Shown: piece by piece, positions 1 to 64,000 of the stretch | How the letters are laid out: each line of letters starts with the position of its first letter | Numbering within the stretch: position 1 is the first letter of the stretch | Source: an uncultured delta proteobacterium | Lineage (GTDB): Bacteria > Desulfobacterota > Syntrophobacteria > BM002 | DNA length: 64,000 bases | Assembly: GCA_963712115.1 (NCBI GenBank) | Contig: CAVQGX010000026.1 | Coordinates: 64,001 to 128,000 of the forward strand | Direction of reading: 5' to 3' | Made by a program: the position numbers and the translations under genes | Notes under the pieces: model-generated | The model's database searches: none | Told to the model about the DNA's origin: nothing | The model's input: the letters and a program-made list of their open reading frames with translations, nothing else

Positions 1-892
1 TACACCATCTATGCGGGTGCGCAACGAAAGAAGATCCTGCAGGATTTTTAGGAGGACCGCTTGGAAGAAGCGCTAGTCTTCGGAGCAGATCGAGAGGAAA
101 TGGCCAAGTCAGCCGTCTATCAGTTCGTCAGGAAGCCCAGTCTGAGCCTGCAGTTTTACGGAATGAATTGCGACCAATTCCCCGTTGAAAGATAGACGGG
201 TACGGCAGGCTCTGAGTTGGGCCATCGACAAAGAAGAAATCGTTCGTGAGGTGTTCAAAGATCAATTCATTCCTGCGGAAACAATCCTGCCGCCCGGCAT
301 GACCGGCTATACTCCGGAAAACGCCGCCTACGGTTATGATCCTGAAAGGGCCAAAGAACTCCTTGCTGAAGCCGGGTATGGTCCATCACAAGAAAAGCTG
401 TCATTGACTCTCCTGTCTGCTTCGAAATCAAACGTGGCCCAGAAGAGAATTGGCCATGGTAGCAGCGGACTTAGCTGATGTGGGAGTTGAACTTCAAATC
501 CAATACGAAACAGATTGGCCCACCTTTGAAGGCAGCTCTCAGATCAACGGAAAGTTCCAGATTGTATCGGTACTTCTGGTCTGCTGACATTCCGGATCCC
601 GACAATTTTGTCAATGTACTATGCGGCTCAGACTCTCAGTACAACTTCATGCGCTACAACAACCCCAAAGTGGATCGCCTCCTTGCCCAGGCTCTGGCAG
701 AAACCGATATTATCAAACGGGTGAGGCTGTATCGGGAGGCTGAGAGTATGATCTTGGAGGATGCTCCAATGATTCCCTTTATGTATTGGGTCTTCGAGTC
801 CGTTTTTCAACCTTACGTCAAGGGCCTGGAGATTAGTGCTCTAGGACAGCCCATACATTCCTCTGAAAAAGATCTGGCTCGATAAGCACTAG
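1..892 (+). CDS. ABC transporter substrate-binding protein, family 5 (peptide/nickel type); 5'-truncated and broken by several indels and an in-frame TAG
   Basis: Reading across frames gives family-5 SBP motifs (DRRVRQALSWAIDKEEI, YGYDPERAKELLAEAG, WSADIPDPDNF, YNNPKVDRLL, EDAPMIPF). Lesions at 49-51 (TAG), ~181, ~445, ~530-550 and ~848. Confidence 0.8.
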
Positions 893-967
893 TCGTTCTT
901 TTCTACCCCTTCATGTGCGTCATCGCCAGTTCACCGAAGTCTAACGACCATCAACGGACAGCGCTGA

Positions 968-2792
968 ATGTCCTGGTTTGCCCGAAAAATACGTTTGAAG
1001 ACTCGATTCATGGTCGCTATCGGCACAGTTCTTTTTGCGCTAATGGCGATTATTGTTTTGCTGGTGGGGAATCGGTCCACCCGGATCATTAAACAGGAGG
1101 TGGAGGCCCGCGGTCTTGCTGTGGCCCGCAGCATCGCTGCTGTCTCCACTAATGCTCTAGTAACATACAATTACATTACCTTGGAACAGAACGCCGAAAA
1201 GGCCGGCCAGGGCACTGATATTGTCTATGTCATTGTCCTCGATAAAGAGGAGAAAGTAGCTGCATTTAGCGGTCACAGCGGCTGGCAAGGGAATTATTTG
1301 GACGATCCGGTGAACAAAAAAGCTCTGGCTGCCAAGAGGCCGGTTATCCAGTCTGTTTTGTGGGAAGAAACGGGTGAGCGGGTACTGGATATAGGTGTGC
1401 CAGTTTTCATCTCTAGTTCTGACATGAAATGGGGCACCGTTCGAGTGGGACTTTCTCTTGAGCGCATGTATTGGCAAATTAGACGGACCCAATTGGTTCT
1501 GGTGGGAATTGGCACAGTGGCTCTAATATTAGGACTTGCCGGAGCCCATGTCATGGCCAGCCGTATCACCCAACCATTGGGCCAATTAGCCAACGCCACA
1601 ATCGCTGCCGCCGAAGGTGACCTAGATCAGCGGCTAGATATCCACACCAGAGATGAGGTAGAGGATCTTGCCAACAGCTTCAACACCATGATCAGTGAGA
1701 TTTTGGATCAGCGGGTGCAACTGGAGCAGCGTTTCAATGAAATCTTAGAACTCAAAGCCTATAACGATATAGTTTTGGCTTCCATGACCAACGGCTTGAT
1801 AACCCTGGATTTGGGTTCACGGATTGTTAGTGCCAATGGCGCAGCAGAATCCATACTGGGGCTGGAGGGCAGGCACTGGCAGGGGATAAGTTTCCGTGAC
1901 CTGTGGCCTAAAGACAACTCACTAGTTCGATTGCTGCAAAAATGTCTACAAAGTCAGACTCCTTGCCGTAACCAGGAAATCTCATTGGACACGGGCGAGG
2001 GAAAGCAGCGCACCCTCATGGTGAACACCTCTTTCCTAGAAGATGGAAGGGAGGAAACAATGGGGGTGTTAGTAGTGATAAACGACATTACAGAGGTAAA
2101 GGCCCTGGAGGCTCGAATGCGGCAGAGTGACCGACTGGCCGCTCTAGGTACACTTTCAGCCGGACTTGCCCACGAAATCAGAAACCCGCTCTCTGCCATC
2201 AAAACCTTTGTCCAGCTTTTGCCGAGAAAGATCTCAAATCCCGCCTTTTTTGATAAGTTTCAGACCACCGTACCCCGCGAGTTGAACCGGATCAACGATC
2301 TCATAGAGAGCCTACTGGAATTAGCACGACCACCCAAGCTCGAATTTAAGATGACCTCATTTAAGTGGTTGTCTCTCCCAGGTAGAAGATCTCTATCGAG
2401 ATAAGCTTGAGGCAGCCAACATCACCCTTGAAATTAGCCAAGAAGAATCTTTGCCGGAACTCTGGGCCGACAGGGAACACTTGGTACGGGCATTATCCAA
2501 TATCGTGGTAAACGGTCTAGAGGCCATGCCTGAGGGAGGCAACCTCACCGTCACCGCTGAAGAACAGGCAGGAGGGGTGGTACTTCAGTTCACCGACACC
2601 GGTGTAGGCATGGACGAGGCCACCAAAGATAAGATATTCAACCCTTTCTTCACCACCAAAGACACAGGCACAGGGCTTGGCCTGGCCATGACGCACAAGA
2701 TCATCCAGGAGCACGGCGGCGATATTGAGGTTGACAGTTTGGTTGGCAAGGGAACTACCTTTACCTTGAGATTTCCTGGAGTGCAAGGATGA
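968..2792 (+). CDS. Membrane sensor histidine kinase (TM-periplasmic-TM-HAMP-PAS-HisKA-HATPase, NtrB/AtoS-like); frameshifted at ~2360
   Basis: H-box LAHEIRNPL in ORF 968..2404. N, G1, F and G2 boxes (NIVVNGLEAM, DTGVGM, FNPFFTTK, GTGLGL) in ORF 2451..2792. Removing one T near 2360 joins the frames (MTSLSGCLSQVEDLYRDKL). Confidence 0.88.
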
Positions 2793-2932
2793 ACTGTGCC
2801 CACAATAGTGGTGCCACTGTACATGATCATAGGCATGCCACAATTGTCCTGCCCGAATCAATAAAAGGTTAGATACTGCCCATCTCCCATATTTAGAGCC
2901 TTCTTCCTCACCAGCGATTGTGATTCTCGACT

Positions 2933-2949
2933 CTGGCATTATCCTTGCT
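2933..2949 (+). promoter_or_regulatory. Sigma-54 (-24/-12) promoter
   Basis: CTGGCATTATCCTTGCT fits the YTGGCAC-N5-TTGCW consensus with GG-N10-GC spacing, 45 nt upstream of the receiver gene. Confidence 0.7.
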
Positions 2950-2993
2950 GAGTATGAAAGTGAAGCATCCTATTTAGGAAAGGAGGCTGTGAC

Positions 2994-3359
2994 ATGGCAT
3001 ATTTAGATAAAGAAATAGTAGTGGTGGATGACGACCAGGGGATTCTGGAGTCATTTGATGCAATGCTTGGGGATGATTATCCATTGGTGACCTTGGACAA
3101 TGGGTTTGCCGCTATTGAATATGTGAAATCCCACAAACCCAGACTCGTCTTTCTAGACATAAAAATGCCAGGTATGAATGGTATGGAGGTGCTCAAAAAG
3201 TTAAGGCAAGATAAAGTGGAAGTAGCAGTGGTAATGGTTACAGCTACGACCCAAAGCCATTACGAGAGCGAGGCGGAGGAGTTGGGCATAACCGCTTATC
3301 TGCGCAAACCTTTTGAGATTGATGAGGTGGAAGATATCACGAGACGAGTGCTACATTGA
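2994..3359 (+). CDS. Single-domain response regulator (receiver)
   Basis: VVVDDD, FLDIKMPGMNG and LRKPF receiver motifs; AGGAGG RBS. Confidence 0.9.
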   Translation: MAYLDKEIVVVDDDQGILESFDAMLGDDYPLVTLDNGFAAIEYVKSHKPRLVFLDIKMPGMNGMEVLKKLRQDKVEVAVVMVTATTQSHYESEAEELGITAYLRKPFEIDEVEDITRRVLH

Positions 3360-3441
3360 CTATTTAAGATTGGAGATTTAAGATTGCAGATTGCAACTTA
3401 GCGATGATATCTCTTGTTTTCTCGTTCTTGAGGAAAAATCT

Positions 3442-4227
3442 TCAATCTACATTCCGCAATCTCAAATTCTCTTGGCATTCCTCCAGAAAACCCTGCCATT
3501 GTTGAAAATATTTAGAGCCACCCACTACGTAAGTATCGTTGTGCCCCGACTGTGGAACCAAGTAAAATCGTTTTGGGGCCCGTGCAGTCTGATATAGCCG
3601 TTGCGCCATCTCTAGCGGGATAGCTTCGTCGTATTCACCATGTATGAAGAGAAGGGGGGCTTGGATCAGGTCAATTTTGCCTATGTTGTCATAAGCGGAC
3701 TGGCTAAGCTCGGGAGGAATCGCTCCCAAAAAATAGCGCTTTAACATGTCTTGGGAGGAGGTAAAAGCAGCCTCGAGCACCGCGCCAAGACAAGGTTCGC
3801 TACAAGCTAGATCCACGGCCAGGGCCGTACCCAATGAACGACCGAAGAGCAGAATGTCAGTTGGCTCAAGCATACGCTCCCTGACCAGATAGTTCCAAGC
3901 ACCTCTGGCATCGAGGTAAGTGCCAGCCTTGGAAATGTGGCCAGCGCTCAGGCCAAACTCCCGGTAATCAAAGATGAAAATTGAGATATTCAGATAGCGG
4001 TGAAGGAGTGCGAGATTTTCCAATCTGTGGCTTATATTGCCGGCATTGCCATGAAACCACAGGAGGGTAGTGTTTTCCCCAGGATCTGAGGAGGGCACGA
4101 ACCAACCATGTAACCGAATACCGTCTGCAGCTGAGAAAAAGACGTTTTCGTACTCTAGACGAAATTCTTTTGGTGTTCCCTCTAGCTGCCGCATGGGGAA
4201 AAAGATCAAACCTTTTTCAGAGAGCAT
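3442..4227 (-). CDS. Alpha/beta hydrolase (ABHD13/Bem46-like)
   Basis: FHGNAGN, GRSLG nucleophile elbow, IHGEYDE, GHND. Confidence 0.85.
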   Translation of the reverse strand: MLSEKGLIFFPMRQLEGTPKEFRLEYENVFFSAADGIRLHGWFVPSSDPGENTTLLWFHGNAGNISHRLENLALLHRYLNISIFIFDYREFGLSAGHISKAGTYLDARGAWNYLVRERMLEPTDILLFGRSLGTALAVDLACSEPCLGAVLEAAFTSSQDMLKRYFLGAIPPELSQSAYDNIGKIDLIQAPLLFIHGEYDEAIPLEMAQRLYQTARAPKRFYLVPQSGHNDTYVVGGSKYFQQWQGFLEECQENLRLRNVD

Positions 4228-4312
4228 GGCTGATTCCAGTGTCTGGTTACAGGGCAGATTAAAAAACACAGAGAGCACAATTCAGAACAAAGCCGAAATA
4301 AATTCAAGCTGG

Positions 4313-4462
4313 ATGTGAGATGTGAGATCTGAGATGTGAGAATCAAATTCAGGAATTTAGGGATTGAGGAATTCAGGGATTTTTCTAGACCAGGCTCAAT
4401 TCCTTAATCCCTTAATTCGCAATTCCTGAATGTCTACATCACATATCGCACATCCCACATCT
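4313..4462. repeat. Nested palindrome built from tandem 7-mers (TGTGAGA) and 8-mers (TTCAGGRA) and their complements
   Basis: Outer TGTGAGA array pairs with TCACATA/TCGCACA/TCCCACA. Inner TTCAGGAA/TTTAGGGA array pairs with the TTCCTTAA/TCCCTTAA/TTCCTGAA array. Confidence 0.8.
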
Positions 4463-4498
4463 GTTGTTCAGTTTTCCATTTGCAAAAGATTTTTGCCC

Positions 4499-5848
4499 CT
4501 ATGATTGTGGTTCCAGAAGCTTTTTTGTTTTCTCCGCCAACTCCCGGAGCGTTTCGCCACTCATCCAGTAAGGGTGAGCTGTGTCGTCATCCTTAAAGAA
4601 CCAGAGCAGCCCTTTCTCTGTATTTTTCGAGGGAACTTCTGCCAGGAAAAATGTTCCGAGCTTCTTATCTTTTTCAGAATAAAGAACCAAGTCTAACCGT
4701 CTCTCTCCGGTAACCGGATCCACCTCAGGAAGACCGCCGGGTAAGTACTCCAGTTCCTGCATCTTCCAGAGTAGAGAATTGACCTGCCAGTTTTCAGGAT
4801 GTTGCCTGCTGTCGCCTGCCGCCCACTTCCATTTCTCCCCCTGGCGCTCAAGCCGCCCACTATCATCATTCAGTTTCAAACCGACAGCTTTTATTTGGTC
4901 CAAGTCGAAAGCGAGCAGGGTGCGATCCTCAAGGTCGCTGAGACTAACCGGGAGTTGCTCCAGTAACTTCTCGTCCACCAGGGCAACACCTGGCAATTCT
5001 CCTCCTTTGGCATAAATACCCTCTGCCTTTTTACTGTTGCCGAGGAGGAGAGTTTGGCTCTTATCTTTACTGGCGAGGCTGATTCTTATCCTGGCAGGCT
5101 CAAAACCAAGTTGGGGTAAATCGCTTTTTTCGTTGTCCAGAAACCTTTTTGCCCGTAGCCAGATCAAGCGACTGATAAGGCTCTCCACTTTAGAATTTTT
5201 AATGCTGACCTCAGGAAAAGCTGAGAGCTGCCAATTGTCCTTTGTCACTTTTGTCAAAGCAAGTTTTACCTCAGCACGCTCAATCTCAACCCGGTCTATC
5301 TCCTCACTTTTCAGAGAAAAAAATTCTTTACTACGCAAGTCAAAAATCTTCTTGTTCAGCCCTTGCTCCCGGCTGGCAGCGATTAGGACCACGCGATTTG
5401 GTTGGTCGCCGGAGGCGTAATACTGATCGGCCACAACCGCTTTGGCGCCAACACGCAAATGATGCCGGGTGCCATCCGCCAAGAAAGATAGATGGAGCCT
5501 TGGGTTGTCAAGACCATAAGGGTGAAGGTCTTGAGCTTCAGCCTCGACCTCCCGTTCCATCTTAAGAGACTCCAGGCTTGTTAGCAGACTTCCCACGGCG
5601 AATTCATCGGCGGCAGAATTTATCGGTTCAATTATTTGCCATTGGCCTTCTTTATTGAGCGTTATGGGGTTGCCTTGCCCTTTGTCTAATTGGAGAGAGG
5701 TGATTTTAGCTTTTTCCACTTGAAAAAGACGGAGGGCATCTTCTTTCTCTTCGGTGAGAGCATTGCGGCGCACTACCTCGAAGTAGTAAAAGTACCCAGC
5801 AAGCACTGCAAGAACGGCCAAATAGATAAGGGCAGTTCTGGTTTTCAT
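4499..5848 (-). CDS. DUF4340 domain membrane-anchored protein
   Basis: N-terminal TM helix; repeated YGLDNP / DLRSK / DLEDRTLL modules; ATGA overlap with the upstream gene; typical Gld-ABC operon position. Confidence 0.75.
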   Translation of the reverse strand: MKTRTALIYLAVLAVLAGYFYYFEVVRRNALTEEKEDALRLFQVEKAKITSLQLDKGQGNPITLNKEGQWQIIEPINSAADEFAVGSLLTSLESLKMEREVEAEAQDLHPYGLDNPRLHLSFLADGTRHHLRVGAKAVVADQYYASGDQPNRVVLIAASREQGLNKKIFDLRSKEFFSLKSEEIDRVEIERAEVKLALTKVTKDNWQLSAFPEVSIKNSKVESLISRLIWLRAKRFLDNEKSDLPQLGFEPARIRISLASKDKSQTLLLGNSKKAEGIYAKGGELPGVALVDEKLLEQLPVSLSDLEDRTLLAFDLDQIKAVGLKLNDDSGRLERQGEKWKWAAGDSRQHPENWQVNSLLWKMQELEYLPGGLPEVDPVTGERRLDLVLYSEKDKKLGTFFLAEVPSKNTEKGLLWFFKDDDTAHPYWMSGETLRELAEKTKKLLEPQS

Positions 5849-7266
5849 CGGTGTTTTCTCCGCAGCCTGAATACTGTCAGACCGGATACCATAACTACCG
5901 CTGGCATCAAAAGCAGTCCCACCCAAAACAAAAGCTGGCTCTGCGAGCGACTGAGGGTTAGCGGCGTTCCCGAGGTCTTGGGACGTTCAACGGTGATAAG
6001 ATTTTCCTGTTGGGCTAGGTAGTTGATGGAGTTCAGGAAAAAGTCGGAATTCCCCTGCAGACTGAAGTAACTGTTGCTGGCAAAATCGCTGTCACCAAAA
6101 ACCAGTATTTGGGCCTGCCCTCCTGGGCTTTCTCCTCCAGCACCCTTAACAGCCTCTTGCTCATCGCTCTTTTGCCCATCCCCTGAGCTCTTGTTTGAGA
6201 TGGAGGCGACTAGCGCAACATTGATTGGACCCTTTTTGTCTTTGGCCTGGTCGAATTTCGGTGGCTCCGGTTGGCCAAACTGGAACTCGGTTTCAGACCA
6301 ACTATAAGGCGAGGTGGAGGCGAGCTCGGTCATATCGACGGAGGCAGGAATCTCCTTAGCCGAACCAATGGATCTTGCTGTGGGAAAGAAGCAGGCAACG
6401 TTAAAGCCGTCGGTAATCTTGTGGAAACTATACTCGGTGATAACTGGGATGAGATAGCTGGCACCAAAGACCCTACTCATGGTGTCCACAATAATGTCCG
6501 ATGAGATGGCGATCCCGTAGGACCTGAGAAAGTCACCCAGGCCAGCGTCAGAAAAAGGCTCAAGTAACAACATCAAGCTGCCATCTCGTCCGAGATATTG
6601 ACGCAAGGCTTCGAGCTCAGTGGCCATCAAGACCTTTTTGGGATCAGCTACAACCACAAGAGCAGCATCCTCGGGAATCTTGGGGACCTCCAGCAGGTTG
6701 AGCGTTTTCACCTGGAAGTTTTCCTTTTCAATGGCAGCCTTGGCAGTAGAATAACCGTCTTTATCAAAATTGCTAATGTCCCTGTCTCCATGACCAGTGA
6801 GAAAGTAGACGACCCTTTGTTTTTCCTGCGTCAGCTTCAAGATAGCGTTGGTAATAGATTCTTCATCCGCAGTGGTTATGGTTTGTGTCTTGCCGAAGCC
6901 CTCCAAAACCAAGGTTCCGTAGGTGCGAATCATGTAGTGTTTGGCCAGGCTAGGCTCCCGGTCTGGATCGATAAGCTGATAGTTGATCTTTTTGGAGTAA
7001 TATCTATAGGTCTCGAGCAAGTCACGGCTCTGGTCCCTGTTGGGATCAGCTTCCTGGTAAAAGCCTTTGATATTGATGTCGTCATTGAGTGCTTTGACAA
7101 CCTTTTGTGACTGTTCTGAGATGCTATATCGTTTACCTTCAGTAAGATCTAGCCGCAGTGGATGGCGTTGACCGATAAGGGCCGCAAAGGCCAAAATGCC
7201 AACGAAAGCAACAAAACCCAGGGCGGTACTGGACAATAGGGCAAGCTTTCCAGGCTTCTTTGTCAT
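5845..7266 (-). CDS. GldG-family ABC-type transport auxiliary component
   Basis: RLDLTEGKRYSIS, VYFLTGHG and VFGDSDF motifs; TM helices at both ends. Confidence 0.85.
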   Translation of the reverse strand: MTKKPGKLALLSSTALGFVAFVGILAFAALIGQRHPLRLDLTEGKRYSISEQSQKVVKALNDDINIKGFYQEADPNRDQSRDLLETYRYYSKKINYQLIDPDREPSLAKHYMIRTYGTLVLEGFGKTQTITTADEESITNAILKLTQEKQRVVYFLTGHGDRDISNFDKDGYSTAKAAIEKENFQVKTLNLLEVPKIPEDAALVVVADPKKVLMATELEALRQYLGRDGSLMLLLEPFSDAGLGDFLRSYGIAISSDIIVDTMSRVFGASYLIPVITEYSFHKITDGFNVACFFPTARSIGSAKEIPASVDMTELASTSPYSWSETEFQFGQPEPPKFDQAKDKKGPINVALVASISNKSSGDGQKSDEQEAVKGAGGESPGGQAQILVFGDSDFASNSYFSLQGNSDFFLNSINYLAQQENLITVERPKTSGTPLTLSRSQSQLLFWVGLLLMPAVVMVSGLTVFRLRRKHR

Positions 7267-7272
7267 CTCAGA

Positions 7273-8043
7273 CTACCCCCTCCATTGACGAGATTCCAAA
7301 ATCCGCAGCGTAGTAAACAAAAAGAGTAGGATAAAAAGAAAATAAAAGAGCACGTCGCGGGAATCCAGAATTCCTTTGGCAAAATTGTCATAGTGTGTAA
7401 GCAGCGAGAGATATTTTAAAAAGCTCCCCAGGCCGGGGCCTACCAAGGATTCGCTCCAGCCGATGATCCAAAGAAATAATAAGGCCCCGAAGGCAATGGC
7501 TGCAGCGATTATCTGGTTTTCAGTAAGGGATGAGGCAAGAAGGCCCAGGCTGACAAAAGCACTGCTCATCAGAAAGAGGCCGACATAGCAACCCAGGATA
7601 GTCGCCCAAGGGGGATCGGTGAGAATTTCCAACAAGAGCATGGCAGGAAAAGTTCCCAGCAGAAGAAGAAGTAACACTGTAACCCCAGCGGTAAACTTTC
7701 CCAGCACAGCACCTCGGTCAGAGATGGGATAAGTGAATAACAGCTCTGCGGTACCGGTCTTTTTTTCTTCGGCGAAGAGTCTCATGGTTATTAGTGGCAC
7801 CATGAGCAAGAGAATGATGCTAATGCTGCCAAAGAAAGGCTCGAGTACCATGTCCGTAAGGTTGAGCTGCTGGGAAAGGAAGGGATTCGTACCTGCCTGA
7901 AAACTCAGAAGAGAGTAGTAGGCTACCGATGAGTAGAAAAAATAGCCTACCAGGCCCAGAAATATGAAGGCAACCACGTAGAATATGGGTGAGGCAAAGA
8001 GCCTATAAAGCTCCTTGCGATAGACAACAGAAAATCCTTTCAT
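7273..8043 (-). CDS. ABC-2 permease (GldF-like)
   Basis: Multiple TM helices; TMRLFAEEKKTGTAELLFT and LTENQIIAA motifs. Confidence 0.88.
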   Translation of the reverse strand: MKGFSVVYRKELYRLFASPIFYVVAFIFLGLVGYFFYSSVAYYSLLSFQAGTNPFLSQQLNLTDMVLEPFFGSISIILLLMVPLITMRLFAEEKKTGTAELLFTYPISDRGAVLGKFTAGVTVLLLLLLGTFPAMLLLEILTDPPWATILGCYVGLFLMSSAFVSLGLLASSLTENQIIAAAIAFGALLFLWIIGWSESLVGPGLGSFLKYLSLLTHYDNFAKGILDSRDVLFYFLFILLFLFTTLRILESRQWRG

Positions 8044-8984
8044 TCTTGCTCCTCCCCGGGCTCTTCATCAGTCACCAACTGCATGAAAATGTCCTCCAGG
8101 CTCAAGTCCTGCAATTTGAGCTCTCGAAGATGCCAGCCATGTTCCACCACTGTGCGAGCCAACTCAGGGCGCAAGTCTTGCCCCCGCTGGCTCTCTATTA
8201 AATAGGTAGATTCGCTGTTTGCCGGTTTAACTGCCAAAACACCAGCAAGTCCCCCTATTTTCGCCATGACCTCAGACCTAGGCCCCTCAACCTCTAGGTA
8301 AACCTGCAAGTTCCTCTGTAGTTGAGTAGTGAGATTTGCCGGGGTGTCAGTTGCAATTATTTGCCCGTTGTTAATAATCAGGATACGTTGACAAATCTGG
8401 CTTACCTCAGGAAGGATATGGCTACTCAGAATGATGGTGCGTTCAGTGCCCAACTGTTTGATCAGGGCGCGGATTTCAACTATCTGGGTAGGATCCAATC
8501 CTATGGTGGGCTCGTCTAGGATAAGGATCGGCGGATCATTTAACAGCGCTTGGGCAATGCCGATGCGCTGCCGATAGCCTTTAGACAAATGTCCGATAAT
8601 CCGATTCGCTACAGAGGTAATCGCGCATATCTCCATCACCCGGTCGATTTCTTGTCGGATACGGGAGCGGACCACCCCCTTTGCAGTGCCAGCAAATTCA
8701 AGAAAACGGCGGGTTGTCATCTCCGAATAAAGAGGGACGTTTTCAGGAAGATAGCCAATCTTAGCACGCACTTCCAGGGAGTTCTGTTGACAGTCCAGTC
8801 CCGCAACTCGAGCTACTCCCGAGGTGGGTGGCATGAAGCAGGTGAGAATCCTTAGAGTGGTAGTCTTGCCAGCTCCATTGGGGCCAAGGAATCCCACGAT
8901 CTCGCCCTGGTCCACCCTAAAGCTCACCTGCCGCAGAGCGGGAACCGGGCCATAAAACTTGGTGAGATTTTCAACTTCGATCAC
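8040..8984 (-). CDS. ABC transporter ATP-binding protein (GldA-like)
   Basis: GPNGAGKTT, LSKGYRQR and ILDEPT; GGAGG RBS before the GTG at 8984. Confidence 0.92.
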   Translation of the reverse strand: MIEVENLTKFYGPVPALRQVSFRVDQGEIVGFLGPNGAGKTTTLRILTCFMPPTSGVARVAGLDCQQNSLEVRAKIGYLPENVPLYSEMTTRRFLEFAGTAKGVVRSRIRQEIDRVMEICAITSVANRIIGHLSKGYRQRIGIAQALLNDPPILILDEPTIGLDPTQIVEIRALIKQLGTERTIILSSHILPEVSQICQRILIINNGQIIATDTPANLTTQLQRNLQVYLEVEGPRSEVMAKIGGLAGVLAVKPANSESTYLIESQRGQDLRPELARTVVEHGWHLRELKLQDLSLEDIFMQLVTDEEPGEEQE

Positions 8985-9115
8985 TTTATCGAGCCTCCGG
9001 TTCACCCATAGCGCAGAGCGTCTGGTAAACAGTAAACGGTAAACCGATTATGCGCTGACTCCGCAACCCTTCACCGTTTACCATTTACTCTCTTTTCCGC
9101 TATGCGTTTACATAT

Positions 9116-9139
9116 AAAAATGGTGGTCCATAGACCACC
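9116..9139 (-). terminator. Probable intrinsic terminator after dnaJ and the small ORF
   Basis: GGTGGTC-TATG-GACCACC followed by ATTTTT on the minus strand. Confidence 0.6.
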
Positions 9140-9162
9140 GAGTGCAAAGCATTCCAACTTGC

Positions 9163-9372
9163 TCAGGGAACTAGGAGTTGGAATTCTGACTGCTGGGTAA
9201 CCTTTTTGGTGCCCACCGAGCTGCCGCAGTACTGACAAAGGTACTCATGCAGTTCTCCGTCAGGTAGAAACAGAAGTAACCGTTGCCTCACAGGTGTAGC
9301 CTGGCGGCATTTGGCGCAGAACAGAGCAGTGGCCTCGAGTTGGTCAAACTGCTTATGCTGGTGAGCACTCAT
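9163..9372 (-). CDS. Small Zn-ribbon-like protein
   Basis: CAKC...CQYC pairs in 69 aa, directly downstream of dnaJ. Confidence 0.7.
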   Translation of the reverse strand: MSAHQHKQFDQLEATALFCAKCRQATPVRQRLLLFLPDGELHEYLCQYCGSSVGTKKVTQQSEFQLLVP

Positions 9373-9431
9373 AATGAAGAGTTCTCTTTAAACATTCACA
9401 TTTGCATGAGATCTGCAAATATCAGCAATAT

Positions 9432-10562
9432 CTAATGTTTGCTCTTGGAATGCTTGTTCTTATGCCCCCGGCCCCAGAATTTAAAAAGCTTCTCAGAGGA
9501 TTTCTTGCTCTTTTCAATCTCGGCAAATTCCCGCAAAATTTCTTTCTGCCGTTTGTTGAGGTTCACAGGTGTTTTCACCTGGATATCGATAAGCAAATCT
9601 CCCCGGGCCGACCCTCGCAGACTGGGCACTCCCTCTCCCCTCAACCGAATGACATCGCCACTTTGAGTGCCTGGTGGAATCTTCACGCTCCGGGTAGAGT
9701 CTAGAGTTTGGATTTCGATAGTTTCTCCAACTGCGGCCTGCAACATGGAGATAGGGATATGGCAATAAAGGTTGTAGCCTTCTCGCTCAAAAAACTCGTG
9801 TGGGTCTACATGTAAGCGCACGTAAAGGTCTCCAGGGGGGCCGCCTAAGTAACCGCTCTCGCCTTGGTTAGGAATACGGAGACGCACGCCAGTATCCACG
9901 CCAGCCGGGACCTTAACCAATACTTTCTGGTTAATTTTTTGTCGTCCGGTACCATTGCATGGTTGGCAAGGGTTGGTAATAATTTGTCCCTGGCCTCCGC
10001 ACCGGTGGCAAGTCGTGCTAATTCGAAAGAATCCCTGAGACTGCAAAATCTGGCCCTGGCCGTGGCATATAGGGCAACTCTCTTCCTCCGTACCTGCTTC
10101 CCGGCCCGTTCCCTCACAAGATTCGCAGGTTGCACTGTTGGGTATCTCTATTTCCTTCTCAGTTCCAAAAACAGCCTCATCGAATTCGAGCCGCATATCA
10201 TACAGGAGATCTGCACCTGGTCTGGCCGAAGTTCTTGAACCTCTCCTGCGGTTTCCAAAACCAAAAAAATCCTCAAATATGTCACCAAAGGCAGAAAAAA
10301 TATCGTCGAAACCACCAAACCCGGCGAACCCTGTACCTTCCAGGCCAGCGTGGCCGAACTGATCGTAGATGTCGCGCTTCTGCGAGTCCCGCAGGACTTC
10401 ATAAGCCTCAGCCGCCTCTTTAAAATTCTCTTCGGCTTCTTTATCACCTGGATTCCGATCCGGGTGAAACTTGAGCGCCAGCTGACGATAAGTTTTTTTT
10501 ATCTCCTCTTGAGAGGCTTTGGTATCGACACCTAAAACCTCATAGTAGTCTCGCTTAGCCAT
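9432..10562 (-). CDS. dnaJ: Chaperone DnaJ
   Basis: J-domain HPD, G/F region and four CxxCxGxG repeats. Confidence 0.98.
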
Positions 10563-11046
10563 CGAACAATATCTTTCCAGTAAGTTTTTACCTTAAATCA
10601 GGCGGCTGAAAACTTTGTGGAACCGTTTAAACAATAAAAAACACGCAACTAAATTGATTCTCCTGTCCTAGACTGACTGGAAGAAGGACTTATTCTTTAC
10701 GATCTTCTATAATCATCACGCCTATATTTGTCAATTTTATAGCTAACCTAGAGCGGATTGCTCGTGTTTTTAATTGGTTGCATGAGCAAGCCGGGCTACT
10801 AGCCATTGATGCCATGGCTTCACTTAGACAGGAGGAACTCCTCCTGGCCAATCCAACCCTTTTATTATGCTATCCAAGCAAATTCCGGAAGAACAAGAAA
10901 ACAAGTTCTTATTCTTTCGGGCTACATATGAGGGAGCATAATGCTTCAATAACCATGCCGGCTAGGAGATAATGCTACAGGCTCTGATAAAAGGGGGGGA
11001 TTTGTTGGTTAGATGTGGTCCGATTCTAATTCATTGGGGTTCCCAG

Positions 11047-11469
11047 TCAATGGAGCATGGTTCCGCCTGAAGTTCGCTCCTGCGGGGGAAGTTGAAGAAG
11101 TTTCTCCACCTGAGCCGCTTTTTCATGGTTGTCTGCTCGCTCATAGGCAAAGCTGGCAAACAAAAGCTTACCCAGCCCCAAGGCTTTGTCCCCTAACTGT
11201 GTCCACTCTTCAGGAGATGGAGAATCCCTCAGAATTTTTGCTAATCTATGGTAGAGAAAATAATCTCCCTCGGCAGCACACTTTTCCTTGAGCTGAATCA
11301 ACCCTTCAAAATGTTCGGCTTTTTCAAAGAAATCGATGCAGTCGGAAATGAATCCCTCCTGCAAATAGCCTTGGCCCAGCTTTATAAGTTCGGAGTTGTC
11401 CACTCTGTCGCTGTTTAGTAAGTCGCGCTTTTTTAGACAACTTGGGAGCTTTTTGCCTGCCAATGCCAT
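11047..11469 (-). CDS. Hypothetical helical (TPR-like) protein
   Basis: ATG at 11469 (MALAGKKLPSCLKKRDLLN). The longer ORF-track start overlaps rpoZ. Confidence 0.65.
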   Translation of the reverse strand: MALAGKKLPSCLKKRDLLNSDRVDNSELIKLGQGYLQEGFISDCIDFFEKAEHFEGLIQLKEKCAAEGDYFLYHRLAKILRDSPSPEEWTQLGDKALGLGKLLFASFAYERADNHEKAAQVEKLLQLPPQERTSGGTMLH

Positions 11470-11530
11470 TAACTCCTTACACCCTAGCTGGCCACAGCCT
11501 GCTGCCAGGGAAAGTGTTATGCAGACGAAC

Positions 11531-11872
11531 TCAGTCTTCCTTAACTTCTTCGCCTTCGTCGGCTTTTGCTGACTGGGGTAGTGCTTCTTTTGCGTCCTCC
11601 TGAGTGGTGGCTTCGGTTTCAGCTTCCTCAGGACTTTGCTCTGGTAGGGTCTCGGCGATAAGCTCATCCGGTTCGATCTGGGCGAGAGAGTCAAAATTCA
11701 CTAGCCCAGCTGCGATTTCTCTGAGGGCCAAGACAACCTCTTTGTTTTTAGGTGCATCTACAAGGGGAGTGGCACCTTTACGTAGTTGGATGACCCTTTT
11801 GGCGCCGAGATGGACCAAAATGAAGCGATTGTTGACTTCCTTGAGACAATCTTCAATGGTGACACGAGCCAT
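11531..11872 (-). CDS. rpoZ: RNA polymerase omega subunit
   Basis: [30 protein letters not shown]; acidic tail; GAGGAGG RBS. Confidence 0.96.
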
Positions 11873-11969
11873 GTTTGTCCTCCTCAAAAAATGAATGTAT
11901 ACCCGAGAACTTTACAGGAAGCAAGGGGAAAATGGAAATCAGCAGTCAGGCAGCAGCAGACAGCAGGCA

Positions 11970-12222
11970 GTCATGAGGTCATTACACTCTGCGCTATCGC
12001 GCTTCGCTGTCATCAGGGCTGGGCCCGTCATTAGGCCTAACGGCCGTCATTAGGTTGTTTCAACGCCACAATGACATTTAACTATGAATGACAGCGTAGC
12101 GAAACTGGGAACCCGCTTGCGGGACTGAGCGGAGCGCAGCGAGCGCGAATAATTGACCTAATGACCATAAATGACGCCGCAGGCATAATGACGGCGAAGC
12201 CATATGACGCGTAGTAAATGAC
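11970..12222. repeat. GTCATT/AATGAC palindromic element with mini-hairpin modules (family R2)
   Basis: Left half has repeated GTCATT, right half has repeated AATGAC, interleaved with GCGTAGC, GCCGCAGGC and GGCGAAGCC hairpins. Confidence 0.8.
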
Positions 12223-12259
12223 CTGTTGAATGCCAGCCGTCAGCTTCCAGCTGACAAAT

Positions 12260-12304
12260 AAAAAAGCCCAGGCAACCCGAGATCTAGAGCCCGGGCGCCT
12301 GGGC
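12260..12304 (-). terminator. Intrinsic terminator of groESL
   Basis: GCCCAGGC...GCCTGGGC stem plus TTTTTT on the minus strand. Confidence 0.8.
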
Positions 12305-12328
12305 CGCATTTGTAACTCCTTTGGTGAA

Positions 12329-14002
<1,674 letters not shown>

Positions 14003-14290
14003 CTATTTAATTATGGCAAGAATATCGTCCTCACGCATGATTAGATGTTCCTCGCCATCAATCTTGATGTCCGTTCCCGCATACTTACCAAAAAGCACTC
14101 GGTCTCCCTTTTTGACGCTAACCGGACTAACCTTGCCATTTTCCAATATCTTTCCTTTGCCAGCAGCAACAACTTTACCCTGCTGGGGCTTTTCTTTAGC
14201 AGTATCAGGAATAATAATACCGCCGGTGGTCTTTTCCTCCTCCTTGATCCGTTTGACAATGACTCGATCTTGCAAAGGTCTCAGCTTCAT
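14003..14290 (-). CDS. groS: Co-chaperonin GroES
   Basis: [28 protein letters not shown]; AAGGAG RBS. Confidence 0.98.
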
Positions 14291-14377
14291 GCCATCACTC
14301 TCCTTTTCTAATAGCACTCCCCTAGAGTGCAAAATTGATTTAGATATTGTGGGAGTCTGTACTTCCTCAGAGAATTG

Positions 14378-14404
14378 TTAGCACTCGTCTAGGATGAGTG
14401 CTAA
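14378..14404. promoter_or_regulatory. CIRCE element (HrcA operator)
   Basis: Perfect TTAGCACTC-N9-GAGTGCTAA upstream of groES. Confidence 0.97.
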
Positions 14405-14622
14405 CACAGAGAAATTTACCGATTCGTAGAAAAAATTCAAGTGCTAAAATAGGTTTTCTCCCTCTAAATAACATAGGATGCTTAGGAAAATAAGGCGTAA
14501 TCTTCAAATGTCAAGACTTTCCTCTTTTGTTCGCCTCAATACTTCATTTTGATCCCTAAAAAAAGAAAGAAGAGAGAACTCAATGGGGATTATCATAGCA
14601 TTAACCCGCGGCTAGATTTGCC

Positions 14623-14651
14623 TTGACAAACTAAATGGCCTTGGGCATTGT
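14623..14651 (+). promoter_or_regulatory. Possible sigma-70 promoter for the SRPBCC-serC unit
   Basis: TTGACA-N17-CATTGT. Confidence 0.45.
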
Positions 14652-14839
14652 TAGCGCCAATATATGTGTTCCCAGCTTCCCCTCTTTGCCGCAGGCGGTC
14701 AAATTGGGGTTTTCGTTTTGCCGTTGTATTTGCCTGGCAGAAAACAACCTGCCTCTCGGTTATAATTTTAGCGAAGGCCGGTTGTCCGCCTTGCCGGTTG
14801 GGAAGATACCTGCAAATTTCACTCATTTAGGATGAGCAG

Positions 14840-15319
14840 TTGAATTCCAATAATAACAACAGCTCGATCACCGTTAGAAAAAATGGCAATGGAATAGTGG
14901 CGGAAATAACCGTCGCTGCCGGGACAGAACGTGTTTGGCGTATTCTGACTTCCTTTGATGAAATGGGCGCACATCTGAGCGGACTAAAAACAAGCAAAGT
15001 ATTAAGAAAAGAAGGCAATTACCTTCTGGTAGAACAAAGGGCGAAAGTGGGAATTTCGCTCTTATCATTTTCTTTTCGAGTGGTTATGGACGTTGTCGAA
15101 GATAGACCCTTCCTCTATTTCAGCCAGCGCCAGGGATCCTTTGCAACCTTCCGCGGCCATTGGAGGGTCGAACCTAAATCGGACGGCAAGGGAACCCGGA
15201 TTAGCTATTATCTCGAAGCTAGTCCGGCTCAGAGTCTGGGAGGTCGACAGTTTGGCAATCTGATGATCAAACAAAACTTGCAGCAATTAGCTTGCTGGAT
15301 CGATAATGGGGGAATTTAG
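14840..15319 (+). CDS. SRPBCC/polyketide cyclase-like (START) protein
   Basis: ERVWRILTSFD..., GSFATFRGHWRVEP..GTRISY pattern. Start uncertain (TTG). Confidence 0.75.
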   Translation: MNSNNNNSSITVRKNGNGIVAEITVAAGTERVWRILTSFDEMGAHLSGLKTSKVLRKEGNYLLVEQRAKVGISLLSFSFRVVMDVVEDRPFLYFSQRQGSFATFRGHWRVEPKSDGKGTRISYYLEASPAQSLGGRQFGNLMIKQNLQQLACWIDNGGI

Positions 15320-15335
15320 GAATTGAGGAGTCCCT

Positions 15336-15581
15336 ATGCGCCGGCACCGTCATGACTTTGTGGAAAAATACCAGGGGATAATGGCCTTCGGCTATTCCCG
15401 CGAGGAAGATGAACGCTCCCTGATAGTTTTTCTGCAAAAGTTCTCCGACGATGACCTCATGGAACTGCTAAGGGGTCGAGTTAGCGACTCAGAGATTGAC
15501 AATCTGGTTGATCTCCTTACGGGCCTAATGAAAAAACATCTGAGCGAAGAAGAGTATCATCGTTATTTCCTCAAAGACTAA
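15336..15581 (+). CDS. Conserved hypothetical cytoplasmic protein
   Basis: GAGGAG RBS; helical acidic 81-aa ORF inside the operon. Confidence 0.75.
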   Translation: MRRHRHDFVEKYQGIMAFGYSREEDERSLIVFLQKFSDDDLMELLRGRVSDSEIDNLVDLLTGLMKKHLSEEEYHRYFLKD

Positions 15582-15643
15582 AAGGCATAGGGCATGGGGC
15601 ATGGCGCAGAGGGCGAGACTTAAGGACTAAGGAGGAGCAACAG

Positions 15644-16729
15644 ATGGGGAAGCGCATTTATAACTTCAACCCAGGTCCAGCTGCGCTGCCATTGCCTGTT
15701 CTTGAAGAGATTCAAGCGGAGTTCTTGGATTACAGGGGATCTGGCATGTCCATAACCGAAGTGAGCCATCGCTCTGCCTTGTTCGATGAGGTGATAAACG
15801 ATGCCAAGCTGCGGGTCAGACGGCTGCTTGAATGTGGGGAAGACTATGAGGTGCTATTTCTCCAAGGAGGAGCGAGTCTGCAATTTTCCATGGTGCCAAT
15901 GAATTTGCTACCGGATGATCAGTTCGCTGACTACGTGAACACCGGCTCTTGGTCTACAAAGGCCATAAAAGAGGCTCAGATTCTGAATAAAGAGGTGCGG
16001 GTGGTTGCCTCTTCGGAGGACCGTGACTTCACCTATATTCCAAGGAATATCAGCTTAAATGAGGATGCGGCCTATGTACACATAACTTCTAATAATACCA
16101 TTCGCGGTACCCAATGGAGCAGTTTCCCCGATACGGGAACCGTACCCCTGGTAAGTGACGTTTCCTCTGACATCATGGGCCGCGCTATGGACCTAGCCCC
16201 CTTTGGACTCATTTATGCGGGGGCCCAGAAAAATCTGGGACCGGCAGGTGTCACCCTGGTGGTAATCCGAAGAGACATGCTTGAGCGCGTACCGGACAAT
16301 CTGCCCATTATGTTGAAGTACACCACTTTCGCCGCCAAGAACTCAATGTTCAATACCCCGCCTTGTTTCGCCATCTACGTGGTTCAACTGGTGCTCAAAT
16401 GGCTGGAAGAAAACGTAGGTGGTCTGGCCAAGATGGAACAGATAAACAAGGAAAAGGCAGCACTTGTTTACAACTACCTGGATAAGAGTGATTTTTACTG
16501 GGGCACTGCGGAAAAAGAAGACCGGTCGATGATGAATGTCACTTTCCGCTTAACAGATCAATCTCTTGAGCAAATATTCATCGACCAAGCCTTGGCAAGT
16601 GGTCTAGGGGGCCTCAAAGGACATCGCTCGGTTGGCGGCTGCCGCGCCTCCCTCTATAATGCCACAGACCTTGAGGCAGTGGAGGCCCTGGTCTCGTTCA
16701 TGGCAGATTTCGAACGTAGTTATGGTTAA
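15644..16729 (+). CDS. serC: Phosphoserine aminotransferase
   Basis: YNFNPGPAALP, LFLQGGAS, AGAQKNLGPAG (PLP Lys) and GHRSVGGCRAS. Confidence 0.97.
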   Translation: MGKRIYNFNPGPAALPLPVLEEIQAEFLDYRGSGMSITEVSHRSALFDEVINDAKLRVRRLLECGEDYEVLFLQGGASLQFSMVPMNLLPDDQFADYVNTGSWSTKAIKEAQILNKEVRVVASSEDRDFTYIPRNISLNEDAAYVHITSNNTIRGTQWSSFPDTGTVPLVSDVSSDIMGRAMDLAPFGLIYAGAQKNLGPAGVTLVVIRRDMLERVPDNLPIMLKYTTFAAKNSMFNTPPCFAIYVVQLVLKWLEENVGGLAKMEQINKEKAALVYNYLDKSDFYWGTAEKEDRSMMNVTFRLTDQSLEQIFIDQALASGLGGLKGHRSVGGCRASLYNATDLEAVEALVSFMADFERSYG

Positions 16730-16786
16730 ACGCCTAGCGCTTTAACCAGCAGGCAGCGGACAGCTCGCAGCAGGCAGTCGTTTTAA

Positions 16787-16963
16787 CTAGGCACTAGGAA
16801 CTAAGCACTAGACACTAGGCACAGCAGGGCGACGCGGTGAAACGGCGAGACGGAGACGCGGCGAAAATACCAGAAATTGAGAGGAATTCTGTTTTGATAG
16901 CTTTTCTCCTGAATTCTGGATTCTGGCTCCTTGCTCTATGCCCCATGCTCAATGCCCTATGCC
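16787..16963 (-). repeat. Composite heptamer-flanked element, family R1 copy 1
   Basis: Near-identical reverse complement of 39184..39364. Confidence 0.85.
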
Positions 16964-17065
16964 TTTTTGAATCCGCAATCCGCAATCCGCAATCCCAAAT
17001 TGACAAAGTGCCTAGCTCTCTCCGCCTTGCCCCTCGCGCAATGAGGTCTGGGAGGACTTGACGCC

Positions 17066-17692
17066 GTGCTCTTCTACTACCGCGTCGATCGTGCCCTGGC
17101 TGTCGGTTCCCCCTGGTGTCGTTGGCTGATTTCTCGGGCTCCCACTTCTGTTGTCCTTAAATACAACAGGACCTTTCCCCCCTATCATCCCACCACGAGA
17201 ATGTGCCTGAGTCTAATGCTCCAGATTCTGAAGGAACGATCCTATCAAGACCTTGTGGATGTGGGGTGCGGAAGCGGTGTTCTCGCGCTAGCAGGCTTAA
17301 AACTGGGTATCGAGAGGGCAGTAGCACTGGATATCGACCCCCAAGCGCTTAACCTTAGTAGAATAAATGGACAATTAAATGGGTTGGCAAGCAGACTTAT
17401 GCTGGTCAAGGGTTCAGCCGAAGCAGTAGCTGGCTGCTTTGATCTGGTACTAGCAAACTTGCCTATGCAGGTGCTCACTGAAAAACTCCCGGAGCTGTGT
17501 CGCCTAAGTAGGGCCGGAGGCGGGCTGGTGCTCTCAGGCTTTCAGGATCTAGACAAGCCTTTGCTGCAAGAAAAACTAGGACATCAGGGACTGAAAGAAA
17601 AAACGTGGTTGAGTGCGGATCTCACTTTTTTTGGCGAGTCACCAACCGGGAGTTTTACCTGGATGGCGGTGCATGCCACTAGAGACCACTAG
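17066..17692 (+). CDS. SAM-dependent methyltransferase, PrmA-like catalytic domain only
   Basis: HPTTRMCL, DVGCGSGVL, DIDP, FDLVLANL and LVLSG; lacks the PrmA N-terminal domain. Confidence 0.75.
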   Translation: MLFYYRVDRALAVGSPWCRWLISRAPTSVVLKYNRTFPPYHPTTRMCLSLMLQILKERSYQDLVDVGCGSGVLALAGLKLGIERAVALDIDPQALNLSRINGQLNGLASRLMLVKGSAEAVAGCFDLVLANLPMQVLTEKLPELCRLSRAGGGLVLSGFQDLDKPLLQEKLGHQGLKEKTWLSADLTFFGESPTGSFTWMAVHATRDH

Positions 17693-17716
17693 GCACTACG
17701 CACTGAGTAACATGAA

Positions 17717-17856
17717 GTCAGTTGCTTCGCGTCACTTGGCTGCGCCGTCATTAGGCCTTGCGGCCGTCATTAAGTTGTTACAACAAATTATCTATGAATG
17801 ACAGCGTAGCGTTAATGACCATAAATGACGCCGAAGGCAACTGACCACCCATGACG
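17717..17856. repeat. Family R2 element between convergent genes
   Basis: GTCATT/AATGAC units with GCTTCGC, GGCCTTGCGGCC, GCGTAGC and GCCGAAGGC modules. Confidence 0.75.
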
Positions 17857-17894
17857 GGAGCAGCCCGCAGTGGGCAGCAGGCAGAAATTTTCAG

Positions 17895-18989
17895 CTAAAT
17901 TTTGAATTCCAAGCGTATATGCTCAGATACCTGGCGAGTAAGGGAGATTACTCTCTCGGCCAGGGCTTCAGTCAGGGTGCCACAACCGCAGCTGGGAGTA
18001 ATAAGCGCTTGGCGAAAGATGGTTTCCAGCGAAAGATCATTGCCGACCAGCTCCTCGACCTGGCTGCGCCAGCGACTCACTAAGGAATCAGAGCTTTCTT
18101 GATTGATATGATCCGCTTCCATAGTCGGAACGATACCCCAGGCTACCAGGCCGCCGCGGTCGAGGTACGGAACCAGATCCGGACGATAGAGAGCAAAACG
18201 GTCAAAGTAGTTATAGGCGTCGAAATTGATCAGGTCCAAAGAACTTCCGAAGAAAAGAGACCAGTCAGTGTTTGCGCAAACGTGAGTACCTGCGAGACCG
18301 CCAGCTTTATGAATATGGCTGGCCACCTCATTGTGCAGAGTGATGATCTCTTCTGCCGAAACGCTGATAAAGGCAGATGAGCCAAACCCGGCTAGGGCGG
18401 GCTCGTCGATGAATACAATAACAGGCAGTCCAGAGCGGGCCAATCGTTCGACCTGCCACTGCGCCTTGAGGGCGAGAGTCTTAACCACCACATCACGGAG
18501 TCGAGGGTCGTAGAGGGCAAGTTGATCATTCTCGTTTTTCAGACCCGCCAGCAAAGTAAAAGGTCCGGTGATTTGGCCCTTTACCGCAGCAGGGCGCGGC
18601 TGCTGCCGTTCCAGCCTGTCCAGAAAGGCAAAGAAAGTCCTGCCCGTGTCGTCTCCGAAACGAAAGCGGGACTTTTCCAAAGGAAGCTCGCCATCTGAGG
18701 CTGCCAGGTATTCCTCATAAAATTTGAGCAATTCCTCCTCGAAGTTTGGGGCAGAGGTGACAAACAGGGTACGGTTGTCTCTGCGCACCAATCCAGGCAG
18801 GCCTTCGTTGAACTGCACCATCATCTGTTCGGGGTTATAGGGCGAAAGTTGCGGCCAGACAGGAATTTCCACCATCTGTTCAAACACCAGGTCTAAAGCC
18901 CTCCGGCGATCATCATGGGGCAAGCTTCCCACCAGAGTGGCGGCTGCGTTAGGGTGCCATTTTTCAACAGTATCAGACAAGACTCTCAC
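17895..18989 (-). CDS. Core (single-barrel) MetE-like methionine synthase, MesB-like
   Basis: TLVGSLPH, WPQL, KGQITGPFT, FIDEP, HVC and ITPSCGCG Zn-site motifs; no N-terminal folate barrel. Confidence 0.7.
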   Translation of the reverse strand: MRVLSDTVEKWHPNAAATLVGSLPHDDRRRALDLVFEQMVEIPVWPQLSPYNPEQMMVQFNEGLPGLVRRDNRTLFVTSAPNFEEELLKFYEEYLAASDGELPLEKSRFRFGDDTGRTFFAFLDRLERQQPRPAAVKGQITGPFTLLAGLKNENDQLALYDPRLRDVVVKTLALKAQWQVERLARSGLPVIVFIDEPALAGFGSSAFISVSAEEIITLHNEVASHIHKAGGLAGTHVCANTDWSLFFGSSLDLINFDAYNYFDRFALYRPDLVPYLDRGGLVAWGIVPTMEADHINQESSDSLVSRWRSQVEELVGNDLSLETIFRQALITPSCGCGTLTEALAERVISLTRQVSEHIRLEFKI

Positions 18990-19291
18990 TCCTAATTTCT
19001 CAGGAATTAAATAGCTCTGTTCTCTTAAAAAATAACAGAGCCGAGGATCTCGAGTCTGGGTATCACACAGTCAAGGTTGTGTCAATGTAAGAAGGGAAAC
19101 AGGAGTTTCCCCAGAAATATTTTTGTGACATAGGCCACGGGAAAGCTACTCCACAACGATCATATTCGCACCATCTATTGGCAGAGTTCCTGCTTAGGAA
19201 GCACCACATCTTCATGCAGGCCCTTTCGAGGCTGAGATTGGTAAAGATAGGTTGCTCAGATGCTCGTTGTTTCGCAGCTTCCCCTTTTGGC

Positions 19292-19514
19292 TTTGGCTGA
19301 TGTCTCTTCTGAGTGACTGCTGAAGGTCTGTGTCACTTCCCCGGCTGTGGATGGGGGAGCCCCTGGCCCGCCGAAGCATTGCGAAGGCGGGAACAGGGAG
19401 GGGGGCCGCCTCCCCGGCCACAGCTGGGCTAGAAGTGACCAGACCGTGAGCCCTGGCCTCCGGCCCATAGGGGCCTACGCCCCGGTGGGAACGACAGAAG
19501 AGACATCAGCCAAA
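19292..19514. repeat. Element bounded by perfect 20-bp inverted repeats
   Basis: TTTGGCTGATGTCTCTTCTG (19292-19311) and CAGAAGAGACATCAGCCAAA (19495-19514) enclose GC-rich hairpins. Confidence 0.7.
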
Positions 19515-19583
19515 CCACTTCGTGTAACATCCGGGCTAAGTAAACAGCGCAAATCAGGGGGGATTATACCGCTGGAATAAAGG

Positions 19584-19612
19584 TTGACAAAAATTGGGCA
19601 ATTGATTAGACT
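19584..19612 (+). promoter_or_regulatory. Sigma-70 promoter of tRNA-Gly
   Basis: TTGACA-N17-TAGACT, 12 nt before the tRNA. Confidence 0.75.
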
Positions 19613-19624
19613 TCCTACGCCTGA

Positions 19625-19700
19625 GCGGGCATAGCTCAGTTGGTAGAGTACGAGCTTCCCAAGCTCGGTGTCGCGGGTTCGAATCCCGTTGCCCGCTCCA
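19625..19700 (+). tRNA. tRNA-Gly(CCC)
   Basis: GCGGGCA acceptor stem, D-arm AGCTCAGTTGGTAGAG, anticodon loop TTCCCAA, GGTTCGAATCC and encoded CCA. Confidence 0.97.
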
Positions 19701-19907
19701 TCAGCTCTTCCAGTTGAGCTGGTGAGCTTGGCGGAGGGAACACGGCTGAAAGCCGATGTTCATGTCCCTTTTTGAGGTAGCTGCCAGGTGGACAGGGAGC
19801 CACCGGCGGTGCGCTTACTTCGATTAGTGGATTTTTAGGTTATAGACTTGCTTGCTTCAAAAGCCAGCTTTTGTTGTCGATTTAGTTATAATCTAGTCTG
19901 CTAGGAG

Positions 19908-19933
19908 AAGTGGGCGTCAGCCCACTTTTTTTT
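19908..19933 (+). promoter_or_regulatory. rimP-leader terminator-like hairpin
   Basis: AAGTGGGC-GTCA-GCCCACTT plus T-run immediately before rimP; TATAAT at 19887-19892. Confidence 0.8.
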
Positions 19934-19937
19934 GTAT

Positions 19938-20408
19938 ATGAAGGAAGATCAACAAGCACAGATCCACAGGCAGGTGGAAGAAATCTGCGAGTCTCTTGTC
20001 GTTTCAGAGGGAATGGAGTTGGTGGACCTTGAGTATCGCAGGGAGGGTCCCCGATGGATGCTCCGACTTTTCATAGACAAAGAGGGGGGAGTTAATATTG
20101 ATGACTGCGCCCGCATTAGTCGGGAGTTAGGCGATCTTTTGGAGGTGAAGGACGTTATTCCCCAAGCCTATGTGCTTGAAGTCTCTTCGCCAGGATTGAA
20201 TCGGCGGATTAGGAAAAAGGAGGATTTTTCTCGGTTTGTCGGTCAAAAGGTTCAGCTCTGGCTAGTTTCGCCCAAGGATGGTCGGAGAAAGATTGTGGGG
20301 GACCTAGTTGGAGTTGAAGGAGAAGAGGTAGTTGTGACAGCTACCGAGGGCCGCTTCTCGGTGGCACTGAAGGATATAGCCAGGGCCAATTTGATCTATG
20401 AATTCTAA
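19938..20408 (+). CDS. rimP: Ribosome maturation factor RimP
   Basis: LRLFIDKEGGVNIDDC..YVLEVSSPGLNR; position before nusA. Confidence 0.96.
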   Translation: MKEDQQAQIHRQVEEICESLVVSEGMELVDLEYRREGPRWMLRLFIDKEGGVNIDDCARISRELGDLLEVKDVIPQAYVLEVSSPGLNRRIRKKEDFSRFVGQKVQLWLVSPKDGRRKIVGDLVGVEGEEVVVTATEGRFSVALKDIARANLIYEF

Positions 20409-20513
20409 AGCCTGAGGCAATGAGCTTTCGGACGTGGATGAACGGCCCGACAAACTCCTGAAACGTTCTCAACTCGAAGGGGTTTTTGTAGCTCTTGAAC
20501 TTTGCCTCGCTTA

Positions 20514-20605
20514 TGGAATATTGGAATATTGGAATGCTGGAAACTGGGAAACCGCTTACATTTTTCTCCCCATTATTCCATTATTCCAAAATTCCATCAT
20601 TCCAG
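20514..20605. repeat. Palindrome of tandem 8-mers (TGGAATAT / ATTATTCC)
   Basis: TGGAATAT-like array pairs with a CATTATTC-like array. A related half-array is at ~22189-22218 and a TGGAGTAC version at ~28303-28406. Confidence 0.75.
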
Positions 20606-20653
20606 TTGGCGAGCAAAGCTAAGCCAAGTTAGTGGATAAGGAGAACAACGGAA

Positions 20654-22117
20654 ATGATCCAGGATCTGAAAAGGTTAATAGAACAGGTCAGCAGAGATAA
20701 AGGCATTGAGCGGGACATACTTATCGCCACTCTGGAAGAGGCCATGCGGTCTGCTGCCAGGAAAAAATTCGGCCACGATCTCGATTTGGAAGTAGCCTAC
20801 AACGATGAATTCGGAGAGATTGAAGCGTTTCAATTTAAAGAGGTAGTGGCAAAGGTAAAGGACCCAGTGTTGGAGATATCGCTCGCTGAGGGCCGCAAAT
20901 TGGACCCCGAATGTGAGATCGGAGATAGCCTGGGTATAAAATTGGACACCGACACCTTTGGCCGCATTGCTGCCCAATCAGCCAAGCAAGTCATCATCCA
21001 GAAAATGAAAGACGCCGAACGAGAGATGATCTACGAAGATTACAAGGACCGGCGCGGCGAGATCATCAACGGTATAGTTCAACGCTTGGACAAAGGGGGA
21101 ATTACAGTAAACCTGGGTCGGGCCGAGGCCATTATCCCCTACCGGGAGCAGGTGCCCCGAGAGACTTACAGAAGGGGCGATCGCATTCGGGCTTTAGTAC
21201 TGGAGGTGAACCGGGAAGCGCGCGGGCCTCAGATCATCCTCAGTCGAACCCACCCGGAGTTTATCATCAAGCTCTTCACTCTCGAGGTGCCCGAGATAGC
21301 CGAAGGCATTGTCACCATTATGGGAGCAACTCGGGAACCAGGTAGCAGGGCTAAGATAGCTGTGACCTCTAAAGATCCGGACATTGACCCCGTAGGCGCC
21401 TGTGTGGGGATGAAAGGCTCCAGGGTGCAAAGTGTGGTCCAAGAGTTGCGAGGTGAAAAAATAGACATTATTGAATACAACCCGGATCCTGCCAAATTCG
21501 TATGCAATGGGTTAGCGCCCGCAGTTATTTCCAAGGTCGTCATAGACCAGGCTAATCGTCTTATGGAGGTTATAGTTCCCGATGATCAGCTTTCTCTTGC
21601 CATAGGTAAACGGGGCCAGAATGTGCGCTTAGCCTCAAAACTTACCGAGTGGCGCATAGACGTCAAGAGTGAGAGCAAGTATCAGAAATCACTCAAAGAG
21701 GGTTATGACTCACTCCTAGCACTGCCAGGGGTCGGGGATGCTACCGCCGACACTCTCTATGAGGCTGGGTTTGCCTCGGCAGAGGAGTTGGCTGGCGGCC
21801 TAGTGGAGGAACTGGTGGCGATTCCTGGTATAAGCCAGCAGAAAGCGGTGAAGTTTCTGGACGCAGCAAAAGAATATTTGGCCGAGCAAGAGGAAACTCA
21901 GGCCGAAAAGGAGAAGGCTCAGGCCGAGCAAGAGAAAGCTCAGGCCGAACAGGAGAAAGCTCAGGCCGAGCAAGAGAAAGCTCAGGCCGAACAGGAGAAG
22001 GCTCAGGCCGAGCAAGAAGAAGCTCAGGCCGAGCAAGAGGAAGCTCAGGCCGAGCAAGAGGAAGCTCAGGCCGATGAAAAGGAAAAACCTGAGGTTGAAG
22101 AGGGTGACAAAGCATAG
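20654..22117 (+). CDS. nusA: Transcription factor NusA with C-terminal heptad-repeat tail
   Basis: FGRIAAQSAKQV, S1/KH domains, AIGKRGQNVRLAS and HhH repeats. Confidence 0.98.
   Translation: MIQDLKRLIEQVSRDKGIERDILIATLEEAMRSAARKKFGHDLDLEVAYNDEFGEIEAFQFKEVVAKVKDPVLEISLAEGRKLDPECEIGDSLGIKLDTDTFGRIAAQSAKQVIIQKMKDAEREMIYEDYKDRRGEIINGIVQRLDKGGITVNLGRAEAIIPYREQVPRETYRRGDRIRALVLEVNREARGPQIILSRTHPEFIIKLFTLEVPEIAEGIVTIMGATREPGSRAKIAVTSKDPDIDPVGACVGMKGSRVQSVVQELRGEKIDIIEYNPDPAKFVCNGLAPAVISKVVIDQANRLMEVIVPDDQLSLAIGKRGQNVRLASKLTEWRIDVKSESKYQKSLKEGYDSLLALPGVGDATADTLYEAGFASAEELAGGLVEELVAIPGISQQKAVKFLDAAKEYLAEQEETQAEKEKAQAEQEKAQAEQEKAQAEQEKAQAEQEKAQAEQEEAQAEQEEAQAEQEEAQADEKEKPEVEEGDKA
21881..22083 (+). repeat. 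Coding 21-bp tandem repeat, about 9.5 units, encoding (AEQEKAQ)n
   Basis: GCCGAGCAAGAGAAAGCTCAG-type units read directly in sequence. Confidence 0.95.
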
Positions 22118-22233
22118 TTAGCCGTTTCAGCTTTATGCAAGCCAGCGTGGATCCATAATATTCAGGGCTCTGGTTTGTTGCGCCACTCATGGAATGGTGG
22201 AATATTGGAAAGTTGGGCTAGATAGGAAACGAA

Positions 22234-22527
22234 GTGGAGCTAATGGGGAAGAAAGGAAGGCAGCCGCAACGAACCTGCATTGTCTGTCGTAGCAAGAGAG
22301 CCAAGGCAGAACTTTTGAGGTTGGCCTTGGATAATAGGGAGAGAGTTTACTTAGATCACCGGCAACACCACCATGGTCGTGGGGGTTATGTGTGCTCCAG
22401 ACCAGAGTGCCTGACGCGAGTAAAACTGGTACACCTCAACAGGGCCTTTCGCCGAACACTATCTGAAGATGCATGGAATCCTGGCATGGCAATGGCTGAG
22501 GCTCTCAAGGGTTGTGAGGCTCAGTAA
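22234..22527 (+). CDS. ylxR: YlxR/DUF448 family RNA-binding protein
   Basis: PQRTCIVCR..ELLR..GRGGYVC..EC; located between nusA and infB. Confidence 0.85.
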   Translation: MELMGKKGRQPQRTCIVCRSKRAKAELLRLALDNRERVYLDHRQHHHGRGGYVCSRPECLTRVKLVHLNRAFRRTLSEDAWNPGMAMAEALKGCEAQ

Positions 22528-22611
22528 AAAAGGGGTTGAATTTAGCCAGACACTCAAGAGCGGGGTTATGAATTTTAGCAAGTAGTACATTAATAGAAGT
22601 CGGGGGATTGC

Positions 22612-25260
22612 ATGGCGAAGCTGAGGGTGTACGAATTGGCAAAAGAATTGGACATGCCCAACAAGGACTTGGTGGAAAAAATCGACAGCTTGGGCATTCA
22701 AATCACTGGGCACATGAGTTCTTTGGATGAAGAAGAGGCTCAGCTAGTGCGAGACACGGTAACGGGTAGGTCGCAACAACTGATTGTGGAAAAGCGGGTT
22801 CGGCGAGGAGTTATCCGCAGACGTCGAAAGGTCGTCAAGGCCGAGCCACAGTCTGAACCGGTAGAAGCAGAAATCAAACCAGAGGGAGTACCCCCCGTGG
22901 AGATTCATGCCGAAACACAGCTTGAGGGCACCGCTCCAACGGAAGCACAGTTGGAGGAAGAGTTAGCAACCGTTGTGGATGAGGAACTAACACCCGAAGC
23001 TGAAGCAGAAGCAAAAGTCGCTGAAGAAGCTGAGCCCGAGAAGAAAGTAAAAAAGAAAGTTGCAGAAAAGGAAAGAAAAATAAAGAAGCCTCGGCGACGG
23101 GTCAAGAAAGAGGCTGCGGCCAAGATAATTAAGCTTCCAGAAAGGGTCGTGGAGGTGGTTCCTGAGGAAGAGGTCAAACCCGAGGAAAAGACTGAGCCTC
23201 TGGCAGTTGAGCCCGTGCCCCCCGCGGTTGCACCCGAACCTGAGCCAGAAAAGAAGACGGCCAAAGCAAAAAAGAAGAAAGGTAGACGTGCACGTATTGA
23301 GGAGGAGGAAGAGGAACGGCTTGCCAGAAAGAAACTGCCCAGTCGTCGCAAAGAGGTGGTTAGCGGGGCAGATCTTTATGAAAGGCGTACCATTCCAGGC
23401 CGGGCTATGAAAGGTCGGAGGGTAGCTCGAGCGGTTGCCAAAGACCTCAAAAAGACTGAGATCACAGTTCCGAAGGCTGTCAAGCGTCGGCTAAGAGTTG
23501 ACGAGGCCATAACCGTAGGGAATCTCGCCAAGCGCATGGGAATCAAGGCTACTGAGGTCATCAGAAAACTAATGGAATTGGGCCTCATGGCAACTCTTAA
23601 TCAGGCGATCGATTTTGACACAGCGGCCCTGGTGGCAGCGGAATTTAGCTACGAGACGGAGAAGACTAGTTTTGAGGAAACAGAAATCATCCAGGCCACA
23701 CCCGATCGGGAGGAAGACCTAAAACCTCGACCTCCGGTCGTAACCATTATGGGACACGTCGACCACGGCAAAACCTCCCTGCTTGACGCCATCAGGGAGA
23801 CCAAGGTTACAGAGAGAGAGGCGGGGGGTATCACTCAGCATATTGGTGCCTACAACGTGAGCCTAGACGCCGGGCAAGTTGTTTTCTTGGACACGCCGGG
23901 GCATGAAGCCTTCACCGCCATGCGGGCCCGCGGTGCCCGGGTGACAGATCTGGTTGTTCTAGTAGTGGCGGCGGACGATGGGGTCATGCAGCAAACGGTT
24001 GAGGCAATCAACCATGCCCAGGCGGCAGATGTTCCCATATTGGTGGCCATTAACAAGATAGACAAGGAAAACGCTAACCCCGATAAGGTAAAAAGGGAGT
24101 TGGCCGAAAGAGGACTCTCTCCAGAGGAATGGGGCGGCGAGACCACAATGGTGGAAGTCTCTGCCAAGAAGAAGATAGGGCTGGATGAGCTGCTCGAGCT
24201 AATTCTGCTCCAGGCAGAGCTTATGGAACTCAAGGCCAATCCTAACAAGAAGTCCAGAGGCAGGGTGATCGAGGCTAGATTGGACACAGGAAAAGGGCCG
24301 CTGGCTACCGTTTTGGTGCAGGAGGGAACCCTGCGAGCCGGAGATCCTTTCGTCTGTGGGACCTTCCACGGAAGAGTTCGAGCAATGCTAGATGATCTGG
24401 GGCGCAAAGTAGAACAAGCGGAGCCCTCAATGCCGGTGGAGGTCCATGGTATATCAGGGGTGCCACAGGCAGGCGACGAGTTTGTGGTTGTGGAGGATGA
24501 GAGGCAGGCAAGACAGGTAGCAGCCCACAGGCAGCTAAAACTCCGCGAAGCTGAGCTTTCCCGAGCTACCAAGGTGACCTTGGATAACCTTTTCGCCCGA
24601 ATCAAAGAAGGGGAAACCAAAGAGCTCAGGATGGTGCTCAAAGCTGACGTGCAGGGCTCCTTGGGCGCAATTATTGACTCTTTGAACAACCTCAGTACCG
24701 AGGAAATCAAAGTTAACGTCATTCACAGCGCCGCAGGGGCGGTTACTGAGACTGACATAATGCTGGCCTCAGCTTCTGACGCCATAGTTATTGGTTTTAG
24801 CGTTAGGGCCCCTCAGAAAGTTCAAGAGCTGGCCGAAGCTGAGAAGGTGGATCTGCGCTTCTACGACGTCATCTACCAACTGGTTGCTGATGTAAAAGAC
24901 GCAATGGAGGGAATGCTGGAGCCCATCTACAAAGAGCACTTTATGGGTCGCGCCGAGGTACTCAAGACCTTCACTGTTTCCCGACTTGGAACAGTGGCTG
25001 GCTCGATGATCAACGAAGGCCGGGTGGAAAAGGGAGCCAAGATCCGGGTCCTACGTGACAATGTGGTGATCAATGACAGCAAGATCGCTTCACTCAGAAG
25101 ATATAAAGATGAGGTTAAGGAGGTAAAGGCAGGTCAAGACTGCGGCATAATGATTGAGAAGTTTAACGATGTCAAGATTGGGGACATCCTGGAGACTTAT
25201 ACAGTCGAAGAGATTAAAGCTGTCCTGGAGCCCGGCAAAGGCAATAAAAAGTCGGAATAG
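22612..25260 (+). CDS. infB: Translation initiation factor IF-2
   Basis: RVYELAKEL, GHVDHGKTSLLD, DTPGHEAF and NKID. Confidence 0.99.
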   Translation: MAKLRVYELAKELDMPNKDLVEKIDSLGIQITGHMSSLDEEEAQLVRDTVTGRSQQLIVEKRVRRGVIRRRRKVVKAEPQSEPVEAEIKPEGVPPVEIHAETQLEGTAPTEAQLEEELATVVDEELTPEAEAEAKVAEEAEPEKKVKKKVAEKERKIKKPRRRVKKEAAAKIIKLPERVVEVVPEEEVKPEEKTEPLAVEPVPPAVAPEPEPEKKTAKAKKKKGRRARIEEEEEERLARKKLPSRRKEVVSGADLYERRTIPGRAMKGRRVARAVAKDLKKTEITVPKAVKRRLRVDEAITVGNLAKRMGIKATEVIRKLMELGLMATLNQAIDFDTAALVAAEFSYETEKTSFEETEIIQATPDREEDLKPRPPVVTIMGHVDHGKTSLLDAIRETKVTEREAGGITQHIGAYNVSLDAGQVVFLDTPGHEAFTAMRARGARVTDLVVLVVAADDGVMQQTVEAINHAQAADVPILVAINKIDKENANPDKVKRELAERGLSPEEWGGETTMVEVSAKKKIGLDELLELILLQAELMELKANPNKKSRGRVIEARLDTGKGPLATVLVQEGTLRAGDPFVCGTFHGRVRAMLDDLGRKVEQAEPSMPVEVHGISGVPQAGDEFVVVEDERQARQVAAHRQLKLREAELSRATKVTLDNLFARIKEGETKELRMVLKADVQGSLGAIIDSLNNLSTEEIKVNVIHSAAGAVTETDIMLASASDAIVIGFSVRAPQKVQELAEAEKVDLRFYDVIYQLVADVKDAMEGMLEPIYKEHFMGRAEVLKTFTVSRLGTVAGSMINEGRVEKGAKIRVLRDNVVINDSKIASLRRYKDEVKEVKAGQDCGIMIEKFNDVKIGDILETYTVEEIKAVLEPGKGNKKSE

Positions 25261-25333
25261 GGAGGCTGGTGAAACTCTCTCCTCAGTGCTTGGTGTTGAG
25301 GAGGGGTACCGCTAAGGTCGAAAGGGCACGGCG

Positions 25334-25621
25334 ATGGTTGTTGGGGTTGCAAAGCTAAGCCTGCGTTTGCCAGGAAACAAATCGCTCAAGGGGAAACGTA
25401 AGGTGATTAAGAGCATTTCCGAAAGGTTGCGCCAGCGTTTCAATCTGGCAGTGGCCGAGACCGACGCCCAGGATTTATGGCAGACTGGAGAGTTAGGGCT
25501 TGTGGCAGTCGGCAACCAGACTGGATACATCGACTCAAAATTGGACAAAGCAATCAATTTTGTCGAAAATATGCAAGTGGCTGAAATTATTAGGATCCAA
25601 AGGGAATTAATTCACTTCTAG
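25334..25621 (+). CDS. DUF503 (YlxP) family protein
   Basis: SLKGKRKVIKS..FNLAVAETD.QDLWQ; conserved position after infB. Confidence 0.88.
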   Translation: MVVGVAKLSLRLPGNKSLKGKRKVIKSISERLRQRFNLAVAETDAQDLWQTGELGLVAVGNQTGYIDSKLDKAINFVENMQVAEIIRIQRELIHF

Positions 25622-25696
25622 ATTCTGGATTCTGGATACTAGATACTTGATAGTGGATCGAGTCTAGAGAATTTAGCATCGAGCATCGAGAAACTC

Positions 25697-26047
25697 ATGG
25701 AAAACAAAAGAGCAGATCGGATTGCGGATCTCATTTTGAAAGAGCTCGCCGAGGTACTTTTGCGCAGGGTGAAAGACCCCCGTCTGGCTGACATCACCTT
25801 GACCAATGTTGAGGTGTCACCGGACCTTCGTCATGCAAAGGTATATTACAGTCTATTGGGGGATGATGAGAAAAGAAATAAAGCAACTGTGGGTCTAGAA
25901 AGTGCTAGAGGATTTGTCAAGCGTGAGTTGGGCAAGAGGTTGCAGCTGAGGCGAATGCCGGATATCTCATTTTACTTTGATGCTTCCCTGGAACACGGAT
26001 CCCAAATTGACCGGCTACTTGCTGAACTCAAGGAATCTGACCATTGA
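25697..26047 (+). CDS. rbfA: Ribosome-binding factor A
   Basis: VKDPRL..VEVSPDLRHAKVY..LRRMPDISFYFD. Confidence 0.97.
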   Translation: MENKRADRIADLILKELAEVLLRRVKDPRLADITLTNVEVSPDLRHAKVYYSLLGDDEKRNKATVGLESARGFVKRELGKRLQLRRMPDISFYFDASLEHGSQIDRLLAELKESDH

Positions 26048-27012
26048 TAGAGGCTATCGCAAAAGAGCTTAGAGATAACAAACGTTTTCTCCTGACTACC
26101 CACGTAAATCCAGACGGAGACGCCATCGGTTCCCTTGGGGCTCTTGCCTTGGTACTCGAGGATCTGGGCAAAGAGGTGGTGGCCTACTGTCAGGATGAGA
26201 TACCTGGGTTTCTGCGATTTCTCCCCTATTCAGAGCGGATAGTAAGGGAGATCCCGGGTCCCAATGGGTTTGATGTGGCGGTGGTGCTGGATTGTGGAGA
26301 ACTTGACCGGATTGGCAACGCTGCCGAGGCTTTACAACAAGTCGAGAAAATCATCCATATCGACCACCATAGCTCCAGCGATGATTTCGGCCAGCTGAAT
26401 CTGGTCCGACCGGAGTGTAGTAGCACAGCCGAAATTCTCTACGAGATTTTTCAGGCTATCCCGGCGTCTTTGAGCTCGGAAGCAGCAGAGAACATCTACA
26501 CCGCTATCCTGACCGACACAGGCTCTTTTCGTTTTGCCAACACCACGGCAAGAGCCCTGGACATAGCGGCAGAAATGGTGGCCCTCGGAGTGGCGCCGGA
26601 CAAGATTGCCAGTGAGGTCTACGACAGCATGAGCCCCGAGCGCTTGCAATTGTTGGCTCTCAGCCTCAACACTCTAACTTTGTGGGCAAATGGCCGTCTG
26701 GCCACCATGCAGGTGAGTCGGCGGATGCTGGAAGAGACTAAGACTTCTGTCATGGACACCGACGGGTTCGTCAATTATCCGCGAGGGATAAACACCGCTG
26801 AGATGGCCATTTTTTTCAGAGAAATGGATTCGGGCAAGGTAAACGTCAGCTTGAGGTCTCGGGGTGGGCTGAATGTAGCCGAATTTGCTCGCAATTATGA
26901 CGGCGGTGGCCATCATAATGCGGCGGCATTTCGTGCCGAAGGATCTCTAACTGAAGTGGTTGAGGAAGTCTTAGCAGCAGCAGAGGAATTCATTGCTGGA
27001 GGATCGCAGTGA
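26044..27012 (+). CDS. nrnA: DHH/DHHA1 oligoribonuclease / PAP phosphatase
   Basis: HVNPDGDAIGS, IDHH, TDTGSF, SLRS and GGGHHNAA. Confidence 0.9.
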   Translation: MIEAIAKELRDNKRFLLTTHVNPDGDAIGSLGALALVLEDLGKEVVAYCQDEIPGFLRFLPYSERIVREIPGPNGFDVAVVLDCGELDRIGNAAEALQQVEKIIHIDHHSSSDDFGQLNLVRPECSSTAEILYEIFQAIPASLSSEAAENIYTAILTDTGSFRFANTTARALDIAAEMVALGVAPDKIASEVYDSMSPERLQLLALSLNTLTLWANGRLATMQVSRRMLEETKTSVMDTDGFVNYPRGINTAEMAIFFREMDSGKVNVSLRSRGGLNVAEFARNYDGGGHHNAAAFRAEGSLTEVVEEVLAAAEEFIAGGSQ

Positions 27013-27995
27013 ATTTGAGCCCAAGTTTGAAGCCAAAAGAACGAGCCTACGGTCAGGCCAAATTCACCGCTAATGGTGTTCTGGTTTTAGATAAACCAAC
27101 AGGCTTGACCTCCCATGATGTGGTCAAGGAGGTGAAAATAAGGCTGGGAGCGCTCAAGGTGGGACACAGTGGCACTTTGGATCCCTTTGCTACGGGGGTT
27201 CTCATTCTGCTGATTAACCGCGCCACAAAGCTCGCTCCCTTTCTCTTGGACCAGGACAAGAGATATCGTTTTACTGTTAAATTTGGAGTTGAGACTGATA
27301 CCCAGGACAGCACCGGCAGGGTGGTTGCTACCTATCCGTGTGGACCCTTACCTGAGGGCGAAATAAGAGAGGCCTGTGCTGCCTTTTTAGGCGACATAGA
27401 GCAGAGGGTCCCCCGCTTTTCAGCCGTTCGTGTAGGGGGACAAAGACTTTATCGGCTGGCGCGCCAAGGTGTCGATGTGACTCCACCCTGTCGCACAGTG
27501 AAGATCAAGAATTTTGACCTCTGCGACCTAAGCTGGCCAGAGGTTACATTTGAGGTCACCTGCTCTAAAGGAACTTACGTGAGAAGTCTTGGAGCAGATC
27601 TGGCCTGTCACTTGAACTGCAGTGGACATGTGAGCAAGTTACGACGGCTTGCCAGTGGGGGATTTGACCTGAGACAGGCCCTGACCCTGGAAAAATTTAA
27701 ACAAATTGTCGACAAGGGAGAACTTGGCCAGAACCTTATCTCGCCAGCACAGGCATTGTCTAACTATCCTGAACTAAGAGTTTCTTATGTGGCTGCCAAC
27801 ACTATCCGCCGGGGAGGTAGGCTAAACTCGAGAGAGTTTCTTGAATCTGAACTCAGCCTCGAAGGTCCCTATAGGGTTCTGGACCCCGGTAATAACCTGG
27901 TGGCGATGGTTGCCAAATCGGGTCAAAGACCCAGTGATGGGCACGAAGGGGAGATCACATTCAAGACTTTACGCGTTTTTGGGCCAATTTCTTAG
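27009..27995 (+). CDS. truB: tRNA pseudouridine(55) synthase
   Basis: DKPTGLTSHDVV, GHSGTLDPFATG and CSKGTYVRSL. Confidence 0.97.
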   Translation: MNLSPSLKPKERAYGQAKFTANGVLVLDKPTGLTSHDVVKEVKIRLGALKVGHSGTLDPFATGVLILLINRATKLAPFLLDQDKRYRFTVKFGVETDTQDSTGRVVATYPCGPLPEGEIREACAAFLGDIEQRVPRFSAVRVGGQRLYRLARQGVDVTPPCRTVKIKNFDLCDLSWPEVTFEVTCSKGTYVRSLGADLACHLNCSGHVSKLRRLASGGFDLRQALTLEKFKQIVDKGELGQNLISPAQALSNYPELRVSYVAANTIRRGGRLNSREFLESELSLEGPYRVLDPGNNLVAMVAKSGQRPSDGHEGEITFKTLRVFGPIS

Positions 27996-28176
27996 CCCGG
28001 ATATTTCATGAATTGTCTTCGGGAGACTGTGAAGATGGGCGTGCCACCGGGCAACCGCAGGGGGTTGGATCCGAGGCGTACTTGAATAGTACGTCGCAGG
28101 GTCGAACACCCGAGGACGCCCGGAAGGACGGCCATATCCACGGTCGCAGCAGGCGATTCATGAAATATCCGGGTTA
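27993..28176 (+). mobile_element. 184-bp MITE-like palindromic element, family R3 copy 1
   Basis: TIR TAGCCCGGATATTTCATGAAT...ATTCATGAAATATCCGGGTTA; same-length copy at 43420..43603; its first bases are the truB stop codon. Confidence 0.8.
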
Positions 28177-28528
28177 TAGGGTAAATCTAAGGTTCTGGGA
28201 CGAAGAGCCTCTATTTTAGGCAAATTTATTAGGGTCCGGGAAACCTGGTCCTTCCGCCGGGTCAAAGTTAAATGGCTTTGCCAATAAAGATGGCGAGCTG
28301 TTCTGGAGTACTGGAGTACTGGAGTATTGGAAAAAGCTAAAACCCGAATGTCAAATTGAATAAGTTTTTATCATTACTCCATCGCTCCACCACTCCATTA
28401 CTCCAGCAGAATCCCGCATCGAGGAAAGACCAGCTCTGGGGTCCGCTCAAGGCCAGGTCCTCAGGGCCTGGATTCCTTACTAGGAATGGTGAATAAGCTA
28501 AAGGTCGAAACACGAGGAGGTATTAACT

Positions 28529-28798
28529 GTGGCACTAACGGTTGAAAGGAAAAAAGAAGTAATAGAGATCTTCAAAACACATGAGACCGATACTGGATCT
28601 CCTGAAGTGCAGATAGCTTTGCTCAGCGAGCGCATCAACTATCTCACTGAGCATTTCAAAACTCACAAAAAAGACCATCATTCAAGGAGGGGATTGCTAA
28701 AACTGGTAGGGCAGCGTCGCCGTCTCCTAGATTATCTCAAACGCAAGGACATTGATCGCTATCGAGTCGTTATTGAGCGACTAGGTCTTCGTCGTTAA
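28529..28798 (+). CDS. rpsO: 30S ribosomal protein S15
   Basis: [34 protein letters not shown]. Confidence 0.99.
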
Positions 28799-28992
28799 TC
28801 GAGGCAGGAGTCCATTTATGGTATTTCCGGGAATCTCTTGGCAATTTATCCCAAGAAAGATCCATGTATCTACAAAAAGAATTTTTATTATATGCGGCCT
28901 TGCCGAGAAAGTGAGATCCGCAGAACTCGGCATTGCTTTATTGCTAGTTGGCTGTTGCCAGATAAAGCTGCTGAAGTAAAGGAAACAAAATT

Positions 28993-31095
28993 ATGAAGGA
29001 AATAGTTGAAATTGAAGTAGGTGGCCGAAGATTCAGGCTTGAAACTGGGGAGATGGCAAAACAGGCTAGTGGTGCTGTACTCGTCAGCTACGGAGAAACG
29101 GTGGTTCTGGTTACCGCGGTTGGTGAGGAAAGGATCCGTGAGGGCATCGATTTCCTGCCGCTAAGCGTGGACTATATGGAAAAAGGCTTTGCTGTGGGTA
29201 GGATCCCTGGCGGTTTTTTCCGCCGCGAAATTGGTCGACCCAGCGAGAGAGAAACACTGACATCCCGCCTAATTGATCGACCAATCCGGCCCCTTTTTCC
29301 GAAAAAATATCGAAAGGAAATCCAGGTGATTGCCACCGTGCTCTCTGCCGATCCTGATAACGACCCGGGTATGGTAGCAATGGTGGGGGCATCCGCGGCA
29401 CTGGAAATTTCCGACATACCCTTTCAAGGACCAATAGGTGCTGTAAAGGTAGGACGGTGCAATGGTGAGTTGATAATCAATCCAACTGCAGTCCAGTTGG
29501 AAATGAGCGATCTTGATGTGGCTGTGGCCGGCAACCGTCAGGGCATCGTCATGGTGGAGGGTAATGCCCAATTTGTCAGTGAAGATGATTTATTGGAGGC
29601 GCTCTATTTCGCCCACGATGCAATACAGCCCATCTTGGATATGCAGGAGACACTGAAATCCCGCTGCGGCAAGAGTAAGAAAACATTTGAGCCTCCCGAG
29701 GAAGATCAAGCTCTAGCGGCTAGGGTGGCAGAGCTTTCCCAACAGAGAATTGCGGAAGCCAACACCACCGCCGAAAAAGAAGCCCGCTATCTCCTGCGGA
29801 GTTCCGTGATCCAGGAGATCATGGAAAAACTCGGTCCGGACTTTGCGCAACGTGAGTCAGAAGTGCGAGAGATTGTCCATAACATCGAGAAGAAGTTCGT
29901 GCGTGAGATGGCACTCGCCCGCAAGACTAGGATCGACAACAGAGGGCTCAAAGACATTCGGCACATTGATTGTCAGGTTGGTCGCTTGCCCCGAACCCAC
30001 GGTTCCGGACTTTTCACCCGCGGTGAGACCCAGGTACTCTCTGTGGTGACTTTGGGATCCTCCTCTGACGAACAGAAGATAGAGGCTTTGGAGGGTGATG
30101 AGTTTAAGAGTTTCATGCTCCACTATAATTTTCCTCCCTATTGTGTGGGGGAGGCCAGATTCCTTAGAGGACCTAGCCGACGGGAAATTGGTCATGGGGC
30201 TCTGGCTGAGAGAACCCTGAAAAAAGTACTTCCCTCCCATGAAGATTTCCCTTACACAGTTCGGGTGGTGGCGGAGGTGTTGGAATCCAATGGTTCCTCT
30301 TCCATGGCCTCGGTGTGTGCCAGTTCCCTTGCTCTTATGGATGCGGGGGTGCCGCTGAAAAAAGCCGTGGCCGGAATCGCCATGGGTCTGATCAAGGAAG
30401 ATGACCGGGTCGCCATTCTCAGCGATATCCTCGGTGATGAGGACCACCTGGGAGACATGGACTTCAAGGTGACCGGTAGCTCTGAAGGAGTTGTAGCCCT
30501 GCAGATGGACATCAAGGTGGCAGGTGTACCACGTGAGGTCATGCGTCAGGCTCTATTTCAAGCCAAAGAGGGTCGGCTCCACATTCTGGAGGAGATGAGC
30601 AAGACCATATCGGCGCCTCGTGAGGAACTCTCACCTTACGCACCCAGAGTTCTGAGCATTCAAATACATCCGGATAAAATCCGCGACGTCATCGGTCCTG
30701 GCGGCAAAATAATTCGTAATATAATTGCCGAAACCAACACCAAGATTGATGTTGAAGATGATGGCAAGGTGACCATTATGAGCCCTGATCTCGCCGGCTG
30801 TCAAAAGGCGGTGGAGATGATCGAAAAGCTTACGGCTGAAGCAGAGGTTGGTGGTCTTTATCTGGGTAAAGTGCGTAAAATTACTGACTTTGGGGCATTT
30901 GTGGAGATACTTCCCGGGACTGATGGGTTGGTACATATTTCACAGCTGGATCATGAACGAGTTCAGAAGGTGAGAGACGTACTGAATGAAGGAGACGAGG
31001 TATTGGTCAAGGTGCTGGAAATCGACAGAGACGGGCGTATTCGTCTCAGTCGAAAAGCCGCCCTGGGAGAATCTCTCAGCAAAGTACGAAATTAG
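28993..31095 (+). CDS. pnp: Polyribonucleotide nucleotidyltransferase
   Basis: [40 protein letters not shown] and S1 domains. Confidence 0.99.
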
Positions 31096-31129
31096 AGGCT
31101 CACAGCATTCACGGCAGAGCACCCTGCCG

Positions 31130-31345
31130 CTCATGGTCATTGGGCCACTGAACGTGGCCGTCACTACGCTTCGCTGTCATTTATAGTCATTTATTGTTAG
31201 GACATAATGACCACAAATGACGGCCGTAAGGCCTCATGACGGGCGCCAGCCCGAATGACGCCGAAGGCAAATGACCATAAGTGACGAACGCTAGCCCTGT
31301 TGCCGGCGAAGCCAACTGAGGCGCAGCATATGGCATCATCAATGA
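31130..31345. repeat. Family R2 element between pnp and the M16 peptidase
   Basis: GTCATT...AATGAC units with GGCCGTAAGGCC, GCCGAAGGC and GGCGAAGCC hairpins. Confidence 0.75.
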
Positions 31346-31357
31346 GGGAGCTGAAGG

Positions 31358-32614
31358 TTGTATCAGAAAACGGTTTTAGATAATGGTATGCGGGTGGTGA
31401 CTGAGCGGATCCCCCATCTGCATTCAGTGTCCATGGGTATCTGGCTGAATGTAGGCTCACGTGATGAGACAGAGAATGAAAGCGGCCTGACCCATTTCAT
31501 TGAGCACATGCTCTTTAAAGGGACAGACAAGAGAAGTGCTCAGGAGATTGCCAAACAGCTTGATGCTGTGGGGGGCATGTCCAACGCCTTCACCAGTAAA
31601 GAGAATACCTGCTTCCATGCAAAAGTGCTAGACACTCACCTACCCCTGGTCGTGGACATACTATCCGACATCTTCCTCCATTCCGTATTCGATCGCGCCG
31701 AAGTGGAACGGGAGCGAGAGGTGATCCTCCAAGAAATTAATATGGTGGAGGACACTCCCGACGAATATGTGCATATACTTTTCAATCGGAACTTCTGGGA
31801 TGGTAACCCAATGGCTCGCCCGATTTTTGGTAGCATCAAGACCGTGCAAAGCTTTACCCAGGAGATGATTCTTGGCTACCTGAATCGCGGCTACCATCCT
31901 GATCGAATTGTTTTGAGCGCTGCCGGCAACTTGAACCATGAGAAATTTCTCGAACTGGTGGAACCTGCCTTTAACAATATAAAGAGACATTCACACACTC
32001 TCAATCGGAAAATTCCTAGCATCAACTCCAGGGTTGAGCTTTATCCAAGGGATCTCGAACAGATCCACCTTTGCCTTGGCGCCAGGGGGACCTCGTTGGT
32101 TGAAAAGGAGCGATACAGCTGCAGTATATTGAATGTAATCCTTGGCGGGAGTATGAGTTCACGTCTGTTTCAGGAGGTGAGAGAACGGAGGGGTCTGGCC
32201 TATTCGATCTACTCTTTCCTCTCCTCACACACCGATGCTGGGATGGTGGGAATTTATGGGGCGGTGAGGCCTCACAATATCAAGGAAACTCTTGATTTGG
32301 TGCGCCATGAACTCCGCCGCTTCAAAGAGGAGCCCATTAGTGACGCCGAACTGCGAGCCGCAAAAGAACACATCAAGGGAGGAATCTACCTGGCCGCAGA
32401 AAATACAGACAATCGGATGAGCCGTCTTGCAAAGAATGAAATTATTTTCGAACGTTTCGTTCCTTATGAAGAAATAGAGGCGGGTCTTGAAAGGGTTACG
32501 GTTGAAGAGGTTCAGACCCTAGCTCAACAACTCTTCCGACCGGAATACATGTCCTTGGTACTGCTGGGGCAGGTGGATGGGCTCAATGTAGACCAATCGT
32601 ATTTGGACATTTGA
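31358..32614 (+). CDS. M16 family (pitrilysin-like) zinc peptidase
   Basis: HFIEH inverted zincin motif, NAFTSKE and SSRLFQEVRERRGLAY; conserved position after pnp. Confidence 0.95.
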   Translation: MYQKTVLDNGMRVVTERIPHLHSVSMGIWLNVGSRDETENESGLTHFIEHMLFKGTDKRSAQEIAKQLDAVGGMSNAFTSKENTCFHAKVLDTHLPLVVDILSDIFLHSVFDRAEVEREREVILQEINMVEDTPDEYVHILFNRNFWDGNPMARPIFGSIKTVQSFTQEMILGYLNRGYHPDRIVLSAAGNLNHEKFLELVEPAFNNIKRHSHTLNRKIPSINSRVELYPRDLEQIHLCLGARGTSLVEKERYSCSILNVILGGSMSSRLFQEVRERRGLAYSIYSFLSSHTDAGMVGIYGAVRPHNIKETLDLVRHELRRFKEEPISDAELRAAKEHIKGGIYLAAENTDNRMSRLAKNEIIFERFVPYEEIEAGLERVTVEEVQTLAQQLFRPEYMSLVLLGQVDGLNVDQSYLDI

Positions 32615-32631
32615 GCTAAGCAGCTTTGGCA

Positions 32632-32775
32632 GGGCATAGAGCATAGGGCATGGGGCATGGAGTCAAAGTCCAGGATTCAGGAGAAAAGCAATCAAAATTA
32701 AGTTCTTCTCAGCTACTTGTTGCTCACTGCTGGCTACTTCTTTACGGTGCCTAGTGTTTAGTGCTTAGTGCCTGG
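32632..32775 (+). repeat. Family R1 copy 2
   Basis: GCATAGR/GCATGGR array, CAGGATTCAGGAGAAAAGCAATCAAAATT core and TGCCTAG/TGCTTAG array. Confidence 0.75.
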
Positions 32776-32817
32776 TGGTTTTTGTGCAATCTACAATCTG
32801 CAATCAATAGACCTGCC

Positions 32818-33309
32818 ATGACCAAAACAGCAAATCCGAGGACAGAAACCCGTAACCAAACACTCTCCATCCCTATCAGTCGTCTGAGGGGAGATGCTGA
32901 CCAAGACCTGCCATTACCCCAATACATGAGCGATGGGGCAGCAGGAATGGATCTTTTCGCTGCCGTGGATGAAGATCTGACCATCCAACCCCATGAGGCT
33001 GTATTGGTACCAACCGGTTTAGCGGTGGCCATACCCGAGGGGTTCGAAGGACAGGTAAGAGCACGGAGTGGCCTGGCTGTTGCCCATGGCCTTGCAGTGA
33101 TCAACGCACCTGGAACCATAGACAGCGATTACCGCGGGGAAATCAAGGTGGCCCTGATCAATTTAGGGAAAAAGCCTTTCACCATTCACCGGGGCGACCG
33201 TATTGCCCAGATGATCATTAACCGAGTTTACCGGGTACAATGGGATCTCAAGGAGAGTCTGGAGGCAACCGAACGAAATGAGGGGGGCTTCGGGCACACG
33301 GGCCGCTAG
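32818..33309 (+). CDS. dut: dUTP diphosphatase
   Basis: AGMDL, RSGLA, GTIDSDYRGE, RIAQ and RNEGGFGHTG motifs. Confidence 0.97.
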   Translation: MTKTANPRTETRNQTLSIPISRLRGDADQDLPLPQYMSDGAAGMDLFAAVDEDLTIQPHEAVLVPTGLAVAIPEGFEGQVRARSGLAVAHGLAVINAPGTIDSDYRGEIKVALINLGKKPFTIHRGDRIAQMIINRVYRVQWDLKESLEATERNEGGFGHTGR

Positions 33310-33332
33310 CAGCTCGGCAAAGAGCCGAGCTG

Positions 33333-33560
33333 AAATTCCAAATCCTAAGCACGAAGCACGAAACAAATCCGAATGACCAAAGCACAAAATTCAAAATCAT
33401 AAGGTTAGGGGATTAGGGTGTTTGAATTCAGGCTCCCAGGCCGCAGCCCAGATGTTTTGGTCATTTGAATTTAGGATTTTGAATTTGTTTAGGATTTAGA
33501 CCCGCCTGCCTCGCCTTGCTCGCATGGCGGGCAGGTATTAGATATTCGGATTTGAATTGA
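33333..33560. repeat. AAATCC/GGATTT-type palindromic element (family R4)
   Basis: AAATCCTAAGCACGAAGCACGAAACAAATCCGAATGACCAAA ... TTTGGTCATTTGAATTTAGGATTTTGAATTTGTTTAGGATTT; relatives at ~51055-51196 and ~55621-55782. Confidence 0.75.
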
Positions 33561-33605
33561 GCCAGATGTTGTGATCTAGTTGTTAGGGAACTACCTGAGG
33601 GCGAA

Positions 33606-34388
33606 ATGGGGATCAAACTTTCTGTGCTGGCTAGTGGCTCGAAGGGCAATAGCATCTACCTTGCAACTGAGCGGGTGCGTCTGCTGATAGATGCCGGCCT
33701 AAGTGGGCGGGAGACCAAGCGGCGACTGGCCACTATGGGTGTCGACCCCAAAGATCTTGCTGGGATCATCGTCACTCATGAACACCTGGACCACGTCCGG
33801 GGCCTGGGTAGTCTTGCCAGGAGATATAAGCTGCCGGTTTATCTAAACCAGTTGACCCATGCTCATCTACCGGAGACGGTGGGGCAACTGGGGGAGAAAG
33901 TGGAGTTTGGCACTGGTAGGAGTTTCTCCGTTGGAGACATCACCATTCATCCTTTTGCCATTTCGCACGATGCCGCAGACCCAGTAGGGTTTGCTTTGGT
34001 CAATGGCTCAGTCAAGGTTGGAGTTTGTACAGACCTGGGAGCGGCTACCAACCTGGTCCATCGCCATCTTGAACACTGCTCCATCCTGGTTCTGGAGGCA
34101 AACCACGATGTTGAGATGCTGAAAAATGGCCCCTATCCCTGGCCGGTGAAACAGCGAATCAGAAGTAGATTTGGCCATCTTTCCAATGAGCAGTCGGTAA
34201 AAGTTATCTCTCAAGTCTTTAGCGAAGATCTACAGGAGGTGATCTTTGCTCATGTGAGCGAGACCAACAATTCCTCAGAAATGATTTTGAAGACCTTTGC
34301 TAGTAGGCTTCCCCGCCACATGCGGGACCGGTTGAGGATCAACCTGGCCTGCCAGCACCATCCGGTTGAGCCCAAAGTTCTTCTCTGA
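33606..34388 (+). CDS. MBL-fold metallo-hydrolase (YycJ/WalJ-like)
   Basis: LASGSKGNS, THEHLDH, SHDAADP, EANHD and GHLSN. Confidence 0.9.
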   Translation: MGIKLSVLASGSKGNSIYLATERVRLLIDAGLSGRETKRRLATMGVDPKDLAGIIVTHEHLDHVRGLGSLARRYKLPVYLNQLTHAHLPETVGQLGEKVEFGTGRSFSVGDITIHPFAISHDAADPVGFALVNGSVKVGVCTDLGAATNLVHRHLEHCSILVLEANHDVEMLKNGPYPWPVKQRIRSRFGHLSNEQSVKVISQVFSEDLQEVIFAHVSETNNSSEMILKTFASRLPRHMRDRLRINLACQHHPVEPKVLL

Positions 34389-34418
34389 CTAGCTTCTTCG
34401 ATCCCAGCAATACTGTAA

Positions 34419-34709
34419 TCAATCCTCTGCTAGTCCGCGATAGGTGCCGGCCGCTTTCAGGGCCGACACCATCTCAGCCGTGGTAATTATGCTCGGGTCG
34501 TAAATAACGGTGTTAATTTCCCGGAACCCGCGAAAACCTCTCTTTACCTCTTTGATGCCTTTCAACCCCTCCAGGGCTGACTTGCCCACATCGTATCAGC
34601 TAACGTAAAAGACGATTTTAGCAAGGGGCTGGTCCTTTGACTGAACCGCCCCTGCCCAAATAGATCCGACGAGTAGAAAAGTCATAATTATTGCAGCAAT
34701 GACTCTCAT
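34419..34709 (-). CDS. Putative exported selenoprotein, minimal MsrA-like/HMA-like fold, 96 aa, Sec at codon 38
   Basis: GGAGAG RBS; ATG 34709; signal peptide; in-frame TGA at 34596-34598, then 58 more sense codons. Translation MRVIAAIIMTFLLVGSIWAGAVQSKDQPLAKIVFYVS-U-YDVGKSALEGLKGIKEVKRGFRGFREINTVIYDPSIITTAEMVSALKAAGTYRGLAED. Downstream SECIS-like hairpin. Confidence 0.8.
34554..34592 (-). promoter_or_regulatory. Bacterial SECIS-like hairpin
   Basis: mRNA after UGA: GAUGU...UCAGCCC-UGGAG-GGGUUGA...GCAUC; G-containing apical loop about 22 nt after the UGA. Confidence 0.7.
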
Positions 34710-34729
34710 GATGAACTCTCCGTTTCTAA

Positions 34730-35929
34730 TCACTCGAACAGCTTCCGGTATTTCCCGTAGCTTTCCTTTTCCAAGTCCGGTTTGGGGACGAATCGTAGGG
34801 CGGCTGAGTTGATGCAGTAGCGCAGACCCGTGGGCTTGGGCCCGTCGTTGAATACATGGCCAAGGTGCGAGTCGCCGTGCTTGCTCCGTATCTCGGTACG
34901 AGTCGTCAAAAAACTCCGGTCTGTCTTCTCTACTATATTATCTGGCTCCAAAGGCTGGGTGAAGCTGGGCCAGCCCGTTCCAGAGTCGAACTTATCCTTT
35001 GAGCTGAAGAGAGGCTCCCCCGAGACAATGTCCACGTAGATGCCCATCTCGTGGTTATTCCAGTATGCGTTGTTGAAGGGGGGTTCAGTACCGTTTTCCT
35101 GGGTGACCTGGTATTGCATAGGCGTCAATTGCCGGCGCAATTCCTCCTTGTCAGGACGGTTGTACATCCGGCCGGCCTCCATGTCCGATGCCATACCGCC
35201 GCCCATCTTTTCTTTCATTTTGTCCGGGGTCATTGGGGTCTCTTTCATCTCATCTTTCATCCCGGAATTCATCTCGGCTTTGGCCTCCGGCTTCATGTCT
35301 GACTCCATGTCTCCCCATACTTGCTTCAGGAATTGGTCCCGACCGGAGCCGTGACGGTACCAGCGGTAGCGGATCGGGTTCCTTTTGTAGTAATCCTGGT
35401 GATAGTCCTCTGCCGGGTAAAAGGGCCCGAGGGGAAGGATATCGGTTACTATGGGCTTGTCGAAGCGGCCCGATGCCGCCAATCTTTTCTTGGAGGCTTC
35501 AGCCAAACTGCGCTCTTGCTCGTTACTGTAGAAGATAACACTGCGGTATTGGGAGCCGCGGTCCACGAACTGGCCGTCTCCATCGGTGGGGTCCACATGC
35601 ATCCAGAACACCTCGAGGAGCTCCTCGTAGGTGACCTTGGCCGGGTGGTAAACTACCTTCACGGTCTCTACGTGCCCGGTCCCTCCTTTGGAGACCTGTT
35701 TGTAGGTGGGATTGGCAACGTTGCCGCCGGTGTAACCCGAGATAGCTTCGATCACTCCGTCGACTTTCTCAAAATCGGATTCCGTGCACCAGAAACAGCC
35801 ACCGGCAAAATAGGCCGCCCGGGTGCTCTGGGGTTTATCCTGCATCTTTTTCTCCATTTTTCCAGTTACCTGATGGTAGCCTAAGAGGACCATTACCAGG
35901 ATGATAACCGTTATATTTAAAGTTTTCAT
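34730..35929 (-). CDS. msrAB: Exported bifunctional methionine sulfoxide reductase MsrA-MsrB with Met-rich linker
   Basis: AAGGAG RBS; hydrophobic N-terminus; [18 protein letters not shown]; Msr[15 protein letters not shown] and RYCINS. Confidence 0.95.
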
Positions 35930-36022
35930 AAGACATCTCCTTAGTTTCTGCCCATCTAATATGGTTCCGGTCCAAAGAGACCGGAGTTTATTTTTTCTCT
36001 GGATCAATAATAAGACTGAATA

Positions 36023-36063
36023 TTAAAGATGGTGTAAAGAAACTGTAAAGATTGGGTAAAGAT
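36023..36063 (-). promoter_or_regulatory. Four 11-bp-phased direct repeats (probable OmpR-family binding site) upstream of msrAB
   Basis: (T/G)TAAAGA(T/A) at 36023, 36034, 36045 and 36056; TATTAT just downstream on the minus strand. Confidence 0.7.
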
Positions 36064-36097
36064 TTAGGGTGGGACTCCGCTGGGAGGAATAAATGGG

Positions 36098-37183
36098 TCA
36101 ATCGACCCGTGGGGGTGGGTTCATGGGAAGCTCGAACCAGATTTGCATGCTACCCTTGAGCAGTTCAGCGCCCACCGAGCCGCTGTGGGCCTCGACCAGT
36201 TCCTTGACGATGGCCAAACCGATGCCTGCCCCGCCGTGCTCACGTGAGCGGGACTTTTCCCCTCGGTAAAACCGCTCAAATATAAAGGGAAGATCTTCTT
36301 CGGCTATTTCCCCACCGGTGTTGGTAAAAACAACCTTGATAGCTCGTGGCTTTAGTTCAGTTGAGACCGTGACCGCTCCACCAGACGGGGTATACTGCCA
36401 GGAGTTTTGCAGGAGATTATTTAGTATCTGCGACAAATGATGGGGATCAGCCCAAAGGTTTTTTTCGCCATCGGCAAAATGAGTCTCCACCCTGAGCTCT
36501 TTTTCTTCAAGCTGGGAACGAAAGGATTCGAGCATTTGAGTAATCAGATCGACAATATTGATCTCCACTTTACGGAGGCTTGCCTTGGCGGCGTCGGCCT
36601 TGGCCAGCCGAAGGATGTCTTCCACTAATTGCACCAGGCGGAATGTCTCCTCCTGAAGCAACTCGAAGGTCTCCTCAGAGGGGCTGACCACCCCGTCAGT
36701 CAGGGCCTCGAGATATCCTTTTATGTTGGTCAGGGGAGTCCTGAGCTCATGGGCCACGTCGATCATCATCGTCTTCCGCAGTTGCTCGATCTTTTGAAGG
36801 CTTTCAGCCATGCGGTTAAAGGCCAGAGCCAGCTGAGCAACTTCATCTTGAGATTTCACTGGAACGCTGGCTGAGTAGTCGCCAGAAGCGATCTTGCTTG
36901 TGATCTCAGTCATCTGAGTGAGGGGGTGCAAAATTCTTCTCATAAGCAAGAAGCTGAAACCAACAGCCAGCACAAGAGCCCCAAGACTGGCCCAGACCAG
37001 ATAGCGATGAACCGCGCTCAAGAACATTTGATGACTCGATGTTGGAGAGATATTGTATTTCTCCATCAGAGTCATGAAGTAGCCGGCGGCGAGGTAGTCA
37101 ACCGCCAGCCATACCATAATGATAACGAATCCAATGACGAGGACATTAATCCCGAGGAGTTTCCACAGGAGTCGATTTTTCAC
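36098..37183 (-). CDS. Sensor histidine kinase (BaeS-like; TM-short loop-TM-HAMP-HisKA-HATPase)
   Basis: DVAHELRTPL, NNLLQNS, IFERFYR and GAGIGLAIV. Confidence 0.93.
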   Translation of the reverse strand: MKNRLLWKLLGINVLVIGFVIIMVWLAVDYLAAGYFMTLMEKYNISPTSSHQMFLSAVHRYLVWASLGALVLAVGFSFLLMRRILHPLTQMTEITSKIASGDYSASVPVKSQDEVAQLALAFNRMAESLQKIEQLRKTMMIDVAHELRTPLTNIKGYLEALTDGVVSPSEETFELLQEETFRLVQLVEDILRLAKADAAKASLRKVEINIVDLITQMLESFRSQLEEKELRVETHFADGEKNLWADPHHLSQILNNLLQNSWQYTPSGGAVTVSTELKPRAIKVVFTNTGGEIAEEDLPFIFERFYRGEKSRSREHGGAGIGLAIVKELVEAHSGSVGAELLKGSMQIWFELPMNPPPRVD

Positions 37184-37199
37184 GGCCTAATCCCCCCCT

Positions 37200-37898
37200 T
37201 CATGAGTCACTCTCCTCGGCGAACTGATATCCTATACCTCTCACGGTGAGAATGTGGCGAGGCCGCGACGAGTCCTCTTCGATCTTCTGCCTGAGTTTCC
37301 CGATATGGACGTCGATGACGCGGTCTATTACTGCTTCACCGTCTGGATAGAGCCGGTCCAGAAGTTCTGCGCGAGTAAACACCCTCCCGGGCCTGGTTAT
37401 CAAAGCTTTGAGGAGGTTGTACTCATGAACTGTGAGAGAAATAGCCCGCCCTTTTAGGCTCACCTTACGCTTATCCAGATCCAGAACGAGATCTTTATGT
37501 GACCAGACAGTTTTTTTGGCAGTGGTGTCCGAACGTGCTCTCCTGAGAATGGCTTTAACCCTTGCCACCAGTTCCCGAGGACTGAAGGGTTTCACCACAT
37601 AGTCATCAGCCCCCAATGTCAGCCCCGAAATGCGGTCAACCTCTTCCCCTCTGGCGGTGAGCATGAGGATAGGAACATCCGACCAACTCCTGAGCTCCCG
37701 GCAGACTTCCCAGCCATCAACAAGAGGAAGCATGAGATCGAGAACCACCAGCATGGGGTTGTGATGACGAGCCAGTTTTAGGGCTTCCCGGCCATCAGAA
37801 GCGACAACAGTCTGGAACCCTTCCCGCTGTAAGTAGAGTTCTACTAGGGAAGCGGTCTTTTTATCGTCTTCCACAATTAGAATTGGTTGCTGAATCAT
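37200..37898 (-). CDS. OmpR-family response regulator
   Basis: IVEDD, LDLMLP, GADDYVVKPF and winged-helix IDVHIGKLRQKIE..TVRGIGY. Confidence 0.95.
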   Translation of the reverse strand: MIQQPILIVEDDKKTASLVELYLQREGFQTVVASDGREALKLARHHNPMLVVLDLMLPLVDGWEVCRELRSWSDVPILMLTARGEEVDRISGLTLGADDYVVKPFSPRELVARVKAILRRARSDTTAKKTVWSHKDLVLDLDKRKVSLKGRAISLTVHEYNLLKALITRPGRVFTRAELLDRLYPDGEAVIDRVIDVHIGKLRQKIEEDSSRPRHILTVRGIGYQFAEESDS

Positions 37899-37920
37899 CG
37901 AGGAGCCCCTATTGGGCAAA

Positions 37921-38310
37921 CTAGCCTTCTTCGGCGCCGGCCACGAACAGGTCGTAGTCAGGTTTGCTCATCAGTTCGTCGAGTTCGGTGACTTCTTTGA
38001 TGGCCAGGGTTGCGATCCAGCCCTTACCATAGGTGTCTTGATTTATCAGGTCAGGAGCGTCTTCGAGTTCCTCATTCACTTTCAGAACTTTGCCTGATAT
38101 GGGGGCGGGGAGCTCAACACTGGCTTTTCCTGATTCCACCGCGGCAAAAGGTTCGTTCTTAATGACTTCATCGCCAACCTCTGGAAGCTCCACATAAATG
38201 ATGGTGCCAAGGGCTTCGGCAGCAAAGTCGGAAATGCCCACCTGTGCACCATCATCGTTAGGTTGCACATAGACGTGATCTTGACTGATTTTCAAAACTC
38301 CCTTTGCCAT
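37921..38310 (-). CDS. gcvH: Glycine cleavage H-like lipoyl carrier protein
   Basis: VGISDFA..LGTIIYVELP..VESGKAS (lipoyl Lys)..INQDTYGKGWI; AGGAGG RBS. Confidence 0.88.
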   Translation of the reverse strand: MAKGVLKISQDHVYVQPNDDGAQVGISDFAAEALGTIIYVELPEVGDEVIKNEPFAAVESGKASVELPAPISGKVLKVNEELEDAPDLINQDTYGKGWIATLAIKEVTELDELMSKPDYDLFVAGAEEG

Positions 38311-38411
38311 GTCGCCTCCTTTTGCTGTCCGTTGTTCCGCCTGAGGCGGATCCGTAGTCCGTTGCCAGGAGGGCATAGCGCAGAGCGCATGGCGCATAGC
38401 GTTTTGCCCAT

Positions 38412-39155
38412 TTATTTAGAAAGGATGGCAGGGCCGGGACTCATCCCCGCCCGAGCATTCGCATCTTCGATCTGAACTCGTGCAAAGACTTCAGTTGGTG
38501 AAATTTCACGCCATTTTCCAGGAAAAAGCTCAACAAATCTGCCCACAACCTTCTGGACCACCTCTTCCATGCTGGGATTTTCTCCCAGCAACTTAGCCAT
38601 TGAAGTCACCTGCTCGCTTTTGAGTTCGCAGGGGTTAATGTGGCAAAAATGGTCCATATTGGGGGAGACGTTCAGGGCGAAGCCATGAAAGCTGACCCAT
38701 CGCCTGATGGCAACGCCGAGGGCGGCCACCTTTAGGTGTGAGACCCAGACGCCTCGGTGTAACGGGTCACGGCCAGCTTGAATGCCAAAATCGGCCAGAA
38801 CCTGGATTATGGTTTCCTCGAGCAAATCGACATACCTGCGGATGGAGAGATCCCGTTGACTTAGATCAACTATGGGATAGACTACCAACTGCCCTGGGCC
38901 GTGGTAGGTGACATCTCCTCCTCGTTCAACTGGATGAACCTGAATTCCCTCAGAGGCGAGCTCTGCCGAAGTTGACAAAATGTTGGTTCTGTTCCCCCGC
39001 CGGCCTAAGGTGATAACCGGCTCGTGCTCCACCAGCAGCAGAGTGTCAACCACTAGGTTCCCCTGACGCAGTTCAACCAGTCGTCTCTGCAGGTCGAGTA
39101 CGTCGAGGTATCTGGCGCGACCTAGGTTTACAATCCAACCATCACTGTTTGTCAT
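38412..39155 (-). CDS. lipB: Lipoyl(octanoyl) transferase
   Basis: EHEPVITLG, RGGDVTYHGPGQLVVYP, HGFALN and INPC. Confidence 0.95.
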   Translation of the reverse strand: MTNSDGWIVNLGRARYLDVLDLQRRLVELRQGNLVVDTLLLVEHEPVITLGRRGNRTNILSTSAELASEGIQVHPVERGGDVTYHGPGQLVVYPIVDLSQRDLSIRRYVDLLEETIIQVLADFGIQAGRDPLHRGVWVSHLKVAALGVAIRRWVSFHGFALNVSPNMDHFCHINPCELKSEQVTSMAKLLGENPSMEEVVQKVVGRFVELFPGKWREISPTEVFARVQIEDANARAGMSPGPAILSK

Positions 39156-39183
39156 CAATTTATTTCGCTTCTCTTTCGATCGT

Positions 39184-39364
39184 CATGGGCATAGGGCATG
39201 GAGCATGGGGCATAGAGTAAGAAGCCAGGAGTCAGAATCCAGAATTCGGGAGAAAAGCTATCAAAACAGAATTCCTCTCAATTTCTGGTATTTTCGCCGC
39301 GTCTCCGTCTCGCCGTTTCACCGCGTCGCCCTGCGGTGCCTAGTGTATAGTGCTTAGTGCCTAG
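39184..39364 (+). repeat. Family R1 copy 3
   Basis: Near-identical to the reverse complement of 16787..16963. Confidence 0.85.
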
Positions 39365-39368
39365 TGGG

Positions 39369-40766
39369 CTAAAGCCCAAGATCCAACTTATGAATCGAAA
39401 GACCCCTCGCATCCTCCACCGCCTCCCACAACGCTTCCGCAACAGTGGGGTGGGCATGTATAGTCCGAGCCATCTCGCTGAGGGTCACACCTTGGTTCAC
39501 GGCCACGGTACATTCAGCAATCAAAGTGCTGGCATCCGGGCCTATTATGTGTATGCCTATTACCCTTTCGTCCTTCTCCCGGGCGATTACTTTGACAAAA
39601 CCGTCTATTTCGCCGATGGCGTGTGATTTTCCCAGGGCGCGAAAAGGGAAAGATCCCTCGAGGTAGCCAATACCCTGTTCTTCGCACTGTTGGCTGGTAA
39701 GTCCAACGAAGGCAACCTCGGGACTGGTAAATATGGCCACAGGTACAGCGTATTCGTCCACTTTTGCTTCCTGATTTCCCAATCCATGCTCCACCGCGAC
39801 TATCCCTTGGTGAGAGGCAAAGTGAGCTAGCTCTCTTTTGCCGGTAACGTCGCCGATGGCATAAACTCCAGGCAAATTGGTCTGACAGTGCTGATCAACC
39901 TGGACATAGCTGTTCTGCAAATTGACGCCAGTGCCATGCAACCCTATCCCTCGAGAAACAGGAGTTCTTCCCACAGTAACGAGGACCGCTTCTGTCTCGA
40001 TACGTTTGCCAGAGTCAAGGGTGATTTCCACGCCAGATGAGGTGTGGGAAGCAGCGACAGGAGGGTCTCCAAGATGCAGTCTTATTTTTCGTTTTTTTAG
40101 GGCTCGAATGAGTGCTTTGTTGATGTCCCGATCCAGGTCCTTAATAGGTTCCTTGCTGCGCTTGGTCATATGGATGGTGGAGCCAAGAGCACTGAAGAGC
40201 AGGGCGAATTCACACCCAGATACACCACCGCCCACAATAAAGAGGCTTTCGGGAATCTTTGTCAATTCCAGCATGCTGCGGGTGTTAAACACTTTCTTAT
40301 GGTCCCAGGGCAAGAGATCTAGGGGTAGGGGTTCTGATCCGGTAGCTATGATGAGCTGTTTGCCGCGAACCCTCTGGATTTGCCCATCCTTCGTCTCAAC
40401 CTCAACCTCTCCTGGGCCTCGCACCTCTCCTCTGCCCAGGATCAGGTTAACTTTGTGTTTCTTGAACAATCGTTCGACTCCTTCACGGAGCTCTGCCACA
40501 ATCCGCTGGTTTCTACCAACAATCTTGTCCAAATGAGCAACAGGGTGCTGGCAACTCAGGCCAAATGCTTCCGCCTGGCGCATTTGTTCAAATAGGACGG
40601 CGGATTTGTACATGGCCTTGGTAGGAATGCAACCCCAGTTGAGACAGGTCCCGCCCACCAGTTCCTTTTCGATAATGCAGACTTTGGCTCCTAGTTGGGC
40701 GGCCCGAATAGCTGCTACGTAACCACCTGGTCCGGCTCCTAAGATGATCGTATCGTAATGAGACAT
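39369..40766 (-). CDS. lpdA: Dihydrolipoyl dehydrogenase
   Basis: GAGPGGYVAA, GGTCLNWGCIP and HAHPTVAE. Confidence 0.95.
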   Translation of the reverse strand: MSHYDTIILGAGPGGYVAAIRAAQLGAKVCIIEKELVGGTCLNWGCIPTKAMYKSAVLFEQMRQAEAFGLSCQHPVAHLDKIVGRNQRIVAELREGVERLFKKHKVNLILGRGEVRGPGEVEVETKDGQIQRVRGKQLIIATGSEPLPLDLLPWDHKKVFNTRSMLELTKIPESLFIVGGGVSGCEFALLFSALGSTIHMTKRSKEPIKDLDRDINKALIRALKKRKIRLHLGDPPVAASHTSSGVEITLDSGKRIETEAVLVTVGRTPVSRGIGLHGTGVNLQNSYVQVDQHCQTNLPGVYAIGDVTGKRELAHFASHQGIVAVEHGLGNQEAKVDEYAVPVAIFTSPEVAFVGLTSQQCEEQGIGYLEGSFPFRALGKSHAIGEIDGFVKVIAREKDERVIGIHIIGPDASTLIAECTVAVNQGVTLSEMARTIHAHPTVAEALWEAVEDARGLSIHKLDLGL

Positions 40767-40785
40767 TAAACCTGGTCTCCTGCAC

Positions 40786-41892
40786 CTACACATATTTTAG
40801 TTCGTAATCTCTGCTTCCAAGTCCCAACTCTTCTGCATAACCTAATTGGATGGACCAATCAATGTGAGGGTAGACGCCCCGAAACTTGTCTTCACCAGGC
40901 CCTCTATTGCTTTCAAGGCAGCAGTCAGGTAGGGCTGGCTGCGCATTGACTAGATCCACTGAAGCCTGGTCGATGGCCACCGGATCCCTGCTTGCCAGAA
41001 TGCCCAAATCCCTCACTAAAGGAACGTCGCTAAAGCCATAACAGTCGCACTGCGGAGTTACCCGGCTGACGAAACTGAGGTAGAAGGCACGGTCTTCCTT
41101 GTTTTTGAGGACTCCCACCGTGTATTCCACCATTTTCTTCTGAAAACGGGCCGTGTCGCTATCCCAGGGGATGGAGACAGCCGCTTCCGGGCACACTGCT
41201 ATGCACTCGCCGCAGCCAATACATTTTTCGGCATCCTTCTTGGCCTTTTTCTTGAGCAGTTCAATGGCCTCAACAGGACAGTGGGCTACGCACTCGCCAC
41301 AGCCGATGCACTTTTTGGCGTCGAACTCGGGCGAGATCTCACAATGCTGGGCAAGTTTTCCTTTTCTGGAGGCACAGCCCATGCCCAGATTCTTAATAGT
41401 GCCGCCAAACCCTGCAAGTTCGTGTCCCTTGAAGTGGGCGGCGCTAATGAGAGCGTCCGCCTGTACCACGTCCCCACCAAGGTAAACTTCATCATAGATG
41501 GGAAGGTTCACTGGTACAGCCACCTCAGCGTTACCTCTGAGGCCGTCAGCTATGGTGAGGGGCGCACCAGCCACAGCATAAGCAAACCCATTCTGAATGG
41601 CTGTGGTGAGATGATCCACGCTGTTGGTTCTGGTACCCACATAGAGCGTGTTAGTATCGGTTAAAAAGGGCTTGCCCCCCAGTTTCTGAACTCGATTGAC
41701 CAAATGACGCAAGTGCGTGGGCGGAATGTAAGCCGTGTTCCCCTTCTCTCCGAAGTGCAGCTTGATGGCAATCAGATGCCTTGCCTTGATGATGTCATCG
41801 AAACCAGCAGCATCGAGCAAACGATCCAGCTTGACGTAAAGGTTTTCTTGCAAGCTAGCCCTCAAATCCATGGCAAATACTTCAATCGGCAT
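40786..41892 (-). CDS. DUF362 domain protein with 2x[4Fe-4S] ferredoxin insert
   Basis: IKLHFGEKGN, HFKGHELAGFGGTIKNLGMGC, two CxxCxxCxxxCP motifs and DPVAIDQA. Confidence 0.9.
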   Translation of the reverse strand: MPIEVFAMDLRASLQENLYVKLDRLLDAAGFDDIIKARHLIAIKLHFGEKGNTAYIPPTHLRHLVNRVQKLGGKPFLTDTNTLYVGTRTNSVDHLTTAIQNGFAYAVAGAPLTIADGLRGNAEVAVPVNLPIYDEVYLGGDVVQADALISAAHFKGHELAGFGGTIKNLGMGCASRKGKLAQHCEISPEFDAKKCIGCGECVAHCPVEAIELLKKKAKKDAEKCIGCGECIAVCPEAAVSIPWDSDTARFQKKMVEYTVGVLKNKEDRAFYLSFVSRVTPQCDCYGFSDVPLVRDLGILASRDPVAIDQASVDLVNAQPALPDCCLESNRGPGEDKFRGVYPHIDWSIQLGYAEELGLGSRDYELKYV

Positions 41893-41918
41893 GGGTTCCT
41901 CCCTTAAGTCTACAATCC

Positions 41919-41964
41919 AAAAGATAAGGGCGCCCAACCAACAAAAGACAGGGAGGGCGCCCTT
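41919..41964 (-). terminator. Probable terminator or stabilising hairpin after the SBP gene
   Basis: AAGGGCGCCC...GGGCGCCCTT 10-bp stem followed by ATCTTTT. Confidence 0.55.
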
Positions 41965-42019
41965 TGATCCGAACCTCTCATCTTCCCCGCCAAGAGAGAA
42001 GAAATTGCGGTCGGCCCAC

Positions 42020-43216
42020 CTAATAAACCAGATTCCAACCGCCCTTCCAAATCATTACCATAACCATAGAATTAGTGCCCAATCCGTTGTGATCTTTTGG
42101 GCTGATGTTGTAGATGCCGCTGATTCCCACATAATTTTTGGTCTGTTCAATGGCATCACGTAACATAACGTTATTGGTTCCCACCTTTTTCATGGCATTG
42201 GCTACGATGTAAATAGCGTCCCAGGCGTAGCCCGAGTGGGTGTTGATGGGAAACTGTTTGTCGAAGTCGTACACATCGTTGTAGAGACGGACGAATTCAC
42301 TAATAACTGCTTTCTGAGGATCTGAATCCGAGAGTTGATTGTATGCCATCAACTTAGTGGATGGCATGACATTCCCTTCTGAGGCGCTCCCCGCCAGTTC
42401 TACGTATTTGGGATCCGGCAAGCCGTGACACTGGATCAGGGGTAGTTTAATCGCCAGCTGTTTGACATTTTTGGCAACTATCGATCCAGCCGGGCCAATG
42501 GTCCAACAGATGATTACCTGGGCGTTGGTGTTCTTGATTTTGGTAAGCTGAGTGGTCATGTCAGCATCCCTGACCCCAAAGGACTCATCAGCTACAACCT
42601 CTAGACCGTAGTCGGGAGCTAATTTGGCAAGCCAGCCCTTCCCGTCACGGCCGAAGCCGTCAGATGCAGTAATAAGGGCAATATTCTTGACTTTCTTGGC
42701 CCTCAGGTACTGGTAGACTTTCTTTACCGCTACGGAACTTCGCTGGGGCGACTTAAAGATCCACTTGGCAGTGCCGAAATTCTTGCCGCCGTGCATACCC
42801 TCCATAATAACCGGATCACCACCCACTGTCATTACGGTAGGGATCTGCTGTTCTTCGAGGTATTTTTTTACCGCCATGCCCGTGCCCGTTCGGGTGGGGC
42901 CGATTAGGGCCACGACCTTTTCTTGCTCAACTAAACGTTTGGCGACCATGAGTGCCCTGGTAGGGTCGCCCTCGGTGTCCCCAACAACCAGTGCTAGGGG
43001 GCGGCCGTTTATACCACCTTCTTTGTTTATTTTCTCAACCACCATCTCAGCCACGAGCTTGGTGGGAGTGCCAATAAAAGCCGCAGGACCGGAGAGATCG
43101 AAAAAGGCGCCTATCTTGATCGGTTCTTCAGCGGTGGCCTCATTCACAGAATATCCAAATGAAAAGGCAACCGTGATGGCAAAGAGCAAAACCATAATCT
43201 TTCTCGTCATGTTCAT
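42020..43216 (-). CDS. Liv/HAAT-family ABC substrate-binding protein
   Basis: Signal peptide, PIKIGAFFDLSGPAA, INKEGGINGRP and DMTTQLTKIK. Confidence 0.92.
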   Translation of the reverse strand: MNMTRKIMVLLFAITVAFSFGYSVNEATAEEPIKIGAFFDLSGPAAFIGTPTKLVAEMVVEKINKEGGINGRPLALVVGDTEGDPTRALMVAKRLVEQEKVVALIGPTRTGTGMAVKKYLEEQQIPTVMTVGGDPVIMEGMHGGKNFGTAKWIFKSPQRSSVAVKKVYQYLRAKKVKNIALITASDGFGRDGKGWLAKLAPDYGLEVVADESFGVRDADMTTQLTKIKNTNAQVIICWTIGPAGSIVAKNVKQLAIKLPLIQCHGLPDPKYVELAGSASEGNVMPSTKLMAYNQLSDSDPQKAVISEFVRLYNDVYDFDKQFPINTHSGYAWDAIYIVANAMKKVGTNNVMLRDAIEQTKNYVGISGIYNISPKDHNGLGTNSMVMVMIWKGGWNLVY

Positions 43217-43419
43217 TCTAAAATCCCCCTTATGTCAAATTGTTGTGCTAAGAGCTGAAATTCCTATCCCTGGTCAGTTCAGTATCACCTCCTTCTGTTA
43301 TTTCTCATTTGTAAATTTATGCAAATACGGAAAGTAACAACAATCGTCATATTGGACCTGCGGTTATCCGGTATGGATGGAATAGTCTGTGGTTCTAGAT
43401 TTCCCGCCGCAAGCGGGTC

Positions 43420-43603
43420 AAGCCCGGATGTTTCATGAATTGCAGTCACGAGACCACGAAGATGGGCGTGCCACCGGGCAACCGCAGGGTGTTGGTTCCG
43501 AGGCGTACCTGAATGGTACGTCGCAGGGGTCGACACCCGAGGACGCACGGAGGGACGGGCATATCCGTAGTCGCAGTAAGCGATTCATGAAACATCCGGG
43601 CTA
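43420..43603 (+). mobile_element. Family R3 copy 2 (184 bp)
   Basis: TIR AAGCCCGGATGTTTCATGAAT...ATTCATGAAACATCCGGGCTA; colinear with 27993..28176. Confidence 0.8.
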
Positions 43604-43718
43604 AGACGGATTCCGCAATGTCGGAGTCTTTAATTCCAGTCTCAGTGAGCAAAGTTGTGAGTGAAAGATAGAAATATCCGCAATGATAAATGATAAATGC
43701 GAAATGTGAAATCAGAAA

Positions 43719-45008
43719 TTAACCGCGATGATCAAATACCCTCATGCTTTTGCGCTCAGTTCGTGGCAGACTGCCGTGGTCAATGACTTCCACTTCAGCA
43801 CTCACCAAAATATGCTTGCGAATGTCCTGGGAAATACGACTGGCTATTGCTTCGTTATCTTGAGGTTTATAGCGTGGCCGCCGCTCTACTTTGAGGATCA
43901 TGTAATCGCGGCCGTCTTCTCTTCGTTCGAGATGTACCTGGTACTCGCTGCCTATTTCCGCAATCTGTGACAAGAGGTGATCAATTTGTCCGGGGTAAAT
44001 ATTCACCGCCCTGACAATGAACATGTCGTCCGAGCGCCCAAGGATACGGTCGTGCATGGGCAACGGATTACCGCAAGAGCATGGTTGGGGGATAATCCGC
44101 GTCAGGTCTCGAGTTCTATAACGGATTAGTGGAGCTCCTTCTTTGCGCAGGGTGGTGACTACCATTTCGCCCAATTCTCCCGGTTCAGCCGGCTCGAGGG
44201 TTTCAGGATCTATGACTTCCAATATGTAGTAGTCAGCCCAGTAATGGATGCCTTGGTGTTTACCGCAGTCCAGACCGGTTCCAGGACCGTATAATTCAGT
44301 AAGGCCGGGTATATCAAACACGTGTTCAACTCCGAGGAGTTCCTTGATGCGTCGGTCCATAGATTCGCTGTGCCGCTCTGCACCCAGAATGACTTTCCTC
44401 AGGGTTATTTGCTCCCGAAGGTTCCTCTTTTGCACCTCTTCTCCCATTAGAAGTGCCATGGAAGCGGTGGCGCAGAAGACTGTACTTTGCATGTCCACCA
44501 ACATCTCACAATGCATCTCCGTATTTCCAGGGCCTACAGGCACCGCCATGGCACCTAGTCTCTCGCAGCCCAATTGAAATCCGACACCAGCAGTCCACAG
44601 GCCATAGCCCACGGCTATTTGGACCCGGTCCTCTGCCGAAAGGCCCGCCATCTCATAGCAGCGGGCGAACATGTTGGCCCAGTCGTCAATGTCTTTCTGG
44701 GTATAGCAAAGGACTTTGCGTTTTCCTGTGGTGCCCGATGAGGCGTGAATGCGGACAATTCGGTCGAAGGGCACGGCCCTTAAGGGAAAAGGATAGCCCT
44801 CCCGTAAGTCATCGGCCGTGGTAAAGGGCAGTCTAATCAAATCATCCAGCGAGTTGATCTCCTCTGGAGTGATTCCAGCCTTCTGCAACCGCTGGCGATA
44901 AAAGGGTGAGTTCTCATATGCATGGCGTACTGTCCATTTCAGCCCCTCTAGTTGTAAACTCTTCAATTCCTCTAAGGTCGCAATGTTCGGCATGAACGTA
45001 CGAGTCAT
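43719..45008 (-). CDS. Phenylacetate-CoA ligase family (PaaK-like) aryl-CoA ligase
   Basis: RIHASSGTTGK P-loop, YGLWTAG, GLTELYGPG, RYRTRD and GRSDDM. Confidence 0.92.
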   Translation of the reverse strand: MTRTFMPNIATLEELKSLQLEGLKWTVRHAYENSPFYRQRLQKAGITPEEINSLDDLIRLPFTTADDLREGYPFPLRAVPFDRIVRIHASSGTTGKRKVLCYTQKDIDDWANMFARCYEMAGLSAEDRVQIAVGYGLWTAGVGFQLGCERLGAMAVPVGPGNTEMHCEMLVDMQSTVFCATASMALLMGEEVQKRNLREQITLRKVILGAERHSESMDRRIKELLGVEHVFDIPGLTELYGPGTGLDCGKHQGIHYWADYYILEVIDPETLEPAEPGELGEMVVTTLRKEGAPLIRYRTRDLTRIIPQPCSCGNPLPMHDRILGRSDDMFIVRAVNIYPGQIDHLLSQIAEIGSEYQVHLERREDGRDYMILKVERRPRYKPQDNEAIASRISQDIRKHILVSAEVEVIDHGSLPRTERKSMRVFDHRG

Positions 45009-45045
45009 AGCAACTTCTCCAAGTCGAACAAGATACCAGTTTTGA

Positions 45046-45395
45046 TATGAGATGTGGGATGTGCGATAAGATTGATCTTTCTGGAGAGCCAAGATCCTAA
45101 ATTTCACATCTCAGATCCCATATCTTACATACAGTAGTCAGTAGTCAGTAGTCAGAATTCAGTAGTCATTTGTTGATTCGAGAATTCGTTAATTAGTCAA
45201 TTAGCAAATTCGTCGATTCGTTAAAACATAGAAATCGTTTTGAGCTTTTAACGTTAAACTTCTTATTTCTCGCCGCGTCTCCATGTCGCCGTATCTCCCC
45301 GTCGCGCTGAATTTGCCAACTGTTCGCTACTGGCTGTATTTCCCTATGCCCCATACCCTATGCTCTATGCCCCCCAATCCGAAATCTGCAATCTC
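45046..45395. repeat. Multi-module short-tandem-repeat spacer
   Basis: TGAGATG/TCACATC, CAGTAGT, TTCGTTGA-like, TCGCCGCG and CTATGCC arrays stacked in one intergenic region. Confidence 0.7.
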
Positions 45396-45397
45396 AT

Positions 45398-46687
45398 CTA
45401 CTCCTCAAACACGATTTGCCCTTTCTCGCTGGATAACGTACTCTCCTCAACCAGCTTAACCTTAATGCCCAGGCCGATAGCCCTTCTTAGGTGAGCTCTA
45501 ATACTGTCTGCCAGAGCGTGAGTCCGGTACCAGTCCGAGACAAAGTTGGTGGGATAGGCGACCTGCACTTCCAACTGGTCATTCAGACCGTCACGCTGGC
45601 GAATAATTAGTCGATAGTTTTCTACTTCGGGTGCTGCCTCCCCAAGCAAACGTGCCACCTGTTCTGGATAAATAGCTATACCGCGTATCATGAGCAAATC
45701 GTCTGAGCGACTCAAGGGCGCTGCCATCCGCATACTGGTGCGACCGCACGGACAAGGGTTGCAATCCAAAGTGGTAATATCACCTGTTCTGAAACGGATA
45801 AAAGGATAGCCTTCGTTGGTGAGAGTGGTGATGACCAGTTCACCTTTTTGTCCTAGAGTCAAAGGCTGGCACGAATGGGGATCAACGACCTCTGGATAAA
45901 AGTGGTCCTCCGCCAGGTGGAGTCCTGATTTTTCCTGACATTCCGCTGAAACTCCCGGTTCAACCATTTCGTTGACACCGTAGACTGAATAGGCCTGAAT
46001 TCGAAGACGGTCTTCCAGAGTCCGACGGACGTGGGGCGACATGGCTTCGGGACCTAATAGTCCAATTTTGAGGTGTATCTGATTGATATCAATGTTTTGA
46101 CGTTCTCTGGTCTCGGCAATGTGCATGGCAAAAGAAGGCGAGGTAGCGAGCACCGTACTACGGAAATCCTGCATGATTTGCAGTTGAATCGTGGCGGAAG
46201 CTATTGAGGTGGGGGCTACGGTGGCGCCCACAAGTTCCGCGGCCTGGTTAAAGGTGAAGGCACCGGTGAAAAGCCCATAGTTGAAAGCAACCTGAATAAT
46301 ATCTTTAATAGAGATTCCCATACCGGTCATATGTCGCGCCATCAGTTCCAACCAATTTTGGACATCTTTCTGGGTATAGCCGATCACAATGGGTTGCCCC
46401 TTTGGGGCTGCAGAAAACTTGAGGCGGACAATGGATTTCAACGGCACAGAAAACAACCCATAAGGGTAATGATCTGCCAGGTCTGCCGCTGTGGTACAAG
46501 GAATTCTCCTGAGATCTTCTAAGGAACTGATGTCTTCGGGCAGTAGACCTAGTTCCTCGAACCGACGTCGATAGAAATCTACTTTTGCATAGGCACGGTT
46601 GAGGGTCACCTGTAAACGTTCAAGCTGCAGCTCGGCCAGCTCTTCCCGCGGGAGAGTTTCAATGTTTTCGTTCCAGAAGGCTACCAT
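45398..46687 (-). CDS. PaaK-like protein with degenerate ATP-binding loop
   Basis: Full-length PaaK fold (YPYGLF, FNYGLFTGA, RFRTGDIT, RSDDLLMIRG), but KFSAAPKGQP replaces HASSGTTGK. Confidence 0.85.
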   Translation of the reverse strand: MVAFWNENIETLPREELAELQLERLQVTLNRAYAKVDFYRRRFEELGLLPEDISSLEDLRRIPCTTAADLADHYPYGLFSVPLKSIVRLKFSAAPKGQPIVIGYTQKDVQNWLELMARHMTGMGISIKDIIQVAFNYGLFTGAFTFNQAAELVGATVAPTSIASATIQLQIMQDFRSTVLATSPSFAMHIAETRERQNIDINQIHLKIGLLGPEAMSPHVRRTLEDRLRIQAYSVYGVNEMVEPGVSAECQEKSGLHLAEDHFYPEVVDPHSCQPLTLGQKGELVITTLTNEGYPFIRFRTGDITTLDCNPCPCGRTSMRMAAPLSRSDDLLMIRGIAIYPEQVARLLGEAAPEVENYRLIIRQRDGLNDQLEVQVAYPTNFVSDWYRTHALADSIRAHLRRAIGLGIKVKLVEESTLSSEKGQIVFEE

Positions 46688-46724
46688 TCCTCTTTCGCCC
46701 TCCTCTCGTCTCAAAATGTCACAA

Positions 46725-46912
46725 TGTCATTTGGGATTGGGCTTCGCCCGTCATTAGGCCTTAAGGCCGTCATTTTTGGTCATGTGCCTGCGGCGTCATT
46801 CGGGCTAGCGCCCGTCATTTATGGTCACTTGTAGTTATTTGTCCTATTCATTATCATCAATCATGACGACTTAATGACAACAAATGACAGCGAAGCGTAA
46901 TGACCAAATGAC
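46725..46912. repeat. Family R2 element inside the ABC operon
   Basis: GTCATT units with GGGCTTCGCCC, GGCCTTAAGGCC and GCCTGCGGC; AATGAC units with GCGAAGC. Confidence 0.75.
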
Positions 46913-46915
46913 AAT

Positions 46916-47653
46916 CTACCTTTCCCACTTCTCCTTGTAATCCTTGCCCAAAAAGGCACGGCGCACCTCATCATTTGCCAGAAGCTCGTCAGGTGTTCCT
47001 TCGAGAACAATGCGGCCAGCCTCCAATACGTAGGCCCGATCGCAGATTTCCAAGGCAGCCTGAGCGTTCTGTTCAACTAAAAGTATGGTAGTGCCGTTGT
47101 CCCGAAGCTTGCGGGTTACCTGCAGAATCTCCTGTGCCACGAGAGGTGCCAGTCCTAACGATGGTTCGTCGAGGAGAAGCATTCTGGGCCTGGCCATGAG
47201 AGCCCGTCCAATGGACAGCATCTGTTGCTCACCACCACTCAAAGTGCCAGCCCTCTGCTGGGTTCGCTCTTCCAGGATAGGGAAGAGAGTGTAAATTTCC
47301 TGACGCTGAGATTTGGCCATCCTTTTTTGCTCTTTTTTAGGGAGACTGTAGGATCCCAATTCCAGATTCTCAGTGACTGTCATTGAGTTAAAGATCTGCC
47401 TCTGTTCCGGTACTTGCAGGAGACCAAGGCGAACCATCTTATCCGGTGCCAGTTTGTGAATCTCCTGACGCTCAAAGAAAATACTGCCAGAACTGGCTGG
47501 GTGCAGCCCGCTAATCACGTTGAGCAGGGTGCTCTTTCCCGCACCGTTGCCCCCAATAAGAGAGACTATCTCTCCTTTGTTGACATGGAAGGTCACCCTG
47601 CGGAGCACCTGAATATTTCCGTAATATGCCGAGACGTTCTTTACGAGAAGCAT
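46916..47653 (-). CDS. LivF-like ABC ATP-binding protein
   Basis: GGNGAGKST, LSGGEQQML, LDEPSLGLAP and VEQNA. Confidence 0.95.
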   Translation of the reverse strand: MLLVKNVSAYYGNIQVLRRVTFHVNKGEIVSLIGGNGAGKSTLLNVISGLHPASSGSIFFERQEIHKLAPDKMVRLGLLQVPEQRQIFNSMTVTENLELGSYSLPKKEQKRMAKSQRQEIYTLFPILEERTQQRAGTLSGGEQQMLSIGRALMARPRMLLLDEPSLGLAPLVAQEILQVTRKLRDNGTTILLVEQNAQAALEICDRAYVLEAGRIVLEGTPDELLANDEVRRAFLGKDYKEKWER

Positions 47654-47898
47654 GGCTGTATTCTTGTCTGTTGTCCGCGGTCCGTAGTCCGTTGCTCGAA
47701 TCGTTCAAGCCGTTCAAGTCGTCCATCACAGAGGTCATCGGAGATCAGAGATCAGCTTTTCCCTTTGACCTCCGACATCTGATGTCTGACCTCTGGTTTC
47801 TGCCAGTTGCTAGCTGCCAGCTTTATTTTCCCTATGCTCCATGCCCTATGCTCTATGCTTTTGACAAAACGAACAACTCGACAGTGCGCATGAACCAA

Positions 47899-48681
47899 CT
47901 ACGTGGAGCCGCCACCTAAATACGCCCGGATTACCTCCGGATCCCTTTGGATCTCCTCGGGTGAACCTTCAGCGATCTTCAACCCGTGATGTAGGACAAT
48001 GACCCTATGGGCTATGCTCATAACCAAATTCATGTCATGTTCAACCAGTAGAATGGTTAGGCCGTTTTGCCGCAATCCCTTGATAATGTCACCCATCTCC
48101 TCCGTTTCCCGGATGTTGAGACCCGCAGCAGGTTCGTCCAAAAGCAGTAAACAGGGGTCAGACACGACGGAACGGGCAATTTCCAAACATCTTTGTTCTT
48201 TCAGGCTAATGCTGTCCGCCTTTCGGTAAGCTAAATGGCCGATGCCGAACTTCTCCAGTGTATCTCCGGCCTGACCTATTGCCTTTTTCTCCTCTTGCCG
48301 TTCTGCGGGCAAGTGTACCATACCTTTGAGAAAACCGCTGCGCAACCGGTGGTGCAGCCCCAGTAAGACGTTCTCCATTACGGTCATATGCTGAAAGATC
48401 TGGACTGACTGAAAAGTTCTTGCCACTCTTTTTTTGGCAATCTGGTAAGGCTTTAGCCCTGAAATGCTTTCTCCATCGAGCAAAATCTCACCACTGGTTG
48501 GAGGATAGACCCCAGAGATAAGGTTGAGTATTGTAGTTTTCCCCGCGCCGTTTGGGCCAATAAGAGATACGATTTCACCTGAGTCCAGACGGAAGGAAAC
48601 GTCCGCAATCGCCAGCAACCCATCGAACTGCTTTTTAACTTCTTCGAGGTGTAATAGGGTGCCGTTAGTTTTCATTGCCAT
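47899..48681 (-). CDS. LivG-like ABC ATP-binding protein
   Basis: GPNGAGKTT, ARTFQ, LDEPAAGLN, VEHDM and VIRAYLG. Confidence 0.95.
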   Translation of the reverse strand: MAMKTNGTLLHLEEVKKQFDGLLAIADVSFRLDSGEIVSLIGPNGAGKTTILNLISGVYPPTSGEILLDGESISGLKPYQIAKKRVARTFQSVQIFQHMTVMENVLLGLHHRLRSGFLKGMVHLPAERQEEKKAIGQAGDTLEKFGIGHLAYRKADSISLKEQRCLEIARSVVSDPCLLLLDEPAAGLNIRETEEMGDIIKGLRQNGLTILLVEHDMNLVMSIAHRVIVLHHGLKIAEGSPEEIQRDPEVIRAYLGGGST

Positions 48682-48732
48682 TGGCGAAGCGCCCTCTCCC
48701 TTCAGACGACTGTGTCACAATTCGCCGAAGCC

Positions 48733-48858
48733 GTCATTCCGGATGAGTCCGCCGAAGTATAGGCGGGCGAGGTCCGGAATCCAGCGAGGTTTCAATATAG
48801 TCTGATTCTTCCTGGATCCCGGCTCGCGTCCCGCTTTGCGAGACTTGGCCGGGATGAC
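48733..48858. repeat. GTCATTCC-type REP-like palindrome
   Basis: GTCATTCCGG..CCGGAATCCAG...CTGGATCCCGG..CCGGGATGAC architecture. Confidence 0.7.
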
Positions 48859-48905
48859 TTATGGTGCAACAGCCTCCAGGGTTATGGAGGTTTTTTTGTA
48901 AGATT

Positions 48906-49871
48906 CTATTCTGATAACAAAATTTTCTTTGACCGCTTCTGAGACCATAGCTTTACCAGTCCCGGCAGCAAGCCTTCCGGAAAGAACACCAGAACTCCCA
49001 TCAGGATTACCCCATAAAGCAGGAGGGCGTAATCACGCATGGCATGGAGCACTTCAGGCAAAGCCGTGAGCAATGCAGCGCCCAGTAAACCTCCCCAGAG
49101 ATTACCTATACCCCCCACCACCACCATAGTGACAACCTGAATGGAATAAAAGATGTCAAAAGTCTTGGGACTGATAAATGAGAGGTAGTGGGCATAAAGG
49201 CTCCCCGCCAGAGAGGCATAGGCTGCGCTGATAGCAAAGATGACAATCTTGTAGCGTTCGGTGTTGACTCCCAGGGCATTGGCTACAAGTTCATTTTCAT
49301 GAATAGCTCGAAGTGCCCGGCCCACGCGGGAATCCACCAGGTTAAGAGAAACAAAGAAAACTAGCAGGAAAAAGGACCATAGTAGCCAGTAATAGTGGAG
49401 GTCACCCTGGATGGTAAAAGACCCCAGGTGGAGAGGAGGGATTCCAGAGAAACCAGATGGCCCACCAGTCCAATATTCCATCTGGACCATAAGAATGTAG
49501 AGGATGATGTTAAAGCCCAAGGTTGCCATGACCAGGTAGTGGCCCGCAAGCCTAAGAGTTGGTATACCCAACACATACGCGACCGCAGCAGTAAAGACCA
49601 TTACCGCCACTAAAGTCGGCCAGGGCGGTGTATTATACATGGCGGTAAAGATGGCCGAGAAGTACGCCCCCATCCCGAAAAAGGCCGCATGGCCCAGTGA
49701 GATTTGACCAGCAAACCCGATCAGCAGGTTCAAGCCAAGGACCACCAGGCCGTTTATCGCAATAATATTCAGGACCAGCAGGTAGTAGCCTCCTTTGACT
49801 ACGAGGGGAAGCAGGGCCACTAGCCCTGTCAGTCCAAAGAAGTAAATCCATTTTTTGTGGGTCTTAGACAT
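48906..49871 (-). CDS. LivM-like ABC permease
   Basis: GLNLLIGFAGQISLGHAAFFG, SRVGRALRAI and VVVGGIG. Confidence 0.93.
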   Translation of the reverse strand: MSKTHKKWIYFFGLTGLVALLPLVVKGGYYLLVLNIIAINGLVVLGLNLLIGFAGQISLGHAAFFGMGAYFSAIFTAMYNTPPWPTLVAVMVFTAAVAYVLGIPTLRLAGHYLVMATLGFNIILYILMVQMEYWTGGPSGFSGIPPLHLGSFTIQGDLHYYWLLWSFFLLVFFVSLNLVDSRVGRALRAIHENELVANALGVNTERYKIVIFAISAAYASLAGSLYAHYLSFISPKTFDIFYSIQVVTMVVVGGIGNLWGGLLGAALLTALPEVLHAMRDYALLLYGVILMGVLVFFPEGLLPGLVKLWSQKRSKKILLSE

Positions 49872-49935
49872 AACAAAAGAGTCCGTGGCAATTAAGGCTA
49901 ACTAGATGGCACAAGGCGCAGGGCGCAAGGCAGCA

Positions 49936-50075
49936 TTAGGTCATTATGCTCCGCGCTGTCGCGCTTCGCTGTCACTAGGCTCCGCCGTCATTAGGCCTTA
50001 CGGCCGTCATTATGTTGTTACAATAAATGACCATGAATGACAGCGTAGCGTATTGACGCGAAAGCAAATGACTCT
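49936..50075 (+). repeat. Family R2 element; near-identical inverted copy of 54738..54876
   Basis: About 140 bp with about 4 differences by eye; flanking heptamer modules are also shared. Confidence 0.85.
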
Positions 50076-50122
50076 CCGCTGGCCGCTGATTTAACCGCTA
50101 TGCCCTATGCTCTTTGCTCTTT

Positions 50123-51004
50123 CTATACTCGCTTGATCTCTTCCTTGCCAAACAGCCCTGTGGGTTTGATAAAGAGCACCAGCAACAGGATAAGAAAAGC
50201 AAAGGCGTCCTTGTAAGCAGATGAGACAAAGCCAGCACCAAAGGTTTCCATGGCCCCGAGAAGAAGTCCACCCAGTACTGCGCCCTTCATGCTGCCGTAA
50301 CCACCCAATATTGCAGCAGCAAAGCCTTTTAGTGCCAGCATGACCCCAGCGCTGTATGACATAGTGGTAATTGGGGTAATAATGATACCGGCCACCGCTC
50401 CGATCCCGCCACTGAGAACGAAAGAAAGCAATGTCATGCGGTATACGCCTATACCAATAAGGGCAGCCCCTCGCCGATTCTCAGCCACTGCTCTCATGGC
50501 TTTGCCTACCATGGTGCGACTGAAAAAAAAGCCGAGCAAAACAACTACCAGCAGGGTGATTCCCAGGATCCAAAGAGTTTGGGGTAGGATAGCAGCACTG
50601 CCTAGGATCAATGGTTCATCACCAGAAAAAGGCGGCAAAGTCCGCGGGGTTTTACCCCATATATGCATGGCCGTTTCCCGCATGGTGATAGAAGCGCCCA
50701 CGGTGATCATCACCAGAATCAGAATGCTGTCCGAGCGAGCCCTACGAATAGGTCCAATCTCCATTAACCAACCCACTACCATTACAGCTAGCACCGCCAG
50801 AGGAAAGGCTATGAGCAGCGGAAGTCCAGCAACCTGGGTGAGGCTGATCATGGTCATGGCGCCGAGCATGACAAACTCTCCCTGGGCGAAGTTGACAATG
50901 CCTGTGGCGTTATGAATGATCCCGAAACCCAGGGCAATGAGGGCATAAATACTGCCACTAGTGAGTCCTGATACAAAGAATTGAGGGAGCTGAGACCAGA
51001 TCAT
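50123..51004 (-). CDS. LivH-like ABC permease
   Basis: GSIYALIALGF..VNFAQGE, GKAMRAVAEN and KGFAAAILGG. Confidence 0.93.
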   Translation of the reverse strand: MIWSQLPQFFVSGLTSGSIYALIALGFGIIHNATGIVNFAQGEFVMLGAMTMISLTQVAGLPLLIAFPLAVLAVMVVGWLMEIGPIRRARSDSILILVMITVGASITMRETAMHIWGKTPRTLPPFSGDEPLILGSAAILPQTLWILGITLLVVVLLGFFFSRTMVGKAMRAVAENRRGAALIGIGVYRMTLLSFVLSGGIGAVAGIIITPITTMSYSAGVMLALKGFAAAILGGYGSMKGAVLGGLLLGAMETFGAGFVSSAYKDAFAFLILLLVLFIKPTGLFGKEEIKRV

Positions 51005-51281
51005 AAGCACAAAGCTGCTAGTTTGGTTGTTTTTTGATCAGTCTATTTTTTCTCAACTTCGAATCACCAAAATTCAAAACAGAACGTTTTTGCCACTGGC
51101 AAAAGGGAATGATTTTTGATGTGAAATCAAGTTTCGGTCATTTGAACTTAGGATTTTGGATTTGTTTGGATATTCGAATTTCGATATTCGGATTTGATGA
51201 GTTTACTCATCGCTGGCCTCAATGGGGGCCAGAATAGAGATTTTGTAATAGGTCAGCAAATCTCTATGAACAATCCGGCCC

Positions 51282-51320
51282 AAAAACAGAAAAGCCGTGA
51301 GCTTTAAAGCCGCCCACGGC
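51282..51320 (-). terminator. Attenuator terminator upstream of the Liv/PaaK operon
   Basis: GCCGTGGGC-GGCTTTAAA-GCTCACGGC followed by TTTTCTGTTTTT. Confidence 0.85.
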
Positions 51321-51344
51321 GATAATCTTGTGACCGGAATCAGT

Positions 51345-51413
51345 TCATGTGGGCCTGTGGGCGGACCTATCCTTGGAACTCCACCACCAAGGCCATGAAC
51401 GATTCAGGTGCAT
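51345..51413 (-). CDS. Trp-rich attenuator leader peptide MHLNRSWPWWWSSKDRSAHRPT
   Basis: AAGAGGT RBS; 22 codons with TGG at positions 7, 9, 10 and 11; the 3' part is complementary to the terminator 5' arm. Confidence 0.85.
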   Translation of the reverse strand: MHLNRSWPWWWSSKDRSAHRPT

Positions 51414-51503
51414 CCGCTAACCTCTTGGAAACAGGAACCTAAGTCAATTTCGCTACATAGCAGACCCGCGGTTGGAGTGTCAAGGGAAATTCAGCGGAAC
51501 GAA

Positions 51504-51665
51504 GCATAGGGCATAGGGCATAGGGCATAGAGCATAGAGTAAGTAGCCAGAAGTCAGAATCCAGGATTCAGGAGAAAAGCAATCAAGATGGAATTCCCTG
51601 CAACTTCTGGCATTTTCGCCGTGTCTCCGTCTCGCCGTTTCACCGTGTCGCCCTGCAGTGCCTAG
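51504..51665 (+). repeat. Family R1 copy 4
   Basis: GCATAGG array, CAGAATCCAGGATTCAGGAGAAAAGCAATCAA core, TCGCCGTG array and TGCCTAG. Confidence 0.8.
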
Positions 51666-51699
51666 TTGAAATGGATGCCTACTCCAAAGTGCCCAGCAG

Positions 51700-53565
51700 T
51701 TACTTCTCCGCGCCACATAACACCTTGTGCGGTTCCTCATTAACCGCCAAGCTCAGAACCTGCTCACCCTCTCGAAACATGAGCCGTTTGGCAACCATAT
51801 GAGAAATAAAATTCTGCAGCTTATCGAAAGACAAGCTGGGAAATTCATGGAGGATCTGGCCCTGAGTTCGACGTGTTTCACAAAAGCGATAAATACCCCG
51901 CGAGGATCCCTTGAGTCGAAAGGTCTCCATCTCGTAATCTTTGGTTCGCCGACGGATTAAGAGAAAATCTCCTCCGTCACGGTAGCCAAGCAAAGGGGCA
52001 GGGAAATGGTCTTTTCGAAGTGAGTGGTATCGCTCTTGCCAGCTGGCAAGCTCCCTAGCTACCGGCCGCCAGAGTTTCTTTTGTTTGGTGCGATCGCCTC
52101 TGTATGTTTTTATCATTAGGCAGAGGGACTCTGCGAGTGAGTGCGGGAGCAACTTCTTATAGTGTGGGTGATTGGCCACACTGCGGATGCCAAATTGTTC
52201 CGGGTGAAGGTGCACCGGGCTATTTTGCCCCAGCCAGAAAAGGACTTTGCGAAGAGGTTGATAGGGTAGGACAAACTTGAGATTGTTGAGGGTTTCCTCA
52301 ACATCATTGCCATCGCTTGTTGGAAAGCCCAGGATCAGGTTGGATGAATGCTGGATGCCCAGTTCCTCGCAGTGTTTCATCATCTCGATGTTTTGGATGG
52401 CCGTGGTCCCTTTGTTTATTTTATCAAGGAGTCTGGTGCTCAGGGCCTCAACTCCAATCTGGACCTGATTGACCCCGGCTTTCCGCATCTGAATGAGATC
52501 GCCACGTGAGACAGATGACCTTAATTCAGCAAAGATCTCGAAGCTCCGATCTATATCAGTGATAGATTTGAAGAGTCCTTTGAGCTTGCGGCTGTCCAGA
52601 ATGTTGTCAGTAAAGGAGAATTTCAGACTAGAGTGTTTGCTGGCCAACTCTTCCATTTCCCGCGCTACTTGAATGGGTTCTTTGCTCCTGTACCCTCGCC
52701 ACTGCAAATTAAGATTGCAGAATTTGCAGGCACGATCGACCGAGCCAGACCTTACTCTTTGCCACCAGCATCCTCGAGAGGTTTCCACCGGTAGATTGGG
52801 TATTAGGTTGGACAAACGAGATTGACGACTTAATTGCTCAAAATAGTCACTGTAGTCTGGCACAGGAAGTTCTTTCAGGTTCAATAGCTGTTTCAGCCCT
52901 CCCCCATTGATATTACCCTGGTTATCCCGCCAAAGCAGGCCGGCAGGGTCATCACCTTTGAAGTCGCCATTCTTGATTCGGTTAATCAAAGTTAACAGCG
53001 GCAGTTCACCCTCTCCGCTCGCCACGAAGTCGATCTCAGGTGAGTTGGCAAGGAGGGAGTAACCCAGTTCGCCTGCGCAACTTGATCCGCCAACCACTAT
53101 GGGGCAAGGGGGATGATGCCTGCGGATCTCCCTGATCATATAGAGAGATGAGGTCAATTGGGAAAGACAGATTGAAAAACCGATGAGATCATAAGAAGAC
53201 CAAGCCAGAGTGAGATGTTTCCTTTGGTGCAAGCGGTGAATCTGTCTGGAGATATTTTCAAGATCTGGAGAATCCCCTTTTGCCTTGGCACTATACTCCT
53301 TGGTAACTAGATCAGTTATTTCACGTCTTCCTGTCGGGTTGAACAGATAAGCGTAAACGGATTCTGCTACCCAGGTTCGCTCGGCAATATCATTGTAGGC
53401 TTTGAGCCCCAATAAATTGCCCACCTCGAGGTAAGGATGGTAACAGTCAATCTTTACGTCTGCCGCTTTGTTTTCGATGAAACTCTTTAGGGTGCCTAGT
53501 TGTATGGAAGGTCGGTTGGCCAAGGGCCAAGGCATGGATATGAGAGCGAGGCGGAATGCCGCCAT
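51700..53565 (-). CDS. B12-dependent radical SAM C-methyltransferase of the 'RiPP maturation radical SAM protein 1' type
   Basis: ISMPW..RPSIQLGTLK, VVGGSSC, SGEGE, ETSRGCWW..CKFCNLN, FTDNIL and QIGVEALS. Confidence 0.85.
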   Translation of the reverse strand: MAAFRLALISMPWPLANRPSIQLGTLKSFIENKAADVKIDCYHPYLEVGNLLGLKAYNDIAERTWVAESVYAYLFNPTGRREITDLVTKEYSAKAKGDSPDLENISRQIHRLHQRKHLTLAWSSYDLIGFSICLSQLTSSLYMIREIRRHHPPCPIVVGGSSCAGELGYSLLANSPEIDFVASGEGELPLLTLINRIKNGDFKGDDPAGLLWRDNQGNINGGGLKQLLNLKELPVPDYSDYFEQLSRQSRLSNLIPNLPVETSRGCWWQRVRSGSVDRACKFCNLNLQWRGYRSKEPIQVAREMEELASKHSSLKFSFTDNILDSRKLKGLFKSITDIDRSFEIFAELRSSVSRGDLIQMRKAGVNQVQIGVEALSTRLLDKINKGTTAIQNIEMMKHCEELGIQHSSNLILGFPTSDGNDVEETLNNLKFVLPYQPLRKVLFWLGQNSPVHLHPEQFGIRSVANHPHYKKLLPHSLAESLCLMIKTYRGDRTKQKKLWRPVARELASWQERYHSLRKDHFPAPLLGYRDGGDFLLIRRRTKDYEMETFRLKGSSRGIYRFCETRRTQGQILHEFPSLSFDKLQNFISHMVAKRLMFREGEQVLSLAVNEEPHKVLCGAEK

Positions 53566-53903
53566 CAGTGAGGTCTCTTCATCCAAACAAGAGCTAACTC
53601 CGCAGAGGGATTGTATTTACAAAAACGCATTTCGGAGGTCTTATCCACTGATTGCTTCAGGGATATAATCCGGTCGAACTCACGGTTGACCACGACCTGA
53701 CAAAATCCCATTTCCTCCTCTGCAGAGAGAAACAAAAGATCGCTGGGCAAGACGGACCTTGCCATTAAAGCCATATCGTCATCGAGGAGATCACTGCTGC
53801 AGATCCTGTAGCAGGCTCCACAAGCGCAACTATAGACATCGTCGAAGTCAAGGGGAACAGGGTGTTTTCTCTCACAAAAGGGGCAAACGATATTGAGGTG
53901 CAT
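53565..53903 (-). CDS. Small Cys-rich (Zn-ribbon-like) hypothetical protein
   Basis: CPFC...CACGAC..C; GGAG RBS; TGATG overlap with the radical SAM gene. Confidence 0.7.
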   Translation of the reverse strand: MHLNIVCPFCERKHPVPLDFDDVYSCACGACYRICSSDLLDDDMALMARSVLPSDLLFLSAEEEMGFCQVVVNREFDRIISLKQSVDKTSEMRFCKYNPSAELALVWMKRPH

Positions 53904-54084
53904 GGGGAAATCTCCGTTCTAGTTTGTCGCTGACACCAGTCTGGCCAGGGTGCAAGCCTAGTTCAATCGAGACAAGGAAAGAAACCACAGTAAACTCAGA
54001 GGGGTATCTATATCATAGATGCTAGAAATGTGGCACCATTTATTTTGCTCACTCTCTGACATTTGTGTTCTCCGTGCTATGAGT

Positions 54085-54573
54085 TTATCCTGCTGAGCCT
54101 TGCCGGCCTCGGACTGCTGATAGCACGCGGATTGTATCTCCAGGTTTGACTTTGCCGCCACGGAGGACTCGCGCAAAGATTCCTTCTCTGGGCATTACAC
54201 AGTCACCTACCTGATGGTAGATGGCGCACCGGTCATGGCACTCTTTGCCAATCTGGGTGATTTCAAGCTCTGCTTCACTCCCCACTGCTAGCCGGGTGCC
54301 CAACGCCAGTTGCCAAATCTCGAGTCCACTGGTGGTGATGTTTTCGGCAAAATCACCGGGGGCTACATCTATACCTTTGTCGCGAATCTTGGTGATGCTC
54401 TCCATAGCAAGGAGGCTTACCTGCCGATGCCAGTCACCTGCATGAGCATCGCCCTCAAACCCTTTGTCTTTTATTAGCTCGCACTCCGAAAGATTACTTT
54501 TTTTCTGTCCCTTGCGACGACTTGTAGAGACTGCTACGATTCGGCCTTGCAGGGCAGGAGATAAGTCTTTCAT
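54085..54573 (-). CDS. MOSC domain protein
   Basis: GDAHAGDWHRQVSLL, PGDFAENIT and QIGKECH..C......GDCVMPREG. Confidence 0.92.
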   Translation of the reverse strand: MKDLSPALQGRIVAVSTSRRKGQKKSNLSECELIKDKGFEGDAHAGDWHRQVSLLAMESITKIRDKGIDVAPGDFAENITTSGLEIWQLALGTRLAVGSEAELEITQIGKECHDRCAIYHQVGDCVMPREGIFARVLRGGKVKPGDTIRVLSAVRGRQGSAG

Positions 54574-54737
54574 GTCTTAGAAACTCCACTGGGATAAACT
54601 TCGAGGTTGAGATGCTAACTGAACTGGCATGTCGGGTCAAGTAAAATGGGGTGGTCAAATTGGTGGGTGGGTATGTAGGCAAAACTTTTTATGTTATAGA
54701 AGGCATGGAGTATTAATCAGCTGGCAGCCGACAGCGA

Positions 54738-54876
54738 AGAGTCATTTGCTTTCGCGTCAATACGCTACGCTGTCATTCATGGTCATTTATTGTAACAACA
54801 TAATGACGGCCTTAGGCCTAATGACGGCGGAGCCTAGTGACAGCGAAGCGCGATAGCGCGGAGCGTAATGACCTAA
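54738..54876 (-). repeat. Family R2 element; inverted copy of 49936..50075
   Basis: Direct sequence comparison. Confidence 0.85.
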
Positions 54877-54926
54877 TGGTGCCCTGTGCCTTGTGCCATA
54901 TAGTTAGTTGAGAAAGGATCGATCGA

Positions 54927-55559
54927 ATGAAGGATATACCAACAATACTAAACATTTTGGACCAGACGTACCCCAAAGCAAAATGCAGCCTGGATTTCAA
55001 CAATCCTTTGGAACTTTTAGTGGCTACAGTACTTTCAGCCCAGTGCACGGATGAGCGGGTAAACCAGGTTACCAAGAGTTTGTTCAAGAAATATCGAATT
55101 GCAGCGGATTATGCCAATGCTCCCCTGGAGGAGATGGAAGATGACATACGGTCCACTGGTTTTTTCAGGAATAAAGCGAAAAGCCTGAAGAATTGTGGCG
55201 CCGCACTGGTAGAAAAACATCAGGGGGAGGTGCCGGGCAGCCTAGAAAAGCTAGTGAAACTTCCTGGCATTGGTAGGAAAACTGCCAATGTGATCCTGGG
55301 TACGGCTTTCAAAATCCCGGGGATTGTGGTTGATACCCACGTGGGGCGAATAACCCAAAGGATGGGACTGACCCGTGAGCAAGACCCGGTGAAAATTGAA
55401 TTTGATTTGATGGAAGTTATTCCCAAAGATAAGTGGACGGCTTTTTCCCACCAATTAATTCAGCACGGCAGGAAAATATGCAATGCCAGAAAGCCCAAAT
55501 GTGCCAAGTGTCCCTTGCTGAAACACTGCGATTACGGTCAGCAGGCAGAAGGCCGCTAG
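54927..55559 (+). CDS. nth: Endonuclease III
   Basis: LSAQCTDERVN, HhH LPGIGRKTAN, VDTHV and C-X6-C-X2-C-X5-C. Confidence 0.97.
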   Translation: MKDIPTILNILDQTYPKAKCSLDFNNPLELLVATVLSAQCTDERVNQVTKSLFKKYRIAADYANAPLEEMEDDIRSTGFFRNKAKSLKNCGAALVEKHQGEVPGSLEKLVKLPGIGRKTANVILGTAFKIPGIVVDTHVGRITQRMGLTREQDPVKIEFDLMEVIPKDKWTAFSHQLIQHGRKICNARKPKCAKCPLLKHCDYGQQAEGR

Positions 55560-55896
55560 GCACCATGCACTAGGGACTATGCACCATAACTCGGAAGGGG
55601 AAACGTAAAAAGCTTGATATCAAATTCGAAATCCTAAGCACGAAGCACTAAACAAATCCAAAATCCAAATTCTCCAATGTTCGAAACAGAACCAGCCCAA
55701 AAAACTAATCTATAGTTTCGTAAATTTGGATTTGGAAAATTTTAATTTGTTTAGGATTTAGATATTCGGATTTCGGATTTATGTGCTAGTTTCGCGATCA
55801 AAATTCCGCGTTCTTGGGCTTGGTGCCTAGTGCCTAGTTGAGCTAAAGGTCGGAGTTAACAGCAGCGCACTAGGAATCGAAGCTTTGAGGTGGCCA

Positions 55897-56871
55897 ATGA
55901 ATGTGCGTGCACTCGGTTTAATGTCCGGAGGTCTCGACAGCATGCTGGCTGTCAGGGTGCTTCTCGATCAGGGAATCGAGGTAAGGGGGATTACCTTCCA
56001 GACCCCGTTTTTTGGGCCTGAAGGGGCACAAAAGGCAGCCGATCAGTTAGGAATAGTCCTGCTGGTGGTGGATATAGGAGAGGCCCACTTGGAGATGCTC
56101 AAAAACCCTAAGTATGGTTACGGTAGCCAGATGAACCCCTGCATCGATTGCCATGCCCTCATGCTCAAGACGGCCGGCAGAATCATGGACGAAGAAGGCT
56201 TTGATTTACTTGCCACGGGTGAGGTGTTGGGCCAGCGCCCCATGTCCCAGAGGAAGGATGCTCTTCGGGCCGTGGAAAAGCTCTCTGGTTACGGAGGGTA
56301 CATTCTCCGCCCACTGAGCGCCAGGTTGCTTCCTGAAACCATACCGGAAAGAGAAGGGAAGGTCGATCGTCAGCGACTTCTGGACATCCGAGGACGCTCT
56401 CGCAAGCGTCAGATGGCCCTCGCCGCCCACTACTCCATTGAAGAATATGCCAGCCCCGGTGGGGGATGCATCCTTACCAAGGCTGGCTTTGCTGACAGGT
56501 TGAGAGATCTTTTGGCCACCCAGGAAAATGTGGGGCTCCACGAGGTGGAGCTGCTGAAATGGGGTCGTCATTTTAGGCTTGCCGGAGGCAAACGTCTCGT
56601 GGTTGGGCGAGTGCATGGGGACAACGTTAAGCTACAGGAGTTGGCCCGTGCGGAAGATCTTGTTTTGAGGGTCAAGGAAGTGCCGGGCCCAACAGGCATA
56701 ATCGCTGCCATGGCTGCCGAGCAAGAAGTGGAATTGGCGGCGCACATTGTGGCAGCCTACAGCGATGTCCACACTGGCAAAGAAGCCATAGTCGAGGTGT
56801 CAGGAAAGGAAGAACGCGAGATTACAGTCAACACACCTGCGAAAGAGGAATTTCGCGAACTGCTAATCTAG
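55897..56871 (+). CDS. ThiI/MnmA-like PP-loop tRNA sulfurtransferase with DUF814/NFACT-R-like C-terminus
   Basis: SGGLDS, NPCIDC, TGEVLGQRPMSQ, GRSRKRQ, PGGGCILT and GRHFRL. Confidence 0.85.
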   Translation: MNVRALGLMSGGLDSMLAVRVLLDQGIEVRGITFQTPFFGPEGAQKAADQLGIVLLVVDIGEAHLEMLKNPKYGYGSQMNPCIDCHALMLKTAGRIMDEEGFDLLATGEVLGQRPMSQRKDALRAVEKLSGYGGYILRPLSARLLPETIPEREGKVDRQRLLDIRGRSRKRQMALAAHYSIEEYASPGGGCILTKAGFADRLRDLLATQENVGLHEVELLKWGRHFRLAGGKRLVVGRVHGDNVKLQELARAEDLVLRVKEVPGPTGIIAAMAAEQEVELAAHIVAAYSDVHTGKEAIVEVSGKEEREITVNTPAKEEFRELLI

Positions 56872-56886
56872 AGTGCGTTGAAAAAA

Positions 56887-57170
56887 GCATAGAGCATGGG
56901 GCATAGAGTAGGGAGCCAGAAGTCAGAATCCAGAATTCAGGAGATAAGCAATCAAAATTGACTTCATCTGAGCTACCGCCTCTCTGAACCGCAGAATGTC
57001 GAACAAGGAATTTCGAATATCGAAGTGATCACTTCATCATTCTGCGGTTCCTTGTTCTGCTGTTCGATATTCAGTAATTTGAACCACCTGTCATCTGTCC
57101 TCTGATCTCCGACCTCTGACCTCCGACTTCTTTGTATTTTGGTGCCTAGTCCTTAGTCCCTAGTGCCTAG
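56887..57170 (+). repeat. Family R1 copy 5 (long form with inner palindrome)
   Basis: About 135-bp core nearly identical to that of 59436..59743. Confidence 0.85.
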
Positions 57171-57204
57171 TTGAAAGGCTGCCCGCTGGTAAATGCTCTA
57201 TGCC

Positions 57205-58062
57205 TTACTTGACCAGCTTCTCGCCTGTCTCTTGCTGCCAGAGCTCGCCTAGTCTGCCAGTCCGATAACCTTCCAAATCCAGGGTCACGGCCAAATAGCC
57301 CAAAGACCTGAAACGGGCCACCAACCGGTCACGTAAACCCTTGTCGCTGAGCCTGGCAATCTCTTCGGCTGACAGTTCAATGCGAGCCGTGCCATGGTGA
57401 TCTCTCACTCTGACCAAATAAAAGCCTTGGTCAAAAAGAAATTGTTCAGCAGATTCCACCCTTGCTAGAGACTCGAGATCAAGAGGTATTCCGTAGGGAA
57501 TTCTCGAGGCCAGGCAGGCCATGGGCGGGAGATTCCAGGAGGAGAGACCTAATTTTTTGCTGAGCATACGGACCTGATCCTTGCTGAGACCTGCCTCGGA
57601 CAAAGGGCTCCTTATGTCCAACTCAACAAGGGCCCGGTGTCCAGGCCGATGGTCACTGGCATCAGACAGCTGAGTGCCTTCAACAAGGTGAGGAATGGAC
57701 ATTTTCTGCGCTTCAGCGAGTCCTTGAGAGAAAACCCGTTTTTTGCAGTGGTAGCAGCGATCAGGTTGATTTACCCGGATTTCCTCAATGGCAAGGGGAT
57801 CGATCTGGAGAAGGATGTGTTTTATGCCCCTTTCCTCGCAGAAGCGAGCAGCACGATCCAGTTCTTGGCGTGAGAGGAACGGTGATACAAAGGTTATGGC
57901 TTTCGCCCTATCTCCCAAGACCTCATGGGCAAGGTGAAGGAGAAAACTGCTGTCGACGCCACCGGAAAAGGCAACGAGCACCGAGCCAAGGTCACGGAGT
58001 ATGTTCTTAAGACTATCAAGGTGTTTGTCCAAAGGTCTTTCTCCGTGGCTACCGAGTGCCAC
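57205..58062 (-). CDS. larE: LarE-family ATP-dependent sulfur transferase
   Basis: AFSGGVDS, DRCYHCK, DHRPG, ACLASRIPYG, VRVRDH and LDLEGYRTG. Start uncertain. Confidence 0.88.
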   Translation of the reverse strand: MALGSHGERPLDKHLDSLKNILRDLGSVLVAFSGGVDSSFLLHLAHEVLGDRAKAITFVSPFLSRQELDRAARFCEERGIKHILLQIDPLAIEEIRVNQPDRCYHCKKRVFSQGLAEAQKMSIPHLVEGTQLSDASDHRPGHRALVELDIRSPLSEAGLSKDQVRMLSKKLGLSSWNLPPMACLASRIPYGIPLDLESLARVESAEQFLFDQGFYLVRVRDHHGTARIELSAEEIARLSDKGLRDRLVARFRSLGYLAVTLDLEGYRTGRLGELWQQETGEKLVK

Positions 58063-58184
58063 TGAAGTGGCGACACGGCGAAGGGGTGACGCGGCGATAA
58101 TTTAATCGTTATTAGAACAAATCTATTAGGGCTGATCAAATCTTTCTCCGTCTCCCCGTGTCTCCCCGTCACCCTAATCTTCAT

Positions 58185-59354
58185 TTAGGCAGTAGGTAGG
58201 AAATGCTGCGGTTCTCCCAGCAGAAACTTTCCTTGTCTGATCCACCTCTTCAGAATATCGGCAATCTCCCTGGCTCGTGGCATGCTGGAAAGTGGCACGG
58301 ATTGAACCTCTCTACCGTTGAAGCGGAAGGAGCCGCTTTTCAGTTCGGCATAACTCACCTGGCCTACGGTTTTGCCCGTTCCTTTTGGGTAATCTTCGCT
58401 ATAGTCCACAAGGGGGGCAAAAAGTTCTTCATCCGCAACAGCGGTGTAGCGGGCCATCTCTTCATCGAGTATGGGGATGGGAATTCCCAGACCAACCGCC
58501 AGGGAGCAACCGTAGCCGAGTATGCTCACTCCGAGCAACCAGCGCGGCTGCATCTGTTTGAGATCTCCGATAACCATGAGAGTGCCGGCGGGCCTCAGCG
58601 GTGTGTTATTGGGGGCTCGCTCCACCTGGGGCAGGTGCTGTGTGCCCGGCCAAGCAACGTAACCTTGAGCGCCACCCAGAAAAATGCGCGTTCCCAGCCC
58701 AACGGTGCGATAAAGAGGATCGTTGAAAAGGGGACTCAACTGGCCGGAAGTGGAATAGTTGGCGTTGGCTCCACTTGGTTTGAGAACACCCATATAGGTA
58801 AAGATCGTCTTCTTTGAGAGGTTAATACCGCAGTTGTAGTTCTGGTAACCATTTCTGGGATTGCACAACAGGGCATAGTTCAGTTTTTTGAGGCTGACTT
58901 TCTTTTCGTACTGCCGCCGAGGATAACAATCAGTACCGTAACCCTCTGCTCTCAGTTTGACCGATTTTCCAGCCACCAAATCGCTTATTACGTGGCCACC
59001 GCCATATTCAAAACCACCTGGATGAATCTTGTTCAAAGGATCGTCTTCGTTTGGCTCAGTAGCACCTATATATATATCTACCGCAGCAATTCCGGCGTAA
59101 GCGGGCACATCGTTGAGCCAGACCTTGGCCGCTTTTATAGGGGGGCTCACCGGACCAAAATTGATAAAAGCACCGGAGGAACACATGGGCGAAAAGGTGC
59201 CGGTGGTCACCACGTCCACCTCTCTTGCAGCCTTTACCTCACCCTTCTTCCTGACGATATCAATCATCTCCTCGGCAGTAACCACCACTGCCTTCCCCTT
59301 TTTTATCTTCTCATTAATCTCCTGGATTGTTTTATTAACCTGAAACCTCGCCAT
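58185..59354 (-). CDS. DUF39 homocysteine biosynthesis protein (L-aspartate semialdehyde sulfurtransferase)
   Basis: KTIQEINEKIKKGKAVVVTAEE, VDVVTTGTFSPMCSSGA, YGGGHVI, GTDCYPR and GQLSPLFNDP. Confidence 0.88.
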   Translation of the reverse strand: MARFQVNKTIQEINEKIKKGKAVVVTAEEMIDIVRKKGEVKAAREVDVVTTGTFSPMCSSGAFINFGPVSPPIKAAKVWLNDVPAYAGIAAVDIYIGATEPNEDDPLNKIHPGGFEYGGGHVISDLVAGKSVKLRAEGYGTDCYPRRQYEKKVSLKKLNYALLCNPRNGYQNYNCGINLSKKTIFTYMGVLKPSGANANYSTSGQLSPLFNDPLYRTVGLGTRIFLGGAQGYVAWPGTQHLPQVERAPNNTPLRPAGTLMVIGDLKQMQPRWLLGVSILGYGCSLAVGLGIPIPILDEEMARYTAVADEELFAPLVDYSEDYPKGTGKTVGQVSYAELKSGSFRFNGREVQSVPLSSMPRAREIADILKRWIRQGKFLLGEPQHFLPTA

Positions 59355-59394
59355 GGTTACTCCTAAATTTCATAATAGCTATAATTTTTTATTC

Positions 59395-59420
59395 TGTGGG
59401 AGCGGCTTTTAGCCGCGATG
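59395..59420 (+). repeat. Single GTGG/GTAG-type REP palindrome
   Basis: TGTGGGAGCGGCTTTTAGCCGCGATG. Confidence 0.55.
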
Positions 59421-59435
59421 CAATCTGTCATTTAA

Positions 59436-59743
59436 GGCAAAGAGCATAGGGCATGGAGCATGGGGCATAGAGTAAGGAGCCAGAATCCAGAACTCAGGAG
59501 AAAAGCAATCAAAATTGACTTCATCTGAGCTACCGCCTCTTTGAACCGCAGAATGTCGAACAAGGAATTTCGAATATCGAAGTGATCACTTCATTATTCT
59601 GCGGTTCCTTATTCTGCTGTTCGATATTTAGCACTTTGAACCATCTGTAGTCTGTCGTCCTCTGACCTCTCATCGCCGTCTCGCCGTTTCTCCCCATCGC
59701 CGTGTCGTCCCGCTGTGCCTAGTGCCTAGTTCTTAGTGCCTAG
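59436..59743 (+). repeat. Family R1 copy 6 (long form)
   Basis: GCATAGG array, core shared with copy 5, TCGCCGT array and TGCCTAG array abutting the thioesterase stop. Confidence 0.85.
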
Positions 59744-60160
59744 TCATTCTTGCGCTATGCGTATTTTCTCAGCTAAAACCTCCGGCAGGGCTCTCGCCTT
59801 CCAAGTATGATCAATGGCTACGCAGGTGGCCGTACCCTCAGCCAGAAGACCGGCGTCAGGGGGGCGATAAAAGCTAAAGTGGAAGACGATGGCCTTTTCC
59901 TTGAGTTCCTTGATTGAAGTCTCCATTTCAAGCATCTCACCATAGCGGGCGGGTTTCAGAAAACGGCAGTCAGCGGCAACAATGGGTAAGCCAAATTTTT
60001 CTTCCCGGTTACGAAAAATAGTCTCGGGAGCCAGGCCAAGGTGGCGAAGGAACTCTTCTATGCCCCGGTGGCAGTAGCGAAAATAACTCACAAAATATAC
60101 CACCCCGTAAGGGTCTGTATCACCGAAACGTACAAATACCTTGGTTTTGTGGCTAAGCAT
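59744..60160 (-). CDS. Hot-dog fold acyl-CoA thioesterase (YbgC/4HBT-like)
   Basis: VRFGDTDPYGVVYFVSYFRY..PARYG; AGGAGG RBS. Confidence 0.9.
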   Translation of the reverse strand: MLSHKTKVFVRFGDTDPYGVVYFVSYFRYCHRGIEEFLRHLGLAPETIFRNREEKFGLPIVAADCRFLKPARYGEMLEMETSIKELKEKAIVFHFSFYRPPDAGLLAEGTATCVAIDHTWKARALPEVLAEKIRIAQE

Positions 60161-60347
60161 GCTTTGCCTCCTAGCGGTTTATGGCTAATTTAACCAAAGT
60201 TCTCCTCTGTATTCCTCTCAAATTATTCACCCTTATTTTGAAGGGGCTGCATACTCTCGATTAGGGCTTAATTAAGGTTGAGGAGGTCTCTTCCTATATC
60301 CTTTCTTATAAGGGAATTAAAGAAAAAAATCACGAACTATTTTTTAC

Positions 60348-60379
60348 TTGACAAAATCCGGCTTCAATATATTATTGAA
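60348..60379 (+). promoter_or_regulatory. Sigma-70-like promoter with overlapping palindromic operator
   Basis: TTGACA-N16-TATTAT; TTCAATA-TAT-TATTGAA (60363-60379) covers the -10 box. Confidence 0.55.
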
Positions 60380-61104
60380 ACAAATTCAGTTGTTTAATAC
60401 TACTTTCTACGCGTTTTCTACAATCACAAGCTTCTCACTCCTTCGCAGAAGCGTACCTGTTACACCAGAACAACAGAAGGGTCTAACTCGAGCAGATAAC
60501 TCGCTTTTCATGTTTCTCGTTGCAGCTGTTTTCTAGTTCTAGCGGAACCAGCGACACGGTCAAGATTCACAAACTATCCTGAGAGTAATCTGTTTGTCCA
60601 GAGCAACTAAGTTCTGGCAGCAAACAGTTTCTATACCTGGCAAGCAGGCCAGCACATATTTCTACCAACACATCTGAATCTTCTATGATCGTATCTGCCT
60701 CATGAGGTAGAGAATACTGCCCCTCATGACCTCAGCCCAAGAGCTGTTCGGCGAGGTCAGCGGAGGGATACACTTGCACTCTATGTTTTGATCGTAGAGT
60801 TTTTGGCTTTCACTAATCAATTAAAAGGGGGTGATCAAAAAGCAGTCCATTACCGCCGATGAGGGTGGTAAAAACGATTCACCGACTGTTAGAGCAGACA
60901 GCCTTCAAAGGACAACCCAACCATTGAGCCCCGCGACTTTCCTGCCTACTTGGGGCTGAGGTTCTCATTAAAAGCTCTAACCAGATCGCAGTGAGAAAGG
61001 AGGTGGTGATAAACAGCGACGAGGGAATATGAGACTAACCTCTAACGCTAAAAGAGAGTGTACAGCAAGTTTGGAGATAATACTGCTGAATCGGAGGTTA
61101 AAAC

Positions 61105-62589
61105 ATGCCAGAAAAAAAGGACATTGAAATAAAAAGCAGGGTCGACACCATAGGTCTGATGGATATGGATGTTAGGCCCTACCCGGTCACACCGCCGCCT
61201 TCCTACGAGCAAGTTAAGCCGGTGTACGAAAAAAGGAAGGCGCTGGAATTCTGTGACTGGGCCGAGGACAACCTCAAATTCGAAAAAAGATACGGCAAAG
61301 ATCAGTCCCTGGGACACCTCAGGGTTCTGGATATCGGCCTCTGGCGGCTGGGCCACAAGTTCTGCGCCTCACTGTTCGGCGAAGCTGGGGCCGAGGTGGT
61401 CTCTATCGAGCCGCCCGGCGGCGACCCCTTGCGGAAGCTGACTCCCTTTGGCCGCGAAGAGTACCTGCTGGAAAATCAGGAAACCGGTGAAAAGTGCGGC
61501 ATGGAGTTCGTCTGCGAGACGGTGAACACCCACTGCGTCACCCTGGATGTCGAGACCGAGGAGGGCCGGGAAATTTTCAAGCAAATGGCCCAGAACGTCG
61601 ACGTGTTGATCGACGGCATGCCTCCCGGCTACATGGATAGTCTGGGTATCGGCTACCGGCAGCTCAAGAGAGCCAACCCCAAGATGGTCTACGTCTGGGT
61701 TGGCATGCTCGGCCAGTGGGGCCCCTGGAAGGACAAACAGTCCAAGTTCGGCCAGTGGGAGCTCGAGCCCTTTGCCAGTTGTGCCAACTCCTGGGTGCAC
61801 AACACTGGTTTGGCTCAGGACCTGCTCCCTAGGGGCAAGGGCGGCGACCCGACCCGCTCGGGTATCTGGCTTGCCGACTATGTTGCCGGGGCGCAGGGAT
61901 TCCTTAACGCCAATGCGGCCCTTTACTGGCGGGACGAACTGGGGAACACCGGCCAGATGATTGAGGTCACCGGTGCCGAAACGCTGATGGACATCATCGA
62001 CTTTGATATCACCTGGTATGGTTTCAATGCCAGTATCAAAGGAAGATCCGGCGGCTGGGACCCCAACCTGAACCAGTATGCCTGGAACCCCTGCAAGGAC
62101 GGCTACATGATGATCGGCGGCCAGACCGACAAGCTCTGGTACAACATCGGCTTCTGCATCGAGCGCGATGACGACCAGTTCGGCCGGCTGATCCACGAAG
62201 ATCCCTTCCTCAAGGAGATGGGAGCCAGGAACGCCCTGCACGCCCTGATCAAGACCTACTCTCTGACCACTCGCTGGCTCAGGGACACCAACAGGGTCGA
62301 AGCTGAAACCAAGCTGCTCGAGTACCAGCTTGCGGCCGGGCCGATTCTCTACATCGACGAGGTCGCTGAGTTCCCCCACTTCAAGTACCGTCCATGGCAG
62401 TACGTCCATGAGACCGACTACGGCCCGCTGCTGATTGCTTCGAGCCCGGCGTCCTATCAGGTGCGAGCGCCCTTCAGATGCAAGTGGATGGGCAGAGACG
62501 TAGGGTTTGACAACTACGAAATCTACCTGAAATGGACTGGAATGACTCAGACCAAGGTTAATGAACTCAAGGCAAAGGGGGTAATCTAA
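61105..62589 (+). CDS. Family III (CaiB/BaiF) CoA-transferase, subunit 1
   Basis: [32 protein letters not shown] and WLADYVAG; GGAGG RBS. Confidence 0.9.
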
Positions 62590-64000
62590 TGGCAAAAGAT
62601 CCAAGAGTAACACGTATAGAAGACCTGCCAGGCCCCAAGAGCAAGGGTGAAATGGATGAGATGAAGATGCCCTACGAGGAGTACTGTAGGAAAATCTTCG
62701 ATGTGGGCAATGAACACACCAAGCCCATCGCGCTTAAAGGGATTCGGTGGCTCAGCTGCACCATGTATATCTTCACGCCCCACTCTGTGGCCAACCTGGC
62801 CGAACTGGGGGCCGAGGTCATCAAGATTGAGATGCCGAGGATGGGTGACGCCATGCGGCACACATCCCCGTTTAACGAGTGCTACCTCTATCCACTCCAC
62901 GACACCCGTCCCATGACCGGAACCGGCCTAGGTTTCACCAACGCCAACCCCAACAAGTATTTTCTCACCATGGATTACCACATCCCCGAGATGGTGGAAG
63001 TCTTTTACGGGTTGGTGAAGAAGTCCGACGGCCTAACCGAGCTTTACCGGCCGGGAACCCTGGACAAGTGGAAGATGAGCTACAGGTACCTGAGTGAAAT
63101 CAACCCCCGGTTTATCTATGTCTGGGGCGGCGGTTTCGGCTACGGCCCCAAGATCTTCGGCGGTTCCTACGACATCCTGGGCCAGGCCCACGCCGGACTC
63201 GCCTCCATAACCGGTATGCATGAGTTCATGGGGGGCCATGCAACCAAGCAGACTAACTGGGTCATTGACTGGCAATCGGGCAACCTGATCACCTGCTCAA
63301 TCCTGGCGGCCATCCACCATCGGAGAAAGACCGGGCTGGGCACCATGATCGAATTTTCCCAGGTACAGGTCCCGACCCGGATGCTCGGACATACCTTACC
63401 CATGTACGGCAAGTTCGGTATTGTCCGCCAGCGCTGGGGCAACTGGGACACCCAGCTGGCAGTGCACGGCATCATCCTCTGCGGCAAGTCCGATTTTCCG
63501 GATTACGACAATCCGCAGGACAAGTTCTGTGCGCGCTATGTCATGGTCAGTGCCTTCCAGGATGAGGACTTCAAGGAGCTCTGCAACATTACCGGCATGA
63601 AGGATCTCTACGGCAAATACAAGGCTCACAAGGACCGGGCGGAAGGCGAGGCTCAGGTGGAGATCTATGCTGCTCTGGAGCAGTGGGCGTCCGACAAGTC
63701 CAGGTCCCAGGTTGCCAAGATCCTGCAAGATGCAGGCCTCCTGGCCGAGCCTGTTCGCAACGACCGTGAGGCTTACGAGAGCCCACACTACCGGGAGAGA
63801 GGCACGGTCCGCTGGCTGGACGATCCCCTCTTCGGAGATATGCTGCTCCATGCCGGCTACAGCTGCGGGTTGATGGAAAAAACTCCGAGAAGGATCAACT
63901 GGCACTGGCGCCCGGTTGGTGCGGACAACAAGAAGATCTACCGTGACCTGCTCGGCGTTCCGCTCACTAAAATCAAAGAGTGGTATGACAAGGCCTGGAT
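62589..64000 (+). CDS. Family III CoA-transferase, subunit 2 (3'-truncated by the window; not in the ORF track)
   Basis: TAATG overlap with the previous gene; open to the window end: [66 protein letters not shown]. Confidence 0.9.

Follow-up and report, generated by a model that had tools for sequence, protein, structure and literature searches.

A trpL-type, ribosome-mediated attenuator that senses tryptophan appears, on balance, to control a seven-gene operon, the cargo of which, an aromatic acid to be imported and joined to CoA, is most likely indolic, e.g., indole-3-acetate (IAA). The operon is located on the minus strand of a window of 64,000 nt (the whole stretch of DNA that was analyzed), where the Trp leader is followed by livH-livM-livG-livF, a paaK gene without P-loop (paaK1), an intact paaK gene (paaK2) and a gene for a substrate-binding protein (SBP). 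Every element of this co-oriented arrangement, which an earlier note on the DNA had described, was found, as were the repeat-filled spacers: the intergenic gaps measure 200-500 nt between all genes and are taken up by tandem repeats of 7 nt together with a dispersed repeat. A literature search yielded no paper describing a Trp-attenuated Liv/PaaK operon.

The host is a sediment bacterium, a sulfate reducer of the Desulfobacteraceae type.

Trp leader and attenuator

All features described here lie on the minus strand. The putative promoter (51454..51483) consists of TTGACA (51483-51478), an 18-nt spacer ending in TGc, and TATGTA (51459-51454); the site was missed by a consensus scan because its -10 element ends in A, and is invariant from the extended -10 onward in five aligned genomes. 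The leader peptide ORF (51345..51413) comprises 22 codons, MHLNRSWPWWWSSKDRSAHRPT (starting with MHLNRSWPWWWSS), with a Shine-Dalgarno sequence (AGAGG) 7 nt 5' of the ATG. Four Trp residues fall within five codons (W-P-W-W-W); the regulatory Trp codons (51381..51395), i.e., one TGG at 51395-51393 and three tandem TGG at 51389-51381, are part of segment 1. The orthologous leader peptides in relatives are MHLNRSWPWWWSSKDRSAHTPT, MRLNRSWPWWWWSY, MRLNRSWPWWWGNS and MTSNHAWFWWWWILRERSAHSPT.

Segment 2 (CCGCCCAC, 51357..51364) has two alternative partners, the Trp-codon arm (1:2) and GTGGGCGG within segment 3, the latter giving the 2:3 antiterminator; a C-to-T change in two genomes retains a G.U pair. 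The intrinsic terminator 3:4 (51282..51320) has the stem GCCGTGGGC / GCTCACGGC, followed by TTTTCTGTTTTT, and its stem and U-run are invariant in the five genomes save for one change that improves the pairing. Across these genomes the energies were -25 to -32 kcal/mol for 1:2, -13 to -22 kcal/mol for 2:3 and -17.7 to -20.9 kcal/mol for the terminator. The spacer between terminator and livH (51011..51281) contains 7- and 14-nt tandem repeats and varies among relatives, with 74 other letters replacing 197 nt in one metatranscriptome contig; its 270 nt could accommodate another promoter. Metatranscriptome contigs of relatives span leader-livH, paaK1-paaK2 and paaK2-SBP, this RNA evidence being in the form of contigs only, for which DNA carry-over is possible and some of which begin 5' of the proposed -35. 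A promoter-like site is present directly 3' of paaK2; such sites are no commoner here than in shuffled sequences.

Transporter genes and CoA ligases

The transporter is encoded by a livH-type permease gene (50123..51010, 295 aa; PF02653, E 1.3e-37), a livM-type permease gene (48906..49871, 321 aa; PF02653, E 2.1e-45) and the ATPase genes livG (47899..48681, 260 aa) and livF (46916..47653, 245 aa), the products of both matching PF00005 and PF12399. The LivH-type permease reached 129 bits against a LivH equivalog cut-off of 379 and is therefore not an ortholog of E. coli LivH.

PaaK1 (45398..46714, 438 aa) belongs to a 'post-LivF' subfamily, which forms a clade in the tree, and scored 387 bits (TIGR02155 cut-off 646). 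The earlier distinction between a degenerate and an intact paaK is borne out by the adenylate P-loop, which reads S-S-G-T-T-G-K in PaaK2 and is replaced by S-A-A-P-K-G-Q in PaaK1; RFRTGD, SRSDD and the C-terminal Lys are retained in PaaK1. Judged from a dN/dS of 0.080 relative to the L001 ortholog, PaaK1 is under purifying selection. It is predicted to dock on LivF: the modeled complex scored 0.75 (best of three controls 0.00; partner pLDDT 86), a mark that 116 of 157 solved complexes attain, compared with 2 of 215 mismatched pairs, with a contact agreement of at least 95% across runs and predicted LivF-contacting PaaK1 residues 28-63, 90-94 and 115-116.

PaaK2, of the aryl-acetate-CoA-ligase type, is encoded by a 462-aa ORF (43719..45107; 411 bits, cut-off 646), the true start of which is probably Met34 at 45008. 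All adenylation motifs checked are present, and the dN/dS of 0.062 likewise points to purifying selection. The best solved match was the Bacteroides thetaiotaomicron PaaK 4r1l (E 1e-110, from query residue 42). In the tree PaaK2 is placed on a long branch (1.6) within the canonical clade; this branch and the score below the PaaK equivalog cut-off weaken the case for IAA as its substrate.

Binding protein and cargo

The periplasmic SBP (42020..43216, 398 aa; PF13458, E 8.5e-54) carries a Sec-type signal peptide and begins with MNMTRKIMVLLFAITVAFSFGYSVNEA. Its PDB matches included 7ylt (IadK2/AdgB, 3.7e-31), 3sg0 (7e-31), 4dqd (4.5e-30) and LivJ 1z15 (5.8e-7), and by sequence similarity it is a member of the aromatic-acid SBP clade, not of the LivJ clade.

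These matches bear on the possibility that the genes encode an importer of Trp itself or of aromatic amino acids, induced on Trp starvation, in which the PaaK genes ride along, e.g., in pump regulation. HAAT-family (Liv-type) systems are classical amino-acid importers, Liv models gave the best matches for permeases and ATPases, the transporter genes follow directly behind the leader, PaaK1 is devoid of a P-loop, and Trp transporters under T-box or TRAP Trp control are known from Firmicutes. Such a function is nevertheless unlikely, given an SBP that matches aromatic-acid binders at ~1e-31 and E. coli LivJ at 5.8e-7 and a PaaK2 that is conserved in its motifs and under selection. Moreover, among 80 related loci paaK follows livF in 32 and iorAB is adjacent in 26 (including L002 and L003, the two closest orthologs outside the genus), which fits an aryl-acid rather than an amino-acid cargo.

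About equally improbable is a real switch with a cargo other than IAA, candidates being indole-3-propionate, indole-lactate, indolepyruvate or a phenyl-type acid. The SBP scored less than 1 bit higher with 7ylt than with 3sg0, and the monocyclic aromatic-acid binders 3sg0, 3uk0 and 4dqd all came within 4 bits of 7ylt. According to the available text of PMC10374108, AdgB/IadK2 has nanomolar affinity for IAA and does not bind phenylacetate, and mutagenesis identified five residues that matter for IAA binding. By hand mapping, the residues at IadK2 F168, W172, R199, F308 and Y311 are A, F, V, H and Y (one identical, one conservative), with an Arg one position after the V; in its details the pocket therefore departs from that of IadK2. 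In PMC13285125, as far as its available text goes, phenylacetate, hydroxyphenylacetate and indoleacetate were accepted alike by the assayed ligases. Against a phenyl-type cargo, a paralogous set under Tyr/Phe attenuation (see below) would already serve such acids. For the SBP of that set 7ylt ranked only 7th, about 29 bits under 3sg0. Trp is the sole repeated codon in the leader, which argues for a Trp-specific product, and indolepyruvate:ferredoxin oxidoreductase (IOR) requires an aryl-acetyl-CoA, so that an acid with a C2 side chain would fit most simply. With a phenyl-type cargo the Trp leader would report a general aromatic shortage.

Paralogous ior cluster and starvation regulon

The genes iorAB, correctly stated in the earlier note to lie outside the window, were located elsewhere in the genome, on contig C43. 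They are bona fide (IorA 790 bits, cut-off 650.9) and form part of a cluster in the order SBP-livHMGF-paaK-iorAB, paralogous to the Trp-leader operon. The trp genes are present as a complete trpEGDCFBA operon with a Trp leader of its own (WYWWW). Upstream of the ior cluster are a promoter, a Tyr/Phe leader, MAFSARQTVLQRYYYFFYYFSGETSVH (..YYYFFYYF..), and two terminators; the leader DNA has matches in 21 of 22 family genomes, and a Tyr/Phe-run ORF is readable before the ior cluster in 16 of 20 loci. Tyr/Phe leaders also occur 5' of DAHP synthase and of a pair of genes for a DeoC-type aldolase and DHQ synthase II, and in other orders (L004, L011, L026 and L046) related clusters likewise stand behind aromatic leaders. 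In view of the Trp leader of the trp operon and the Tyr/Phe leaders of the ior cluster, DAHP synthase and the aldolase/DHQ-synthase-II pair, both Liv/PaaK clusters belong to an aromatic-amino-acid starvation regulon, and this membership favors an anabolic salvage of aryl acids.

The anabolic route from indole or aryl acids that had been proposed at the outset is thus supported in part, its regulatory logic being strengthened by iorAB, the trp leader, the Tyr/Phe leaders and the aromatic-acid SBP clade, but the IOR step is not under Trp control: the ior-cluster leader contains no Trp codon, and starvation for Trp only would therefore not induce IOR by that route.

A catabolic operon, using phenylacetate or auxin as carbon and electron source for sulfate reduction, with the leader as a recent and nearly meaningless insertion, has only a small probability. 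The nearest NCBIfam name is that of the catabolic PaaK, seven of the 12 readable genus genomes have the same operon without the leader, and the anaerobic degradation of auxin in Aromatoleum begins with the SBP IaaM and the CoA ligase IaaB (available text of PMC8360864). Family-profile searches, however, detected no iaa, pad or ring-reduction genes within the operon, a family-wide conserved Tyr/Phe leader on the IOR-bearing paralog would be senseless for catabolism, and the leader frame, the Trp run and the three pairings are all kept over 78-96% DNA identity.

Distribution and conservation of the leader

Of the 18 genus genomes, 14 carry the orthologous operon; five of these have the leader, seven have an intact rSAM-livH spacer without it, and in two the spacer is unreadable at contig ends. 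No such Trp leader was found in L001, L002 or L003. Its occurrence in 5 of 12 readable genus genomes marks the leader as what is apparently a young and patchy addition. The mutually exclusive 1:2, 2:3 and 3:4 pairings are present in all five carrier genomes, in the alignment of which the Trp run survives an in-frame TGG indel and a shifted stop codon. Compared with shuffled sequences, the fold of the leader had a z of -3.05, with one of 200 shuffles being equally good. A loose filter (Trp run, start codon, hairpin and T-run) yielded 20 short ORFs in the 4.9-Mb genome, and a strict filter (ATG, at most 30 codons, hairpin of -17 kcal/mol or lower within ~60 nt of the stop codon) left only two, the livH leader and that of trpEGDCFBA. 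That the ORF and hairpins arose by chance or have decayed and play no regulatory role, as the lack of the leader in most relatives and the absence of Trp_leader from the Rfam matches at E up to 10 might indicate, is very improbable in view of this conserved design, the indel that preserves the run and the company of the trp leader as the only other strong candidate.

Comparison with known systems

The attenuator shares with E. coli trpL (Rfam Trp_leader, RF00513) a short ORF that is translated and contains Trp codons in tandem, the 1:2, 2:3 and 3:4 hairpins, a U-run terminator and a stop codon sited so that a non-stalled ribosome covers segment 2. It differs in the lack of a sequence or covariance-model match, in having four instead of two Trp codons, in its sulfate-reducing host, and in the controlled genes, which encode a transporter and CoA ligases rather than Trp biosynthesis. 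The HAAT importers of Rhodopseudomonas palustris (CouPSTU and relatives) likewise combine Liv-type permeases and ATPases with an SBP for aromatic carboxylates (PDB 3sg0, 4dqd, 4jb0 and 3tx6), whereas their role is in the catabolism of lignin monomers; we know of no leader-peptide control or transporter-linked PaaK pair described for them.

In Methanococcus maripaludis, aryl acids feed aromatic amino acids via IOR (Porat et al. 2004, as cited in the available text of PMC4162585). The sequence of aryl acid, aryl-acetyl-CoA, IOR, arylpyruvate and amino acid would be the same here, where IorA and IorB homologs are encoded in the genome; the present system belongs to a bacterium, and its ABC importers and PaaK-type ligases are dedicated ones, encoded together with ior or in the paralogous operon, under the control of amino-acid-specific leader peptides. 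The ligase adjoining the Bacteroides IOR is, according to the available text of a 2026 study (PMC13285125), an arylacetate-CoA ligase, and AMP-forming ligases are argued there to favor the biosynthetic direction. This pair includes the closest solved relative of PaaK2 (4r1l) and shares the question of synthesis or degradation; in contrast, the operon described here is without an adjacent IOR and has an ABC importer, a second PaaK without P-loop and a Trp attenuator.

Variovorax IadK2/AdgB (7ylt), the top PDB match of the SBP, falls into the same B-III cluster of aromatic-acid SBPs as the present protein and likewise has a partner ABC importer; the match is at E ~4e-31, the IAA contacts differ as given above, and the iad operon leads to an aerobic inactivation of auxin rather than to synthesis (available text of PMC10374108). 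The iaa system of Aromatoleum aromaticum resembles the operon in binding-protein uptake (IaaM) followed by CoA activation of indoleacetate (IaaB), but is catabolic, with numerous downstream iaa genes that the present operon lacks, and is controlled by the protein regulators IaaQ/IaaR instead of a Trp leader (available text of PMC8360864).

Proposed mechanism and biological role

With ample charged tRNA-Trp, the ribosome would pass W-P-W-W-W to the stop codon and mask segment 2, so that the 3:4 terminator folds and transcription ends near 51282. Under a shortage of tRNA-Trp, the ribosome would stall at the TGG run and melt hairpin 1:2; the freed segment 2 would join segment 3, and RNA polymerase would proceed into livH. 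The aromatic acid would then be captured in the periplasm by the binding protein and imported via LivHM/LivGF, with the P-loop-less PaaK1 seated on LivF, and PaaK2 would form the aryl-acetyl-CoA. IOR from the Tyr/Phe-attenuated C43 cluster may carry out the reductive carboxylation to indolepyruvate, which would be transaminated to tryptophan. This reading of the operon suggests that the bacterium salvages an indolic acid for the synthesis of tryptophan and does not use it as food.

Operon organization and neighborhood

The operon is encoded on the minus strand of the window and comprises livH (51010-50123), livM (49871-48906), livG (48681-47899), livF (47653-46916), two paaK-type genes, here called paaK1 (46714-45398) and paaK2 (45107-43719), and a gene for a periplasmic solute-binding protein (SBP; 43216-42020). 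Ahead of livH, on the same strand, follow one another a promoter-like site (TTGACA at 51483-51478, 18 nt, TGc-TATGTA to 51454), a leader ORF of 22 codons (MHLNRSWPWWWSSKDRSAHRPT; 51413-51345), a G+C-rich hairpin running into TTTTCTGTTTTT (51320-51282) and a spacer of 270 nt between terminator and livH. The spacers within the operon all measure 200-500 nt and are packed with heptamer tandem repeats and copies of a dispersed repeat abundant in the genus. Spacers, gene order and leader are as the earlier note had read them, and its physical description (coordinates, gene families, spacers) is therefore right in every item. A consensus promoter and terminator scan of positions 38000-52000 gave counts not above those of shuffled sequences (12 versus 12.7; 13 versus 13.9) and failed to pick up the terminator of the attenuator.

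The 5' neighbor is a B12/radical-SAM gene (53586-51700); on the 3' side of the SBP gene lie DUF362/ferredoxin, dihydrolipoamide-dehydrogenase-like and lipoate-protein ligase genes (38412-41937). The B12/radical-SAM, DUF362, flavoprotein and lipoate ligase genes were left outside the operon as counted here. The DUF362 protein contains an inserted 2x[4Fe-4S] domain, its ORF shares 8 nt with that of the dihydrolipoamide-dehydrogenase-like flavoprotein, and the gene after these encodes a lipoate ligase of the LplA/B type; the trio occupies the same place after the SBP gene in the related locus L001 and may belong to the operon. Regarding the repeats, 7-nt tandem arrays were seen in nearly every intergenic spacer of the operon, and an intergenic repeat of about 160 nt with CTATGCC-type heptamer arrays is dispersed through the window (51500-51666, 39187-39344 and 16814-16963), with many copies per genus genome and more than 250 matches in 22 genomes. 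The closest named relatives are uncultured Desulfobacteraceae/Desulfobacterales MAGs.

The Trp leader as an attenuator design

The leader ORF is co-oriented with the operon and directly upstream of it, with an ATG start codon at 51413 and a ribosome-binding site (AGAGG) 7 nt 5' of it. Its Trp codon cluster, W-P-W-W-W, is kept or extended (WWWW) in the four other genomes that carry the leader, the run reading W-x-W-W-W or W-x-W-W-W-W in the five-genome alignment. The leader region (51425-51270) folds at -62.7 kcal/mol versus -50.0 ± 4.2 kcal/mol for shuffles (z = -3.05). Three mutually exclusive pairings were computed in all five carriers: an anti-antiterminator (1:2), in which the arm with the Trp codons pairs with CCGCCCAC (51364-51357), an antiterminator (2:3), in which CCGCCCAC pairs with GTGGGCGG, and a terminator (3:4), in which GCCGTGGGC pairs with GCTCACGGC and a U-run follows. 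The pairing energies ranged from -25 to -32, from -13 to -22 and from -17.7 to -20.9 kcal/mol, respectively.

Variation among the carriers leaves the design in place. A TGG indel (3 nt) keeps the frame intact, the stop codon shifts between 14 and 23 codons, a C to T change in segment 2 of two genomes retains the pair as G.U, and a terminator pair changes from G.U to G-C in one genome, which improves the pairing; no double-sided compensatory change was found among these leaders, which come from only five close genomes. Trp-run codon patterns occur 623 times in the six frames of the source genome, 507 of them in frames of up to 60 codons, and 20 Trp-run ORFs passed a loose filter (start codon, hairpin, T-run). 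A strict filter, which asked for an ATG, no more than 30 codons and a hairpin at least as stable as -17 kcal/mol within about 60 nt of the stop, retained only two ORFs genome-wide, the window leader and a leader directly upstream of trpE.

At the gathering score, Rfam reported only one tRNA in the window and no match to the Trp_leader covariance model, which gave no match in 50900-51800 at E values up to 10 either; three Rfam matches in the leader region at E 3-10 were rejected as miRNA/sRNA noise. The window leader thus appears to use the trpL mechanism but stands outside the enterobacterial sequence family (Rfam Trp_leader). On the sequence evidence it is a real attenuator design of the ribosome-mediated type, and we infer that it responds to Trp.

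Other aromatic leaders in the genome

The earlier note had proposed a search of the genome for iorAB, the genes of indolepyruvate:ferredoxin oxidoreductase (IOR), and for trp genes, and both were found. The trp operon on contig C7 has seven ORFs and the size of trpEGDCFBA (trpE 583 bits, trpB 598 bits); upstream of it are TTGACA-18-TAAAGT, the leader MKKNLNRQKNLVNWYWWWYVCVGVYPLPGE (WYWWW) and two tandem terminators (leader and terminators at C7:30130-30345, equivalent to L105:10131-10346). A whole-genome scan for short ORFs rich in a single residue and followed by terminators gave 71 candidates, mostly Leu-rich noise, among which were two aromatic leaders with identified downstream genes. One, MKRRPSPFFCYYYYAMV... 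(FFCYYYY; C7:22208-22288, L105:2209-2289), lies 5' of genes for a DeoC-type aldolase and a 3-dehydroquinate synthase II, which together form the archaeal-type entry to the shikimate pathway; the other, ...CKYYFYYC... (C33:109808-109906, L158:9809-9907), lies 5' of a DAHP synthase gene. Both shikimate entry routes thus appear to be present, each attenuated. Three further candidates were rejected as aromatic leaders: MPGWFWPWPWAS (C43:7185 and C45) lies inside an ORF of 585 aa, SFFFHF (C18/C46) has an FHA-cNMP-PilZ gene about 500 nt downstream, and MDKFFFTSLF (C30) is followed by a gene for an MscS channel.

The genome has one bona fide iorA, on contig C43 outside the window (790 bits, cut-off 650.9); the adjoining iorB scored slightly below its cut-off (198.8 versus 205.8 bits), and the pair spans C43:48014-50765 at the end of a cluster with the order SBP-livH-livM-livG-livF-paaK-iorA-iorB. 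Upstream of this cluster are TTGACA-17-TATGGT and a Tyr/Phe leader, MAFSARQTVLQRYYYFFYYFSGETSVH, with the 1:2/2:3/3:4 design (z = -3.01) and two tandem terminators; promoter, leader and terminators span C43:40760-41040 (L137:2761-3041). The leader contains no Trp codon. A third paralogous cluster, paaK-SBP-livHMGF on C7, showed no leader upstream.

Four aromatic attenuator terminators (two of trp, that of the liv-paaK operon and that of the ior cluster) all start with GCCGTGGG, and the antiterminators of the trp, liv-paaK and ior attenuators have a CCAC/GTGG core in common, which hints at a common origin by duplication. Near-identical doublets were also noted across contigs of the assembly (C7/C64, C18/C46, C34/C35, C39/C40 and C43/C45), the duplicated items being several short ORF contexts and one whole liv-paaK cluster. 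They fit strain heterogeneity or duplication; marker-gene contamination in the assembly is 5.99%.

Distribution and age of the leaders

A DNA search of 22 family genomes found the Trp leader in five genomes of the genus (G000, the source genome, and G002, G006, G016 and G010), at 78-96% identity. Of the 18 genus genomes, 14 encode an ortholog of the window LivH (85% identity or more). Between the radical-SAM gene and livH the leader is present in five of these and absent from seven; in the other two the spacer falls at contig ends. In the seven leaderless genomes (G007, G012, G008, G013, G004, G014 and G005) this spacer consists of 77-317 nt of repeats only, with no remnant of a Trp leader found. 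The leader is likewise absent from locus L001, which has the same gene order and a LivH 86% identical to that of the window, and in the 80 related loci (L001-L080) no Trp leader was found upstream of livH, nor one with a terminator anywhere; Trp-run matches in these loci were rejected as lying off frame within SBP coding regions. The absence from the seven genomes and from L001 argues that the operon is older than its Trp control, the leader being, in this genome comparison, a young and patchy addition.

Regarding the ior cluster, its leader DNA was found in 21 of the 22 family genomes, and a Tyr/Phe-run ORF (YYYYYYY, YYYFFYYF, YYYYYFYY and similar) could be read in 16 of 20 ior loci. In the other four, the run is broken (G007), the region is N-masked (G011) or only the terminator part aligns (G019 and G021). 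By the same comparison the Tyr/Phe leader is much older than the Trp leader. Other aromatic leaders precede related clusters: Phe-rich ones (MRFRFFYFGFF...) upstream of paaK-SBP-livHMGF in two Desulfobacterales loci, and Tyr-rich ones upstream of SBP-livHMGF-paaK in one Syntrophales and one Smithella locus. Homologs of iorAB were present in the fetched flanks of 26 of the 80 loci, and in L002 and L003, which hold the closest orthologs of the window LivH outside the genus, ior genes lie directly 5' of livH. No convincing leader was found upstream of iorA in Geobacteraceae-type loci.

RNA contigs

Part of the window was found in 20 public sequencing runs, six of them RNA libraries. Four metatranscriptomes were compared, as contigs only, which give no start, 3' end, expression level or Trp response. 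RNA contigs extend beyond the terminator into livH; record 7 of run X15 joins 239 nt of leader and terminator (51450-51212) to 156 nt of livH (51014-50859), with 197 nt of spacer replaced by 74 other letters. Further downstream, two records of run X19 bridge gene junctions: record 26 covers paaK1 (45453-46731) and paaK2 (44743-45010), and record 25 covers paaK2 (43607-44579) and the SBP gene (42801-43352). The spacer of every bridging contig differs and is shorter, and the identity, about 94-97%, points to relatives and not to the strain of the window. No strict bridge was obtained for the livH-livM junction, with only 26 letters on the livM side, and some RNA contigs start at 51518, upstream of the proposed -35 element. 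The high contig depth at 43284-43604 and 51309-51600 is that of dispersed repeats; another repeat, in the paaK2-SBP spacer (43421-43604), reached a summed depth of 100-700x in the metatranscriptome contigs. As weak evidence, a contig not being a single transcript and DNA carry-over being possible, the contigs agree with read-through and with co-transcription over the repeat-rich spacers.

Transporter and solute-binding protein

By its domains (two BPD_transp_2 permeases, two ATPases with a BCA_ABC_TP_C tail and one Peripla_BP_6 protein) the transporter is a HAAT-family (Liv-type) system. None of its permeases and ATPases reached the NCBIfam cut-offs of the E. coli LIV-I equivalogs, all being far below (LivH 129 of 379 bits, LivM 162 of 366, LivG 291 of 362, LivF 276 of 441). 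The SBP carries a Sec-type signal peptide and belongs with the aromatic-acid binders, labeled B-III in PMC10374108, being nearer to these among solved proteins (7ylt, 3sg0, 3uk0 and 4dqd at E 1e-30 to 1e-31) than to amino-acid binders (LivJ at 5.8e-7). The top match, 7ylt, is AdgB/IadK2 of Variovorax according to the data-availability statement of the bioRxiv version, and IadK2 is described as binding indole-3-acetate (IAA) with nanomolar affinity and leaving phenylacetate unbound (PMC10374108). The match to 7ylt is less than 1 bit ahead of that to 3sg0, and where IadK2 has the pocket residues F168, W172, R199, F308 and Y311 the SBP has A, F, V (the adjacent residue being R), H and Y, as mapped by hand (offset 27) on a low-identity alignment. 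The SBP is consequently placed by sequence in the right ligand class, aromatic acids, with IAA itself not identified. For the SBP of the Tyr/Phe cluster on C43, 3sg0 and 4dqd scored about 29 bits above 7ylt; this contrast with the window SBP is in the expected direction and may be taken as a weak hint.

The PaaK-type proteins

PaaK2 (411 bits) and PaaK1 (387 bits) are both of the PaaK-type family and lie outside the phenylacetate-CoA ligase equivalog TIGR02155, whose cut-off of 646.3 bits neither reached. All adenylation motifs checked are present in PaaK2 (SSGTTGK P-loop, R-T-x-D, G-R-S-D-D and the C-terminal Lys), whose nearest solved relative is a Bacteroides enzyme family (4r1l, E 1e-110), and these motifs are those of a catalytically competent ANL ligase. 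PaaK1 has SAAPKGQ in place of the SSGTTGK P-loop and YGVNE in place of YGxTE, and so departs from this pattern. Its dN/dS versus L001 is 0.080, the other six operon genes giving 0.05-0.09 (dS near saturation); as estimated here, PaaK1 evolves under purifying selection, unlike a pseudogene in decay.

A maximum-likelihood tree from a quick search divides 71 PaaK homologs at a branch of SH-aLRT 97: 30 of the 31 copies located after livF fall in one part, and every copy preceding an SBP gene falls in the other. PaaK2 belongs to the latter, canonical half, on a long branch (1.6), and all pre-SBP copies read have SSGTTG. Among the post-LivF copies the P-loop is canonical in Geobacteraceae, takes intermediate forms such as SSGTTSKP and SSGAT-KP elsewhere and is unrecognizable in the source genome, L001, L002 and L003; TTTDTIDTP, TLRSGQVNP and SAAPKGQP were also among the variants in the 80 loci and on contigs C43 and C64. 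The motif comparison indicates that the P-loop decayed independently in several post-LivF lineages, with the ORFs intact throughout.

A paaK gene directly follows livF in 32 of the 80 loci. At about a third of these junctions the two ORFs overlap or lie a few nt apart, and none of the 32 is a translational fusion. Among longer PaaK1 homologs (768-2190 aa searched, a range that does not include a fusion of about 680 aa) five proteins were found, none with LivF domains. Three of the five carry ferredoxin-type domains; P0001-P0003, PaaK-type ligases of 973-997 aa from metagenomes with several fused 4Fe-4S ferredoxin-type domains, are 41-42% identical to PaaK1.

LivF and PaaK1 were co-folded, each as a 20-row alignment. 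The model scored 0.75, the best of three controls 0.00, with a partner pLDDT of 86 and at least 95% contact agreement between runs; scores this high were seen for 116 of 157 solved complexes and for 2 of 215 mismatched pairs, counts that apply only roughly to the alignments used here. The modeled interface involves LivF residues 3-8, 18-23 and 214-229 and, in PaaK1, the N-terminal helices 28-63 together with 90-94 and 115-116. According to the model, PaaK1 may dock on the LivF of the pump. We know of no solved LivF-PaaK complex, and the predicted contact, if true, would be a new type of transporter-enzyme coupling.

Insights into function

Aromatic-codon leaders stand on five transcription units of the genome. 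Besides the two Liv/PaaK(/IOR) clusters, these are the units of trp, DAHP synthase and aldolase/3-dehydroquinate synthase II, all three unquestionably biosynthetic. A switch operated by starvation for a charged tRNA makes sense for supply and not for catabolism, and that the same leader device controls biosynthetic units argues that the Liv/PaaK clusters are anabolic too, as the earlier note had suggested for the operon of the window. Methanococcus maripaludis converts aryl acids to CoA thioesters and, by IOR, to aromatic amino acids (Porat et al., as cited in PMC4162585); the IOR that such a salvage pathway uses is encoded in the genome. In the discussion of PMC13285125 (2026) the enzyme paired with the Bacteroides IOR is given as an arylacetate-CoA ligase, AMP-forming ligases are argued to favor the biosynthetic direction, and the Bacteroides pair is said only to be one that 'may' be biosynthetic. 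The solved protein nearest to PaaK2 (4r1l) is of that Bacteroides enzyme family.

In the mechanism proposed here, a stalled ribosome would, as in trpL, free segment 2. The cargo of the transporter would be an indolic aryl-acetate, which PaaK2 would convert to its CoA thioester; PaaK1 would tether or gate at LivF, the IOR encoded on C43 would carboxylate the aryl-acetyl-CoA thioester, and an aminotransferase would complete Trp. The main gap in the mechanism is the supply of IOR when Trp alone is short: with no Trp codon in the ior leader, the enzyme would depend on basal read-through or on a joint shortage of aromatic amino acids.

A wider reading, less likely than not, is a modular salvage system in three parts, from aryl acid to amino acid in sulfate reducers and syntrophs. 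Each set of Liv-type importer and PaaK would be tuned to one aromatic amino acid and labeled by a leader rich in it (Trp here, Tyr/Phe on the ior cluster). The importer would be a vectorial-acylation machine with a PaaK paralog, often one lacking the P-loop, bolted to the LivF ATPase. This paralog would recruit the catalytic ligase or gate the pump, and the acid would thereby be trapped on entry in the form of its CoA thioester. IOR would then run in reverse, fixing CO2 onto the thioester. If this reading were true, leaders would be a key, readable from sequence, to ligand specificity, applicable to genes annotated, in their hundreds, as 'branched-chain amino acid transporter' or 'phenylacetate degradation'.

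Each component is known singly: leader-peptide attenuation, HAAT importers of aromatic acids, PaaK ligases and the salvage route through IOR. In a literature search covering journals other than subscription ones, no publication was found that connects leader peptides with ior, paaK or liv clusters, and thus no published match for the combination of amino-acid-specific leaders with bacterial importer/ligase/IOR clusters. What the window contributes is a Liv/PaaK member with Trp-specific control, a view of the regulon across the whole genome and a post-LivF PaaK subfamily with predicted docking on LivF.

The pair of IOR and AMP-forming aryl-acetate ligase occurs widely among anaerobic bacteria, and to the question of whether it degrades or makes aromatic amino acids, which is testable with few proteins, a starvation switch would be a direct regulatory answer. 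Annotations that speak of branched-chain amino acid transport or of phenylacetate catabolism would have to be reinterpreted as anabolic salvage, and sulfate reducers of sediments would be expected to save on the costly Trp pathway by scavenging indole acids derived from fermentation.

What the first reader, a model, noticed from the sequence alone, without database searches (positions are those of the whole stretch)
51282..51430. Complete classical tryptophan attenuator in a deltaproteobacterium, upstream of non-trp genes
Seen on the minus strand: RBS AAGAGGT; leader MHLNRSWPWWWSSKDRSAHRPT; protector pairing (TTCATG/CATGAA, GGCCT/AGGCC, GGTGGA/TCCGCC) over the Trp codons; antiterminator CCGCCCAC-A-GGC complementary to the terminator arm GCC-GTGGGCGG; terminator GCCGTGGGC/GCTCACGGC plus U-tract. 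Known: this is the ribosome-stalling logic of trpL. Its use for a Liv-type transporter and CoA ligases is, to my knowledge, not described.
Basis: partly seen in the sequence, partly recalled or inferred. Interest (0 to 1): 0.78.

Follow-up and report, generated by a model that had tools for sequence, protein, structure and literature searches.

The report
Tryptophan attenuator on aryl-acid salvage operon
A small tryptophan-rich leader gene with competing RNA hairpins sits in front of a transporter and CoA-ligase operon, which suggests that these genes are switched on when tryptophan runs short and help to remake it from imported indole acids.

Summary
On the minus strand, 51483-51282 holds a promoter-like site, a Shine-Dalgarno site, a 22-codon ORF with 4 Trp in 5 codons, a protector hairpin over the Trp codons, an antiterminator and a terminator with a U tract.

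It is conserved. The leader precedes livH in 5 species of the genus. Homologous leaders precede iorA-iorB-livH... in a sister genus and in 6 of 6 genomes of another family. Three relatives of the genus type and one of the other family's type turned up in metagenomes.

The antiterminator shows compensatory changes. Only the Trp frame keeps a start, an SD site and a stop before the terminator in 11 of 11 leaders.

The genome's own trpE has a related leader. A paralogous SBP-liv-paaK-iorAB operon carries a Tyr/Phe leader.

Best reading: a classical Trp-starvation attenuator on an uptake and CoA-activation operon for an indole-type aryl acid. The product would feed IOR-dependent Trp synthesis. This function is inferred, not shown.

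The mechanism is known. I found no paper on this target operon. The scan noted a similar iorAB case in another genome.

The parts
51454..51483 (-). Promoter-like site: -35 TTGACA (51483-51478), 18-nt spacer, -10 TATGTA (51459-51454)
   Evidence: Read. Both hexamer regions are conserved in the 5 genus copies while the DNA further upstream diverges. They are also present in G018. The scanner did not list it, because the last base of the -10 is not T. Inferred, not shown.
51420..51426 (-). Shine-Dalgarno AAGAGGT, 6 nt before the ATG
   Evidence: Predicted pairing to the anti-SD is -6.5 kcal/mol. An SD-like site of -3.9 to -7.4 precedes a Trp-frame start in 11 of 11 leaders.
51345..51413 (-). Leader ORF, 22 codons plus TGA: MHLNRSWPWWWSSKDRSAHRPT. 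Trp codons at 51395-51393 and 51389-51381.
   Evidence: The run stays WxWWW(W) in relatives despite a 3-nt TGG indel, a Pro-to-Phe change and an ATG-to-GTG start change.
51337..51405 (-). Protector (1:2) hairpin. Its 5' half covers the Trp codons and its 3' half holds region 2.
   Evidence: MFE and centroid structure. With no ribosome, region 3 stays free of upstream pairing in 8 of 11 leaders.
51353..51368 (-). Region 2, the 5' strand of the antiterminator: AGG-T-CCGCCCAC-A-GGC
   Evidence: with a ribosome at the last Trp codon, 9 of 9 nt of the terminator's 5' arm pair here. Covariation.
51307..51320 (-). Region 3: GCC-GTGGGCGG-CTT. It is shared by the antiterminator (with region 2) and the terminator (with region 4).
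51282..51320 (-). Intrinsic terminator: 9-bp stem (one G-U), 9-nt loop, then TTTTCTGTTTTT (51293-51282)
   Evidence: The stem columns are invariant apart from one G-U/G-C position in 11 leaders.
51005..51281 (-). 277-nt spacer between the U tract and the livH ATG (51004). It holds a weak A/T-rich hairpin (51104-51088) and a 14-nt tandem repeat (51165-51195).
   Evidence: The spacer is far shorter in G006 and G016, where the 14-codon leader ORF ends 159 nt before the livH region, and its sequence differs among relatives. An internal promoter in G000 is not excluded.
50123..51010 (-). livH-type permease (probable start ATG 51004)
   Evidence: Pfam PF02653, E 1.3e-37. Orthologues in W-leader operons of other families are 56-61% identical, against 54% for the paralogue in the Tyr/Phe-leader operon of the same genome.
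48906..49871 (-). livM-type permease
   Evidence: Pfam PF02653, E 2.1e-45.
47899..48681 (-). livG-type ATPase
   Evidence: Pfam PF00005 and PF12399.
46916..47653 (-). livF-type ATPase
   Evidence: Pfam PF00005.
45398..46714 (-). PaaK-like aryl-acid CoA ligase 1, the extra copy. Its nearest relative in my small set is the ligase of the Tyr/Phe-leader operon (43%).
   Evidence: NCBIfam TIGR02155: 387 bits, below the 646 cut-off. Identities.
43719..45107 (-). PaaK-like aryl-acid CoA ligase 2, orthologue of the single ligase in the W-leader operons of family f3 (71-74%)
   Evidence: TIGR02155: 411 bits, below the cut-off. Nearest solved structures are phenylacetate-CoA ligases 4r1l and 2y27. Identities.
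42020..43216 (-). Liv-type periplasmic binding protein of the W-leader operon
   Evidence: Pfam PF13458, E 8.5e-54. It is 63-64% identical to the binding proteins of f3 W-leader operons and 37-39% to those of Tyr-leader operons. The aromatic-acid binder CouP (4jb0) is among the best solved relatives, E 4e-29.

Best explanation
This is a ribosome-mediated, leader-peptide transcription attenuator that senses charged tRNA-Trp.

How it most likely works:
- Transcription starts at the conserved promoter-like site. A ribosome then translates the 22-codon leader.
- When Trp is plentiful, the ribosome runs to the stop codon and covers or frees region 2 too late. Region 3 pairs with region 4, and RNA polymerase terminates at the U tract (51293-51282).
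- When Trp-tRNA is scarce, the ribosome stalls on the WPWWW codons and masks region 1. Region 2 (CCGCCCAC-A-GGC) pairs with region 3 (GCC-GTGGGCGG). The terminator cannot form, and transcription continues into livH-livM-livG-livF, two PaaK-like CoA ligases and a Liv-type binding protein.

Inferred function of the operon: it takes up an indole-type aryl acid (most likely indole-3-acetate) and activates it to the CoA ester. Indolepyruvate:ferredoxin oxidoreductase then carboxylates the ester reductively to indolepyruvate, which is transaminated to Trp. That makes it a salvage branch of Trp supply.

In relatives the matching iorAB genes lie directly behind the leader. This genus has lost them from the operon, and here the only IorA that passes the family cut-off belongs to a paralogous operon under a Tyr/Phe leader.

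What is shown: the sequence anatomy, the predicted alternative folds, conservation, covariation and operon orthology. What is inferred: the promoter, Trp-dependent read-through, the substrate and the direction of the pathway.

The confidence of 0.75 is for the core claim, a Trp-sensing attenuator that controls this operon. I put the salvage function at about 0.5.
For: Anatomy and stability:
- All elements are present.
- The MFE structure is protector plus terminator, z -3.15.

The switch:
- I masked a ribosome at the last Trp codon and cut the transcript before the 3' arm. The terminator's 5' arm then pairs upstream at 6-9 of 9 nt in 11 of 11 leaders, and 0-10 of 200 shuffles do as well.
- With the ribosome at the stop codon, the terminator forms in 11 of 11.

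Covariation of the antiterminator on 11 leaders:
- 85.5% of cells are paired, against 36-48% when the partner is slid.
- 4 of 15 pairs carry changes on both sides (9 cells). 0 of 500 shuffles reach the observed pairing or the double-change cell count.

Reading frame:
- The Trp frame has an SD site, a start, and a stop 22-51 nt before the terminator in 11 of 11 leaders.
- The Val/Leu frame has no SD site at its ATG and runs through the terminator in 2 of 11.

Conservation:
- 5 genus genomes carry the leader before livH.
- G018 carries it before iorA-iorB-livH-livM.
- 6 of 6 genomes of family f3 carry it before iorA. The full order iorA-iorB-livH-livMG-livF-paaK-SBP was read in the 2 f3 genomes I fetched.
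- Of the 80 fetched loci of a loose metagenome pattern search, 4 are true leaders. Two precede livH and one precedes iorA. The fourth locus ends before any downstream gene but has the same upstream radical-SAM gene.

Link to Trp and aromatic amino acids:
- The model built from this leader also finds the trpE leaders of the family, including this genome's (NWYWWWY).
- A paralogous SBP-livHMGF-paaK-iorAB operon in the same genome has a YYYFFYYF leader.
- The binding protein, ligase 2 and LivH are closer to their counterparts in W-leader operons of another family (56-74%) than to the Tyr/Phe-operon paralogues in the same genome (35-54%). W-operon IorA proteins group the same way (54-68% against 40-41%).
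- The nearest solved ligases are phenylacetate-CoA ligases. The ferulate-binding protein CouP is among the top solved relatives of the binding protein (passages of PMC3610893).
- Passages of PMC6737245 and PMC4162585 describe assimilation of indoleacetate and phenylacetate in methanogens by a ligase plus IOR.

Direction of the pathway: starvation-induced expression fits an anabolic role, not a catabolic one (inference).
Against: - No expression data show Trp-dependent read-through.
- At full equilibrium, with region 4 present, the antiterminator is the MFE in only 6 of 11 leaders when the ribosome sits at the last Trp codon. The switch therefore has to be kinetic, as at trpL.
- With no ribosome, 3 of 11 leaders (G018, G027, G038) already fold the antiterminator.
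- The terminator and protector show no compensatory changes.
- The leader is patchy. In the same radical-SAM to livH gap it is absent in 7 genus genomes and in one named MAG. Two more genomes are cut by contig ends.
- G020 has a different 5' leader before iorA.
- 2 of 29 other loci with a W-type IorA pass my Trp-uORF filter, and both look spurious.
- In G000 a 277-nt spacer separates the terminator from livH and could hold a second promoter.
- No W-type iorAB exists in this genus, so the salvage route here needs the Tyr/Phe-operon IOR.
- Both ligases and the transporter parts score below NCBIfam equivalog cut-offs.
- The substrate is unknown. No aminotransferase was sought.
Confidence: 0.75

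Rival explanations
1. The attenuator is the same Trp-sensing device, but the operon simply imports tryptophan or aromatic amino acids when Trp is short. The ligases serve another purpose.
For: - Liv-type ABC systems are amino-acid importers by family (Pfam).
- Starvation-induced uptake of the amino acid itself is the simplest logic.
- This genus has no iorAB in the operon.
Against: - The ligase and, in relatives, iorAB are fixed members of the same leader-controlled operon across two families.
- AMP-forming aryl-acid ligases have no role in amino-acid import.
- The carboxylate binder CouP is among the best solved relatives of the binding protein (E 4e-29), ahead of the Agrobacterium amino-acid binders 3ip5 and 3ipc (about 1e-14). 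Three entries named Leu/Ile/Val- or branched-chain-binding also score 1e-26 to 1e-27, so this point is weak.
Confidence: 0.17
2. The leader is read in the +2 frame, where TGG runs become GTG and CTG (MALVVEFQG here). It would then sense valine or leucine for a branched-chain amino-acid transporter.
For: - The +2 frame of any Trp run is Val/Leu-rich.
- It has an ATG in the 5 genus leaders.
- The transporter is 'Liv-type'.
Against: - That ATG has no SD site (pairing +0.1 to +0.4 kcal/mol).
- In f3 the frame has no ATG.
- Its stop wanders from 17 to 143 nt after the run and lies beyond the terminator in G018 and G032.
- The related trpE leaders share the architecture.
- The partner enzymes are aryl-specific families.
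Confidence: 0.03
3. The small ORF encodes a Trp-rich precursor peptide for the neighbouring B12/radical-SAM RiPP methyltransferase (51700-53586). The hairpins are then just that gene cluster's terminator.
For: - The upstream gene matches TIGR03975, a RiPP maturation radical-SAM C-methyltransferase, at 391.7 bits against a cut-off of 281.85.
- The ORF lies directly downstream on the same strand.
Against: - Seven genus genomes keep the radical-SAM gene next to livH without the ORF.
- None of the 5 f3 loci examined has an ORF resembling the window's radical-SAM protein in the up to 1.5 kb upstream that I could see. Only ORF ends were read, with no family search, and one locus had too little upstream DNA.
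- G006 and G016 truncate the peptide to 14 residues while keeping all RNA pairings.
- The peptide's conserved C-terminus (RSAH) is the antiterminator read as codons.
Confidence: 0.02
4. The Trp run and the hairpins coincide by chance. The element is an ordinary terminator or untranslated leader without amino-acid sensing.
For: - Runs of at least 4 TGG in 5 codons occur at about 36 places in the genome.
- The leader is dispensable in close relatives.
Against: - Runs of 3 to 5 Trp codons persist across two families, through indels and flanking substitutions.
- The start and SD site are conserved.
- The antiterminator covaries.
- The fold is exceptional against shuffles.
Confidence: 0.03

Closest known systems
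trpL leader-peptide attenuator of the E. coli trp operon (Rfam Trp_leader RF00513; model recalled from textbook knowledge)
   Same: - A short translated ORF with clustered Trp codons.
- Four segments that form 1:2 and 3:4, or 2:3.
- An intrinsic terminator with a U tract.
- Read-through on Trp-tRNA shortage.
   Different: - No sequence-family membership: there is no Rfam match even at E up to 10.
- Four Trp codons in five, rather than two adjacent ones.
- The Trp codons themselves pair with region 2.
- The controlled genes are a transporter and CoA ligases (plus iorAB in relatives), not trpEDCBA.
The trpE leader of the same genome (contig C7:30244-30336, minus) and of its family
   Same: - A WxWWW run.
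- A CCAC-containing region 2.
- The same GCCGTGGG...CCCACGGC terminator.
- It is found by the covariance model built from this leader at 23-28 bits.
   Different: - A longer peptide (30 aa).
- A different 5' part, and only weak overall similarity.
- It controls trpE-G-D-C-F-B-A.
Tyr/Phe-leader attenuator before SBP-livHMGF-paaK-iorAB in the same genome (contig C43), and Tyr leaders before Liv-type operons in Syntrophales-labelled MAGs
   Same: The same kind of operon (Liv-type ABC transporter, PaaK-like ligase, IOR) under a leader-peptide attenuator with a GTCCAC region 2 and a similar terminator.
   Different: - The regulatory codons are Tyr/Phe (YYYFFYYF, YYYYYYY).
- The proteins are paralogues at 35-54% identity.
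- The gene order starts with the binding protein.
Aryl-acid route to aromatic amino acids in methanogens: ligase plus indolepyruvate oxidoreductase (Porat et al., cited in passages of PMC4162585; Tersteegen et al., cited in passages of PMC6737245)
   Same: The enzyme set, a PaaK-type ligase and IOR, with the proposed direction aryl acetate to aryl pyruvate to amino acid.
   Different: - That route is archaeal and was tested biochemically and genetically there.
- Here it is bacterial, carries a dedicated ABC importer, and is inferred only from regulation and gene content.
- I saw only citing passages, not the original papers.
CouPSTU aromatic-acid ABC transporter of Rhodopseudomonas palustris (PMC3610893)
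   Same: A Liv-type binding protein and ABC system that carries aromatic carboxylates. CouP is among the best solved relatives of the operon's binding protein.
   Different: - CouP serves catabolism of lignin-derived acids.
- In the abstract and passages I read, I saw no mention of attenuator control.
- Similarity is modest (E 4e-29).

Membership tests
Leader-peptide (ribosome-mediated) transcription attenuator, trpL type | A short ORF with a ribosome-binding site and a start codon upstream of the structural genes | tested here: met
   SD AAGAGGT, ATG 51413, 22 codons. An SD site and a start are present in 11 of 11 homologous leaders.
Leader-peptide (ribosome-mediated) transcription attenuator, trpL type | Clustered codons for the sensed amino acid within the leader ORF | tested here: met
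   WPWWW here. Runs of 3 to 5 Trp codons occur in all 12 genomes and in the 4 metagenome copies.
Leader-peptide (ribosome-mediated) transcription attenuator, trpL type | An intrinsic terminator (G+C-rich hairpin plus U tract) between the leader ORF and the first structural gene | tested here: met
   51320-51282. The stem is conserved in 11 of 11 leaders.
Leader-peptide (ribosome-mediated) transcription attenuator, trpL type | An antiterminator that shares a strand with the terminator and is favoured when the regulatory codons are occupied by a stalled ribosome | tested here: met
   11 of 11 leaders in the truncated-transcript fold. Covariation. At full equilibrium only 6 of 11.
Leader-peptide (ribosome-mediated) transcription attenuator, trpL type | An anti-antiterminator (1:2) that sequesters region 2 when the leader is not stalled | tested here: met
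   Met in this window. Across relatives it holds in 8 of 11. In 3 the ribosome at the stop codon would have to do this job.
Leader-peptide (ribosome-mediated) transcription attenuator, trpL type | Read-through rises when the charged tRNA is scarce | not testable with these tools
   Only contigs from RNA libraries were available. They cannot show 3' ends or transcript levels.
Rfam Trp_leader (RF00513) | A match to the family's covariance model | tested here: not met
   No match at E up to 10 in 49000-54000, and none at E up to 0.1 in three related loci.
LIV-I branched-chain amino-acid transporter (LivJ/K-HMGF) | Equivalog-level match of the binding protein, implying Leu/Ile/Val specificity | tested here: not met
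   The window's binding protein scores 57.6 bits on NF011933 against a cut-off of 477. LivH of the orthologous G018 operon scores 135.5 bits on NF008011 against a cut-off of 379. The window's own LivH was not scanned against NCBIfam. The fold families PF02653 and PF13458 are met. So it is Liv-type by fold, not a LIV-I orthologue.
Phenylacetate-CoA ligase PaaK (TIGR02155) | A score above the equivalog cut-off | tested here: not met
   387.2 and 411.3 bits against a cut-off of 646.3. The proteins are PaaK-like, substrate unknown. The nearest solved structures are PaaK proteins.
IOR-dependent aryl-acid salvage of aromatic amino acids | Indolepyruvate:ferredoxin oxidoreductase alpha and beta subunits linked to the ligase | tested here: inconclusive
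   Not present in this operon. The one IorA over the cut-off in the genome lies in the Tyr/Phe-leader operon (790 bits). In G018 and in family f3, iorAB follows the homologous leader directly.
IOR-dependent aryl-acid salvage of aromatic amino acids | Conversion of indoleacetate to tryptophan | not testable with these tools
   This needs biochemistry or isotope labelling.

The most novel reading that the evidence does not exclude
In this class of anaerobic Desulfobacterota, paralogous operons (ABC importer, aryl-acid CoA ligase, IOR) are each wired to a leader peptide for a different aromatic amino acid: Trp here, Tyr/Phe on contig C43. That would make them dedicated, starvation-induced pathways that build Trp, Tyr and Phe by reductive carboxylation of scavenged indoleacetate, hydroxyphenylacetate and phenylacetate. 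It would be regulatory evidence that bacteria use, as a regulated branch of amino-acid supply, a route described so far in methanogens. The leader type could then be used to read the substrate specificity of hundreds of unassigned Liv/PaaK/IOR clusters.
Probability: 0.45. Interest if true: 0.7.

Novelty: new variant of a known kind. Interest (0 to 1): 0.55.

Why it matters
Clusters of IOR, PaaK-like ligase and Liv-type transporter genes are common in anaerobes. They are usually annotated as branched-chain amino-acid transport or as aromatic amino-acid fermentation.

An attenuator that opens on Trp starvation makes sense only for genes that raise Trp supply. The leader therefore acts as a built-in functional label. 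It argues for an anabolic, salvage direction and for an indole-type substrate. It also separates the Trp operon from its Tyr/Phe paralogue.

The idea is directly testable by binding assays, ligase assays, labelling and reporter fusions. It bears on how sediment and syntrophic bacteria economise on the costliest amino acid.

The finding also adds a well-supported Trp leader family outside the gamma-proteobacterial Rfam model.

Tried and rejected
- Rfam: no family matched.
- Consensus promoter/terminator scan: it missed both the terminator (9-nt loop) and the promoter-like site, and reported only a weak A/T hairpin in the spacer.
- RNAalifold on the 5 genus copies: 39 pairs and no compensatory change, because the copies are too similar.
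- Equilibrium folding with the whole terminator present: ambiguous, 6 of 11. I replaced it with folds of the transcript cut before region 4.
- LivH relatives in genome contigs: of the 80 loci kept (the best of 593 confirmed), none carried the Trp leader by my uORF scan or by the model. Four carried Tyr leaders.
- W-type IorA orthologues in other families: 2 of 29 loci passed a Trp-uORF filter, and both are long TTG-start ORFs that I judge spurious. 16 of 29 have some terminator-like hairpin. I did not follow this up, beyond noting a WW leader in G075 and G076.
- Metagenome pattern search: 120 stretches matched, 80 were fetched, and only 4 were true leaders. The pattern was too loose.
- RNA-library contigs from 4 studies cover the leader. 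One contig of a relative joins the leader to livH. Contigs cannot show strand, ends or level, DNA carry-over is possible, and stretches without cover mean nothing.
- A Pfam call with a wrong coordinate failed and was not repeated.
- Structure prediction, complex prediction and the large protein searches were not used. They would not bear on the attenuator.
Full report
OBSERVATION

Read on the minus strand, the region holds the following, in order.
- A promoter-like pair: TTGACA 51483-51478, an 18-nt spacer, TATGTA 51459-51454.
- AAGAGGT at 51426-51420.
- An ATG at 51413 that opens a 22-codon ORF, MHLNRSWPWWWSSKDRSAHRPT, ending at TGA 51347-51345.
- A terminator: GCCGTGGGC, a 9-nt loop, GCTCACGGC (51320-51294), then TTTTCTGTTTTT (51293-51282).

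The minimum-free-energy fold of 51430-51275 is a long hairpin (51405-51337) followed by the terminator. The 5' half of that hairpin is the Trp-codon stretch. The fold has -62.1 kcal/mol, against -49.9 +/- 3.9 for shuffles (z -3.15), and 1 of 200 shuffles folds as well. The stretch is single-copy in its genome. Rfam has no match for it.

SURROUNDINGS

Upstream lies a B12/radical-SAM protein of the RiPP C-methyltransferase family, 51700-53586 (TIGR03975, 391.7 bits against a cut-off of 281.85). Downstream, after a 277-nt spacer, come these genes:
- livH (probable ATG at 51004), livM, livG and livF.
- Two PaaK-like ligases.
- A Liv-type binding protein (43216-42020).
- Then a DUF362 Fe-S protein and a dihydrolipoyl-dehydrogenase-like gene.

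The ligases (387 and 411 bits against 646) and the binding protein (57.6 against 477) score below NCBI's equivalog cut-offs. The names describe folds, not substrates.

CONSERVATION WITHIN THE GENUS

BLAST over 61 related genomes finds the whole element in four other species of the genus, at 97, 90, 90 and 78% identity. In each it lies between the radical-SAM gene and livH.

The peptides are:
- MHLNRSWPWWWSSKDRSAHTPT
- MRLNRSWPWWWGNS
- MRLNRSWPWWWWSY
- (GTG start) TSNHAWFWWWWILRERSAHSPT

The differences include a 3-nt indel that is exactly one TGG, a Pro-to-Phe change inside the run, and an ATG-to-GTG start with the SD site kept. These are the changes expected of a translated Trp run.

The element is not universal.
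- Of the 16 family genomes with a LivH orthologue of at least 75% identity, 5 have the leader.
- 7 have the same radical-SAM to livH gap without it.
- 2 are cut by contig ends.
- 2, from other genera, have iorB in front of livH.
- A named MAG with an 86%-identical LivH also lacks the leader.

CONSERVATION BEYOND THE GENUS

I built a covariance model from the five copies and searched the family (22 genomes) and the class (122 genomes).

In G018, a sister genus, it scores 62.8 bits. The promoter-like site and SD region are nearly the same, and the peptide is MNRGLRWFMWWQISPEEFAHSL. The next genes there are:
- iorA (TIGR03336, 648 bits against a cut-off of 651).
- iorB, livH and the start of livM.

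The joined contig then ends.

In family f3, 6 of 6 genomes carry a homologous leader directly before iorA:
- ...VFWWCWWWQFARGVRSAHR
- ...NWWRWWWSGPGVRSAHR
- ...FWWCWWWIYGEGVRSAHR
- ...FWWCWWWCDIKGVRTAHQ
- ...FWWCWWWRDIPGVRSAHQ
- ...RFWWWRIIRGVRSAHQ

. In the two f3 genomes where I fetched the operon, the order is iorA, iorB, livH, livM-livG fusion, livF, one PaaK-like ligase, binding protein.

A loose pattern search of metagenome contigs matched 120 stretches, of which 80 were fetched. Four were true leaders. Three are of the genus type, with radical SAM upstream of the leader: two of these precede livH and one locus ends first. One is of the f3 type and precedes iorA. In one of them the first Trp has become Cys, but the run has four consecutive Trp codons.

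THE OPERON IS ONE ORTHOLOGOUS UNIT

Pairwise identities:

| Protein in the window | To W-leader operons of f3 | To Tyr/Phe-operon paralogues |
|---|---|---|
| Binding protein | 63-64% | 37-39% |
| Ligase 2 | 71-74% | 35% |
| LivH | 56-61% | 54% |

The W-operon IorA proteins are 54-68% identical to one another and 40-41% to the other IorA of this genome.

A class-wide search with the G018 IorA is clearly bimodal. One group is at 55% identity or more, the other at about 40%. The genus of the window has only the 40% type.

The simplest history is an ancestral leader-iorAB-liv-paaK-SBP operon. The genus then lost iorAB, gained a second ligase, and in some species later lost the leader too. This is an inference.

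THE ORGANISM USES ATTENUATION FOR ALL AROMATIC PATHWAYS

Weak hits of the model (23-28 bits) are the trpE leaders of the family, in 7 genomes. This genome's own is MKKNLNRQKNLVNWYWWWYVCVGVYPLPGE before trpE-G-D-C-F-B-A. It shares the CCAC segment and the GCCGTGGG...CCCACGGC terminator.

A scan of the genome also found:
- A FFCYYYY leader before an aro operon.
- A KYYFYYC leader before a DAHP-synthase-like gene.
- A FFFFCFF leader before a 625-residue ORF that I did not identify.

(gene names come from my reading of the N-termini, not from a family search).

A leader MAFSARQTVLQRYYYFFYYFSGETSVH also lies before a second operon, SBP-livH-livM-livG-livF-paaK-iorA-iorB on contig C43. Tyr leaders precede similar operons in G018 and in 4 of the 80 LivH-related loci from named MAGs.

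So two paralogous operons of the same design carry leaders for different aromatic amino acids.

DOES THE SWITCH WORK ON PAPER?

I folded 11 leaders under ribosome masks.

- Ribosome at the stop codon: the terminator forms in 11 of 11.
- Ribosome at the last Trp codon, whole terminator available: the antiterminator is the MFE in 6 of 11. Equilibrium alone does not decide.
- Same ribosome position, transcript cut before region 4, which is the situation when the choice is made: the terminator's 5' arm pairs with region 2 at 6-9 of 9 nt in 11 of 11. Between 0 and 10 of 200 shuffles of the upstream part do as well.
- No ribosome: region 3 is free in 8 of 11. In G018, G027 and G038 the antiterminator already forms, so termination there would depend on the ribosome covering region 2 at the stop codon.

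COVARIATION

On the 11-leader alignment, the 15-pair antiterminator gives these counts:
- 85.5% of cells paired, against 36-48% with the partner slid by 1-3 columns.
- 4 pairs with changes on both sides (9 cells).
- 0 of 500 shuffles reach the observed pairing or the double-change cell count.
- 2 of 500 shuffles reach the covariation score.

The structure was derived from these sequences and the sequences are related, so these figures overstate the case somewhat.

The terminator is almost invariant and therefore uninformative.

WHICH FRAME IS READ?

A TGG run read two bases later is Val/Leu-rich by construction, and the transporter is 'Liv-type', so I tested that rival.
- The Trp frame has a start with SD pairing of -3.9 to -7.4 kcal/mol, and a stop before the terminator, in 11 of 11 leaders.
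- The Val/Leu frame's ATG has no SD site. f3 has no ATG in that frame at all. Its stop lies anywhere from 17 to 143 nt after the run, beyond the terminator in 2 of 11.

The RiPP-precursor rival fails on context.
- The radical-SAM gene stays in place without the ORF in 7 genomes.
- I saw no ORF resembling it upstream of the f3 leaders. This rests on ORF ends only, in up to 1.5 kb, at 5 loci, one of which had too little upstream DNA.
- Two species truncate the peptide to 14 residues while keeping the RNA pairings.

FUNCTION (INFERENCE)

A device that opens on Trp shortage should control genes that raise Trp supply.
- The partner enzymes are aryl-specific families. The nearest solved ligases are phenylacetate-CoA ligases.
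- CouP is among the best solved relatives of the binding protein. It binds ferulate, coumarate and 4-hydroxyphenylpyruvate (passages of PMC3610893).
- Passages I read state that methanogens assimilate indoleacetate and phenylacetate through a phenylacetyl-CoA ligase and IOR by reductive carboxylation (PMC6737245). They also state that aryl acids feed a second aromatic amino-acid pathway in M. maripaludis (PMC4162585). I did not read the original papers.

The operon therefore most likely imports and activates an indole acid for IOR-dependent Trp synthesis. Plain Trp import remains a real alternative.

In this genus the route would need the IOR of the Tyr/Phe operon. That is a weakness.

EXPRESSION

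Contigs from four metatranscriptome studies cover the leader. One contig, from a relative with a shorter spacer, runs from about 51450 to inside livH. This is compatible with transcription and read-through. It does not show either, because contigs carry no strand, ends or level, and DNA may be present in the libraries.

LITERATURE AND EARLIER NOTES

- None of the 20 listed papers that hold two of 'indolepyruvate', 'attenuator' and 'leader peptide' contains 'indolepyruvate' (226 papers matched, 20 were listed).
- One paper holds 'indolepyruvate', 'transcription attenuation' and 'tryptophan'. It is a genome report on an unrelated bacterium, seen only in the listing.
- A search on delta-proteobacteria and attenuators gave nothing relevant.
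- Naville and Gautheret (PMC2965389, passages) report many attenuators before ABC transporters. The word 'tryptophan' does not occur in the main text. I did not open its supplementary tables, which may list such cases.
- The scan itself noted a Trp attenuator before an iorAB-TRAP operon in another genome, with the same salvage idea (e1-5008278). I reached the iorAB link from my own searches, but the idea is not unique to this report.

VERDICT

The attenuator is real, conserved and mechanistically classical. What is new is its family, which has no Rfam model, and its target operon, which it labels as part of Trp supply. I rate it a new variant of a known kind, with interest 0.55.

Noticed in passing
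Genome contigs outside the window: C7:30244-30336(-), C7:22208-22288(-), C33:109808-109906(-), C17:46421-46510(+), C43 about 40845-40925(+): The genome carries leader-peptide attenuators with Trp, Tyr or Phe runs before four targets: trpE-A, an aro operon, a DAHP-synthase-like gene, and a 625-aa ORF that I did not identify. A fifth precedes a second SBP-livHMGF-paaK-iorAB operon (YYYFFYYF leader)..
   Followed up: partly
window 51504-51537: A tandem heptamer, GCATAGG x 4.9, lies just upstream of the promoter-like site. In RNA-library contigs this stretch has 10-30 times the depth of its flanks, with many loose ends. It is therefore a repeat shared with other places or organisms. A similar motif lies before iorA on contig C43.
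   Followed up: no
L125-L127, L133, L135, L137, L044 (just upstream of livH in relatives): Runs of a 9-nt unit (CACTTTAGN, CATTTTAGN) sit directly before the livH start in at least 7 related genomes, with or without the Trp leader. They are absent in the window, which has other A/T-rich repeats there. Their function is unknown.
   Followed up: no
window 51700-53586 (-), and ORFs 53565-53903 and 54085-54573: This is a B12/radical-SAM enzyme of the RiPP C-methyltransferase family (TIGR03975, over the cut-off). I did not look for its precursor peptide. The gene keeps its place next to the liv or ior operon across the family.
   Followed up: no
L175:2527-2883 (G020): Between the radical-SAM gene and iorA, this relative has a 356-nt leader that is not homologous to the Trp leader. 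It has a promoter-like site and a hairpin plus T run just before iorA. It has no Trp-rich uORF and no Rfam match. It may be a different sensor on the same operon.
   Followed up: partly
L179, L184 (G075, G076; family f6): Before a W-type iorA there is a leader beginning MTGPWWRLPAHGP. Its two TGG codons lie inside the 5' arm of a terminator-like hairpin (-25 kcal/mol), and the frame runs on into iorA. This is a different architecture for what may be the same signal.
   Followed up: no
L015, L025 (G021); L166, L171 (G108, G109): Other aromatic leaders in the class:
- WRAYYYC, before a shikimate-kinase-like gene.
- SWCWCC and VWWWQ, before trpB2-like genes.

Gene names come from reading the N-termini only.
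   Followed up: no
L034 (G018:C1): The 'single-contig' genome G018 has 100-N spacers about every 4.8 kb, so it is a set of joined contigs. Gene order across those spacers means nothing.
   Followed up: yes
window 39369-41937 (-): A DUF362 protein with two 4Fe-4S motifs and an overlapping dihydrolipoyl-dehydrogenase-like gene follow the binding protein on the same strand. They are absent from the f3 operons. Whether they belong to the transcription unit is open.
   Followed up: no
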